Origin: Squalus acanthias
Taxonomy: Eukaryota
Direction of reading: 5' to 3'
DNA: 64,000 bases
NCBI GenBank assembly: GCA_030390025.1
Contig: CM059438.1
Location: forward strand, 78,244,001 to 78,308,000
Numbering within the stretch: position 1 is the stretch's first letter; every line of letters starts with the position of its first letter. This document shows positions 1-64,000 of the stretch, piece after piece. The position numbers and the translations under genes are program-made. The notes beneath the pieces were generated by a model that saw nothing but the letters and a program-made list of their open reading frames with translations, made no database searches and had not been told where the DNA came from.

Positions 1-188
1 CTGAGTAATGGCTGATTTGAAGTGGGTTACCAGACTGACCCAATTGAATACATTGCCATAAACGGAAAGGGTACAGCTCAAGCAGTTTACAGTCACCTGG
101 GCTGTTGAGACCATTTTCAGACTTGTAATATGATAGAAGCTGGATGTTATTGTGCGTAATGCCAACAATTTGCTCTGTATCTGATAAT

Positions 189-931
189 ACCCAGAAATTC
201 CGTTCGCAGCCCTCCCACGGGCAGAGGGCTGTGATTTGGAAAAATCTCTGCCTGGACCGGAGGGCTCCCGGGAGGCGCAGAGTTCCATTGCTGTGCCTCT
301 TCAAACTGCCGGTGTGCAGGGCACGTGTATCCCAGGGGCGCAGGTAGTTCGCAGCGTCCCTGGGATCACGTGGGCCATGGGGAGCCAATCAGAGCAGGGA
401 ATCTCCATTCATAGATTTGACAGGAAGACCTGTCAAATCTATGAATAGAGATCAGCCCCAAAACATAAGTAAAACTTCAAATAATTTTTTTTAAAAATCA
501 CATTTTTAAAATGACTATAAATTACAAAAATTAACTATTTTAAACAAAAATTTTAATTTTTGAAAAAATAATTTTTTAACGGGGCTAAAAATAAACTTAC
601 CTTTCTTTAAAGTATTTTAAAATGATAAATCAGTGGAAATTTTTTTTTTTACTTTCTTCATCTCTTAGCCTGGTAAAAGCAGGCGCCTGCTTTTACAGGC
701 GCAAGAATTGTAAGTGTTTCCTGCGGGCGGAGGGTCTCCAAAAAACGGAACTCTCCCCCCACAGAGGCCCTGCTCCAGCGCAGCCGGAGGATCTGTCAAG
801 AGCTTTCTTGACAGATCGGAAATGCCGGTTTCCAGCGCATGCACAGTGCTTGCCTAAAACCGGCATTTCCGTTGGCCCTACGGATGGGTGCACAGCCCGT
901 ACACACCCGCAGGGACCGGAATATCTGCCTC
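189..931 (+). mobile_element. Non-autonomous TIR DNA transposon (MITE family A, PIF/Harbinger-like), copy 1
   Basis: Collinear with 2446-3181 over its full length. Decayed TIRs (cccagaaattccg...cggaatatctg), GC-rich hairpin ends, AT-rich core. Confidence 0.75.
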
Positions 932-980
932 AACATTTCAATCAAACTTTCTGTGAGTTCCTGGGGCCAGTAATGGTCAC

Positions 981-999
981 AGTGACATCTAGTGGTAGG
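981..999 (-). promoter_or_regulatory. Candidate CTCF motif
   Basis: Minus strand reads cctaCCACTAGATGTCACT, close to the CCASYAGRKGGCRS core. Confidence 0.3.
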
Positions 1000-1082
1000 A
1001 ATGACAATGGGGGAAACCTTGATATAAGTGCGACAGGAATAGAAAGTGAGAGAGAGACATGGTTTAGTTTCCAGTATAAAAA

Positions 1083-1463
1083 AAGAAAGACTTGCATTTG
1101 TATAGTGCCGTTCACAACCTCAGGATGTCCCAAAGCGCTTTACAACCAATGAAGTACTTTTGAAGTGTAGTCACGGTTGTAAGGTAGAGAAACGTGGCAG
1201 CCAACTTGTTCACAGCAAGCTCCCATAAACAGCAATGAGATAATGACCAGTTAATCTGATTTAGCGATGTTAGTTGAAGCATAAATATTGGCCAGGACAC
1301 TGGGGAGAACTACCCTGCTCTTCTTCGAAATAGTGCCGTGGGATCTTTTACACCCACCTGAGAGGGCAAACGGAGCCCCAGTTTAACATTTCATCCGAGA
1401 GCCAGCACCTCTGACAGTGCAGCACTCCCTCAGTACTGCACTGGAGTGTCAGCCTGGATTTTT
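1083..1463 (-). mobile_element. DeuSINE (SacSINE1-like), lacking the 5' head
   Basis: Matches the copies at 14185-14892 and 53243-53678. Has the L2-like tail and central domain ...gacagtgcagcactccctcagtactgcactggagtgtcagcct. Confidence 0.8.
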
Positions 1464-1886
1464 ACCCTGAGATTGCATTTCTGCATTAAAGTTCACTGCT
1501 TTAATTTTGGGAAGCTTTGGCCCACATTCAATTGCTGCTGCAGTGATGTACAGGCTGTACTGTTAGCACAATTTAAACACTACGTGGATTGTCTGGCTGA
1601 GTCAGGACAGATGCTATTTCCGAAGTGTGCACTATTGCAACGTAGTTTATACATTTCAATTTTAGTTTTTAAATAAATTCTTTCTGAAGTTTAAAAAACG
1701 TTACCGACAATCGATGATATTATTGTGTCACCAGTCGAGTCATCATGGATTTATCTGCCTACATACCTGCTAATGTGTCTTGCAATTCATATTCCAGTAC
1801 GACACTAAATTTAGTGGTAGCAATTTACCATTATTTATAGTATATCCTCTATTTAAGAGTATAATGTCTACTTCCGACTTTCCCTA

Positions 1887-1902
1887 CCATTAGGTGGCAG
1901 AC
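1887..1902 (+). promoter_or_regulatory. Candidate CTCF motif
   Basis: CCATTAGGTGGCAGAC resembles the CTCF core. Confidence 0.3.
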
Positions 1903-1976
1903 ACAGTGCATAAAAGAGACACGGTGAGAGGTCAATGATGTGGCATCTGAGAGTACGTCATATCACACTCCAGTAC

Positions 1977-2397
1977 TTTTTTATTCATTCTCGGGATGTG
2001 GGCGTCACTGGCAAGGCCGGCATTTATTGCCCATCCCTAATTGCCCTTGAGAAGATGGTGGTGGGCCACCTTATACAACTGAATGGCTTGCTAGGCCATT
2101 TCAGAGGGCAGTTAAGAGTCAACCACATTGCTGTGGGTCTGGAGTCACATATAGGCCAGACCAGGTAAGGACGGCAGATTTCCTTCCCTAAAGGACATTA
2201 GTGAACCAGTTGGGTTTTTACAACAATCCTGTAGTTTCATGGTTCACCATTACTGATACTAGCTTTTTATTCCAGATTTTATTTCATTAACTGAATTTAA
2301 ATTCCACAGCTGTCATGGTGGAGATTTGAACTCATATCTCCAGATCATTAGTCTGGATTACTAGTCCAATAACATAACCACTATGCTACCGTACCCC
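1977..2397 (-). mobile_element. tRNA-derived SINE sharing its 3' tail with the LINE at 28120-28921
   Basis: Minus strand starts ggggtacggtagcatagtggtta (A box) then gagttcaaatc (B box). It ends gggcaataaatgccggccttgccagtgacgcccacatccc...aataaaaaa. Confidence 0.75.
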
Positions 2398-2445
2398 TGA
2401 ACTGCCACAACCACTCAACTTCCTCCTCTAAATAAAAATAATAAT

Positions 2446-3181
2446 GGCCCGTATTTTCCGATCGCAGGCCTCCCGCGGGCGGAGGCCTGCGATCTGGAAA
2501 AATCTGCGCCCTTACCTGAGGGCTCCCAGGACGCACACGCTTCCGCTCCTGGGCCTCACCAAACTCGAAGTGCGCAGGGCCCACGTATCCCAGGGGCGCA
2601 TGTAGTTCGCAGCGTCCCTGGGATCACGTGGGCCATGGGGAGCCAAACACAGAAGGCAATCTCCCTTCATACACTTGACAGGAAGACCTGTCAAATATAT
2701 GAATGGAGATCAATGAAAAAACTTAGTAAAACTTTAAATAAATTAAAAAAAAAATCACATTTTTAAAATGACTTGAAATTACAATAATTTTTATTTTAAA
2801 CAAAAATTTAATTTTTTGAAAAAAATAATTAAAGTTTTTTACGGGGCTAAAAATAAACATACCTTTTTTAAAAGTATTTTTAAATGATAAATCAGTGAAA
2901 AAATTTTTTTTTTCAACTCTTATCCTGGTAAAAGCAGGCCTTTACCAGGCGTAAGAATTGTAAGGGTTTTCTGCGGGCGGAGGGTCTCCAAAAAGCTGAA
3001 CTATCCGCCCGCAGAGGCCCTTCTCCAGGGCAGGCGGAGGATCTGTCAAGACCATTCTTGACAGATCGGAAATGCCGGTTTTCAGTGCATGCATTGTGCA
3101 TGCCTGAAACCGGCATTTCCGATGTCCCTACGGGTGGGTACACAGTGCGTACCCACCCGGAGGGATCGGAATATCTGGGCC
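2446..3181 (+). mobile_element. MITE family A, copy 2 (best preserved)
   Basis: Imperfect 18-bp TIR ggcccgtattttccgatc / gatcggaatatctgggcc, flanked by aat...aat (3-bp TSD). Several internal hairpins. Confidence 0.85.
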
Positions 3182-3580
3182 AATGTTTGTATCTGTATAA
3201 TGCCTTATCACATCGAAACATCTCAAACTGCTTCACACAATGACTCACTGTTGAAGTGCAGTGATTGTTGTTATGTATGACTTGTTCTGTTGCTAGCAAG
3301 CCATTATGAAATACACCATACACTCTCCTGTAAATCTATTCTGGAATTATTATGCTTGTGTCGGGTATGCATTTATCCACTGTAATCATTGCAGGGGAAA
3401 GGAAGATCTAATTTCAGATGTGTTCCTACTGGGTTGTATTATGCACTGAAGAGATCTGATTGTTGTTGTCATGTAGCCGATACATTTAAATGCAATATTA
3501 TGCTTAGACATTATTGACATTTTTTGATAATGGTGATCATCTGGAGGGAGACAGTTTAAAAAAAAAAGTAAATAGAGTTT

Positions 3581-3690
3581 CATAAGAACATAAGAACATA
3601 AGAAATAGGAGCAGGAGTAGGCCAATCGGCCCTTCGAGCCTGCTCCGCCATTCAATAAGATCATGGCTGATCTGATCCTCACCTCAAATC
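3581..3690 (-). mobile_element. CR1-type LINE 3' tail
   Basis: (cataagaa)n terminal repeat followed by ggagcaggagtaggcc...tcgagcctgctccgccattcaataagatcatggctgatc; same tail as 61325-61415. Confidence 0.85.
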
Positions 3691-4364
3691 TAAAGAACAC
3701 AAGAAAGAAAAATAAACACAAGTCCGATCCAAATAGTGAATTCCAATATACCAAATGTCTTTCCATTCATGCCCATTATGTAGCATTCCTGATCAAGCCA
3801 TAGCAGTCCAAAAACATCTCGCTGATCCAAGCATAACATTGTGCCCATATCATTTGTGCTTTTATTGCAAATTGCTGAATTGTGTCAATCTGTTGGCTAA
3901 TTTCATTTTAAAGACATCAGCTCATGTTAGATGTCTAAGCTTTTGAACATTTAATCCTCAAGGCATTTATTGCAGCATATTTTGAGCCTTATATTCATTC
4001 AAAACATCCTATTCACTAGGGACAGGCTCAGGATCTTATTACTATTGTGCCACGGCCACATCTTGTTAGCTTCAGAAGCTATTTAGTGGCATGTAAACCA
4101 CACACTTGATTCTTGCAGCACACTACTATTGAGGTGCAGCAATGTCACCTGCATTACTTAGTCACAGGAAATAGTAGTAATAAAGCATTCAAGATTTCTC
4201 AGTACTGCTGATCTCACCTCCTCAAAGGCAGTGTGCCAGTGTTGCTACCCACTACAGTGCAGCCTGTACTTAGTCATATCTGTGAAGCAAATTACCTATG
4301 ATTAAAGCCAAAGTACAATTTCCTCCATAAAATGGACACCTGTGTGATCGGTACTTCATGCACA

Positions 4365-4567
4365 AGCTTCTTCACACAAAGGGTAGTGGAAATCTGGAAC
4401 TCCCTCCCCCAAAAAGCTGTTGAGGCTAGTTCATTTAAGGGTATTAAAGGTTACGTTACCAAGGCGAGTAGATGGAGTTAAGATACAGATCAGCCATGAT
4501 CTAATTGAATGGCGGAACAGGCTCGAGGGGCTGAATGGCCTACTCCTGTTGCTATATTCCTATGTAT
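4365..4567 (+). mobile_element. CR1 LINE 3' fragment
   Basis: FFTQRVVEIWNSLP coding end followed by the CR1 3' UTR. Confidence 0.8.
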
Positions 4568-4953
4568 GTACCTGCGTGTTGCACCTGTCTGAAACAGTTA
4601 ACACTGCAGAAAGATAGTGAATAAAATTGTGCCAGACTTTTATTGCATATTGCTTTTTAAAATGGCTATCTTAGAATAACAATTTTGATTGGTTACTAGT
4701 ACTTAGCCTTTCCTTTAACCGCCTATTTCGTTTGCTGAACGTAATTTGATGTGCCCTTGATGGCCCCACTTCTTTTACCTTCGCTAGGTCATTGCATTTC
4801 ATTTGTTTACAGACTTTTGACAACCCTCCACTTGATTTGTTAACACAGATTGACTGTACCCTCAGTCCAGCCCATTCGATTTATTCAGTTTTATTTTAGA
4901 CACATCCAGGATGTGGGGACCTTATGGCATATGTGTGCTGCTCTTAATTTGGT

Positions 4954-5157
4954 CATGATGCGGAGATGCCGGTGTTGGACTGGGGTGGACAAAAGTGAGA
5001 AGTCGCACAACACCAGGTTATAGTCCAACAGTTTTATTTGAAATCACAAGCTTTCGGAGCTGCTGCCCCTTCATGACGAAGGGGCAGCAGCTCCGAAAGC
5101 TTGTGATTTCAAATAAAAATGTTGGACTATAACTTGGTGTTGTGCGACTTCTCACTT
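4954..5157 (-). mobile_element. PLE family 2, small fold-back insertion
   Basis: Palindrome 4993-5072/5078-5157 plus an unpaired tail 4955-4992. Direct repeat cttaatttggt at 4943-4953 and 5155-5165. Sequence matches the PLE tails at 45259-45380 and 56512-56575. Confidence 0.8.
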
Positions 5158-5289
5158 AATTTGGTGGATGTGTAGGTGGAATGCACAGCACTTCATAAAA
5201 TGCTTCCAGTAATGTAAAAGAAAAATGTTATAACTAAGAGGTCCAAGACAGAGTCACCCATTGGAGAATACAGACACGTGCTGAACTGC

Positions 5290-5960
5290 CGGAACTGCAG
5301 TGTGAGATTAGCAACTGCAAAATTACTGAACTGTTTAAAGGCAGGAGGACACAAATCCAACTGATTATCTTGAAGTTTGAGGAGGTGTGATCCTTGTTTG
5401 AAGAAAATTGGGTAAACAACCTTAAAAGAAAACTACACCATACAAATAACGATGTAAATTAATTGCTGGGGATATCGTTCTAATTGGTCAGCTCCAAGTA
5501 CAATCTGCTGTCTGGAACAATAATGCGCAAAAAGACTCTTGCATTCACTTCGCAAGTAGGAAACACAGATTCCTTCATTTCCAATGTTTGGCTGGATTCT
5601 TTTAAGAAACATTTGAATCTTGTGTTTAGCATGGATGGAGAAGGTGCAGATTTAGCAGAGAATGTTTGGAGTGAATAGAGGAAGAAATTGCTATGGATAC
5701 TTGTTAATTATGACACAGGTGATGTCTTTAGTATGCATGAAATCGGTCTGTTCTTTTATGCACTCCCAGACAAAAGGATGGTTTTCAAAGGGTAACATTG
5801 CAAAGGCAGAAAAATAAAATAAGGCATACGTAATGGTTTCATTTCTGAAAGGGAGAAGACAATAGCTGTTGCCTTTGAAAAATTCAAGAATCCTCACTGC
5901 TCCGAAAGCTTTGACATAAAAAGGAGACATAGTGATCCAAGGAATTCGATCTCAAAACGA
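5290..5960 (+). pseudogene. Degenerate pogo/Tigger (TIGD-like) transposase
   Basis: LSGTIMRKKTLAF..GNTDSFISNVWLDSFKK resembles the CENP-B-type HTH. Downstream DVFSMHEIGLFFYALPDKRMVFKG resembles the IFNADETGLFYRALPDKT DDE start. Contains stops and frameshifts. Confidence 0.75.
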
Positions 5961-6059
5961 TTGGATAGAACTAACAATCAAACACTTTTTGAAATTCCAT
6001 ATGTGTGACATCTGCTGCATTCTCTTTATCAATGTAATAGTTCACTTTTTAATAAAACT

Positions 6060-6385
6060 CTATTAGATTTGTCAAACAAAGCTGTGCTGGCTATCCTTTA
6101 TTAAACAATGCATTACTAAATGCTTACGACTTTTATCCTGAGTTATGGATGCTCAGAATTTTCACACAACCGATGTAGACTAATTGTTCTATAGTTACTC
6201 GATTTATCCTTCTCTCCTTTCTTGAACAAGGGTGCTAAGTCAGCTATTTTCCAACCCCACAGCAACATCTGCATATATCAGGAAGATTCAAAAATTGTGC
6301 CCAGAGCTTCTACTATCTCAACAGCCTAGGGTGCAAACCATCAGGGCCCAATGACTTCTTCGCCTTGAGTTCTGCTGATTTTTTT
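6060..6385 (-). mobile_element. Old CR1 RT fragment
   Basis: Minus strand gives GPDGLHPRL and PLFKKGEKDK..NYR motifs, degenerate. Confidence 0.6.
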
Positions 6386-6451
6386 TCACAACCAATACAG
6401 TTGGCTCCAGCAATACTTTACATTAATTACCACAATACCAGTGGCCAACTG

Positions 6452-6948
6452 TGAACATAAGAACATAAGAAATAGGAGCAGGAATAGGCCACTTGGCCCC
6501 TCGAGCCGGCTCCACCATTCAATAAGATCATGGCTGATCTTGGGCTCAAAGCCACTTCCCTGCCCGCTCCCCATAACCCTTCACTCCCTTATCTTGCAAA
6601 AATCTGTCTATCTCCACCTTAAATGTATTTAATGACCCAGCCTCCACAGCTCTCTGGGGCAGAGAATTCCATCGATTTACGACCCTCTGAGAGAAGAAAT
6701 TCCCCCTCGTCTCAGTTCTAAAAGGGCGACCCTTTATTCTGAAACTATGCCCCCGAGTTCTAGATTTCCCCACGAGGGGAAACATCCTCTCTGCATCTAC
6801 CTTGTCGAGCCCCCTCAGTATCTTATATGTTTCAATAAGATCACCTCTCATTCTTCTAAATTCCAATGAGTATAGGCCCAACCTTTCTTCATAAGTCAAC
6901 CCCCTCATCTCAGGAATCAACCGAGTGAATCGTCTCTGAACTGCCTCC
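6452..6948 (-). mobile_element. CR1 LINE 3' end
   Basis: ORF 6546-6920 reads LGLYSLEFRRMRGDLIETYKIL...FFSQRVVNRWNSLP; tail repeat present. Confidence 0.92.
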
Positions 6949-7989
6949 AGTGAAGAGGAGGAATTGCACCAAAAGGACTAATCCTACTATCTGTGTGCAC
7001 TTTCTTTCTAAAATTCATATCGCTAATGTGTACAAATGTACCGTGGGCAACAATAATGTTGCTGTATGCAGATGCAAATAAAGGAGCCAAAGAGGAAGAG
7101 AAAACACTGCTGTGCCTGAGCAACTTGCAGAGGAGCATCTGCACAGTCCTGTGGCCAATGGATAACCTGGCTTTTGCAACCCTTCAGGTAAACAAAAGAA
7201 TACTATAGTACTACAGACAATCCCTGGTCAGAAAGCTGCACAAGCTGTTAATGGGCTGAACAACCTTAAACTTTGCATCACACATTTCATTTGCTCAATG
7301 GTTAATTGGGCAGTTAATTTGGAATTAAATAGCTGTAAAATTGGAGGTGCTGATGTTTTAGTTATATTATTCTAGTCCTAAAACCTGTAGATGTTATTAC
7401 AGCTGCACTGACCCTTCTCCCTGAGTGCACTGCCAGCTTTTGTATGAAATCATGCACAGATTATTTGGTTGGCCTTTCGTCCCCTAGTAATGAACTTGGG
7501 CCTGCATTTTATGGAATTAGGCTGCTTCTGTACGGTCTGGTTTACACTTGTCTAAACAACATGGTCAGTTAAAGTTATATTAACAAATGTGTTCATCATT
7601 TGGGCTCACAATTATTCATACGTTTTGGTCTCTGATTTCTTAATAATTAACTAATTAACCTATGAATTATTCTCACCAGACAGCAGTTATGGGATGCAGT
7701 TCAATTATTGCTATAAAGTGGGAATTATCTTTCATTTTGCTAATTGGTGTTTGGACATACAAACATGTTAAACTATTGTTCTCTAATATTGTAAACAGTA
7801 AATTCCAGGCTTGCTTTTTCACTAATTATCACTGAAACCATTTTTAGCTCCATTAACAAGGGCTGGGGCTGTCTGTTACCTCCTGCCACATCAACTCACA
7901 CACTATGAGAATGTAGGTGTTGTAATACTTAGGAGTCATCCTGTTAGAGCAAGACCTAAAAATTAAAAATCCCCAGTACATTAAGATGT

Positions 7990-8156
7990 AACAAAACAGA
8001 AACTGCTGGAAATGCACACGGCCACATTAGCATCTGAAAGAGAAAGGCCAGTTTTTATTGGCTGTCTTACTTCTGGAAAGAGTTACAGCAGAACTGCTGA
8101 CCTATCTTTCTCTTTCAGATGCTGACAGACCTGCTGTCACTTTCCTGAGTTTTGTA
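7990..8156. mobile_element. Old inverted pair of PLE 3' tails
   Basis: agcatctgaaagagaaagg mirrored by ctttctctttcagatgct; resembles the family-1 tail; heavily decayed. Confidence 0.5.
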
Positions 8157-8376
8157 CGGAAATTGCAACCATCATCAAAAATTAACATCTGTATTCAGAA
8201 ACATTCTTCGGGGGAAAGAGAGGACTGCCACTCGAGAGAAATACCCTCTCCATGCAGTCAAACATACTTGGTTACAGTACCTGAAAATGTGCAACAATTG
8301 AACGTAAGGAACATAAGGCGGACAACATGGTTAATTCTTAAATTAATTCGTTTGCTATTTATATATATATATATTT

Positions 8377-8556
8377 TTAAATTCACTCATGGGACGTGGG
8401 CATCGCTGGCAATGCCAGCATTTATTGCCCATCCCTAATTGCCCTCGAGAAGGTGATGGTGAGCCGCCTTCTTAAACCGCTGTAGTCCGTGTGGTGAAGG
8501 TACTCCCACAGTGCTGTTAGGTAGGGAGTTCCAGGATGTTGACCCAGCGACAATGA
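8377..8556 (-). mobile_element. 3' end of the LINE family at 28120
   Basis: Reverse complement of about 28740-28915; flanked by (TA)n tracts. Confidence 0.8.
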
Positions 8557-9171
8557 TATATTTAGTCCATTGATATATATATATATATACACTTTATTTT
8601 CAAATAATCTGTAATGTATTAATACAATCACCACCACTTATACCATCCACACTTATCATGGGCAGCCGCCCATATCAGGCAAATAGCGCTAACCACTTGC
8701 CAATACCATAGGAGTTGAGTACAAAGGCACTGCTTATAATGTATTCAGCGTGTCAACTATTTCATGCAGTTCAATAAATTCTTTGCACCTCTTCTTGGGA
8801 GAAACCAAATTATGATGATTCGCCCAATATGTTGATCCCCGGTACTTACCGATTTAAAAGCTCTGCTGATTTCGGGCAATCGGCTGTTCGCACTGTTGAC
8901 AATTAAGGGAGGCAGTTGGAGAGTGGAGACTTCGGGTGTTCTGCGTCAAGCTTGATTTTTTTAAAAAAATCTGCATGTGAAATGTTTCCACTGCGTGCGT
9001 GCAGAAAAAATATCCTGATGGCCAGATGTCGTTTTCGGTGCAGATGTGCTGTTGGTTACCTTCGACCACGACACGCTGGTTCGTTGCTACAACCTTTTAT
9101 GGTTTGACCATCCAGTGCATATAGCAGGAAAATGGCGTAGCACAAACACGCCCATTATGCTGATAGGGTTA

Positions 9172-9278
9172 GATGAAGAGGGGTGAACGGAGGCTCATGT
9201 GGAGCATAAAGACCAGCAGGGACCAGTTGGGCGGAATGGCCTGTTCCTGAGCTGTAAATTCTATGTCATTCTATGTAA
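9172..9278 (+). mobile_element. CR1-like 3' tail
   Basis: gaccagttgggcggaatggcctgtt... followed by an (attctatgt)n-like end. Confidence 0.6.
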
Positions 9279-10629
9279 TATAGGCAGTATTGACTGCACT
9301 TATTTGTATAAGAGTCTATGCACAGTTTTCCATGTAACCACAACCATTTATGTTCTTGCGTTTTATTTAAATTGACATTTTTAATAATGAAGACGCTTAT
9401 AGCGTGGCTCTACTTGAGACATGGCTTGAGACAGTGGCTTACTGAAAAATAAACCACCTCCTGACCTGGTTACTACATAACTAACACCCTTCAGCTCAAG
9501 GTCGTGCAGGCTGATGTCACTCAGTGGTTTATTTAAGCAGCAGTGCCAGGAATCCTCACATTTATGAGGAATTAAATGGCTGCTGTACATTGAATAAACA
9601 CCAAAGGCCACAGACCCTTACATATTTATTATTGTGCTAGACCCATTGATTGTCAATTAGACCCTGGAGGGATTCGTAAGGTCATCACCATTATGCTGCA
9701 TGTTTGAGAATTGTGATTAAACAAGATAACACACATTGTTTATTTTAGATTTTTTTTTAAGGAATTAATCTACCGTACTGCAGCTCCATTTTGCATGTAA
9801 TGATGTCCTGCAATCATGTGCTGATTACTGTGCGGTTCCCTCGTATTGTTTTGTTGCTGGTAGAATCTATGTAAAACAACTGCTCGTACCCTGGTGATAC
9901 TACATCTTTCACCTGATGTAGACATTCTGCAGTGACTGGTTTACAATGACAGCATGCATTACAGATCTCAGTAAATCACCACTTGTCACCATTTATCCCC
10001 TACATGTCCAGTCTCACAAGCTTTATTCAACCATTTCACCAACATAAATTTGTTTAAGTTTCAACCAAGATGCCCCAGGGACAGAATCAGATCTGGCTTT
10101 GTGCTGCTCTTATTGTTGATGTGATCGGTGCAATTGTACTCCTGGGTGGCATTCTGAGTCTGAAACCAAACCCCTATCTGTCAGGTAGAAAACAACCATC
10201 AACTCTAAAGTTGGTGCGAGACCAGCTTATTTATGTCTCTCGATATTTAGCCCTTTCTCCCCTAAATTTGATTCTGTTGCTGACTTGGCTGTCCCTTGCA
10301 GCTGTTGCACATGAAGTGTTTGACTCAAATTATGATCACAGAGTAACGAACACGAGGACAAAATTGGAAAGCCTAATGTTCTGTCAATTAAGTTCCCCCC
10401 CCCCCCCCCCAAGACAAACAGAATAAATCTTTGTTTAGGAAAGCAATTGAAGGTATTAGGGATAAGTATAGACACAAATGATTAAAAAATAAGGCCCCAG
10501 CACTATTGAGACCACGGGAATGTTAGTCACAAGTGGATGAATGGAGTAGATTGCAATGTTATATTGGTATTCAATTATGTGTATAGTTAAGTTGTTGCAC
10601 AGTTTGTTAACATTCACAGGTCTTTGACA

Positions 10630-11398
10630 TCTGTCTGAGACTGAACCAGACTGTTCGCAACCTTGCTGTCATATTTGACCCTGAAATGAGCTTCCGACCA
10701 CATATCCGCAGCATAACAAAGACCGCCTACTTCCACCTCCGTAACATCGCCCATCTCTGCCCTTGCCTCAGCTCATCCTCTGCTGAAACCCTCATCCATG
10801 TCTTTGTTACCTCTAGACTTGACTATTCCAATGCGCTCCTGGCTGGCCTCACACATTCCACCCTACGTAAACTTGAGGTCATCCAAAACTCGGCTGCCCG
10901 TGTCCTAACTCGCACCAAGTCCCGTTCGCCCATCACCCCTGTGCTCACTGACCTACATTGGTTCCCGGTTAAGCAGCGCCTCGATTTCAAAATTCTCATC
11001 CTTGTTTTCAAATCCATCCATGGCCTCGCCCCTCCCTATCTCTGTAATCTCCTTCAGCCCCACAACCCCCTGAGATATCTGTGCTCCTCTAATTCTGCCC
11101 TCTTGAGCATCCCTGATTATAATCGCTCAACCTTTGGTGGCCGTGCCTTCTGTTGCCTGGGCCCTAAGCTCTGGAATCCCCTTCCTAAACCTCTCCGCCT
11201 CGCCACTTCTCTATCCTCCTTTAAGACGCTCCTTAAAACCTACCTCTTTGACCAAGCTTTTGGTCACCTGCCCTAATTTATCCTTATGTGGCTCGGTGTC
11301 AAATTTTTTGTGTTCTAATACTCCTGTATAGCGCCTTGGGACGTTTTACTACGTTAAAGGCGTGATATAAATACAAGTTGTTGTTGTTGTTGTTGTTG
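10630..11398 (+). mobile_element. L2-clade LINE 3' fragment
   Basis: 196-aa ORF with FVTSRLDYSNALL..IQNSAARVL..ITPVLTDLHW; ends in a (TTG)n tail. Confidence 0.92.
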
Positions 11399-11621
11399 TG
11401 ATAGGCTAAGACATACAGCTGGATTTTTATATAGTTAAATGCAAGGTTATGCGTCGACAATCGAACCAGGAACAAGAAAAGTGCATACACAGTAGGGGTG
11501 GTTCTGCAATCCCAGTCGACAGTGGCGTTTGCAGAGACCACATCTCATGAAATCACAGGCACCAACCCATGATTTGCGACTCTTTAATTTTAATAGATGG
11601 GGAATCATGGCTGTATGACCG

Positions 11622-11858
11622 TCACTTCCCAAGGCACCATTGCTTCCAAGTTCCCCTCTCAGTCACACATTATCCTTACTTGGACATATATCTCCATTCC
11701 TTCATCGTTGCTGGGTCAGAATCTCAGAATTCCCTATCTAACATCATTGTAGGAGCCACAAAGACTGCAGCAGTTCAAGAAAAAGCCACCACCACCATCT
11801 AATGGGCAATAAATGTGGCCTTGACAGCAATGCTCACATTCCGTGAACAAAAATAAAT
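11622..11858 (+). mobile_element. Older 3' fragment of the 28120 LINE family
   Basis: ccttcatcgttgctgggtca...gggcaataaatgtggcc matches 28670-28920. Confidence 0.65.
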
Positions 11859-14184
11859 AATTTAAAATTGCAGCCCATTCGAGCCGCTCCCTTCAAATCA
11901 CTCCTAGTGTAGGAATGAAGATTAGCAAAGGGGAGGATTTGGGATTGATTGGTGACCATTTACTGAAACTACTACTGACCACTCACTAAAACTATCCAGT
12001 CAATGTGAAACTACAGGCCGAATCATCAACTGGGTTGCGCCTCAAAAGCACATTATTGTAGTCAAACAAGATCTGTAATCCTAACCTTGTATAGATCAGT
12101 GGTGAGACAATATTTGGATTAATGTGTGCAGTTCTGGACATCTTGCCTTCAAAAAGATAGGTGATCCATTAGAAGTTTCAGAGAAGAATGATCAGCATGA
12201 TTCTGTAATTGTGGAACCACCTCTTGGAGTGGTTGTTTGCAACTATTTAGCAAATAGCTGGGAACGATCGGACCAGTCAGCAGTTGCAAAGCTGTATCAC
12301 TGGTCTCTGCAGGCCAAGCGGGAGCACTTCAGTCACTTCTGCCAGTCACTACCAGTCATTCACACTCCTGCCAAAAGCAAGGTCACCGCTATTATTTTGC
12401 TTGACTTACTAAGAAGAAACTGTGAAGAACATTTCCTCGGAATTTGAAATGGTTGGGCTGAATCTATGATCGAGCAGAATGTACATGGTCTGTGAAAGGA
12501 ACAGACTTGAGGGACCAAATTACCTTTTCTTGCTTTCAACTCTCTTATGTAAAGGATACGTTGTTAAGAGTTGCCACCAGTACAAGCACGGCACTCCTCC
12601 AGGTGTTCCATGCCAAACAATACAGTGATTTGCAGAGTCTCCAGGCACTCATCTATGTGGCTGGGACCAGTCTAGATGACATGCCAAATGACTGATAGTG
12701 CTACATGCCACACAGACTGAAAGCCATGCTTGTTAGCAACTGAACCAACACTCAGAGCTGAATGTAATCCCGCTCTCACGTCAACTGTAGTAACTGCAGA
12801 TTGGACTGAAAACCTGCAAAAAGGAATCTAATACCCCATGCAAACCCTTTCCAGAGCCATAAATCTTGCATGCCCGATTGAACCCAACCTACACATTAAC
12901 TACGTCAGTGTGTATAGTTCAGTGCATGCATAGCATTGATTTTATTGGTGTCTAATCCCTGCTTCCGCATCCTGCTGATGCAACAGAGCTCTTTCCCTTT
13001 AGAAGGGGCAAAAAGATTGTGTCATGCTTCCTGTCCCTCTGACCTTCGTTTCCTTCAGATTCTGAAAGATGTACCTACTTTTGCTTCCTCTACTGGGAGT
13101 TCCACATCCTCAGACACTTCGACTAAGAGTTAATTTGCGCATGAAGATGCCGTGGACTGTGTCATGACGAGTGCGTTCCCCTTTGCTGGCGTTACTGTTG
13201 GTTCTTCCTGAGGATGCCTCAGGTTCAGTTGATGCCCTTCAAATCCCTGATGGTCAAGGCTGATCTTTAGAGATGGACTGGTTCCAGTGTTTCACTATCA
13301 ACCTTCACTTATAGTTGGGCATTTATGAGCAATCTTGTACACTGGGTTCCTGCCTTATACCTGGTTTCAGCGCTGTGTGGAATTTCTTTCAGGATGTATT
13401 GACTCATAGTTTTGAATCCTTCTCAGCTTTGTACTGAGTTACAGTAAGATGTGATACTGCCTGATTGTTTCAATAATCTCCCGTAACATAGTAGAATTCC
13501 TGTTTGATAAGGTGTTTATCTCAATGACTTCTTTCACTGTATAATATGCTTTTACTTACTGGTCCTATATACCATTGTGTATCATATATCCATGCATGAA
13601 TGCAATGACAAACTACAGATTTAATTCATAATGTCTGCTACTAAATAGACAGGATAAATTTTCACAGAACGCTCTTTCTGGTCATTCTGAAATCTAAGCC
13701 TATCCAAAATCTCTAAGCACTGTGATTTTATCCTTTTAACATAGGATAGTCAATACAAACTGCTGTCCACCCTTTACAATTTTCAGTTCTCATTGCCCTT
13801 TCAATGCTTTTCTTATCATCTGCTAAAATTATATCTGCACGGTTTCACTGCAGAATAAAGTTATAGCACTATAAGGAACGTTTGAATAATTTCTGATTTG
13901 CAGAATTTTATGAATTAAATAAATTGGTAAAAGAACATCCTTTGTTGGTATTACTCCCACTTTTTAAAGTATTTTTCTCCATTCCCTCTGACTTGGTCTG
14001 AATTACTTACGCCACAGTGGGGTAGTACCTGGCCAGTGCTGATCACCTTTCCATTACAACAAATCAGAGATCAGCAACTCAGCATATGGGGCTCATGAAT
14101 CAAACCCATGTCCTATTAATCTGGGGCAGAGTACTTTTGCGCCAATATAATGCACAATTGCACCACCCAAAATACTACTGCAAA

Positions 14185-14892
14185 AAAAAGAAAGACTTGC
14201 ATTTCTATAGCGCCTTTCATGACCTCAGGACTTTCCAAGATGCTTTACAGCCAATGAAATACTTTTTGAAGTGTAGTCACTGTTGTAACGTAGGAAACAC
14301 GTCAGCCAATTTGCGCACAGCAAGCTCCCACAAACAGCAATGTGACCAGATAATCTGTTTTTTTTTTGTGATGTTTAGTGAGGAATAAATATTGGCCAGG
14401 ACACCAGGGATAACTCCTCTGCTCTTCACAGAATCACAGAATCCCCACAGTACAGATAGAGGCCATTTCGGCCCATCGAGCCTGCACCGACACATATCCC
14501 ACCCTATCCCCGTAACCCCACGTATTTAATCCCCCTAACACTAAGGGTCAATTTATCATAGCCAAATCAACCTAACCCGCACATCTTTGGACTGTGGGAG
14601 GAAACCGGAGCACCCGGAGGAAACCCACGCAGACACGGGGAGAATGTGCAAACTCCACACAGACAGTCACCGGAGGCCGGATTCGAACCCGGGTCCCTGG
14701 TGCTGTGAGGCAACAGTGCTAACCACTATGCCACCGTGTTGCCCTTCTTTGAAATAGTGTCATGATATCTTTTATGTCCACCTGAGGGAGCAGACAGACC
14801 TCGGTTTAACATCTCATCTGAAAGGCGGCACCTTCGACAGTGCAGCAGTCCCTCAATACTGCACTGGAGTGTCAGCCTAGATTTTTGTGCTA
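14185..14892 (-). mobile_element. SacSINE1-like DeuSINE interrupted by an HE1 SINE
   Basis: Segments 14185-14427 and 14745-14892 join into the consensus ...gctcttc|tttgaaatagtg. Confidence 0.8.
14428..14744 (-). mobile_element. HE1-like V-SINE
   Basis: tRNA head gggcaacacggtggcatagtggttagcac...ggttcgaatcc; V-domain gtggagtttgcacattctccccgtgtctgcgtgggtttcctccggg; CR1-like tail. Confidence 0.85.
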
Positions 14893-17800
14893 GATTTTTT
14901 ACTGCAAACCTCAAAGGGTTAATATACCCTGGAGATATACCTAAGTCTTAGTGGACTATTACATAAACACAGTTCCATTCTGCCTTCCTTTGAAAAGGGT
15001 AACACCTAGTCTCAATGGAAAGAAAATTAAGGGGTAGCACAAGATTTATTGCAAAGGAAACACTTTCTTCTCTGAAGCCTGACAGTTTAAGTATTAACAA
15101 TAGAGGATGCACAGCGTGAACTGTCTCTCTGACAAAAAGCTCCACATTTTTTTTTTTATTGATCCTCTCTGTTTCCTTACGTTAACTCCCTTCCTGTAAG
15201 TTCTGAGATATTATTTCCCTCAAAGATCATGGTGATGCATAATCAGCAGGAATAAGAAGGTGCACTGTATCCTGACTACAAATATAGCTGTGACAAGGGT
15301 GTCATCCTCTGAGATTTATGATTAGGATTAACAGAAACAATGACCACTGGAGTTCTGTAACTTTGGATCCCAGTCAAAATGCATGTGTTTTGTATAACCT
15401 GAAGTAAAAGACAGTGTTGCTCTCTTTGAAAGGAAGCCAGACCTCTTACATATTGAACAGACATAATCATTAACTAGGACAGACTGTTGTGAATTATCCA
15501 TTTGAAACCTAAAGATACTTGGTTACAGTGTTAGCAACAACCTTCAATCTTTGGATGACCGAAGTACACTTTCGGACTGCTTAGCTAATATGGAATTTTT
15601 CTGGCCAAGAATATTACTGCAAAAATCAAATTGTGTAATTTATTCTGAACAATGTTTGAGAGAGGTCAGTAAATATCTTCCCGCTTTTTGTCACTATTAA
15701 GCCACCTTTACGCCATGTTCAGCATCGTTAGACATGGAGGAAAGCCTCCTCTACTCTGCCCCAACTATATGCCTTGATGTCAGCCTCAGGACTGTATTCC
15801 CAGTTTACACACTCTGTAAGTGTGCCTGCTGCCTATGTAAGCGAGACTGCCAATTTAGTGATGAACTGTGTACTTGCACCCATTAATACCCACTTTCACT
15901 CGGAACCCTTGTATCTAGCAGAGAGAGGGAAGACATTTAATATTGGCCAGATTCACACCTTAGGTTCCAGCATTGAAAAAAAAACATTTGTGCAATTTTT
16001 AAAAGCATTTGCACAACCAATATTGAAATGAAATTATTCAAAGCTGAGTTCATTGGTGAGGAGTACTTTTAGAACTGCACTCATTTATAATAAACTCAAT
16101 ATCAATCATCAGATCCATCTGTTTGTCTTGTAACAAACTATATCTTAAAGTAATTTTATAACATTCTAAAGTGAGACCACATTGCTAAGGTGATGATGCC
16201 ATGCAAATTCCCTTTTTCAATTTTCTACAGCCCTACCCAACAGATACTGCCCATATAAAGAAAAAATGAAAGGCTGAATATTTATTTAATGCTTTTTATA
16301 TAGGTAATATGGTTTACGTTCTACACCCATACTTCCCTTTATTGACTCTGTAAGGTGTGCTTGTCCTACTTGTACCCTAAAGCTGTGTCTATGTGTTCCC
16401 TGAATCGGAGGAAGGAACTGTGGTGGCTGGTTGATGGAGGTGCAATGTAGCCCTGTTGGGATGGTTGTGGCCTTGAACATCTGGAAGCAATGTCCACGAA
16501 ACAGCTGGGACCACATCCAGCAGCATAGTGGCTGGCAGGATCTGCCCATATTCATGCACTTTGTCAGTCCTTTGAGGGACCTGGCTGCAGTGGGAAGTTG
16601 TTTGGCCACCATGAGAGGAAGCTGCCACATCAGACCCTTCTCCTGCCGTGCCCCAGGGGTTGGACACAGCAGGCTACTTGAGAGTGACCTGCTGTCACTG
16701 CTCTTTCCAAACAGTCACCCAATAATGTCCAATTCAGGCAGTGACAGCCTTGTGCAAAAGGATGCTGAAGGTTTCAATGGCACTAGTTACAGTATTCATG
16801 AGCGAACACTGTTCAATGCTTGTTCCCTCAGTGCTTTGGGGGGCTCCTGTGCAGATGGTGGTGAAGATGACACTTGCTCCATGGTACTCTGCATTTGTGT
16901 AAAGCCCTCTGGATACTGTGATCTTACATGAGCTGTCACTTGTATTCTCCTGTCTTTATGGAAGGTGGACTAAAAAGCACACTAGTGAGACAAAGCGTGA
17001 CTACAAACTGGTTTATTTGATATAAAATAACTGAACAGAATACAGTTTTCACAATGAGATTCAATCAATTCCTTATTGTTCTATGTACCAAAAAACAAAT
17101 CAAAATACACGACTCTGCTGTTACAGGTTACACTCACTTAGAAGTTAGCTGTCCCTGAGCTAATTAGCACCTCGCGTCCTCTGTTCTGGGCTGTACTTGT
17201 TCATATCCAGGCCTGGACTCTCGCTATCTCTCTCTCTCCCTTAACAACTCGAGAGAAATATTTCTTTGTGCCTCTGACTGCCTCAAATTACCTTTCCAGA
17301 GCGAGCGAGAGAACTTCTTCCTTTAAAATGTAAATCCAATGTAATAAAATAATAGTTCCACTACAATAAGCTGAAAAACGCAAAAGAAATCTCAACCATT
17401 AACAAAAAAAGTAACTTTACTGAAATAAACATCATGTACGCAAAGCCTTAAAATAGTCAGTACTTTGCTTCTGTCCATATTTGTTAATAAATCACTTGCT
17501 ATCCTGCACTTGTGACATTTATTAGCATTAGTTTCATAAAGTACAGTTAAGTTAATGCATGACATATGAACTGCGCTGTTTGAAATGAGTGTAGTGCTGT
17601 GTCATGATTGACGCATTTGAGAGTCCAGAGATGCAAAGATAATTATGAGCCATACACTAATGAATGGAAGCTTGATTGCAGCACCATCCATCAGAAATTA
17701 TGGTTCTGTACTCATTGTTATGCAATTATATTCAAAAGGCTGCATACTAATATCATGTCATTTTCCAAAGATCAAATTCTTACAGAAATGGTGAAGCTGG

Positions 17801-18669
17801 TAGATGTTACTAGACTTTTCACAGATTGAAAACATTCACAGTACACAAAAGAAGCTATTATCAGTTCTCATTTATCCAGCAGATTTTTGCCTAGGCCTTT
17901 TCAAATCAGACGGAGTACAGATTTAAAGGCACTGGACAATTTTGCTGTGCGTAAATTTGAATTGCATTTTAACATAGCAGTTAAGAGCAAAGTAAGAAGA
18001 CATTTTTACATTACATGTTTATTCATTTTAATTTTAAATTGCACCTGTTCCAGGTCGCAATATATTCAATAATGTTAAAGTAAAATGCTAGTGGATATGT
18101 ATTTTGCGTATAAAGTAATTATATATGTATCATTACCAAATTATATATTTTTGAAGCAAACACAGCAATGTGAAACAAACTTACGAGCATGAGTGCTACC
18201 CTTACTTTGTAACTCTATATAACAGGACAGCGCTGTTTCAATGAATCCTCCAATGCAGAGCATTCAGGTTCCTGTTGCTGGCAAGGAGTGATGAGTTTTC
18301 AACCATTGAACTAAGATAATGATTCCATTGTAGTTCAAGCTTGCCAAGTACACTGATGGAGTTTTTTAAATTTCAGTCCATGGGTTTGCGAATGCAGTGA
18401 TAAGTGCTGACGCGGAGGAAAGGAAGGGTAGGAATGTTTTCCTCTCTCAATCCCACCATTGAAAACCGATATCAGGAACAGGGAAACACAATGAATGCTC
18501 TTTGGTGGATTTTACATTGGACTTTGAAAAGACATACAGGAGCCGATTTTACTGCCCCCACACCTGCTCCAGCATAAGTTGGGGGGGGTCCGCTGCTGGA
18601 CCGAGCCCGTGTTTCTGGGTTCGGGTGATTTATCTTTTGTGGGTATGCGCCAGGCCTGCCAGGCCGTGA

Positions 18670-19560
18670 AAATTTCAATTGACCCTCAGCATCCACAGCC
18701 TTTTGGGCGAGAATTTCACTACCCTTTGTGTGAAAAAGTGCTTCCTGATTTTCCTCCTAAATGGCCTAGCTCTAATTTCAGGATTGGGCCCCATTTATTC
18801 TGGATTTCCTCCACCAGAGGAAATAGTTTCTTTGTATCTACCCTATCAAATTCCTTTATCATTTTAAACACCTCGATTAGATCACCCCTCAACCTTCTAA
18901 ACTCAAGGCGATACAAGCCAAGTTTATGCAAATTGTCCTCATAATTTAACCCTCTAAATCCTGGTATAATTCTGGTGGATCTGCACTGCACCCCGTCAAG
19001 GCCAATATATCCTTCCTGTGATGTGATGCCCAAAATTAAATGCAGTACTCTAGATGGGGTCTGACCAAGGCCCTGTCACTGAAGCATAATTTCTTCCCTT
19101 TTGTATTCCAGCCCCCTTGAGCTAAAGGCCAACATTCCATTAGTCTTTTTGATTACCTTGTTGTACCTGTGCACTAGCTTTTATTGATTTGTGTATATGG
19201 ACACCTAAGTCCTTTTGGTCCTCTACAGTTCCTAGTTTCTTGCCATTAAGAAGATATTCCAATTTGCCTTTCTTGGATCCAAAGTGAATGATCTCACACT
19301 TCCCCACATTATCTGCCACAGTTTTGCCCACTCACTTAATTTGTCTATGTCCCTTTGTAACTTCTTTCCCATCCACACAACTTACTGTGTCTCCTAACTT
19401 AAGTGTCATCTGTAAACTTAGATATCCAACTCTCTATTCCTTCATCCCAGTCACTGATATATATGGTGAGACACTGAGGCCCCAGTATAGATCCCTGGGG
19501 AACACCACTTGTCACATCCACCCATTGGAGTACATTCCCTTTATCACTACTCTATGTCTC
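18670..19560 (-). mobile_element. CR1 LINE, RT C-terminal fragment
   Basis: GKCEIIHFG..KDLGV..GLYRLEFRRLRGDLIEVFK, frameshifted. Confidence 0.88.
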
Positions 19561-19635
19561 CTACCTCACATATGCATTACATTTGCATATATAATTCTCT
19601 CTTCTATTTATTACCACGGTTTATCCAGACACAGA

Positions 19636-20834
19636 GGCCACGATTCCGTCTTCCGAGGCGGGTCTGGGGCGGCCGGGGTCGGTGGCGGGGTGCGACCCCG
19701 CTGCTGGCTCCATCCCGCTCTGTGAAAAGAATTTTATGCTGATTGGGCTTGTTAAGCCTGCCCAGCGCATTTCCTGGCCAATTGAAGGAAGCAGGTCTGA
19801 TGACGTCACTTGATGACGCGTCATCAGTTGGTTTCCTTAAAGGAACCATGCGCAAATTGTTTTTGACAGTTCTGCTGTCAGTGTTCTGCAGCATTGAGGT
19901 GCTGCAAACACTAACAGGCACTGAACAAAGGTGCACGGTTGCACCCAGGCTCTCCCATGACTCCCTCCATATGCTTTTGGAGTGAGTCACAGCACGCAGG
20001 GAGGTTCTCTTCTCTTCCCATGGGCGGAAGAGACCTCCCCAGGAGATCAACGCAGCCTGGTTGCACATTGCACAGCATCAAGTGAAGTAAATGTTGCCAT
20101 GGTGAGGCCATCCCTGGCGATCTGGGCAGCAATATGGTCGGGTGCTGATGCCAAGTGTCCTGTGTAGCACCAGCTGATTGCGGAGAAGGTTGGTGTTGTT
20201 GTTGGTGCTGCTGGTGTGCCTGGTGCTGCTGGTGTTGGGGCTGATCGTGGTGGGATTCTGAGGACCAAGGTGAGATTTTGTTAATGGTACCGATGCTGAT
20301 GGAAGAGGTGGCAGGTGAGGTTGAGATAACAGAAGCGATCTGTCAATGGAGAGAGAGGTTGTTCCAATGAGGTGACACTGGATACAGAGTTTGCTCCAAA
20401 CACTTGTAAGCTGCGTAAAGCTCAATATGTCTTCCAAATGCAGTAACTAACCTTGCAAAGTGAACACTATGAAATGGGAGCTTTTATAGATCATTTGCAG
20501 CTGTCAAATAAAGAATTCATCACATACTGACACAACACCCGACCTCCTTACCTGACGTGATCCCTAAGCAGTGGGCAAGCCATGGGAGAACACGTAAAAT
20601 TGAAAGGTAGGCATAAAATACTACTTAATTGGCTCTTAACAATGTATCTAATGATGTCAGTTGCTTCCCCCGCCGCTTGGTGTCGGGTCTGTTCTGCGAT
20701 AACTGACCCGACATCTGGGAGACTAGCATGGAGGCGGGTTGACAGCGAGTTCCCGACCCGCTGTCAAAAAAAAAACATTTTCCCAGCCAACCCGCCACCA
20801 AACGTGCCCCCTGACCCCCCGAAAAATTCCGGCC
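19636..20834 (+). mobile_element. Harbinger-like non-autonomous element (family D), internally deleted
   Basis: Collinear with 30189-31976 apart from a deletion of about 590 bp. GGCC termini with aga/aga flanks. Start of a Myb-like ORF (VAPRLSHDSLHMLLE). Confidence 0.72.
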
Positions 20835-21059
20835 AGAATGACCGAAATGAAATTATGAAGCAAGCATAATGGCTCAGCAAGCTATAAACGTGTTGACTGT
20901 TGACTCACCCTTCTCATAATTTAGAAGTTGTGACTTAAACCCCATCCCGACCAAAAGCAACCTCATACCGCACCAGTCATTCCTAAGAACTTAGGCGATA
21001 TTCCAGGGCCTGACAGAACATTTAACGTTTGTCAATTGGTCCTTGTTGCATCATCTTGA

Positions 21060-21290
21060 TACCCTTCCATGCACTAGTCTCAGACGCTCTTCATTTTGAA
21101 AGTGGTATTTAAAACGATAGTCTCCCAAAATACATGCAACCCTTTTGCTTGGGTGACATCTTTTATTGTAAAAAATTCTCTTTTCATGTTTTGCCATCTC
21201 AACTGCTAATAATTCCACCTTCTCATCCTTCCTGAGCCTTTCAATCCTTTTCCCTCCCGTCTCCAACTTTTTCCCCTTTGCACATGTGCA
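21060..21290 (-). pseudogene. Possible Myb/SANT-like transposon ORF remnant
   Basis: EKVELLAVEMAKHEKRIF resembles the first helix of Myb_DNA-bind_5. Confidence 0.3.
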
Positions 21291-22246
21291 CACAGCAAGG
21301 CAGTTTTATATTTGGGTATCTTTTCTTCAGGTTGCTAACGGGAGTATGAATTCTCTTCTCCTGAGGAAATTCTGCTGCATTGTGTGCACCCACTTTCCAA
21401 TGTTATTAACATCATTATCCTATAACATATTTCAGAGTGGCATTGAGAGAGGCCTGAATGCTCGTTCCCTGCTCAATTCAAAGGGGAATAATATTTAGCG
21501 CAGGGGGACCCAGGGTGAGTGGAAAAATATTTAAGTGTTGGGGGAATAATAAAATATATAAATTATTATGATGCCCCATTAGAATGGATTAAGGCAGTCA
21601 TATCAGAACAAGTAAAATGAGACCTTACGAAATATAGGATGCGTAGTGAAAGGATTATATGAAAGGTCAGGGTAAAATGAGTCATCCATGGACAATGACC
21701 CTGATAAGTCTGTTCATGGATTTAATTAATGCAATCAGGAGGGTTAGTTAATGTTCTATAAATATGATAATGTAATCAGAGACCAATTCATTATGTTCTT
21801 TATAATGGTATTGACACAAACGCTGGGTGTGAAAATATTGAAATGTGTTTTGCTGGTTGAATTCAGGTAAATTGGAGATAACTAAAGAGTTTCAACCTCA
21901 AAAAAAAAAGGATAAAAGAGCAATATTGCATTTTCAAAACAGATTTATTAAATTAATATGAAATAAGGAAGTGCATTATGTTAGCAACAAATATGATATT
22001 AAATTGGCTAAACTGTCCTATTCAGTCATGTCTTTAGAATGTAAAAATACATTGAACACTGTGTTCCATTCATACAATTAAAAAATAAAAATATTGATAC
22101 AATCTCTCCAATAGTTTACTGGGAATCCGAGTGGATTCAGATAGATACCTCAGTGCATGCTGTGCCCTTGATGTGATTTACACAACTCTGATTGATTGAT
22201 TGATTCTGTTTTTATACATGGAAAGAATGGGGGTAACTATGACTTT

Positions 22247-22363
22247 GGGGGCGATTCAGACGATATGAAGCCAAATGGAAATGAAAATCGGGAGAGATGT
22301 GCAACGGGCGGCTGAATCGATATCGCCCGTTTTACACTGTCGCCCAAAGGCAAAATTACCCCC
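22247..22363 (+). mobile_element. Small MITE (family E), partial
   Basis: aatggaaatgaaaatc...atatcgcccgttttacactgtcg...aaaattacccc shared with 26528-26679 and about 47985-48080. Confidence 0.65.
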
Positions 22364-22482
22364 AATAAGTCACATGCTGCACAAGCAAATGTTCAGCCAA
22401 GTGACAAAATGAACCCTACAGCAGATCATCAGTTAGCACAGGTTGCCAGGAAGAATGGTTGAGATCAGGTCACTGCACCCAT

Positions 22483-23011
22483 TGGCAGGATAGGCACACC
22501 AACGTCAGTGTTCTTGCTCAGGCCAACATCCCCAGCATCGAAGCTTTGACCACGCTCGATCAGCTCCGATGGACGGGTCACATCGTCCGCATGCCCGATA
22601 CGAGACTCCCAAAACAAGCGCTCTACTTGGAGCTCTGACACGGTAAGAGAGCCCCAGGTGGGCAGAGGAAATGCTTCAAGGACACCCTCAAAGCCTCCTT
22701 GAAAAAGTGTAACATCCCCACCAACACCTGGGAATCCCTGGCCCAAGACCGCACAAAGTGGAGGAGAAGCATCCGGGAAGGCGCCGAACACCTCGAGTCT
22801 CTTCGCCGGGAGCAAGCGGAAGCTAAGCGCAGGCAGCGCAAGGAGCGCACGTCAACCCAAGCACCCCACCCACCTGCCCCTTCAACCACCGTCTGCCCCA
22901 CCTGTGACAGAGACTGTAGGTCCCGCATTGGACTCATCAGTCACCTGCAAACTCATTTTTAATGTGGAAGCAAGTCATCCTCGGTTCTGAGGGACTGCCT
23001 AAGAAGAAGAA
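22483..23011 (+). mobile_element. RTE (BovB-like) LINE 3' fragment
   Basis: QLRWTGHIVRMPDTRLPKQ; WESLAQDRTKWR; CPTC..CRSRIGLISH zinc finger; (AAG)n tail; possible TSD gcacccat/gcactcat. Confidence 0.92.
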
Positions 23012-24107
23012 GCACTCATCTGAGAAACAGCCAGTCACTGCGATGGGAACAAAGTAGGATTGGTATCCTGCAAGGGTGACGTCAAATGGGTCAAACAGCC
23101 TTCTTCATCCAAACCTATCAAGTGTTCTTGTGAACAGAGGGCTCAACTAAGCCACTGAGGTCTGAAGTGTAATAGCCCCAGAAGAGGACTTACCTTCTAA
23201 GATCTTGTGCTAGAGCAGCTAATAGGATTAAGTGACTCTGACACCTCTGCAGGGACATTATATCAGGCTGGGAGCAAGTACTCAGTAGGATGCCACAAAG
23301 ATTGGTGTTGGAACCCCTACAGTTTCTAATTTACAATTCAGACTTAAATCAGAAGCTCAGTGCAAACAGGGCAAATTAATAGATACCAAATCAAGAGCGA
23401 TGTTGTGTCCGAGGAAGCAGCTCAAGAACTACAAAATAAATTAGGCAAAATTTGGTGCTACATTTATCACCCATTCATAGTCAATGGGTATAAAGCCTAG
23501 ATTGTGATGCATAGGTAGGCTGATCAATGGCAGATGAAATTAAATACAGACCAGCGTCAAGTACTGAACATAGAAGAAACAAATAAGTGACATATGGGGT
23601 CCACCAATGGTCAAAATAGCTGAGGATGAAGTTGAAAGGCTCGATACTCAAGCACTGCAGAGCAACGGCCAACAAAGCAATGGAATACTTAACTATATGG
23701 CCATAGCAGTAGAGTCCAAGTCCAAGGAAGTTACGCTTAAACTGTATAGTGCTCTGTTCAGACCATATCTTGACTACCGTGTGCAGTTCACAACGGAAAC
23801 ATTCAAGCACATGGAGGCGATTCAGAGAAGAGCAACCAAACCGATCCTTTGTGTCAGGGGTCTAAGTTATGTGAAAAGACCAGAGAAATTTGGGCTTTTC
23901 AGTTTTGAAAGGAGACGACTGAAAGATGATCATATCGACCTATATAAGGTAGTAAAATGCATAGAAAAGCTACATGCAGAACACTGCTTCAAAGTGAACC
24001 ACGACAGTAGGGCAAAGAGAATCAGGTTCTTAGGAAGATCAGGAACAGGTGTAGGCCATTCAGCCCCTCGAGCCTGCTCCGCTGATCTGTACTTCAACTC
24101 CATTTAC

Positions 24108-24327
24108 AAAAGCAAAATACTGCGGACGTGGGAAAACTGAAATAAAAAACAGAAAATGCTGGAAATACTCAGCAGGTCAGGCAGCATCTGTGGAGAGAGA
24201 AACAGAGTCAACGTTACAACTCTAACCTTTTCCAGTTCTGACGAAAGCTCATCGACCTGAAACGTTAACTCTGTTTCTCAGATGCTGCCTGACCTGCTGA
24301 GTATTTCCAGCACTTGCTGTTTTTATC
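24108..24327. mobile_element. PLE family 1, inverted-tail insertion
   Basis: Minus arm 24108-24215 carries the true 3' end; plus arm 24216-24327. 14-bp TSD tcaactccatttac at 24094-24107 and 24328-24341. Confidence 0.82.
24234..24270 (+). ncRNA. Minimal type I hammerhead ribozyme motif (PLE-associated)
   Basis: agtt-CTGACGA-aagctcatcgacct-GAAA-cgtt-aact; one mismatch in stem II. Confidence 0.6.
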
Positions 24328-26527
24328 TCAACTCCATTTACCCGCCTTTGCTCCATATCTCCGGTTCAAATCAATAAAAGGCAAATTTAAGATTAATATC
24401 AGGAAGTTCTTCTTCACACACAGAATTTTTTTTCTTGTAGTCCCAGTTAGTTCCCCGCCCCCCTCACTGGCATTTTAATTTTAATCAGTAGCATGTTTTA
24501 AAGTACCGATATGTTATCTCTTTCAGCTCATCTAAGAGTGAAGGGTGTTTCCAGCTGGTTCCTGTAACCACAGTTGGCACACGCTCATCCCACTGGCACT
24601 GTTTAAAATTAAAGTTTGAACCCAAGTGCCAGTAAGCAGAGTACGCGCCAACCTTATGAGCAGCTGTTATAGTAACTAACTGGAAACTTTCACTCTTTGG
24701 CAGGTTGTGGGAGGCCGAACACCAGCACTTCAAACCATTCTGCTGATCAAACTTCAAATGCTGGCGAGCAGAGAAACAGGCAAGAAAAGTTGCACTGTTG
24801 GGCGAAATTGGCAGGATTGGTCGCAGGATTTTAGTGCCACAAACATGCCTTGCCTTCACTGCCACACCGGTACAGTGCACCTGCCCACCGAGCCTTCACC
24901 CATACACGATATCTATTGTGAATGCAAGAGAAATCCCAGCGATCTTGATTAAAGGGCCTGGGTTGTTTCAGAGTACAGGTGTTGGGCCCATACATCGTTG
25001 GTTTACCAGTGTATCTGTTTGCAATTTATTACTGATTGCATCATTAGGTTGCAGCAATTTGTTACAAATATTGAGAAATTCTCTTGAAATGCAATTTGGA
25101 AACAAATCAAGCAAATTCAGACAAGTCTGCTGTGAGCCAATCCGTGCACACTCCTGCATCTATTAACATCTGTACTGTACATTTGACTTTGTAGAGCAAT
25201 TATTTTAACCTTAAACATATGGTACGAACAGCACCACGCATGCAAAACTGACACTTGAAGAATGTTGTTCCTATTTTAAGTGAACTTTGTTTAAACATCG
25301 GCAGTTTGAGTTATACAAACTGGTTAATATGAAAATTGAACACTAAAAGGTAAACTTCAGCAAGCATAATTGGTTGACTTAATCCTTTAATTGGTAGTCG
25401 CACATTTCATGTACAGACGGTTTGGATGCGCACGAAAACTCCCTTATTATTGTCATACATAATCTGCCTCACGATGCCAACTTCCTCTTGTGGAAGAATG
25501 AAACTGTTTTATTCTGAACAATGACCCCTGAAGCCCAATTAACTCATGCTGTGTGTTCGTCATGGTCTGCTTGCGAGGAGCAGGAGTTTTAGTGTTTTTA
25601 GTAAAGGTGTGTCTGAGCCTCAAAGAAGCAAAATGAACATGTGGCAAGCAAATAGACAAATTTGCAAATCCACCGCCAGTTGATTAATTAGTACATAAAG
25701 AGACAGCCGATCCCATCTATTTTATAAAAGCCCAGAGTTCAAAATACTTATTCTTTTCTTTCTTTGGTTAGTAAGATTGAAAATTGATTGGTGGCAAAGA
25801 GTTAGTATTATACAATCCACAGGGTTCAGCAGCTTTGCAATCAGTTTCAGGGAAGTCCATTTAATTTTAGTTTTTTTACTTAATTCCGGTTTCTTATACC
25901 ACCTTCCTATTTATGTTTTCTTATCTATATATTTTTTACATTTTCAATCTTTTAGTGCTTGAGACTAGAGTATATTGCAAACTCGATTCCATCACTGTAC
26001 ACTGCAAACTTTAGTTCATTACTGTACATGCTAACTGTACTCCATTGCTGTACCTCAAACACTACTCCATCACTGTACACCATTAAGCTGATACAATAAA
26101 ACACATCACAACTGCTGCTTTACCGATGCTAATTCGATCTTCATTTGTAACTTTACACTTCATGCTGACTGTGTAATCTTATAATGTACTACTTAAGCAA
26201 TAATTAATTTACAGGACTACAGTGAGTTGTTATTAAGAACAGATAGCTTGATTGAAGGATGAATCCATAGATCGAATCTTTTAATAAAACTCTAGTCCTT
26301 AGTCATAAACTATTGTATCACCCCAAGTTCATGAAAGCAACCTGAGAATTCTTTGGCGTAACGGAATATTTAAATGGAAATTTTGTAGCCTTTCGTTTGT
26401 TTTTATGTTTTCCTTAGGATTTGTGGGATCTGAGGCAGATCTGTGGTGTTGGTGGCAGTTCGATAAAACCCGAAAGCGGCTCTTTGGAATCAGAGACAAC
26501 CTGACAGAACCAGTAAAGTTCAGTTAG

Positions 26528-26679
26528 GGTCATTTTGACTTTAGACGATAGTGGGGAAAAGCACGATATCGACTTGCCCATCTCTCCAGTGAATGGAAAT
26601 GAAAATCAGGAGGTGTTTAACGGGTGGCCGAGCCAATATCGCCCGTTTTACACTGTCGTCTGAAGTCAAAATTACCCCC
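26528..26679. mobile_element. MITE family E, full copy
   Basis: Imperfect TIR of about 27 bp: gggtcattttgactttagacgatagtg / cactgtcgtctgaagtcaaaattaccc. Confidence 0.75.
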
Positions 26680-28119
26680 AGTGGATCAAAGGCCTGAGAT
26701 AATATTTTTCTTGTTTAATCTTTCTTACTATCTTCCTTTATTCCATTGCCCCCTAACGTGACCCAGTAACAGTAGTGTCACAGGGTAGCAGGCCAATTAT
26801 CATCAGGGTTATAGACACAAATACTGGATGTGTGCCAGTAGAATTACGGTATTCACCAGAGGTGCATTTACATCAGGCGGGTCAACGTTAGGCTTGCCAT
26901 TGCACTGACCCGGCTAGTTCTTCCATTTTTAGGTGAATTGATTGCTCAGCTTTTCCATTACTGCTAATTGCATATTATTTCCTTTCAATCACAGGGTTTA
27001 AAACTGTCATCTGTTCGAAAGCCAAAATACTGCCCACAGCTTTTTCTGGCTAAACAGTAAAAGGGATTGGCTAGGAAGTGCTGCAAATGTTGATATCCAC
27101 GATACTTGTCCCGTGCAGCAATGTTGGGCTGCTCGTTATGTAAATTAAGCCAAACTGCTAGGAGGCTTTGCAACCCATCCTGACACCTGAAAGAAATCAT
27201 TTGTGTTCTCTCTTGCGCTGTGGTAAACAGTTTCATTTACGTCACCGTCACCCGGTCTCTGCAGTCAGTGATAGAAAGGCTGGAATGTTCCTCTTGCAAT
27301 TTAAAAAAAAAAAAAATCCATATTGCAAAGCAATTCCTAAAATAACTCCAGTTTGGAAAAAAATCAAAACCGCTTTCACTTCCTTTCGCATTGCTGAGTT
27401 GTAGTCAGTTAAAGTGCTTTGTATTTGTTTACCCGTAGAGGTGCCAGTCTGTTAGATAGTGTTGTGTGAGTGCGACAAGGAGCACAGGTTCCAGCAGCCT
27501 GGGCTCATAATCACATGCACATGGAGCACTGACTGTAGGTAGGACAAGTGATTTGTTGCAGCAAGTAATTATTTTATCGCTCCAATCTGCTTCGAAGCCA
27601 ACATTTTCATTGCCTCTGGGGTTTTTTTTTTCATGCAAAGCTGAGACACTCGAGCAGCAAATCACACTACATGCAGCAAGTGTAGAAATTCCCGGGATTT
27701 GTCACAAGGTGACACACCGCACCAATTCACTTGCCATAACTACAGGCACAGAAATACCATCAGTGGTACTTAAATATGTTGCCTCAGGGAAAGAGACGTG
27801 GAGCTTGAATTTTGGCAAGTAATTAAGATTAAATTAAAAACAGACTGGCGCACTGTATCTTTAATACTCTTTGTGAGGCCTGAATATGGAAATATGCATA
27901 CAGTCACATTGTAAAATAATACTTTATACAACAATTCTCATGTGAAACATGCAAGTGTGTCACAAGTATCAAAAACGCCACTACAGCATGTCTGTATCAT
28001 TTTGTTGAAGGTTTTGATGAAAGGAAAAAGCAGAATTCGCTTTGCTTTTTCTGTAACAGCCCCAACTTCTTCCAACATGCTTATGTAGCTGTTTTTATAT
28101 TGTGCTAAGACCCATTGTA

Positions 28120-28921
28120 CTGGTAGTGGCAGGAAACATTCGCGCCACGGAAGTGCCAGGCAATGACTATCTCCAACAAGCAAGCGTCTAACCACCTCCC
28201 CTTGACATTTAATGGCATTACCATCACCGAATCCCTCACCATCAACATCCTGGGGGTCACCATTGACCAGAAATTTAACTGGACCAGCCACATAAATACT
28301 GTGGCAACAAGAGCAGGTCAGAGGCTGGGTATTCTGTGGCGAGTGTCTCACCTCCTGACTCCCCAAAGCCTTTACACCATCTACAAGGCACAAGTCACGA
28401 GTGTGATGGAATACTCTCCACTTGCCTGGATGAGTGCAGCTCCAACAACACTCAAGAAGCTCGACACGATCCAGGACAAAGCAGCCTGCTTGATTGGCAC
28501 TCCATCCACCACCTTAAACATTCACTCCCTCCACCACCTGCGTACCATGGCTGCAGTGTGTACCATACACAAGATGCACTGCAGCAACTCGCCAAGGCTT
28601 CTTCGGCAGCACCTCCAAAACCCGCGACCTCTACCACCTAGAAGGACAAGGACAGCAGGCGCATGGGAACACCACCACCTCCAAGTTCCCCTCCAAGTCA
28701 CACACCATCATGATTTGGAAGTATATCACCGTTCCTTCATCGTCGCTGGGTCAAAATCTTGGAACTCCCTCCCTAACAGCACTGTGGGAGTACCTTCACC
28801 ACACGGACTGCAGCAGTTCAAGGCGACGGCTCACCACCACCTTCTCAAAGGCAATTAGGGATGGGCAATAAATGCTGGCCTTGCCAGCGACGCCCACATC
28901 CCATGAACGAATAAAAAAAAA
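28120..28921 (+). mobile_element. LINE 3' part (CR1/L2 group, Crack/Daphne-like)
   Basis: 231-aa ORF with ILGVTIDQKFNWTSHI..YKAQVTSVMEYSPLAW..WNSLP; ends in poly(A). Confidence 0.88.
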
Positions 28922-29007
28922 GCTGGTGCCAGTTCCCAATGGGTCCATCTGACACAACTGCCTGCTGACTAAAAATAACGGTTGCTGGGATTCCCTGCGG
29001 CGGTGAC

Positions 29008-29162
29008 CAATGTTCTCCTTAAGCTGAGAGGCCGCGCGGTGCTCTGGAGGTCCTGCGCAGCCAGCTCACCGGCTTTTAAATGGAAAAACCGCATATGCAC
29101 GGAATTTCGAATGGGCCGCGCAGCCCGTCAAAGGGGCCAAAAAAAAATAAGAGGGAACATTG
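29008..29162. mobile_element. hAT-type MITE
   Basis: TIR caatgttctcctt / aagagggaacattg; 8-bp TSD gcggtgac (29000-29007) / gcagtgac (29163-29170). Confidence 0.75.
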
Positions 29163-29631
29163 GCAGTGACGAACCAACTTGCTAGAAGCTGGAGCTCCTT
29201 CATCCCCGGCGGCCGCTGTTCTTAGACTCGCCCAATGTGAACATAACAACTGTGTATCATGACTAATGTTTTTTTTGAATTGATATCGTAATTCATGCCG
29301 AAGCAGTGAAAAAACCTTAAAACTATTGGATTAACGAGCTTGTGGTAAAATGAACAACAGAAAGTTGGCACTGAAATTGCGTTCTGAGGATTAGGTCCTT
29401 TGTTCTGTGTATTAAGCTTTTGCCCAGAGGAGTTATGCAGCCTTTGGACCTGTTACCTGATACAGGCTTTGAAAAGTCAAGTATTTCAACACGCAGCACC
29501 TTATATAGGATTTCGGGAATCTAGATTTCATATAGAATTTCAGGAATCAGGAAGAGTTGAAATTCCTCTTTTAGTAAAAAGTGAGAGAAGGTCAGTTTTT
29601 CTCCATAATTAATGAACAATAATGAAATCGT

Positions 29632-32114
29632 GGCCTGGATATTGCGGTAATAATAACAGTGAGGCTATCAGCGCTCACCGTTATTAAGGAGTAAATCGGA
29701 CAGCTACTTCTGGCGTCCACACATGCACAATAAAACACGGAAATCAGGAAGTTGCTGTCCGATTTGCCCTGCTCCTCCACAAGCTTCGCTACACCGGTAC
29801 CTCACCGATAGACTCGGCATTGAAATCTGTGAAGGGCGTGATGTTGGGGTACTTAACCCCTCTAGTTACCCACTAAACATGCCAGAAAAAGTTAGGGCTT
29901 GTCCATTCACGTGTAAGTGAATTTTTAACGGCGTGAGAAGTCCTAATTACTGCCAAACAACCTCTCTGGCCCTGAAAATTTACTTTTACAAGTGTGGAGT
30001 CTCATTCCTTGAGATTTTTAAATTATTTTTGGAGATTTCAAAAAATAAAAAATAAAAAACTGTTTGTTTACTTTTTCTTCTGGTCTCTTTTATCTCTCCC
30101 TCTTAATCCCATCTTTCTTTCCCCCCTCTTTATTTCGCTTTCTGTACATGATTTTACATTGAATATTCTAGCCTGGTTTAGACTCTGCGGTCGCGATTTC
30201 GTCAGCGGAGGCGGGATCGCGGTGGGAGAGGTGGGTGGCGGGTCCCGGTCCCACTCATGACTCCAGCCCACTCTCTTCAAGTGATTTTCCATTGATTGGG
30301 CTTGTTAAGCCCGCCCTGCGCGTTTCCCGGTCAATTATAAGGAAGCGGGTCTGATGACGCCATTTGATGATGCGTCATCAGCCTGTTTCCTTAAAGGGGC
30401 CATGTGCACATTCATTTTGACAGTTGTTCTGTCAATGTTCTGCAGCATTGAGGTGCTGCAAACACCGACAAGCACTGCACAAAGGTGGACGGCTGCACCC
30501 AGGCTCTCGCATGACTCCCTCCGTAGGCTTATGGAGGGAGACACAGCATGCAGGGAGGTCCTCTTCCCTTCTCATGGGCGGAAGAGACCTCCCCAGGACA
30601 CCAACGCAGCCTGGTTGCAAATTGCATAGGAGGGCACAAGCAGGGATGTTGTCAGGAGGACCAGGCTGCAGTGGCGTAAACCTTTCAATGATCTGAGCAG
30701 ATCACAAAAAGTTACTGCAAAGCCACACTCAATCTCATCCTGCTGTGCCACTCAACACATCCACATCACTCTGCCTTCCCTACCCTACTCCTGCACATCC
30801 TTACTCACACCAACTTACCTTGCACCACCACCCATCCCTCTCTATCTACATTATCACTTCCCCATCTCACTAGCCACCCCTCACACTCACCCTCATCCTA
30901 CTGCAAGCATACCAACTAACAACACACAAGGGTAGACACTTGAGTGGTTTAGCCAATGTTCATGTGAAGTTTCTGTTAATGTGTTGTCAAACATTGAAAT
31001 CTATATTTTCAACACTTTACCTTATTGGACAGATCTGTGCTCACCTTTAGAAGTGTCTTAGTGAGTTCCAGTGAATGTTGAGACATAACTCCCCCCCCTC
31101 CCCACCCCCAATTGTGATGAGTGTGAAAGGAATGGCTTGGACATTGTAGAGATCCTTTATGGTGCTGGTGTGGGGTGGTGTCAACCTGGCGCATCTTGTG
31201 GCAGCCAGGGTGTACAGCGCCAAGTGAAGTAAATCTTGCCATGGTGATGCCATCGCTGGCCTCCCGGGCAGCAATGTTGTCGGGTGCTGATGCCCTGTGT
31301 CCTGTGCAGCATCAGGTGATTGCGGAGAAGGTTGGTGTTGTTGTTGGTGTGCCTGGTGATGTTGGTGTTGGGGCTGATCGTGGTGGGATTCTGAGGACCA
31401 AGGTGAGAATTTTTCAAGGGCACCAATGTTGCTGGAATAGATGGCAGCTGACGTTGAGATGACAGAAGCGATCTGTCACTGGTGAGAGAGCTTGCTCCAA
31501 GGAGATGACAGTGGATAGAGAGTTTACTCCAAACACTTCCAAACTGCATACAGCTCAAAAGTGTCTTCCAAGTCCTGAAAGCTCAAGCTTCTGACATTGG
31601 AAAGTGAACAGCTGTGAAATGGTAGCTTTCAGACCACTTTTGCAGCTGTCTCCTATTCACAGCATTGGGGAGACACAGAGAACACGACCTCCTTACCTGA
31701 CGTGATCCCCAAGCGTCGGGAACCTCGTAAAAAAAGTGGTGAAATAGAAAAAGGCTGGCAAAATAGTAGTTAACAAGCGTTTAACAAGCATTTAACTATC
31801 TTAAATGCCTCCCCTGTCGCTTGGTGTCGGGTCTGTTCTGAAATTGCAGACCCGACACTTTGGAAACTTACATGGAGGCGGGTTCGGAGCGGGTTCCCAA
31901 CCCGCTGTCAATCATTTCGATTTTGACAGCGGACCGCCTCCAAACCCACACTCTGAGCGCCGGCAAAATTCAGCCCTGTGTGTCTAGGTAGGATGAAATG
32001 GCTCTCTAATTACAGTAAGTTGCCGCACAAAAGCCCACTGAAAGTCTGTGGGCAGCTGTAAGCGTAAGGAACGGCAAGCGCTGTTCCCTTGCCGTTGACC
32101 GCAAAATCCAGGCC
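29632..32114. mobile_element. Harbinger-like MITE (family C) carrying a nested family-D element
   Basis: 17-bp TIR ggcctggatattgcggt / accgcaaaatccaggcc; subterminal hairpins. Confidence 0.75.
30189..31976 (+). mobile_element. Harbinger-like element (family D) with a Myb/SANT-like ORF remnant
   Basis: About 30490-30710 reads AAPRLSHDSLRRLMEGDTACREVLFPSHGRKRPPQDTNAAWLQIA*...RRTRLQWRKPFNDL, the Myb_DNA-bind_5 pattern. Flanks tgc/tgt. Confidence 0.75.
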
Positions 32115-34731
32115 ATTATATTTTCAAAGCCACACGTCCCAGCAACTTCATGAGCAGGTCTTTAATTATGGAGAAAAACAAGTATTGTCCCATTTTCATT
32201 CAGGGGATTCACCCACTTCGAATCAATAAAATATCTCACTTGTTTTCTGCAAGTGCATTTTATATATTGAATTTGTTACTTGCATTTACCAGGTGTCCTC
32301 GTTACCATAACACATAGTAGTACCTCGTAGCATTTTTCAAATGATCTCCGCCAGATTGAAAGCCTGTCAAGGTGAGGAAGCTGGGCCTGTATAAATAGGT
32401 GAAGCAGAGCAATCCCCCAAAAATACCATTTCTTATTTTTTGTTGATTTTCAGCAAGCTGAACATCACAACTGAGCCAATCCCAGCCTCAGCTGACAGGC
32501 ACATTCTAGCAGGGATCACTGGATAGAAATCAAGAGTGAGGACCTTTGCTAATTTCTGTTTCTCTCCCTTACCAGCCAAAGAGCACTGAGGCCAACTTCA
32601 GTGACCCAGTTGCTTCCTGTCTGCGAACAGCTAACCGGGCACAGACCAAGGACTGAGCCTGGGACCCTCATTACTTGCGCCGTTTCGTACCACACCACAT
32701 TAACCCACTAAGTCACTGGAGGAGTCATTTCCGCAATGCACCTTTATCGCTACACTATAACGCAAAACAGTAGCCTGGCTTAAAGGTTGTAAACTGCGTG
32801 CTTGAGCCTAACATGAGTTCAGTTAGAAATAGGATTGCTTCCGACAGGATTTAGCACATGTGCCTACTCTTATTGAAAGAACCGAATGACAATCTGGTTA
32901 AGTGTACGCAAGTACCACTGGCACACTAAACGTACAACATTGGATTCATATCAGAGTCCAATTTAAACATTCATCTCCAAAAAGCTATCTGAAGTTCAGT
33001 CGAAATATTTCTTCATTTTCATACACAATTATCATTTCCATGTTTGGGAAATTGAAAACTTAAGAGCATCAAGTGGAGATGCGATTTACTTTAGAATAGG
33101 GACTGTGCTGTAATGTATAGAAGCCACAGTATTTTCCTGTGTAAGCAAGCATTATGAATTCCAATATCATTGAACCATCTATCACTATTTGGCATGACAT
33201 CTGCCTGCAAATTTTAAAAAAATGGAAAATGATCAAGGGTAAAAACCTTTGTTTCTATACAGCATACATTGGTTTGTGTTCCTGCGATTGGGATCTATAT
33301 AAGAATAATTCTACACTCCCAGCAGGAAGATGCACTCACAGAGAACGAGGATCAGAGAACTGGGGCTCCAGTGCTGTGGGCCTATTTCTGATCCTCACTC
33401 CCTTTGAGTGTAGCTTCCCCACTAGGATTGTGGGATCGTGAAATTACCTCAAAAACGACTTGAGTTTCGCTTTCATGGTTTATGAGGCTGACTCAACTCC
33501 TCAGTATGTCACAGTCTTGTATCCCACTCGGAACTTGATATCATCTTGTATATTATGAGACAGGAAACACAAGCTCTGCCTGTTCCAATAGTCCAACTAA
33601 AACTTTAACATTTTGTGCTCCGTCTATGGCACACACCATATGAAAAGGATATTAAGATGATGCATTGGACACATTTGGATGCCAGATGTATAATGTTTGT
33701 CCAGATTGATTGAAACCTACTGCAGCAAAGAGAAGAGTACATTACGAATATTGAGGCACAATTAATGTAGGAAATAATTAGAACGGCGCGCAACTTAAAA
33801 TCTTAAAAAATAACAATTAGTGACACAAATATCGTCCTTCCGGGTGAAAACCGAATCAACTTGTCTTTGTTGCCTGTAACAGTTGAAATCACTCGCACAA
33901 TTTAAAAAATGTATTGAAATTTTCATGCTTTATTTTTATGTTCCTTTTCCCATCTGGTTTCCATCTGTTCAAGGTTCCATTGAAGCAAAAAAAAAATGAA
34001 TCGTTTTGACAATTCCTTACTGGGGTCGGTTTTACATTGGAGCCCTGTGTCCCTTTTTGAGCCCATTTTCCACTGTTCAAAAAAAACCCACTATGAATGC
34101 CTGGTACTTACACAAACCTAACCGAAAACAGATAACAACCACCAGAAATAAAGTGCATCAAGTATTGGCATCAAACACCTGTCTTATTGCTGCAAGTCTT
34201 TTGACAAGTCTGGGCCAGAGTTTTACTGAGGGCCCACTTTAACAGAAAGACATTGGGCAGTATATTCCGATGCGCTGAAAACAGGTATTTCCGATCTGTC
34301 AAGAATGCTCTTGACAAGGGCCCTCGAGAAGGGCCTCTGAGGGGGGGAGAGTTCCACTTTCTGCAGAACCTCCGCCCGCAGAAAACCCTTAGAAATCCTA
34401 CACCTGCGTAAGGCCTGCTTTTACCAGCATAAGAGTTGAAAAAAGTTAAAAAAAAAAATTTCCACTCATTTATAATTTAAAAATACTTTTAAAAAAGGTA
34501 AGTTTCATTTTAGCCCTGTAAAAAACTTTAATTATTTTTTCAAAAAAATTAAGTTTTTGTTTAAAACATTTAATTTATTGTAATTTTAACTCTTTTAAAA
34601 ACGTGATGGTTTTTTAAAAATGTATTTACTGTTTTACTGTGTTTTTGGGGTGATCTCCATTCATATATTTGACAGCAGAAAACGCTGGAAAAACTCAGCA
34701 GGCCAGGCAGCATCCGTGGAGAGAGAAAGAG

Positions 34732-34768
34732 AGTTGACGTTTCAGGTCGATGACCTTTCATCAGAACT
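34732..34768 (-). ncRNA. Minimal hammerhead ribozyme (left arm)
   Basis: Mirror copy of 38338-38374. Confidence 0.75.
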
Positions 34769-35044
34769 GGGAAGAGCTGGAAATCAAATAGATTTAAGGC
34801 CAGGGTAAAGCTGGGAAAAGGGGGAGGGGATAAAGGAACAAAGGAGGAGATGAAGAGACATTAAGAGACATTAAGAGATATGCAAGGCTAGAGGTGGTGT
34901 TAATGTGACAGATTAAGGCTGAATGAAGTGTGAAATCTACTGGCAGAATGAAGGACAGCTGCCAGCTTCTAGGAGGAAAAAAAAGGTGGGGGGGACAAAT
35001 AAAAGGGTGGATAAAATAAAATATAAATGTGATTGGAGCTGAGG

Positions 35045-36550
35045 TTATGATCTAAAATTGTTGAACTCGATATTGAGTCCAGAGGGCTGTAGCGTGCCTA
35101 AACGAAAGATGAGGTGCTGTTCCTCGAGCTTACGCTGAGCTTCCGTGGAACAGTGTATTAGGCCGAGGACGGTGAGGTCAGAGTGGGAGTGAAGCGGTGA
35201 ATTAAAGTGACAGGCCACCGGGAGCTCGGGGTCCCCCTTACGGACTGAACGGAGGTGTTCCGCAAAGCGGTCACCCAATCTGCGTTTGGTCTCCCCAATG
35301 TAGAGGAGTCCACATCGTGAGCAGCGAATACAGTATACTAAATTGCAGGAAGTACAAGTAAATCGCTGTTTCACCTGGAAGGGGTGTTTGGGGCCCTGGA
35401 CAGTGGGAAGAGGGGAGGTATAAGGGCATGTGTTGCATCTCCTGCGCGTGCACGGGAAGGTGCCGGGCGAAGGGGAAGGGGTGCTGGGGGTGGTAGAGGA
35501 GTGGACTAGGGTGTCGCGGAGGGAGCGGTCCCTGCGGAATGCTGAAAGGGGAGGTGAGGGGAAGATGTGTTTGGTGGTGGGATCACGCTGGAGGTGGCGG
35601 AAATGGCGGAGGATGATCCGTTGAATGTGGAGGCTGGTGGGGTGAAAGGTGAGGACAAGGGGAACCCTATCGTGGTTCCGGGAGGGAGGGGTAGGGGTGA
35701 GGGCAGATGTGCGGGAGATAGAACGGACACGGTCGAGGGCCGTGTCGACCACGGTAGAGGGGAATCCTCGGTTGAGGAAAAAGGAAGACATGTCGGAAGC
35801 ACTGGTATGGAAGGTGGCATCATCAGAGCAGATGCGGCGGAGACGGAGAAACTGGGAGAATGGAATAGAGTCCTTACAGGAGGCGGGGTGGGAGGAAGTG
35901 TAGTCCAGGTAGCTGTGGGAGTCGGTGGGCTTGTAGTGAATGTTAGTCAATAACCTATCCCCAGAGATGGAGATGGAGAAGTCGAGGAAGGGAAGAGAAG
36001 AGTCGGAGATGGACCATGTGAAGGTGAGGGAAGGGTGGAAATTGGAAGCATAGTGAATGAAATGTTCTAGTTCAGGGCGAGAGCAGGAGACGGCACCGAT
36101 ACAGTCATCAATGTACCGGAAAAAGAGGTGAGGGAGGGGACCCGAGTAGGACTGGAACAAAGAGTGTTCCACATATCCCACGAAAAGGCAGGCATAGCTA
36201 GGACCCATGCGGGTACCCATAGCAACACCTTTAATTTGGAGGAAATGGGTAGAGTCAAAGGAGAAGTTGTTCAATGTGAGAACAAGTTCAGCCAGGCGGA
36301 GGAGGGTGGTGGTGGATGGGGACTGGTTGGGCCTCTGTTCAAGGAAGAAGCGGAGCGCCCTCAGGCCATCCTGGTGGGGAATGGAGGTGTAGAGGGATTG
36401 TACGTCCATAGTGAAGAGGAGACGGTTGGGGCCGGGAAACTGGAAACTGTTAAAATGGCGGAGGGCATCGGAAGAGTCGCGGATGTAGGTGGGAAGAGAC
36501 TGGACAAGGGGAGAAAAAATAGAGTCGAGATAGGAAGAGATAAGTTCCGT
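35045..36550 (-). CDS. PLE RT plus GIY-YIG endonuclease, 5'-truncated (inverted copy)
   Basis: Translation identical to the plus-strand copy. Confidence 0.92.
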   Translation of the reverse strand, partial: TELISSYLDSIFSPLVQSLPTYIRDSSDALRHFNSFQFPGPNRLLFTMDVQSLYTSIPHQDGLRALRFFLEQRPNQSPSTTTLLRLAELVLTLNNFSFDSTHFLQIKGVAMGTRMGPSYACLFVGYVEHSLFQSYSGPLPHLFFRYIDDCIGAVSCSRPELEHFIHYASNFHPSLTFTWSISDSSLPFLDFSISISGDRLLTNIHYKPTDSHSYLDYTSSHPASCKDSIPFSQFLRLRRICSDDATFHTSASDMSSFFLNRGFPSTVVDTALDRVRSISRTSALTPTPPSRNHDRVPLVLTFHPTSLHIQRIILRHFRHLQRDPTTKHIFPSPPLSAFRRDRSLRDTLVHSSTTPSTPSPSPGTFPCTRRRCNTCPYTSPLPTVQGPKHPFQVKQRFTCTSCNLVYCIRCSRCGLLYIGETKRRLGDRFAEHLRSVRKGDPELPVACHFNSPLHSHSDLTVLGLIHCSTEAQRKLEEQHLIFRLGTLQPSGLNIEFNNFRS

Positions 36551-36555
36551 GGGCC

Positions 36556-38061
36556 ACGGAACTTATCTCTTCCTATCTCGACTCTATTTTTTCTCCCCTT
36601 GTCCAGTCTCTTCCCACCTACATCCGCGACTCTTCCGATGCCCTCCGCCATTTTAACAGTTTCCAGTTTCCCGGCCCCAACCGTCTCCTCTTCACTATGG
36701 ACGTACAATCCCTCTACACCTCCATTCCCCACCAGGATGGCCTGAGGGCGCTCCGCTTCTTCCTTGAACAGAGGCCCAACCAGTCCCCATCCACCACCAC
36801 CCTCCTCCGCCTGGCTGAACTTGTTCTCACATTGAACAACTTCTCCTTTGACTCTACCCATTTCCTCCAAATTAAAGGTGTTGCTATGGGTACCCGCATG
36901 GGTCCTAGCTATGCCTGCCTTTTCGTGGGATATGTGGAACACTCTTTGTTCCAGTCCTACTCGGGTCCCCTCCCTCACCTCTTTTTCCGGTACATTGATG
37001 ACTGTATCGGTGCCGTCTCCTGCTCTCGCCCTGAACTAGAACATTTCATTCACTATGCTTCCAATTTCCACCCTTCCCTCACCTTCACATGGTCCATCTC
37101 CGACTCTTCTCTTCCCTTCCTCGACTTCTCCATCTCCATCTCTGGGGATAGGTTATTGACTAACATTCACTACAAGCCCACCGACTCCCACAGCTACCTG
37201 GACTACACTTCCTCCCACCCCGCCTCCTGTAAGGACTCTATTCCATTCTCCCAGTTTCTCCGTCTCCGCCGCATCTGCTCTGATGATGCCACCTTCCATA
37301 CCAGTGCTTCCGACATGTCTTCCTTTTTCCTCAACCGAGGATTCCCCTCTACCGTGGTCGACACGGCCCTCGACCGTGTCCGTTCTATCTCCCGCACATC
37401 TGCCCTCACCCCTACCCCTCCCTCCCGGAACCACGATAGGGTTCCCCTTGTCCTCACCTTTCACCCCACCAGCCTCCACATTCAACGGATCATCCTCCGC
37501 CATTTCCGCCACCTCCAGCGTGATCCCACCACCAAACACATCTTCCCCTCACCTCCCCTTTCAGCATTCCGCAGGGACCGCTCCCTCCGCGACACCCTAG
37601 TCCACTCCTCTACCACCCCCAGCACCCCTTCCCCTTCGCCCGGCACCTTCCCGTGCACGCGCAGGAGATGCAACACATGCCCTTATACCTCCCCTCTTCC
37701 CACTGTCCAGGGCCCCAAACACCCCTTCCAGGTGAAACAGCGATTTACTTGTACTTCCTGCAATTTAGTATACTGTATTCGCTGCTCACGATGTGGACTC
37801 CTCTACATTGGGGAGACCAAACGCAGATTGGGTGACCGCTTTGCGGAACACCTCCGTTCAGTCCGTAAGGGGGACCCCGAGCTCCCGGTGGCCTGTCACT
37901 TTAATTCACCGCTTCACTCCCACTCTGACCTCACCGTCCTCGGCCTAATACACTGTTCCACGGAAGCTCAGCGTAAGCTCGAGGAACAGCACCTCATCTT
38001 TCGTTTAGGCACGCTACAGCCCTCTGGACTCAATATCGAGTTCAACAATTTTAGATCATAA
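36556..38061 (+). CDS. PLE RT plus GIY-YIG endonuclease, 5'-truncated
   Basis: Frame is open from the palindrome centre (TELISSYLD...), about 501 codons. Motifs: MDVQSLYTSIP, GVAMGTRMGPSYA, RYIDD, CTRRRCNTC Cys linker, LVYCIRCSRCGLLYIGET, GLN. Confidence 0.93.
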   Translation, partial: TELISSYLDSIFSPLVQSLPTYIRDSSDALRHFNSFQFPGPNRLLFTMDVQSLYTSIPHQDGLRALRFFLEQRPNQSPSTTTLLRLAELVLTLNNFSFDSTHFLQIKGVAMGTRMGPSYACLFVGYVEHSLFQSYSGPLPHLFFRYIDDCIGAVSCSRPELEHFIHYASNFHPSLTFTWSISDSSLPFLDFSISISGDRLLTNIHYKPTDSHSYLDYTSSHPASCKDSIPFSQFLRLRRICSDDATFHTSASDMSSFFLNRGFPSTVVDTALDRVRSISRTSALTPTPPSRNHDRVPLVLTFHPTSLHIQRIILRHFRHLQRDPTTKHIFPSPPLSAFRRDRSLRDTLVHSSTTPSTPSPSPGTFPCTRRRCNTCPYTSPLPTVQGPKHPFQVKQRFTCTSCNLVYCIRCSRCGLLYIGETKRRLGDRFAEHLRSVRKGDPELPVACHFNSPLHSHSDLTVLGLIHCSTEAQRKLEEQHLIFRLGTLQPSGLNIEFNNFRS

Positions 38062-38337
38062 CCTCAGCTCCAATCACATTTATATTTTATTTTATCCACC
38101 CTTTTATTTGTCCCCCCCACCTTTTTTTTCCTCCTAGAAGCTGGCAGCTGTCCTTCATTCTGCCAGTAGATTTCACACTTCATTCAGCCTTAATCTGTCA
38201 CATTAACACCACCTCTAGCCTTGCATATCTCTTAATGTCTCTTAATGTCTCTTCATCTCCTCCTTTGTTCCTTTATCCCCTCCCCCTTTTCCCAGCTTTA
38301 CCCTGGCCTTAAATCTATTTGATTTCCAGCTCTTCCC

Positions 38338-38374
38338 AGTTCTGATGAAAGGTCATCGACCTGAAACGTCAACT
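38338..38374 (+). ncRNA. Minimal type I hammerhead ribozyme (right arm)
   Basis: agtt-CTGATGA-a-aggtc atc gacct-GAAA-cGTC-aact; palindromic ACGT stem III; predicted cleavage after 38370. Confidence 0.78.
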
Positions 38375-39856
38375 CTCTTTCTCTCTCCACGGATGCTGCC
38401 TGGCCTGCTGAGTTTTTCCAGCGTTTTCTGTTGTTATTTCGGATTTCCAGCATCTGCAGTATTTTGCTATCATATATTTGACAGGTCTATCTGTCAAAAG
38501 TATGAAGGGAGATTCCCTTCTCCTATTGGCTGGCCTGGCCCACGTGATCCCAGGGACGCTTGCGAACTGCCTGCGCCCCTGGGATACGTGGGCCCTGCGC
38601 ATTTCGACTGTGGAGAGGCCCAGGAGCGGAAGTGTCCGGACCTCGGGAGCCCTCGGGTAAGTTCGTAGATTTTTTTCCGATAGGAGGCATCCGCACGCAG
38701 GAAGCCTCCTATTGGAAATTACGGGCCATAATATCAGTTATTGATGGTATGATTAACTCTAGATAAACACATGCCTGATCCAATCATAGAATGCCAATGG
38801 ACCGAATCATTCCCATTCACTTCCACTGCATAAAATTCTGAACCAGGCATTACATTTCAATGATGATCCAACCAGAAAATGTCCCCCCGCCCTCCTCCCG
38901 CAGTAATTCCTGCTTTTGTCTCCTTGTATACTGATCATTGTCAGTCCAGCACATGTTACTTACCTTTCACACAATAATAACTTCTTGCAAAGATCGCACT
39001 TTGCATGTAATAGTTTTCATCTATGTTCCATTGCCGATTGAGTAATTAGTGTGAGCTCGGGTTTTAAGATGATAAATTAGAACATTTTTTCATGAGCGCA
39101 CTAAGAGATCCTGCCTCAAGCATGAAATTTCCTGGCAAACTAGCTGTGCATTAATCAGAATTCAGTTGTATGCTGACACTCACCAGATATCAGATACCTG
39201 CCATTCACAGGTCCTTGCACTTAGTGAGTTCAGTCGGCAGTGTTTATAGAGGGACGATCGCCATTAGCGTCTCACTTTAGAATCAAACAATTACAAACGA
39301 TTCTAAGAAGCGAAATGTACAGGACCATATAGTGCTGCTATTTCTTTTAATAATAATGTTTAATAATATCTAATCTAGTAATGCGTCTGATTTTGCTGCA
39401 AAGTGCTCCTGAGGTTATTGGAGTGTTTGGGTGAGCAGAATGCTGTATTTGGAAGGGTCTTGTTTCCCCATAGAAGAACAAGCCTGGCAAGGCTCTTTTT
39501 TTCTTCAAACTTATATTAAGAAATGTGTTGCTATACAGAATTAAAGAGACATTCCTGGCAAACTTTTCAGCGCTGATGTATTTTGCATCAAATTACAAAC
39601 ATTTTCTATCATTTAACAGAAATAGAATTATTTTCTGTCATTCTCTGCAACTAAATTATTTTAAAGCGGAATGGGTTAAATATGTAGCCATGTCAAATAT
39701 TTTCTCAGGCCTTTGTCTCCAATGAGAGCTTTTACTCGAAAAACAAGCAGTTCAACAGAAGAGCTTCCTTTTGTGAAGGCAAAGAATGAGTCCAAAATGT
39801 TCTCTGAACAAACTGGAGCAATACTACAGTCTTCAAGTAAAAATACAAAATGCCAG

Positions 39857-39915
39857 TCAGTCAGCATCTGAAAGAGAAAAGGCAGGTTAATGTTTCAGGC
39901 GTATGCCTTTATCAG
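39857..39915 (-). mobile_element. Decayed PLE 3' tail
   Basis: Minus strand ctgataaaggcatacgcctgaaacattaacc...ctctttcagatgctgac, a hammerhead relic. Confidence 0.45.
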
Positions 39916-40746
39916 GATACCGTGGCCTTGTTATTTTTATTTGGTGCAAATATTGGAATCGTTGGGTTATAACTTAGAACGTAAGTAGAGCTATTTCTTG
40001 GCTGAGGTAATACTGCATGTGTTAATAGTTAATAAGTTTCCAATCATACATATTTGACTCAAAACCTACAACAGCTCACAATCTTCACATGTGAAATATA
40101 GGCTTATCAAGATTATTGTACAATTTCACTATTCAAGGATTTTTTTTTTGTATTTTCTGCAGACTCCTTCACATCTCATTTCATCCCTTACTTCAACGAA
40201 TACTATCTCAGTCAAATGCAAAGTACGCATTGTAATGGCTGCCCTGAAGAGTTAGTAGCTTGGCTTTGATAGAACTGTTACTTATTACCATTCGCAAGAA
40301 ATCTTTGCCTCTCAGACGACAAATTTCAATTTTGAGTTACCTTTATAAAATATTTTTTTTTCCCCTTCAAGGACACTGTTCGCTTCAAAGATTATGGCAG
40401 TCATTACTACATATAAATCAAAATAAAGCAACCATTTGCAGCCCAAGGTTCTTTTTTTAAACGGAAACTTTAGATTGATATGTGCAGGGTCTTTTGGTTT
40501 ATCTTATTGACCCTTCTACTGGGTCAGAAATTGCAAACACCCTCCCAGAGTAGCAGCTCTTTGAAAGTCACACTAGAAAGAAATCCAGTAGAGACAAGCT
40601 GGGTTAGTTTGTTCTCGTCCAGCCAGGTTTAAAGTGGCCTTGCACCGTTTGGTCACTAAAGTTAGAGATATCATTTCGTTGCAAGCATCCTTTTTATATG
40701 GCAAGCTGCATTGCTCGACCCATTAACTTTCCTCTCCACGTATAGA

Positions 40747-41132
40747 TTGGGTTGCCAACCCCTCTAGGATTGCCCTGGACGCTCCAGGAATTTAAAGACG
40801 CATCTCCAGCACACTGCCGCAAGAAAACCGGGAAAGAAATCACAGGGAATTAAAAAACCATGTTTAAAAAAAATAATTCTTTGAACACTTTTGTTTACTG
40901 GTTATAAAAATATTGATATGGAGGAAAAAGTGCTGTTTAACAATCAGTCAAGAATCATCCAATCAGGTAATGAAGAGTCTATTCACTTTCCAATTGGTGC
41001 AGGATGGCTACGCCCCATGAGGATGGATATGTCGGGCGACCAATGGCGAGAGTGAGAGGGCGGGGCGGTTGGGGGCAGAAGGTCATGTGATGAAACCTCC
41101 AGGAATATGTCCAATCAGAGTTGGCATCCTTA
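40747..41132. mobile_element. hAT-like non-autonomous element
   Basis: TAGGGTTGCCA-type termini (ttgggttgccaac / gttggcatcctta); decayed 8-bp TSD cgtataga/catacagg. Confidence 0.65.
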
Positions 41133-41244
41133 CATACAGGGATGGATATAACCCCTAGAGCCACACGAAAACATTTTCCCCAATGAAAAGATGTCGTCAT
41201 TTTCAATTTTTTTTACAATTGTCGTGGATTTGTGATGACAAAAT

Positions 41245-41986
41245 GGCCCAGAAATTGATCTCGCTCTGTTCCCGCGGGGGTAAGCCTTCCCCGCGATGTC
41301 TCACCTCGCTTATGCTTTTTCTGATCCAGCTCGCACGAAATTGATGTTCCAGACATCAGCTGTGCTGGGCTTGCGTATCCCAGCGGCGTAGTTAATTCGT
41401 GCGAGCTGTGGGATCACGTGACTCAGTTAGAGCCAATGGCAGCACACCATCTTCCATTCATAAGTCTCACAGCATGGCTGTGAGACTTATGAATCTTACA
41501 CCCCCCCAAAATAACAGCTAAACCTCAATTAAATTAAAAAAAACCCATCACAATAATAAAATAAGTATAGTTAATTAAATTAACCATTTTAAATAAAAAA
41601 TTAAATTTTTGAAAAAATTTAAAATCTTTTAAAAAGTTATAAAAATAAACTTACCTGTCTTTAAAGTCTATAAAAAAGATATACCTGTAAAAAAAAATTC
41701 AAAAAAATACTTAATTCACTACTTACCTTCTTAAAAGCGGGTCTTACTCCTCCTTTTTACATTTCCAAAATCTTCCCTACTTACCTGCGCGTCCAAAGCA
41801 TGAAGTGCACAGCGTGCGCGCAGCCTGTAGCGCGCACGCGATGCAGCCAGGCCCCGCCCCCTTTTCGGAAGAGCAATTGCCGGTTTTCAGCGCATGCGCA
41901 GGGCATGCAGAAAACCGGCAATTGGAGTGGGAATACGCGAGAGTATGCAGTGCGTACTCTCGCGTCCCGGGATCAATTTTCGGCCC
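41245..41986 (+). mobile_element. MITE family B (relative of family A)
   Basis: TIR ggcccagaaattgatc / gatcaattttcggccc. Same layout as family A: ggatcacgtg, agccaat, central hairpin, AT core, ccggttttcagcgcatgc hairpin. Confidence 0.8.
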
Positions 41987-43376
41987 ATTCTCTCTTGGAA
42001 ACTTAAGGAATTTTCCAAGCCTGAGGGGAAATAAACACAAAGGGCTTGTGAGGGCAGTAGCTCACAAAGCTTCTGGGATTGATGTTGATGCAAAGTTGAT
42101 CAGGGTTGATCACAGCTAGAGGTGAAGGGGCTTCTGCTCCCCTAGAAGGAGAGAAGGCTGTTTTTCAGCCCCCAGGCAGACCCCAGGAGCTGCAGCATTT
42201 AGAATTACATTAGGGACCACAATACTTAGGAGAAGATTTGAAAGCACACACTTAGGGCTAGATTAGGACCCATAGCACTTAGAGGCAGATTAGAGACCAC
42301 AGACATAGGGTAGTTTGGGATCTATAGGTTTGAGAAGGTGCATTAGAACTACAGGGTTACAGAGGTCTGCATACACACATTTTTTATTCTGGATAATCAA
42401 GAGATATGTTCCTGAATTAATGGTTAGATCCTGGGCATAATTGAGAAGCAGATTGGACAGAGACCATTGCATTCAATATAAGACAAATGTCTAAGGGCAG
42501 CAGCTTAAGAGAACAAACCAGCAATCAATTGCTCGCAGACCTTTTTAAGGAGCCAAATGTTGCCCTTTCTCATCCTCCTTTTGTACTGGTGCCTGCTGAT
42601 CATTAGTCAACTGCGTGCTGCTGCTCCTATTAGTGACAATGATGTGCAGCATTGGCCACCTCTTCAGGGGTATGCCAGAGGCAGCTGCCAGAGCCTATCT
42701 AAGCACGTCAGAGTTTTGCTCGATCTGCACCCTGGTCCAGCCATGGACCTCACATATAGCTCAGCCCTGCTGCGCAAGTTGCACAGAGGCATCATGACTT
42801 ACAGTTGCAACATGAAGTCCAGGTCTCCCGGCAACCCTCCCCTTGGAAGAAATTGGTAAAGCCAAACTCGGGCAGGATCTGTGATTCCTAGGCAGTGCGC
42901 ATCAACATGAATAATTCTATCACAAATCACACACCATCTAGAAAATAAGGGGGTGGAAGCCCTTTCAATTTAGGTATGGCATCACTGGATGTTGAAGTGC
43001 AAGTGCAATTAATTATTCCTTAAACCTAAGGGGAACTTGCAAATTTGTAGACACCCTGGTGCCTTTGGGATTACAGGTGTCCCATTGCTAAAGTTGATGT
43101 ACTGGTGGCCACAGCTCAACGGCAAATCAGTCATTGACTGTGAGGACCAAATAGCATTTGACCCTGAAGTCTACAGTTGGGGCATGGAAGCCACTAGTGA
43201 CATAAAATTGAGACATTTCATTACATTAACTAAACTAACACAAGGAGGGCAGTGCTGACTGAAGACTGTCCCTTCAGCTCATCGTTCTGGATATGATACA
43301 GGAGGTGGTACGACCTCCTTTCACACACTGCTCCTCCATTAGGGACAAGTACCTACTTGTTGATCTGTACACCTTG

Positions 43377-43453
43377 CTGTTGGACTATAACCTGGTGTTG
43401 TGCGACTTCTCACATTTGTCCACCCCAGTCCAACACCGGCATCTCCACATCAT
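43377..43453 (+). mobile_element. PLE family 2, extreme 3' end
   Basis: ctgttggactataacctgg...catctccacatcat; TSD caccttgctg at 43370-43379 and 43454-43463. Confidence 0.8.
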
Positions 43454-43802
43454 CACCTTGCTGACGGAATAGATGGTTCAGGTTGTCTTGAGTGTTCCTT
43501 AGTCTTTGGTCTCACTCTGTCTCTTACCTTTGGAACTCACTCCCTAAATATCTCAGCCTTGCAAAGGCTCAACCCCTTGGCATTCCTTATCAAGGTTGAA
43601 GGGGCAGGAGATTCAGAAGTGGCAGGTGAAAATGAAGGAAAAGGGAATCTAGGTGCAAGCATGATTCTGCAGGCAAGTGACAGAACAGACAAAGAATTGG
43701 ACCCCGATTTGATGGCCGCTGAAGTGGAGGTGGTGCTACATGAGATGATTACGTGGAGAATTTTCCTCTGTTCCACTCCACGGCATCATTCCTTTTAATT
43801 CG

Positions 43803-44128
43803 CTAAAGCTTCTTCGACAGCACCTCCCAAACCCATGACCTCTACCACCTGGAAGGACAAGGGCAGCAGATGCATGGGAACACCACCACTTCTAAGTTCC
43901 CCTCCAAGTCACACACCATCCCGACTTAGACATGTATCGGCGATCCTTCATCGTCGCTGGGTCAAAATCCTGGAACTCCCCCCCCTAACAGCACTGTGGG
44001 AGTACCTTCACCACACGGACTGCAGCGGTTCAAGAAGGCGGCTCACCACCACCTTCACAAGGGCAATTAGGGATGGGCAATAAATGCTGGCCTTGCCAGC
44101 GACGCCCACATCCCAGTAAAGAATGAAT
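43803..44128 (+). mobile_element. 3' end of the 28120 LINE family
   Basis: Closely similar to 28592-28915. Confidence 0.85.
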
Positions 44129-45164
44129 ATAAACATTAATTTAAAAAAAACTCAGCATGTTTTCAAATAGGTGGAGCCACAGCTGACCATTACTGTTACT
44201 GGACTTGCCTACAGAAGATGACAAAGCATTGCATCTGGCTGACTAATGACCCAAACTCAGTGAAGACGGATTTGCACAGTCATTGCCAGGCAGGTGTGCA
44301 GGTATGGTTGGTGGCATTTTAGCGGTTGGGCCAATCAGGGTGTGCTGGCCGCTGATCACTCTGACGAGTATGTTTACATGCAATGCCACCGAAATCATGG
44401 CGTCCTGTGCTCGAGGTTCTTCTGGGGAAGCGTCCAACTTTTGTGGTTGGTCCTGCAGTCACATATATTAATAACGCCATCAGGGCTTCCGCCCCAGCTT
44501 GCTTTGGAAATAGGAGCATCCACATGCACTCTTCATCTGCTCAAACGAGGTTATGTTCACTGTTACCTGTAGGTACAGGTGAGCAGGTACATGTGCAGAG
44601 GCACTGAGCACTTCCCCTGCAGTCTGACCGGATCTAGCATCCCTTAATTGGTGTTCCTTTTCCTTCTCAGGCAGGGGGATTCCCTTTAGGAAACCCACTG
44701 ATGCCAAAAATAAGGCTGGGACAAAAAAAATAAATGAGAACAATTGGTGCAAAGTCTCATGAGAACCCAAGTACCAGCAGAACAAAAACCCCAGTAAAAA
44801 ATGGTTGAGCTGTATTTATTGTCACAGTTCTTTGTCCTTTCCACACTGTTGCATATAATTACCATTACCTAACGATCCTGGATGGCAATTTCACATGGGC
44901 AGGATTATGGATGCCTGAACACTGGGAAATAACCGCAGGTCATCCAGCGAGCACTTTCCACCCTTAGGAAATTACACTGAGTTTTCCAGTCAGTGCTTGC
45001 AAATCGGGTAATTTGATAGGAAAATACCCACCAATAATTCCAATGCAGGTCAGGAGCAATGGCGGGTGCCAATAGAAATTTATAACACCCAACAGAAAAC
45101 AGCGCCACTCAGTGGTGCGAGCCATTATAACAAGCCTTCAGTCGGCATTACTCATAGAAACTAT

Positions 45165-45380
45165 GTGTGATAAAGGGCAGTTAGAAAGATTAACTGTAGT
45201 CGTCTGGCATTGTTCTCTGACTATTTATGCTGTGCCCATATGTATTTCTTCACTTCCCCTGACGAAGGAGCAGCGCTCCGAAAGCTTGTGATTTCAAATA
45301 AAACTGTTGGACTATAACCTGGTGTTGTGCGACTTCTCACTTTTGTCCACCCCAGTCCAACACCGGCATCTCCGCATCAT
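45165..45380 (+). mobile_element. PLE family 2, 3' fragment with hammerhead
   Basis: CTGACGA-a-ggagc agc gctcc-GAAA-gctt at 45259-45287; TSD catagaaactat at 45153-45164 and 45381-45392. Confidence 0.8.
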
Positions 45381-45652
45381 CATAGAAACTATAGGAGCAG
45401 GAGGAGGCCATTCAGCCCCTCGAGCCTTTTCTGCCATTCAATGAGATCATGGCTGATCTGTATCTTAACTCCATTTACCCGCCTTGGTTCCGTAACCCTG
45501 GCCGAACAAAAATCCATCAATCTCAGTTTTAAAAATTTCAATTGACCTCGCCTCAGCAGCTCGTTGGGGAGAGAATTCCAGATCTCCACTACCCTTTGTG
45601 TGAATTTTAAGGTTATGCTCCCTTGTTCTGGACTCTCCCGCCAGAGGAAATA
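45381..45652 (-). mobile_element. CR1 3' end
   Basis: FTQRVVEIWNSLP followed by the 3' UTR. Confidence 0.82.
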
Positions 45653-45859
45653 AGTCGTGGCCTTTGAAATAACAGTAGGTGTTCGTTCTGTTAAACCCTT
45701 TTTTTCACAGGGTGGAAAACTTTGAAAAGTGCTGCAACTGCCAGTTGACACTATTAGCGTTTTTACCTAGTTTTTCGCCCTTTTTAACACCAACTTCCAC
45801 TGGCAGCAGAAAAAAAATACCCCACAAAGTCAGCTGCTCTCAGAGTGTCACAGTCGGAA

Positions 45860-46570
45860 GGTATGAACTACTTGTAGCGGTCATACTACCTGCTACCCTC
45901 ACCCTCTACTCCATTTCTTCCTACCAAATAGCCAGCAGCTCTGAAACAGGCCAGTCTGGTAACTGTTGCATTAGTCAGGAGACTAGCGAGGCGTTTGTAC
46001 GCTGCGATGCTGGTTTTCAGCAGAGTGGTACTATGCCAGCTTTCTGGCACAACTCTCCCCCCCCCCCCCCCCCCCCCGCCCCGCCCCACCCCACCATTTC
46101 TATTTCCACACTGGACCATTCTCCATCAGATGCCGAACAGAAGTGGAGCAGGCGAATCCAGCAATAGCTCAAGCAAAACCCTCTGCTGCCACCGGAACTG
46201 GGTAAGTAGGGCAGTTTATGTTCCTTACTGCAGTTGAGGATGAGGAGATTGCCATCTGTTGTCAGCTGCAGTTTTTAACCATAAAAGGTGCCACTATTAT
46301 AGAAACTTTACCTATGACCCAGCTGTAGCATATGTATATCAAGCATGAACTTTATGCTTCAAACTTAAGTTTTTCTTAGCTCCAGGGAATGAGGGACTAA
46401 TAGTGGGTGCATGTGTGGCTTCAGACAGTGAAAGCATTCCCTTAAGGAATATGCAGCTGTTGTTGGTGCTGAGGCTGCTTTGACTGTGTGTTTCAGTAGC
46501 GTCATATCCCACACACCAATAATTACCTCTCCACAAAGACTGAAATCCTGTTCCCTTGTCCAATCAGTGT
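45860..46570 (+). pseudogene. Possible ancient Harbinger (HARBI1-like) transposase remnant
   Basis: LLVAVILPATLTLYSISSYQ...GQS..CCISQETSEAFVR resembles LPVAVKVTAALNFYASGSFQ..ISQS..CIRQVTDALF; very decayed. Confidence 0.35.
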
Positions 46571-47336
46571 TTCCTGCATCGATCACTGCTTCCCAGCCCT
46601 TCCCTCTTCCCCTCATGCCCAGTGTGTGGCTGATACTTCTGGCCATTGATTCCTAGGCTTTAGCTTTTAGGTCACAATATATTTTCATTAGATGCACGGT
46701 GTTTTATAGACGCAGAATTCATCTTCCTCCCAAATTATCGCCATGTCTTTTTTTTTAACTACAGGGTTAAGTGTTTCTTCCTCTTAGCAATTGAGGGCCT
46801 CCAGCAGCAGCCCATCAATTTCTTCCTCTGAATATCTGGCCTTGGGGAAGTTTCCTCATCCATGTCCGAGTCTGTTTCAAATTCGAGCTGCCGGAACACG
46901 CTTTCAAATGTTTAATACAAGTCATTAGTATGCGCAGTGCTGAGAGCAAGCACCTTTTACACAAAGCCGCATTTTTCTCAACTTTTCTGCAAGTCATTTG
47001 AAAATAGCAGACTAGAAGAAAATGACAACTTTTGTCCCATTACAACGCGAGCTGTGAAAAAGTTTTGAAAATCACGGCCCCCACACTCCTGTTTCCATTA
47101 CTCAGATAAGTTTACCGAATGGTGTTTAATGTCATTGGCAAAGTTCAAATTATACCACGTATTAACTGTGTTGATAGATGCAGGTTTCATTTCAGATTTG
47201 AAGCTTTGCTCTTGCATAATGCATCTTGGAATTGTAGCTTATTTCTGTTAAAGATTAAGTTGTACTTTACCATCTGGACCCTACTTTGTGCTTTTCTGTC
47301 ACAGACACAAAAACTGGTGCAACGTCAGCCTAGCAG

Positions 47337-47939
47337 GATTTACTTGTACTTCTTGCAATTTAGTATACTGTATTCACTGCTCACGATGCGGTCTCCTCTA
47401 CACTGGGGAGACCAAACGCAGATTGGGTGACCGCTTTGCGGAACACCTCCATTCAGTCCGTAAGGGTGACCCTGAGCTTCCGGTCGCTTATCACTTTAAT
47501 TCTCCGCACCACTCCCACTCTGACCTCTCTGTCCTCGGCCTCTTGCACTGTTCCAATGAAGCTCAATGTAAGCTCGAGGAACAGCACCTCATCTTTCGAT
47601 TAGGCACTTTACAACCTTCTGGACTCAACACTGAGTTCAACAATTTCAGACTATAACCCCTGCCCCTATTTTTTCAGGTGGCAGCTGTTGATTATTCTGC
47701 CATCCCCATTTGCAACATTTAATCTCTCCTGCCTTCCACCCTATCACAGTGACCGTCCCTTCTGTTCCTTCCTCCCCTCCCCCCTCTTTCCCTGCCTCTG
47801 CACCTACTTAAAACCTGTTACATCTCTAACTTTTTCCAGTTCTGACGAAGGGTCATCGACCTGAAACGTTAACTCTGTTTCTCTCTCCACGGATGCTGCC
47901 TGGCCTGCTGAGTGTTTCCAGCATTTTCTGTTGTTATTT
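47337..47939 (+). mobile_element. PLE family 1 fragment (GIY-YIG domain, 3' UTR, hammerhead)
   Basis: FTCTSCNLVYCIHCSRCGLLYTGETKRRLGDRFAEH...GLNTEFNNFR; flanked by aggattta/aggattta. Confidence 0.92.
47838..47874 (+). ncRNA. Minimal hammerhead ribozyme motif
   Basis: agtt-CTGACGA-agggtcatcgacct-GAAA-cgtt-aact. Confidence 0.68.
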
Positions 47940-47984
47940 AGGATTTAAATGCACTTTTTTGAACTATCAGGCATCAGCATCATT

Positions 47985-48080
47985 GACTTCAATGGAACTA
48001 AAAATCAGGAGAGATGTAAAACGGCCGGCCGATTCACTATCACCCATTTTACACTATTGCTCAAAGTCAAAATCTACCCC
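47985..48080 (+). mobile_element. MITE family E, right end
   Basis: ...ttttacactattgctcaaagtcaaaatctacccc. Confidence 0.55.
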
Positions 48081-49101
48081 TCTGAGTAATGATAACTATG
48101 TTGCAACTCAGCATTAATGTCAGAACATGACATCAAAAAAATCTGCGACATGGTTTTGGAGACACCTTTCTTAATTCCGAAAAGTTAATGTCCAATTTTC
48201 AGCCTGTAGCATCCATGTAAGGGTTAGTCAACAACAACTTGCATTTGTATAGTGTTTTTAATGTAGAAAAAATATCCCAAGGTGCTTTACAGAGAATCAT
48301 TAAACCAAGTGAGTCACATTCATTTCACTTAGAAGATTTATGTTCCAAACCTGCAATTAGGCCAGATGCCCGGTCCTACTTGTGTCACAAGTAGAATTCT
48401 TCAGCTTCTTACTGGATGTAACATGGGTTCCTCAGTCGGACTCCACGACATGGGATGCTAAGTCTTCATGGTCATCAACTGGGGAGAAAATGAAACTAAA
48501 AAAGGGCAAGCTTAAGTCATCAGTAGTAATAATCAACAGTGTGTCCTTAGTCTGTCGACTCAAATAAAACATGGGCCCATCAGACAAAGAAAAGGGATGG
48601 AGTAATTTGATGATCTCATGGGAATGATAATTGATCTTTGACTCGCTATTAGATTTTACTTTAGAAAAAGTAAGTGTGTTCCTCACCTCCCCCCCCCCCC
48701 CCCACACACACACACACATACACACACATTGTAATAGCGTTTTGACATTGTGTGTGTTTTACAAAGAAATGTTATTCCACCCACAGCATGACACCTACCG
48801 TACTTCAACCAGAAGAACTCTTTACCTGAATTGTAGTAAAACCCATCGGCTGTATATTAAACAAATTTACTTTAATTTGATTTGATTATTATTTTGATTT
48901 GATTATTATTCTAAATAGGGTAATTCACAATGACAATAATATATTTGATTGCAGAAGCCTGTCTTAGCTCATGGCTAATTTTCATTAGGGCTCAATGTCC
49001 TGTGCAAAATGCCAAATTAGTTCAGATGATTATGCACATTTTACAGTTTGGTATTTTTTTTAAGTTATGGGCCACTTTCTGTCCTATCGTCTCTACCTTT
49101 A

Positions 49102-49940
49102 CATAAGAACAGGAGGTGGCCATTCAGCCCCTCAAGCCTGTTCTTCCACTCAATTAGATCGTGCATGAACTGAACCTCAACTCCATTTACCTGCTTTTGT
49201 TCCATATCCCTCGATGCCCTTACCCAACAAAAATCTGTTGATCTTAGTCTTGAAAATTTCAATTGACCCAGCATCCACAGCCTTTTGGGGGAGTGAGTTT
49301 CAGAATTCCACTAACTTTTGAGCATAAAAGTGCTTCCTGATTTCATTTCTAAATGGCCCAGTTCTAATTTTAAGATTATGCCCTCTTGTTCTGGATTTCC
49401 CCACTAGAGGAACTAGGCTCTCTGTATCTACCTTATTGAATCCAAGTCTGTCATTTCATTATTATCCATTATAGTTCCAACTGCCTCCATCTTCAATCGG
49501 CCCACATTTCCCTTTACCACTCTCTTTCTCTTAATATATTTATAAAAGCTTTTACTGTTGGCTTTAATATCCCTTGCATGTTTTTTCATATTCCCTTTTT
49601 GCACATCTTATTACTTTCTTCTTATCCCTTTGTTGCTTTTTAGAGCCCCCCCAGTCTTCTGGATTTCTACCTTTCCTTGCATTTGTGTAAGCCTTTTCTT
49701 TTCACTTCTCTTACCTCATTTGGTGCTTAACTACACAAGTGGAGCCTTTGCCTCTTTGGGGTATGTGTACTGATTTTGTATTGTACCAAATCTTCAAATA
49801 CTTCCCACTGTTTGTCTGTAGGTTTACCCATTAGCAGTTTAGCCCAGTTTACTGCGGTTTTTTCATTTCTCATCTCTTCGAAGTTTGCCGTACTTAAATT
49901 CAGAAGCTGGGTTTGTGACTCTCCCTCTCAAACCTAATAT
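49102..49940 (-). mobile_element. CR1 fragments (3' end plus an older internal piece)
   Basis: CR1 tail and ORF2 end at 49102-49440, followed by decayed CR1-like sequence. Confidence 0.7.
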
Positions 49941-50159
49941 CAAGTCAGTCCCCCAGGATGTGCAGGCCCTGCCTCCGCTCCCATACCACGAGCACTCCTC
50001 TGATGGACAGCCACTAGGAGTTGTGTGAGAACTGCCTGGCACAGACTCCCCACCTGATGCTTAACCTCTGCTCACCTCCCTATAGCAGGGCATTGTGAAC
50101 AGGAACTCAGTGCAGTGGGGGATCGAACACATGTCCATTACTTCAAGGTGCTGCTCAAC

Positions 50160-50562
50160 TTTTTTAAAAATTCGTTTTATGGGATGTGGGCGTCGCTGGC
50201 AAGGCCAGCATTTATTGCCCATCCCTAGTTGCCCTTGAGAAGGTGGTGGTGAGCCGCCTTCTTGAACCGCTGCAGTCCGTGTTTTCATTCTTTTTATTGT
50301 TTTTCGTAGCGGTTTGTTACAACTGAATGGCTTGCTCGGCCATTTCAGAGGGCAGTTAAGAGTCAACCACATTGCTGTGGGTCTGGAGTCACATATAGGC
50401 CAGACCAGGTAAGGACGGCAGATTTCCTTCCCTAAAGGACATTAGTGAACCAGATGAGTTTTTACAACAAGCCGATAGTTTCATGGTCACCATTACTGAT
50501 GCTAGTAATTATTCCAGATTTATTTAATTAACTGAATTTAAATTCCCCAGCTGCCGTGGTGT
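50160..50562 (-). mobile_element. SINE of the 1977-2397 family, 5'-truncated
   Basis: Body nearly identical to 2075-2320, with the shared LINE tail. Confidence 0.82.
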
Positions 50563-50620
50563 CATACAGTTTACTATTTTAAGCCTGAAATAGAACACTA
50601 CTTTCAGGATATTCTGTTAA

Positions 50621-50720
50621 AGAAAGACTTGCAATTATATAGAGCCTTTCACGACCTCAAGAAGTTCCAAAGCGCTTTACAGCTAATGAAGTACTTTTGA
50701 AGTGTAGTCACTCATGTAAC
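50621..50720 (-). mobile_element. DeuSINE 3' fragment
   Basis: agaaagacttgca...tgaagtacttttgaagtgtagtcact. Confidence 0.7.
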
Positions 50721-50834
50721 GTTAGTGGCGACACTTTCAGCACTTACCAATAGTCATCTAAAAACCTACAACCGTGTGTGGAAATATGTTACTTTATATT
50801 TGACTCTGGTCTCAGATTCAGAAAATCTACCTCT

Positions 50835-50940
50835 ATTTGAAGGCTTATGGGGAAAGAGCAGGCAAGTGGGACTAATTGAATAGCTCTTTTAAAGGGCCGG
50901 CACAGGCACGATGGACCGAATGGATTTTTTTTCTGTACCT
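50835..50940 (+). mobile_element. CR1-like 3' tail
   Basis: ttatggggaaagagcaggcaagtggg...gccggcacaggcacgatggaccgaatgg. Confidence 0.6.
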
Positions 50941-52659
50941 TAACATCTAAATGCTGCACGTCACACACTTCCATCCCTTTGAGCGTCTAGTAGATGGTTG
51001 GGTAAAACGGAAGGTTTGGAGTGTCTGGTCGACAGTTCATTCCTGGATAAGACATTTTTAAAGAGAATAGAAAATCTTAAATGATGGCCATAATAAGGAA
51101 ACAGAACAACACAATCCATTCCAAAATACTGACTCGGGGAGAAGCAAAACAAGTAATATACTATTGAGGGGTGATATCCTCTGTGTACTGGGTATAGCAA
51201 AATCACAAACATGTTCTTTATAAACAGATTTACGATTTCACTACTCATAGCAGAGAACTCAAACGTCTTTACTGTCCGTTGAAAGAATGCAGGACTTAAA
51301 ATGAAGTACAAATGGTTCATATTGTTCCATCACTTTAATGCCATCCAGTTCTATACTGAGCAAGCTCCAGTGTGACAGGCAACTTTGAACTGAAAGGTGC
51401 CCATATATCAGTGATTTTATCATACTGGTACTTGCTTGGTATGAGGTGAAGCTGATTAATAAACAATGAATGTCATGGTAACCGCTCCCCGCTGTACACA
51501 CAATCCCACTGCTATATTGCTCTCTTCCAATCCAGTCACTCTGGGTCTAAAAGTCAACTACAATTTAAAATTTAGAATTTGGAAAAAAAAAATGTCTGAA
51601 CCTCGAAGTACAGAGCTAAACAATGTTAATGTCAGAGTGAGATCCATTAGGGACCAATTTATTTCAGCACAGATTATAATTAAAGGAGAATACTATTGCG
51701 GGAAACAAAGCCCTTCTCTCAGTGACCTTGAAAATATGTTTAACAATTATGCATCTTTCAGCCCAGGGCTGTGCCTGCTATCGAGAGATGTCATTTTGCA
51801 TCAGGTGGAGAGATAGATTTCTGCTAAGCAGACAGCACAAAATCAGCAAGTGGTGGCTCTGAAAGTACGGAGATCAGTATAATTTACTACTTCTCCCCCC
51901 AGTGTTGTATCTATTGCTCCCCTGGTTGGGGCTCTGTTCTGCAAGGGGCTTCCCGCCCCCCTCCTCTACCCTACCCAAGGGGCTGTTGCACATGTGCGAA
52001 CCTAGTTAATGACTGCTGGCTGGCCTTGACCAAGGGGGCATCGTGCTGAGGCCAATACTGTCCTTGCACAATGTCCACACAACATGGGTGACTGAATAGT
52101 GATGAGTAGCATGAACCCTTGCTGGGTTTTTTCCCCTCTTTAGCCCAGTTTGTACCGATACCAATAATGCTCTCTTACCTGCCACCCCTGCTGAGTTAGT
52201 TGATTTAAACATTTGTGACCTTGTGGTGTGTAAAGCTCAGTATCATTTCTAGATACTAATCCAGAGCTCATTCCCAAACACATTCTACTCAGCTAAATGT
52301 GTGCACTTAATTGGAGAAACCCATTAAAGTGAATTTTATAGTGTGCCAATCCAAGTAACACATTAACAAATACAAACCAGCATCATATTGTAAAACAATT
52401 ACTTCAGTCGCAGGTACAATAGCATTCAAGATGACCCCATTATAACTCATTTGCCTGCTTTATGTAGCAAACATGCATTTAGTGCAATAATAAGACTTTA
52501 TTTTATACAATATAATCGTATTTATCGGAAACAAAATAACACACATTCAATGCAGCATTCTGACAAATTCTTCTCTTTACGAGGCTTTTTTAACCTCTTA
52601 ACCTGCAACAATGACTTTAAGACAGTCTCAGAATGAGTTCCTGCAGCAATGCTGGTACT

Positions 52660-52678
52660 ACAGCGCCCCCTGAAGGCA
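52660..52678 (-). promoter_or_regulatory. Candidate CTCF motif
   Basis: Minus strand tgCCTTCAGGGGGCGCTgt, in unique sequence. Confidence 0.4.
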
Positions 52679-52844
52679 AATATCAGAATTAGAAGCTGTC
52701 GAAACAGCTTCACTGAATTTGACATTGCCTGCATTGATTTTTATCAAATACTGTGGTATGCACTTTGACATTGAATCCACTTTTTCATTCTGTAGTCCCC
52801 AGAAGTGTGGGTCATGGGAGAATGACCAAAGTCCACCACTCTCG

Positions 52845-53042
52845 TGTCAGCCGTGGCTCAGTTGGTAGCACGCCCTCCTCTGAGTCAGAAGGTCGTGGGT
52901 TTAAGTCCCACTTCAGAGACATAATCTAGGCTGACACTCCAGTGCAGTACTGAGGGAGTGCTGCACTGTTGGAGGTGCTGTCTTTTGGAAGAGACTTTAA
53001 ACTGAGGCCCTGTCTGCCCTGTCAGGTGGATGTAAAGAATCC
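52845..53042 (+). mobile_element. DeuSINE 5' half
   Basis: tRNA-like head gtggctcagttggtagcac...gtgggtttaagtccc followed by the Deu-like domain. Confidence 0.78.
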
Positions 53043-53242
53043 TTTTGACTTAAAGATGGTCAGAGCTGAATTTTAGATAGATTGAGGGATGGTCAGGGAT
53101 GAATTCTAAATAGTCAAATGTTTAGGGATGAAGTTTGGGAATTAATATGCCATTAATTACATTCCGACCCCCAAGCAACTTAAAGGAAATACCTATAAAT
53201 TCATGTTCTTGTACAATATCAACTCACATAAAAGAGAGAGAG

Positions 53243-53678
53243 AGAGACTTGCATTTCTTAGCGCCTTTCACAACCACCGGACATCACAAAGCACATTAAA
53301 GCCAATGAAGTACTTTTTGAAGTGTAGTCACTGTTGTAATGTAGGAAACGTGGCCAATTTGTGCACAGCAAGTTCCCACAAACAGCAATGTGATAATGAC
53401 CAGTTAATCTGTTTTTTTAGCGATGTTGATTGAGGGATAAATATTGGCCAGGACACCGGCGATAACTCCCCTGCTCTTCTTCGAAATAGTGCCATGGGAT
53501 CTTTTACATCCACCTGAGAGAGCAGACGGGGCCTTGGTTTAACGTCTCATCCGAAAGACGGCACCTCCGACAGTGCAGCGCTCCCTCAGCACTGTACTGG
53601 CAACCTAGATTTTTTCTTGCGCTCACAACCTTTTGACTCCGAGGCAAGGGTGCTACCAACTGAGCCACTGGCTGACAC
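53243..53678 (-). mobile_element. Near-complete SacSINE1-like DeuSINE
   Basis: Both the head (tgtcagccagtggctcagttggtagcac) and the L2-like tail are present. Confidence 0.85.
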
Positions 53679-55191
53679 TCAGCTACAGGTTTCCTTCTGC
53701 TGTTTCCATTGTGTAACAGTGCCGGTTAAATGACTTCACAGAGGAGGACACAGTTAATAAAAAAGAGCAATGGATATGCAGAATAGCAGCTGCCATTAAA
53801 TAAAGGATGTTCAACATCAGAAGTACAGAGCTACAGAAAGTGATCCACATATTGTATTTTATGAACAAGAAATACAGTCGTATGATTTTCTGATAATACA
53901 GTAGATAAAGCACCTTCCCTATAAAAAGTAAAGGTCTCTGGGTTCTAAAGCTGGTTCAGGGCTGGAATACTCATACACAACTCCTAAAGCTATGAGAGAT
54001 CCAAATCTTTCCTGTAATGTTTGACTGTATATGCAATTGTATGTATGCATCTAGCAGAGGGAGTAGGTGATGGACATAATGCTGTAATTCATTTGGCAGG
54101 CTCCTGGCTAGGAGATGTGTGGCGATCAAGGTCTCGTACATACCAGCCATCCACATTTGAAGTGAACAGTCAACGCTTTGGAGGCCCGGTCGTGCCCCGC
54201 TTCTTTCCCTCACTGCCACTCCAGGGCTCCTATCTCAGTCCTGTTGCTGCTGGTGCTGTAAGCCAAAGTGATTGAACACGACGGCATAATATTGGTGGGA
54301 ATTCTCGTGAATCCCGGAATTTCTGCTGGCAGCACACAGCCGCATTCAATCTGTTCAGCTTACAGCAGCAAGCAATAACATCAGGACTTGGGTCAGTGCT
54401 CCACAGTGGAGGGAGAGAAGGGGGAGGGGGAGGGGGCGGTTGAGTGCCAACTTGAACTGGGGGTTGGAAGAAAAGTATCAGCATAAACTTGGAGGGTCAG
54501 TGCACCTCTATGAACTCAATCTGGAAAGGGTAGCGTGCACTGTAAACTTGGGATGATTGGAGCAGGTAGGGTATCTAACAAACTGCGGGGAGGGGGATAA
54601 TTGGAGGGGGACTGTGACTATTGAGATAGGTTTTATGAAAGTGATTGTGCTGCTGAAACCCAAATGTCATCTATTTTTCCTTTTTAATATTAAAAGTATA
54701 TCAAGAATGTGGACTCGGCGTTGATTGAGTTTTGCGCGTGCCTAAGGCAGTTAATGATGAACAGTCAGTTCCAGAATGTGGTTTGTGAGCTTCAAATGTA
54801 GATTACCGAAGATTGAGCCTTAAAAAGGAATTCCATAAATGTGCATGAGAGAAAGACTATGATGTAAATAAAGATCAGGAGCTAACGCAGTCGATTTTAA
54901 AAAATGGGAGATGTTATAACTGAGGGTCACTTTACCACACGCAGCAGAATGATCTGATCCAGACAAAAGGCAGGATGAAAGAATGTTCTGACAAGAAGAA
55001 GTATGTCTGGCAGTTAAAGATCAAGTAGAGAGAAAAACTGTGAACAATGAAAAATATCTCCACAAACAAGTACTGTGACATACCAGAAGAGACCAGCTGT
55101 GACTTAAAACATAGATCATCATAAAGCCACAAGGAATGTACCCCACTAAGTCTGGTATAATTGGTATGACTGATTCCATAGACAATGAGAA

Positions 55192-55310
55192 TACATAGAA
55201 ACATAGAAACTAGGAGCAGGAGTAGGCCATTCGGCCCGTCGAGCCTGCTCCACCATTCAATACGATCATGGCTGATCATCCAAATCCAGTACCCTGTCCC
55301 TGCTTTCTCA
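55192..55310 (-). mobile_element. CR1 3' tail
   Basis: (catagaaa)n followed by taggagcaggagtaggccattcggccc. Confidence 0.8.
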
Positions 55311-55647
55311 CACAGAATCCCCATCGAGCCTGCACCGACACATATCCCACCCTATCCCCGTAACCCCACGTATTTAATTCCCCCTAACATATCCCTTCCT
55401 ATTCTATCCCCGTAACCCCACATATTTAATCCCCCCCCTAACAGTAAGGGTCAATTTATCATAGCCAAATCAACCTAACACGCACATTTTTGGACTGTGG
55501 GAGGAAACCGGAGCACCCGGAGGAAACCCACGCAGACACAGGGAGAACGTGCAAACTCCACACAGACAGTCACCCGAGGCCAGATTCGAACCCGGGTCCC
55601 TGGCGCTGTGAGGTACCAGTGCTAACCACTATGCCACCGTGTTGCCC
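55311..55647 (-). mobile_element. HE1-like V-SINE with an internal tandem duplication
   Basis: Matches 14428-14744; the ctatccccgtaacccca...ccctaaca unit occurs twice. Confidence 0.85.
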
Positions 55648-56058
55648 TATACGATTGTTCGTGAGAATGAGGACACATCAAATGTAGACTCAATAAAATT
55701 GTGATGCTCCATTAAAATGTTCTGCATATCTGAAGGATTATGTGATCAACTAAATAAAGTTAGACTGCATGATATAATGATTTGAAATATTTTATGATGT
55801 ATCCAATCTCAAGCCATGTGTCAGTATTGTCTTCATAGGAGTGTGTGCTGTTGCTGTGGAGCCTCATCTGTATGCAGTGTTGGCTCCCAAAATGACCCTA
55901 CATTATTATCATTCAGTTTAGTAATGGGATTAACGTCAATAAATCTGTTAATGCGTGCTAGAGTTAAACTAGTCTCAGCATTATGGTTCATGGTTACAGT
56001 TTCTTCTAGAAGTTTAGTGTTCAAACCGTGCACATGTACACGTGCAGTCTAACTTCTT

Positions 56059-56575
56059 AATGAGAAGTCGCACAACACCAGGTTATAGTCCAACAGATTT
56101 ATTTAATTTTACAAGCTTTCGGAGCGGTTCGCTCCTTCCTCAGGTAGGGTAGCAGTGAGAGAATCTCCCAGAATTCACAATATACACACAGAAAAAATCT
56201 ATTCAAATCTTTCCCTACATCAAAGACACACTAAGAGCACAGCCAAGACAATGAGATGTGTCCCAGGGGGTCCAACGTGTCAAAACACCTGCTGGCTGCA
56301 TATCCTGTCAATTTGTGTTGGTTCTTGTGTTAGTCTTTTTAAAAAAAAACACCTGGAAAGACCGGCCATGATGTCAAGTCACGTTCTGTATTGTGACATG
56401 AACCCGATATCGCGATTGAGGCCATCCTCATGAGTGCGGAACTTGGCTATCAGTTTCTGCTCTATGATTTTGCGCTGTCGTGTATCCCGAAGGCCGCCTT
56501 GGAGAACGCTTACCTGGTGTTGTGCGACTTCTCATTTTTGTCCACCCCAGTCCAACGCCGGCATCTCCACATCAT
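56059..56575. mobile_element. PLE family 2, inverted insertion
   Basis: Minus arm 56059-56511 encodes VSVLQGGLRDTRQRKIIEQKLIAKFRTHEDGLNRDIGFMSQY and a hammerhead. Plus arm 56512-56575 carries the 3' end. TSD taacttcttaatga at 56050-56063 and 56575-56588. Confidence 0.85.
56110..56146 (-). ncRNA. Minimal hammerhead ribozyme motif
   Basis: tac-CTGAGGA-a-ggagcg aac cgctcc-GAAA-gctt-gta. Confidence 0.65.
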
Positions 56576-56984
56576 AACTTCTTAATGATCTCAAAGTCTA
56601 TTGTCTCAATTGACAATATAGGAAGTGGTGTCAGTACAACTCCTGCAGACATTTCTTGCATTGGTGAAAGAGGTTGTTACCCACTCTCTTATTTTAGAGG
56701 TGGATTCATGGACGAGTCCAGCAGAGAAAATCAAATACTAAAACAAGAGTAAAATAAACTCTTTTTAAAAATGTGATTTATTAAATTCACCACAAGTTCT
56801 GTTGATGAAGGCGATATTAGTAAAATGTAAGTGGTGGGATATCACATAATAATTAACAGAGAGAGCTCAGAAAGATGTAAGCTGGCAGCATACAGGGCAG
56901 TGGGTTTGGGCTTCCCAATGTTACAAGTTAAATTAGTTTATGCTGTCTCATCTCGTCCAAGTCATCCGTTATAGTAATATATCT

Positions 56985-57366
56985 ACAACAACTTGCATTT
57001 ATATAGTGCCTTTAACATAGTAAAACGTCCCAAGGTGCTTCACAGAAGCATTATCAGACAGAATTTGATACCGAGTCACATAGAGATGTTAGGACAGGTG
57101 ACCAAAAGCTTGGTCAAAGAGGTAGGTTTCAAGGAGCGTCTTAAATGAGGATGGAGAGGTAGAGAGATGGAGATGTTTAGGGAGAGAAATCCAGGGCCTA
57201 GTGCCTAGGCAGCTGAAGGCACGGCCGCCAATGGTGGAGCAATGGAAATCAGGGATGCACAAGAGGCCAGAATTGGAGGAACGCAGAGATTCGGAGAGTT
57301 GTAGGGCTGGAGGAGGTTACAGAGATAGGGAGGGTAGAGGCCATGGAGGGATTTGAACACTAGGAT
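56985..57366 (-). mobile_element. L2 LINE 3' end
   Basis: Reverse complement resembles about 11000-11385. Confidence 0.85.
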
Positions 57367-57429
57367 ATCACATGTACATGATGCAAAATAATAATTTTAA
57401 ACACTCTGGCAATAAAGGATGGGGATACT

Positions 57430-58123
57430 CATAAGAACATAAGAACAAGGAGCAGGAGTAGGCCATTTGGCCCTTCGAGCCTGCTCCGCCATTCAATAAG
57501 ATCATGGCTGATCTTCTGCCTCGACTCCACTTTTCCACCCTATCCCCATATCCCTTGATTCCCTTAATATCCAAAAATCTATCAATCTCTGTCAATCTCT
57601 GTCTTGAATATACTCAATGACTGAGCATCCATAGCCCTCTGGGGTAGAGATTTCCAAAGATTCACAACCTTTGGAGTGAAGAAATATCTCCTCATCTCAG
57701 TCCTAAATGGCTGACCCTTTATTCTGAGATTGTGACCCCTAGTTCTAGACTACCAAGCCAGGGGAAACATCCTCCAGCATCTACTCTGTCAAGCCCCTTA
57801 AAAATTTTGTATGTTTCAATGAGATCACCTCTCATTCTTCTAAACTCTAGGGAATATAGGCCTAGTCTACTCAATCTCTCCTCACAGGACAATCCCCCCA
57901 TCCCAGGAATCAGTCTGGTGCACCTACATTGCACTCCCTCTAAGGCAAGTATATCCTTCCTTAGGTAAGCAGACCAAAACTGTACACAGTACTCCAGGTG
58001 TGGTCTCACTAAGGCCCTATATAATTGCAGTAAGACTTCTTTACACTTATATTCCAATCCCTTTGTAATAAAGGCTAATATACCATTTGCTTTCCTAGTT
58101 GCTTGCTGAACCTGCATGTTAAC
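57430..58123 (-). mobile_element. CR1 LINE 3' part
   Basis: LYRALVRPHLEYCVQFW...; tail repeat present. Confidence 0.92.
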
Positions 58124-59429
58124 TCATGAGCTCTGCTAGCATGAGGTGATGCGATATTAGTAGCAGTTTTTGAGGGTCAGACTAGCTCACCAGACACAGC
58201 AGGAGACAACATATATGATATAAATGTAAGTGAAACCAGGAAAAGGGAATTTTTTTAATGTCTAATAAGCATCTGGCACTGTTTCCTGGTGAGGTCCTAA
58301 TGAAAAAGAGCCAATGGATTTTCTTCATCCAGATTATACACACAATTCTGTCATGAAAACAAAATTCACACCTGAGTAAATGATCACTACAAGAAGTAGA
58401 CAATTTGATTATTTCAACCAAGGGACACTAGGGGGTGCCTCCTGTTCATGTAAAGAACATTAAATAGATCCTGAATCTTAGGCTGTTATCCCAGCATGAG
58501 TGGAGATGGGAGCTCTGGCTCTGAATTCTGGGATGATATGCAGCGAGAGACTTGCATCCGGTGGGTGTGGTGGCCTCCGCTCACTGCGTGGGTAGTGGGA
58601 GCCCACAAAACCCTCTCGCCGTATATGACTAACCACCCTATCGGCTGGTATAAAGATGGTTACGGCCACGGAAGGAGTGTTCACATCGCGGCCTGTCAGA
58701 CTGTTAATCAGCCTGCGAATCCTTCTACTATTCACACTGTTCCTCAAGGGAAGAGCACGAAGATACAAAAACAACCACCTCAATTCTACATGATAATAAA
58801 TGACGCTGTTGTGAACCTGCTGTTATATCTTTCTTCAAGCAAAATTCTCCACTAATGTTCTACTGATCTTCGACTACTAGATCCCACAACTGATGATCAG
58901 GTGAGGTAAGGCTCCTGGATTTTGTTAACCTGGCAGCCAAGAAGGCCTCTGTTTTTCTTTGGATCTTGGCATCTGCTGCCGGTCTAACTCTGGCCACTAA
59001 ACACACCACACCAGCACCAGTAGAATTTCTTTTGACCCTATCATGTTAAGGCACGACCTCATCATGTATGCAGCATCATTGTGATGACATCATAACATAA
59101 CTCATTTTATTCCATTAGATGTTCTGTGCATCTTGGTATGTTTTGACATCACAATGCAAATGCATTGCACATGCAGAGTGTGACATTGTCATGGCGAGTC
59201 TATGCATGCGCCCGATTCAGGAATGAAAAGAGCATGGTGCCACACCAGTGGGCAACCTGCATGCCAACCTGGATGTCAATAAGTGCTTGTTCATCATGCA
59301 GCAAGGTTGATCTGAAATTACTCTGACTGCTCCCCTCATTGGTACCTGGGGCGCTGAGACAAGGTTTACAATTTGATACTGCAACTTGAAAATACGCCCT
59401 CCTGAGATGTGGGTATAATGAGATGCAAA

Positions 59430-61415
59430 GAACAAGCTGTAATGTTGCCAGAAAAAGTAGCAAGCCTGAGGATTGGGAGCAGTTTAGAATTCAGCAAAAA
59501 AAAACAAGAGATTGATTAAGAGGGGAAAATAGAGTATGAGAGTAAACTTGCAAGGAACATAAAAGCAGACTGTAAAAGCTTCTACAAGTATGTAAAAAGA
59601 AAAAGATTAGTGAAGACAAATGTAGGTCCCTTACAATCAGAAACGGGAGAATTTATAATGGGGAACAAGGAAATGGCAGAGCAATTAAACAAATACTTTG
59701 CTTCTGTCTTCACGGTAGAGGACACAAATAACTTCCCAGAAATGCTAAGGAACCAAGGGTCTAGTGATAAGGAGGAATTAAAGGAAATTAGTATTAGTAA
59801 AAAAATAGTGCTGGAGAAATTAATGGGATTGAAAGCCGATAAATCCCATGGGCCTGATAATTTGCATCCCAGAGTACTAAAAGAGGTAGCCATGGAAATA
59901 GTGGTTGTCATCTTCCAAAATTCTACAGATTATGGAACAGTTCCTGCAGATTGGAGGGTGGCAAATGTAACCCCACTATTTAAAAAAGGAGGAAGAGAGA
60001 AAACAGGGAACTACAGATCGGTTAGCCTAACATCAGTAGTAGGGAATATGCTAGAGTCTATTATAAAGGATGTGATAACAAGACACTTAGAAAATATCAA
60101 TGGGATTAGACAAAGTCAACATGGATTTATGAAAGGGAAATCGTGTTTGACAAACCTACTGGAGTTTTTTGAGGATGTAACTGGTAGAATAGATAAGGGA
60201 GAACCAGTGGATGTGGTGTATTTGGATTTTCAGAAGACCTTTGATAAAGTCCCACATAAGAGGTTAATGTGCAAAATTAAAGCACATGGGATTGGGGGTA
60301 ATATACTAGCATGGATTGAAAATTGGTTAACAGACAGGAAACAGAGAGTAGGAATAAATGGGTCTTTTTCGGGGTGGCAGGCGGTGACTAGTGGGGTACC
60401 GCAGGGATCAGTGCTTGGGCCCCAGCTATTCACAATATATATCAATGATTTGGATGAGGGAACCAATTGTAATATTTCCAAGTTTGCTGACGACACGAAA
60501 CTAGGTGGGATTGTGAGTTGTGAGGAGGATGCAAAGAGGCTTCAAGGCGATTTAGACAAGTTGAGTGAGTGGGCAAATACATGGCAGATGCAGTATAACG
60601 TGGATAAATGTGAAGTTATCCACTTCAGTAGGAAAAACAGAAAGGCAGAGTATTATTTAAATAGTGATAGATTGGGAAATGTTGATGTACAAAGGGACCT
60701 GGGTGTCCTTGTACACCAGTCACTGAAAGCAAACATGCAGGTGCAGCAAGCAGTTAGGAAGGCAAATGGTATATTGGCCTTCATTGCAAGAGGATTTGAG
60801 TACAGGAGCAAGGATGCCTTACTACAGTTGTACAGGGCCTTGGTGAGACCACACCTGGAGTACTGTGTGCAGTTTTGGTCTCCTTACCTAAGAAAGGATA
60901 TACTTGCCATAGAGGGAGTGCAGCGAAGGTTCACCAGACTGATTCCTGGGATGGCGGGACTGTCGTATAAGGAGAAATTGGGTCGACTAGGCCTGTATTC
61001 ACTAGAGTTTAGAAGAAGGAGAGGGGATCTCACTGAAACGTATAAAATTCTGACAGGGCTAGACAGACTGGATGCAGGGAGGATGTTTCCCCTGGCTGGG
61101 GGATCTAGAATGAGGGGTTACAGTCCCAGGATATGGGGTAGGACATTTAGGACTGAGATGAGGAGAAATTTCTTCACTCAGAGGGTGGTGAACCTGTGGA
61201 ATTCTCTACCACAGAAGGCTGTGGAGGCCAAGTCACTGAATATATTTAAGAAGGAGATAGATAGATTTCTAGACGCAAAAGGCGTCAAGGGGTATGGGGA
61301 GAGAGCAGGAATATGGTATTGAGATAGAGGATCAGCCATGATCATATTGAATGGCAGAGCAGGCTCGAAGAGCCGAATGGCCTACTCCTGCTCCTATTTT
61401 TCTATGTTTCTATGT
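59430..61415 (+). mobile_element. CR1 LINE, 5'-truncated, about 2 kb
   Basis: ORF2 RT region, 3' UTR and (tctatgtt)n tail. Confidence 0.95.
59610..61322 (+). CDS. CR1 ORF2 reverse transcriptase (570 aa open frame, no endonuclease domain)
   Basis: QHGFMKGKSCLTNL, YLDFQKTFDKVPH, GVPQGSVLGP, KFADD. Confidence 0.93.
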   Translation: MKTNVGPLQSETGEFIMGNKEMAEQLNKYFASVFTVEDTNNFPEMLRNQGSSDKEELKEISISKKIVLEKLMGLKADKSHGPDNLHPRVLKEVAMEIVVVIFQNSTDYGTVPADWRVANVTPLFKKGGREKTGNYRSVSLTSVVGNMLESIIKDVITRHLENINGIRQSQHGFMKGKSCLTNLLEFFEDVTGRIDKGEPVDVVYLDFQKTFDKVPHKRLMCKIKAHGIGGNILAWIENWLTDRKQRVGINGSFSGWQAVTSGVPQGSVLGPQLFTIYINDLDEGTNCNISKFADDTKLGGIVSCEEDAKRLQGDLDKLSEWANTWQMQYNVDKCEVIHFSRKNRKAEYYLNSDRLGNVDVQRDLGVLVHQSLKANMQVQQAVRKANGILAFIARGFEYRSKDALLQLYRALVRPHLEYCVQFWSPYLRKDILAIEGVQRRFTRLIPGMAGLSYKEKLGRLGLYSLEFRRRRGDLTETYKILTGLDRLDAGRMFPLAGGSRMRGYSPRIWGRTFRTEMRRNFFTQRVVNLWNSLPQKAVEAKSLNIFKKEIDRFLDAKGVKGYGERAGIWY

Positions 61416-61944
61416 GAGAGCTTGGCATGGCTGAGGTGCACAGGTCCAATAGGCAACACTTTGCACGAAGCAGTCCTTGGGCTGTCCACCAGATACATGG
61501 TACTGTTGGGTGCTGTTTCCTTGCTAGATACCTTTGCATGTTCTGTCTTATTCTCCATGTGTTCCAGGTCCCACAGCTAGTGTAGACAGCACTGAGCGTG
61601 CTTGCCACCTGCAGCCAAGACAGGGTTTTGCCTTCCTGTAGGGCAGACCACCCTCCCTCACTACCCACCTCATGTAACTACACGCCCACTTATCCGCCCC
61701 CTCCAGCTATTCCTTTACATGCCCACAGAATCAGTTTTGATCCTCTAGTGGGTTTTGTTTCACTTCATTTCTGTTTAACACTTCTCCATCTGGTAGCCCT
61801 CCCCCCACACCCCACCTCCACCTTGGCCAAGATTCTCAAACATCTCAAATTGATTTTGAAGCTCGAGAAAAGCTGAAATAAATATTTGTACCCATATGCA
61901 GGTACTTACCTTTAAGTGCACATATCCCTTTAATTTGGAGCTGA

Positions 61945-62293
61945 TGGCCAGAAATTGCACTTGCTCCATTGGGCATGCCCCCTGCACAAGGGTAAAGCTG
62001 CAGGATGCAGCAATGTAGAACGATTCAAATGATCTGGAGTGGAATACCTCTGGACAACCGAGGACAGTTCCACTAGTACAGTTTGCACCAACAATGAGGC
62101 ACAGGAATCTCAACTGTGCCGGGAGCAGTATTTCAAACTACTTTCTGTCGGGACTTGTGCTGCTTTTCAAGCCTCGGAGGAAAATGAAATTCAATGTTCC
62201 CGCCCCCCCCCTCCCCCCATAGATCTGGCGGCGTGTTGGGAGAAACCAGATAATCGCCTCTCCATTTGCGACTTTCAGGATCAATTTTTCCTG
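61945..62293 (+). mobile_element. Decayed MITE related to family B
   Basis: Termini ggccagaaattg ... ggatcaattttt. Confidence 0.35.
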
Positions 62294-63942
62294 TAAATCA
62301 CAGACTTACATAAATGTATCGGATGACACGGGAAACACCTGAAACATCTATAAGTGATATGAGACCGTAAAGCAAGACGACAGCAATTTTCCTTCAGAAT
62401 GACAGTAGATAATGATTCCCCCATGTCCTGTACAATAGGCGGAGGAGGCGCGTTTACCCTGAGAGGGTATTCCCACCCAGAGTTGTATTTCTGGACCAGT
62501 TAAAGGCTTGGATCTTGTACAGATATCTCTCAGCTGTGTAGTCAATGAGCTGAGAATCTAAAAAGTCCCATTACTCACAGCTTGGCACAGCCTGTACTTT
62601 GTAATAGTCAAGCTCAACTGCTGTCTTTTCTTTTTTATGCCACTTGTACCTTTTCAAATGCCAATTAGGTGACAAGTCTGGGGTGTACCTGCCAGTCAGG
62701 CAACGGATGCATTAGTCAGCCGAGTAGTTTGTGATATCAGTTTCCATTATCCAGTAACAACAAACAAAACATGAGCTTCACTGGTTTTGCCAGGGCTTGT
62801 GAGGAAGTAATAGGCCCACACATGAACACACGCACAAGGCTCTGAGCACTTCCAGAAACTGAATAACATTAGTGTGAACAGCAAAGTTTTCATTCACTGA
62901 ATGTCCAGACATTGCTGCTGGTAGGGCTGAAAGTGCTTCTGTGTCACTGGTTATTGACTGCCAATCAGTTGTACAGAATCCTTCTAGTTTGTTTCCCACA
63001 ATGTTGTATTCCTAAATCCTTAAGGAAAGTTGGAACTTCGGTGCAATACAGCAGTGGTTGTGACATTGTGCGAAAAACTGAATGTGTTGAAAGTTTATTC
63101 CGTAATTTCTTTTAAAGCTAAGTATCCATTTTGTTCAGCACATCTCACCAGTGACAAGGATAAAAACAAACAGAAAGCCTGAGAAGGTTATCTGATGATG
63201 CAGAAACATTCAGGAACAATTCCAGCATGACCTACAGCACATTACTGTGTTCAGAAGAGTAAGGGCCGTGAAGATTTTTTTTTTAAAGTCAGAAGGAAAA
63301 CCTCACTCCAATGTTTGGAAACAAGCACTGCAGTAAATTTACCATTGGATCTGTCAGCTTGTGAATGATTAATTGCTGCAATTATATTTGATTAGCTATG
63401 TTTATATTCACATCACAGCACATGATAAACAAACATAACGTAACGTTGCTGGTGTGGTTTCAAGCCCGCGATTATATCTCATATTGATTGAAGTCAGAAG
63501 GTTGCAATGACCTGCTAGGTGCTGAAGCATGCTTATTTTTTATTAAAGTTTTTTGTTAATTTTCATGAAGAATTAGTCTAAGATTAATAATACAATTCCA
63601 TTACAGAATAACCAATGTAAGATGAGAACGCATTCTTCATAGAAAGATCAAACTAGAGCCCAAACATGCCCACCCCTCAGGACAACAAAATTGACGACAT
63701 TCTTCAGATGCCTCCTCCACAACAGATGGGGCTGGGATTCTTCATTATCAGCTTGGCCTTCTCACCACTATCATCAAGATGAAATGACATTCATACCTCA
63801 GGAACTGTGATGTCAAAGCCAGTAATACAAGTAAAGCGTTGTATCCTCTCTGACCTTTATTGTTAGGTAAGTTTTGGATTTCTTAGACAACAGAGAATCT
63901 TGCCTTTTCACAACATACGTGAATCCAGCTTTAACATAGGGG

Positions 63943-64000
63943 ATAAAAAGAGAAAATGCTGGAAATACTCAGCAGGTCAGGCAGCATCTGTGGGGAGAGA
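63943..64000 (-). mobile_element. PLE family 1 tail running off the window
   Basis: agaaaatgctggaaatactcagcaggtcaggcagcatctgtgg, as at 24151-24193. Confidence 0.75.

Follow-up and report, generated by a model that had tools for sequence, protein, structure and literature searches.

We analysed a window of 64,000 nucleotides of Squalus acanthias DNA, in which a Penelope-like element (PLE) is present as two head-to-head copies inserted in a host repeat. The features of the locus, with positions numbered from the first letter of the window, are listed below.

34270 to 34660, no strand assigned: host repeat, portion to the left of the insertion
34661 to 34675, plus strand: left copy of the 15-bp target-site duplication (TSD), which doubles as the left arm of a conserved host-repeat hairpin
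34676 to 36553, minus strand: left, tail-less arm with the central base, a 5'-truncated PLE comprising an RT to GIY-YIG open reading frame and the 3' UTR/pseudo-LTR (pLTR), presumably primed from the top-strand nick
34736 to 34764, minus strand: left copy of a minimal hammerhead ribozyme motif, found by pattern scan and mirroring the right copy
35045 to 36553, minus strand: left ORF remnant, uninterrupted, starting with PTEL, 502 element-derived codons and a stop
36553, no strand: single, unpaired central base, completing a conserved Pro codon in the sense of the left arm only
36554 to 38430, plus strand: right arm, the exact mirror of 34676-36552, probably the complement of a cDNA primed from the bottom-strand nick
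36554 to 38061, plus strand: right ORF remnant, with RT (MDV, MGTRMG and YIDD motifs), a CX4CXXC linker and a GIY-YIG endonuclease with a CCHH motif
38062 to 38430, plus strand: 3' UTR/pLTR region
38342 to 38370, plus strand: right copy of the minimal hammerhead ribozyme motif, with core, stem II hairpin and a short palindromic stem III, found by pattern and fold
38431 to 38469, plus strand: 39-nt tail, confined to the right arm
38470 to 38484, plus strand: right copy of the TSD, an exact 15-mer
38485 to 38732, no strand assigned: host repeat, portion to the right of the insertion
2441 to 3090 and 178 to 840, minus strand: uninterrupted paralogues of the host repeat

Base-by-base mirroring about 36553 gave 0 mismatches in the 1,877 pairs formed by 34676-36552 and 36554-38430, and the symmetry was first broken at 34675/38431. 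A repeat search reported an arm of 1,881 nt because it crosses this mismatch into three more matching bases; the next longest perfect arm in the 64-kb window measured 41 bp. A first-pass annotation of this DNA had described two head-to-head arms about a 1-nt spacer, with the last 39 nt on the right arm only and a 15-bp TSD around the whole unit, and had proposed that the arms be aligned and their mismatches counted. This layout was reproduced in every particular, and the count is the zero given above. Among random pairs of 40/60-nt windows, an exact shared 15-mer occurred in 24 of 200,000; the TSD is 73% AT. When the flanks were fused at one TSD, they were colinear through the junction with both paralogues of the host repeat, at 82% over 666 columns for one and 77% over 679 for the other, these two paralogous copies, uninterrupted at the insertion point, serving as a proxy for the empty site. 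Three of the last four bases of the TSD are identical to the start of the tail, as expected of a microhomology join. Hairpin targeting as a general rule for PLEs was rejected, because only the focal site among six rebuilt targets folds strongly, and 3.8% of random windows are as stable as the focal target.

The insertion also appears to be young. Besides the identity of the arms, the reading frame is uninterrupted, and the ORF shows two conservative deviations over 116 highly conserved columns. The CpG observed/expected ratio is 0.69 in the arm versus 0.42 in the remaining window, and a comparison of CpG decay with the older copy near 47 kb was 6:1 toward that copy. Since the TSD is perfect and the frame intact and CpG-rich, little time can have passed since insertion. 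Within the assembly sequence, from which it is known here, the locus was confirmed as what appears to be a real and recent product of a single event. This accords with the first-pass annotation, which had taken it for one recent PLE insertion and had seen in the TSD and the one-sided tail an argument against a read fold-back; we uphold both views.

Counted from the first Met, each arm encodes the same 454-aa translation that had been noted earlier. This Met is an internal residue of the RT, in the MDV motif, and is no start codon. Read from stop to stop, each frame has 505 aa, and the two differ at the central codon, which gives Pro on the left and Ala on the right. As previously annotated, the turn lies within the RT domain, and we place it just past the conserved GRPIVSACSC stretch. 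At its N-terminal side the remnant lacks ~250-400 residues, among them those of the DKG and LPKIHK motifs: in 21 long homologues (750 aa or more) that cover the turn, 249-405 residues precede it, and DKG-type N-terminal conserved motifs are seen in long homologues. Truncation of both arms downstream of the DKG motif and the partial-tandem pLTR-ORF-pLTR unit explains their absence from the locus, and the full-length ORF with an upstream pLTR that marks an autonomous copy is lacking. Two Pfam profiles matched slightly below their gathering cut-offs, RVT_1 (E 2e-5) and GIY-YIG (E 3e-4), and a PDB sequence search gave 0 matches at E<=1. Homologues numbered 1,019 at E<=1e-20 among 8,000 candidates, the closest named ones being shark and ray proteins of 65-70% identity.

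The endonuclease carries the CCHH motif, with two Cys between the GIY and YIG equivalents and two His downstream. The CX4CXXC linker occupies residues 368-376, and the linker pattern was also present in 108 of the 110 homologues that reach the nuclease motif. A CX2-5CxxC linker between RT and EN separates Neptune/Nematis from Penelope/Poseidon (PMC8557442), the latter having no Zn-finger-like linker at this position. The focal element has such a linker and shares with Neptune/Nematis the C-terminal GIY-YIG domain with CCHH (PMC8557442), whereas its target is not a (TA)n microsatellite. The element is a young, 5'-truncated, non-autonomous EN+ PLE and, judged by its linker, probably of the Neptune/Nematis type.

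The two-armed layout with a one-sided tail is routine in this window. Six TSD-flanked PLE insertions were considered, leaving out a copy at 47337-47969, for which neither a TSD nor an inverted partner was found, a copy at 63943-64000 clipped by the window edge, and a weak remnant at 8102-8153. Four of the six (near 5 kb, 24 kb and 56 kb, and the focal insertion) are head-to-head with a tail on one arm, and the remaining two (43 kb and 45 kb) are single tailed arms. The four two-armed insertions span two PLE families, A and B. The 5-kb insertion (4943-5165) is an older, slightly diverged palindrome with a 1-nt centre, a 39-nt tail, an 11-bp TSD and 3 arm mismatches. At 24 kb, the tail-less arm holds ~49 nt missing from the tailed arm; at 56 kb, the tailed arm measures 64 nt and the tail-less arm, of ~450 nt, reaches ~390 nt beyond it and encodes the C-terminus of the endonuclease (profile E 9e-4; 2,133 six-frame segments). 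Since sequence found only in the tail-less arm stands opposite a tail on the other arm in both of these insertions, neither arm can have been copied from the other.

Within each family the outer ends cluster at two sites ~40 nt apart, one for tail-less and one for tailed arms. In family B, all four tailed ends fall at reference positions 45380-45382 and both tail-less ends at 45339-45342. The tail-less site is inexact in family A, because the focal end (38430) lies ~7-9 nt further in than those of the older copies at 24 kb and 64 kb. The tail-less arm had the greater 5' reach in all four two-armed insertions (by ~1, 2, 49 and 390 nt), a polarity noticed post hoc in a small sample, with a chance of 1 in 16 had the direction been named beforehand, and with two of the four offsets depending on 1-2 bases. 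Overlaps at the inner junctions were 0, 1, 3 and 2 nt, and no extra mutation is needed to account for them except one assumed CpG-type change at 5 kb.

Together, the focal and the three smaller insertions suggest that the PLE is copied simultaneously into the two strands of the cut DNA. We judge the chances to be about even that double target-primed reverse transcription of a Neptune/Nematis-type PLE produced the focal locus as one recent, 5'-truncated insertion. With a lizard Poseidon PLE in vitro, both strands were cleaved and extended, two RT start sites delimited the tail, and a dimer was predicted (PMC11167929). If we extend this two-start, two-strand scheme to the focal element, a GIY-YIG endonuclease, presumably supplied by an intact copy elsewhere, would nick the two strands 15 nt apart, and each 3'-OH would prime copying of the PLE RNA. 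The top-strand nick would use the inner start and generate the tail-less arm, and the bottom-strand nick would use an outer start 39 nt further 3' and generate the tailed arm. Both cDNAs would be ~1.88 kb long and their ends would differ by no more than 1 nt; the simplest cause would be a common broken end or stall point on a single RNA, and the RT from the inner start would be ahead of the other. The cDNA 3' ends could then be joined by a template jump or by end-joining with an overlap of 0-3 nt; template jumps of the R2 RT need little or no pairing (PMC8857657). Each joined cDNA would finally template the second strand of its partner, giving a palindrome between TSDs. The product is unable to encode a full RT and would therefore be a dead-on-arrival copy.

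The two recurring outer ends per family match the RT start sites that bracket the tail in vitro (PMC11167929), and this counts against a lone snap-back. Among the points against double priming, the in vitro data come from the Poseidon clade, in an account that, in the sections available to us, does not describe a finished two-armed product (PMC11167929), and Pen2a of rotifers has the reverse polarity, its inverted pLTR without a tail being the shorter (PMC3846280). More tentatively, two-armed PLE insertions may record a dimeric enzyme, with two RTs in file on one RNA, one for each nick and start site; the offset of the inner ends would then mark the stop of the trailing RT, and a perfect palindrome would form when the leader was caught. 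If this is true, one mechanism that can be checked from assemblies alone would account for the tail as well as for the inverted copy and the TSD, and in the germ line of cartilaginous fish PLEs would routinely give rise to spacerless palindromes of kilobase size.

The central turn bears on whether one arm templated the other. Cys-Pro-Thr is conserved here, each residue being found in 76 of the 77 homologues that cover the site; the native DNA upstream of the turn was reconstructed from these protein homologues, the window containing no full-length copy. On this reconstruction the templated central base would belong to the tail-less arm, the opposite of what a self-copying tailed cDNA predicts. 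A self-copying cDNA had been proposed in the first-pass annotation, its 3' end snapping back during one integration. Spelled out for this locus, a single tailed cDNA primed at the right nick would snap back, copy itself, halt 39 nt before the end of the copy and be attached to the left end of the target. One event would then account for the mirrored arms, their identity and the TSD, and the three matching bases at the TSD end and tail start could represent microhomology. However, as the tail-less arm and not the tailed one has the templated central base, this route requires either two base substitutions or an inversion of the centre at a later time. It cannot give rise to the 24-kb and 56-kb insertions, and it leaves tail-less ends ~40 nt from the tailed ends, in two families, unexplained. 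Given the unequal arms, the recurrent ends and the central base, one cDNA snapping back to copy itself is not supported as stated, and we regard it as improbable. Somewhat unlikely is a combination of two primings with a snap-back, in which the tail-less 1.88-kb cDNA folds on a native micro-inverted repeat and copies itself, and its sense strand anneals to a short, tailed second cDNA that closes the right end. Exact symmetry and identity would then arise without two long cDNAs halting together, the 56-kb insertion shows a short (64 nt) tailed cDNA in vivo, and self-priming was earlier proposed for palindromic PLE junctions (PMC3846280). The Cys codon before Pro would imply, at the turn on the tail-less strand, a 3-nt loop closed by a 2-bp stem, which a snap-back could exploit at the price of one base change at the focal centre. 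Nevertheless, no stable terminal hairpin was predicted at the cDNA end in its present form (MFE 0), and the symmetric 5-kb insertion demands a 1-nt loop or non-templated bases; hairpin loops normally require several unpaired bases (PMC7999016).

The palindrome could also owe its form to assembly, either because the assembler extended a PLE with short inverted ends via a fold-back read or because polishing equalised the arms of a real palindrome. Palindromic chimeras and base-calling trouble at inverted duplications have been documented (PMC6218980, PMC7229812), and collapse would yield 100% arm identity. We think an artefact, in whole or in part, hardly likely, as the two flanks differ and form colinear halves of the same host repeat around a single TSD, the tail is one-sided, the older palindrome at 4943-5165 has the same geometry and is much too short to be such an artefact, and youth is evidenced independently of arm identity. 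Gene conversion between the arms of palindromes is a known phenomenon, and an asymmetric two-armed insertion may have been symmetrised, or its arms held identical, by this process or by hairpin-mediated repair. Processing of long palindromes usually introduces central asymmetry rather than removing it, which counts against a change after insertion. Although long palindromes are recombinogenic (PMC7999016), the perfect TSD and the intact, CpG-rich frame leave little time, the 5-kb insertion shares the 1-nt centre, and we consider such a history very improbable. The four natural products, with junctions readable to the base, speak for a pair of primed cDNAs rather than a single cDNA that copied itself.

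That an inverted layout was already known for PLEs, as had been pointed out, is supported by published cases. Penelope of Drosophila virilis, Pen2a of Adineta vaga and the Naiads likewise have a head-to-head inverted 5'-truncated copy, a junction palindrome, a 30-40-nt tail at one end and an enclosing TSD (PMC3846280, PMC8557442, PMC2377424); nothing on inverted copies appears in the available text of PMC12910113. Compared with these EN+ PLE cases, the focal arms are equal and identical, the turn is in the RT and there is neither a full-length ORF nor a partial tandem; the junction palindromes named for rotifers are 15-38 bp, in contrast to arms of 1,877 bp here. Since the layout is known, the focal locus by itself is an unusually long and clean example. 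Twin priming of LINE-1 shares a second cDNA primed from the second strand, a TSD and short microhomology at the inner junction (PMC11702581), but there the second RT primes internally beside the end of the first cDNA, so that the segments scarcely overlap. [quoted passage not shown] Fold-back inversions and hairpin-capped breaks also have a perfect or near-perfect palindromic centre, but these duplicate chromosomal flanks, whereas the focal locus mirrors element sequence only and its flanks are intact target. For the origin of PLE inverted copies and tails, self-priming was proposed in 2013 (PMC3846280), and in vitro work in 2024 described both-strand priming with two start sites, leaving later steps unvalidated (PMC11167929). 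The reading of two primed cDNAs yields a clear genome-wide prediction, and the 3.75-kb palindrome, if confirmed by reads, would be a natural substrate for following the lifetime of spacerless palindromes in a vertebrate germ line.

The putative hammerhead motif in the 3' UTR, identified with the minimal definition of PMC4209133, is predicted to cut after 38370. A scan of 34000-39200 gave no Rfam match to the hammerhead model, and the fold z-score of the motif was unremarkable (-0.5). The 22 Rfam matches in this interval were all under gathering scores, almost all of them miRNA and snoRNA models on the hairpin centre, and were discarded as spurious. Poseidon PAc of Anolis carolinensis, which belongs to a different clade, shares with the focal element a hammerhead motif followed by a short region with two tail-bracketing boundaries, and an AT-rich target. 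A 26-nt spacing from a start-like ATG to the ribozyme cut is PAc-like in appearance and was set aside because the ATG is placed differently within the core. When pLTR/tail RNA was folded, neither of the two end sites showed a significant stem-loop (z -0.1 to -0.9). A tail related to the focal 39-nt tail terminates the older copy at 24108.

Comparison of the window with its mirror image about base 36553 revealed 1,877 consecutive complementary pairs without a mismatch, and the symmetry of the arms was first broken at 34675/38431. The runner-up perfect inverted arm anywhere in the 64 kb was only 41 bp. A 39-nt tail (38431-38469) had no counterpart on the left, and an exact 15-mer at 34661-34675 and 38470-38484 bracketed the whole unit as a TSD (an exact 15-mer was shared by chance in 24 of 200,000 random window pairs). 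As an empty-site control inside the window, the flanks joined at one TSD aligned straight across to two copies of a host repeat that lack the interruption (3090-2441, 82% over 666 columns; 840-178, 77% over 679 columns). The focal palindrome, a Penelope-like element (PLE), is real, and the first-pass annotation had correctly described its mirrored arms with a 1-nt spacer, its right-arm tail and its 15-bp TSD. The 454-aa translation reported for both arms was correct in length from the first Met, but this Met lies inside the RT, each frame runs 505 codons from stop to stop, and the arms differ at the central codon, where the unpaired base yields a conserved Pro in the tail-less (left) arm only. 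Both arms carry a tandem duplication of 10 bp in the 3' UTR (34853-34878 and 38228-38253), which therefore predates or accompanies insertion.

The focal ORF matched RVT_1 and GIY-YIG. Of 8,000 candidates that were scored, 1,019 were homologous at E<=1e-20, and the top-ranking ones with a name came from whale shark, ray, bamboo shark and zebra shark (65-70% identity), which makes a cartilaginous fish the probable host. Motif inspection detected YIDD, a CX4CXXC linker and the CCHH endonuclease motif, while DKG and LPKIHK were missing. Cys, Pro and Thr at the turn were each found in 76 of the 77 homologues, out of 120, whose alignment covers the site, and 21 of them, with lengths of at least 750 aa, extend 249-405 residues upstream of the turn, in agreement with its earlier placement inside the RT domain. 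Both arms are therefore 5'-truncated within RT and the copy non-autonomous. The linker marks the element as a putative Neptune/Nematis member and not Penelope/Poseidon, a distinction drawn in PMC8557442; in preprint 10.64898/2026.07.22.740005, Neptune and Poseidon were the only clades found among the sampled vertebrates. A candidate minimal hammerhead motif, as defined in PMC4209133, lies at 38342-38370, with no Rfam detection there. An ATG within its core starts a frame of 42 codons that runs through the tail (38345-38470, +); in a tandem unit, the element's ORF may begin here, since pLTRs of other PLEs include first codons. The predicted C-terminal read-through of zebra shark protein P0011 ends in residues resembling a hammerhead core in translation, a hint that another shark shares this 3' layout.

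A window-wide search for related ends identified six PLE insertions with exact TSDs, belonging to the focal family or to a second family, B, whose reference copy is at 45k.

PLE insertions other than the focal element, and further features of the window
4943-5165 (5k): family B, TSD 11, ~82-bp arms about single base 5075, 3 mismatches
24094-24341 (24k): older copy of the focal family, TSD 14, tail on left arm, right arm tail-less
43370-43463 (43k): family B, TSD 10, single tailed arm
45152-45392 (45k): family B, TSD 13, single tailed arm
56050-56588 (56k): family B, TSD 14, tail-less arm ~450 nt, tailed arm 64 nt
47337-47969: left out of the count; focal family, endonuclease/3' UTR copy, 88% identical, no TSD detected on searching
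63943-64000: left out of the count; focal family, tail-less end at window edge
8102-8153: left out of the count; focal family, weak remnant
178-943, 2441-3193, 34270-38732 (interrupted), 41361-41965: host repeat family, ~650-750 bp
59520-61322 (-): stop-free frame, 600 codons
6546-6977, 18719-19075, 23574-24140, 57719-58123: shorter pieces related to the 600-codon frame

Four of the six were two-armed, with the tail confined to one arm in all four, and this layout is routine in the window; no inverted partner was found for 43k or 45k. The 5k insertion, with a 39-nt tail on its left arm, has the geometry of the focal element. At 24k, which lies inside the host repeat with flanks colinear with its copies, the tail-less arm was ~49 nt longer at the 5' end and the junction overlap was 3 nt. 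The 24k junction falls in the hammerhead's short palindrome. The 56k junction overlap was 2 nt, and its tail-less arm matched the endonuclease C-terminus on the minus strand (E 9e-4, 110-homologue profile), the sole match outside the focal family among 2,133 stop-free segments.

At both 24k and 56k, each arm carries sequence missing from its partner, and two templated syntheses are therefore needed. Outer ends recurred: in family B, tailed ends fell at reference 45380-45382 (4/4) and tail-less ends at 45339-45342 (2/2), while tail-less ends in the focal family were less exact (mutual spread ~7-9 nt). The tail-less arm reached further 5' in all four two-armed insertions, by ~390, 49, 2 and 1 nt. 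Read from the TSD ends, the left arm (top strand) and right arm (bottom strand) are the products expected of priming at each nick. Frangieh et al. (PMC11167929) describe a lizard PLE protein, predicted to be a dimer, that cleaves and extends both target strands, with two reverse transcription start sites bracketing the tail. The structure, TSD, end positions and junction bases are direct observations; from the asymmetric neighbours, recurring outer ends, tail-less polarity, arm orientation and this both-strand priming, we infer two primed cDNAs. Each target nick would prime its own cDNA from its own start site, both would halt at the same end or stall point of a shared RNA, and the two would join with 0-3 nt overlap, as by a template-jumping RT, a capacity supported in PMC8857657. 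However, there are only four two-armed insertions, the polarity was noticed post hoc, two of the four offsets are 1-2 bases, the 5k offset assumes one CpG-type change, and polarity differs in rotifer Pen2a, where the tail-less inverted pLTR is the shorter one.

The first-pass annotation had proposed that the 3' end of a single cDNA snapped back and copied itself during one integration. A left end closed by a microhomology join suits this, as three of the four final TSD bases are identical to the tail start, and self-priming is put forward for rotifer Penelope junctions in PMC3846280. The proposal is partly supported, but it conflicts with the two syntheses needed at 24k and 56k, the recurring outer ends, the longer tail-less arm in 4/4 and the central Pro. 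Alternatively, the tail-less strand could have snapped back, with one later base change and a tail from a short second cDNA as at 56k; a Cys codon upstream of the turn, as in the homologues, would imply a 2-bp stem and 3-nt loop on that strand, but no hairpin is predicted for the present cDNA end. A mis-assembled extension, or arm identity produced by polishing, is possible (PMC6218980 and PMC7229812), although the short, diverged 5k palindrome shows that the same geometry arises in vivo. The set of four junctions opens a mechanistic test of inverted-arm formation in PLEs.

The focal element is an unusually long example of an already known PLE layout. Copies inverted head to head, with a palindrome at the junction, a 30-40-nt tail at one end and TSDs, are described for rotifer Penelope (PMC3846280), for Naiads and PLEs generally (PMC8557442) and for Drosophila, where the large inverted repeats vary in size (PMC2377424). 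L1 twin priming also uses a second nick, but its segments are adjacent and not duplicated (PMC11702581). The literature searched, mostly open-access and without the older PLE papers, contained neither a two-primed-cDNA account of PLE inverted arms nor a report of a kilobase spacerless PLE palindrome in a shark, which is weak evidence of novelty.

The focal insertion is recent, as first proposed, on evidence besides arm identity that holds without correct arm resolution. The TSD is exact and the frame unbroken; of 116 columns with high conservation, the protein deviates at only 2, in each case conservatively (1.7% against a homologue median of 2.7%); CpG o/e is 0.69 compared to 0.42 in the remaining window; and CpG decay relative to the older 47.3 kb copy runs 6:1 toward that copy. 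Spacerless long palindromes are recombinogenic according to PMC7999016, consistent with a recent origin.

Short hairpins with arms of 10-18 bp are frequent within the host repeat, and no ORF was seen in it. The focal TSD coincides with the left arm of a 15-18-bp hairpin that is conserved in this repeat, and a hairpin of that kind was present at only one of the six PLE target sites. The 600-codon frame presumably resembles a CR1/L2-type LINE reverse transcriptase.
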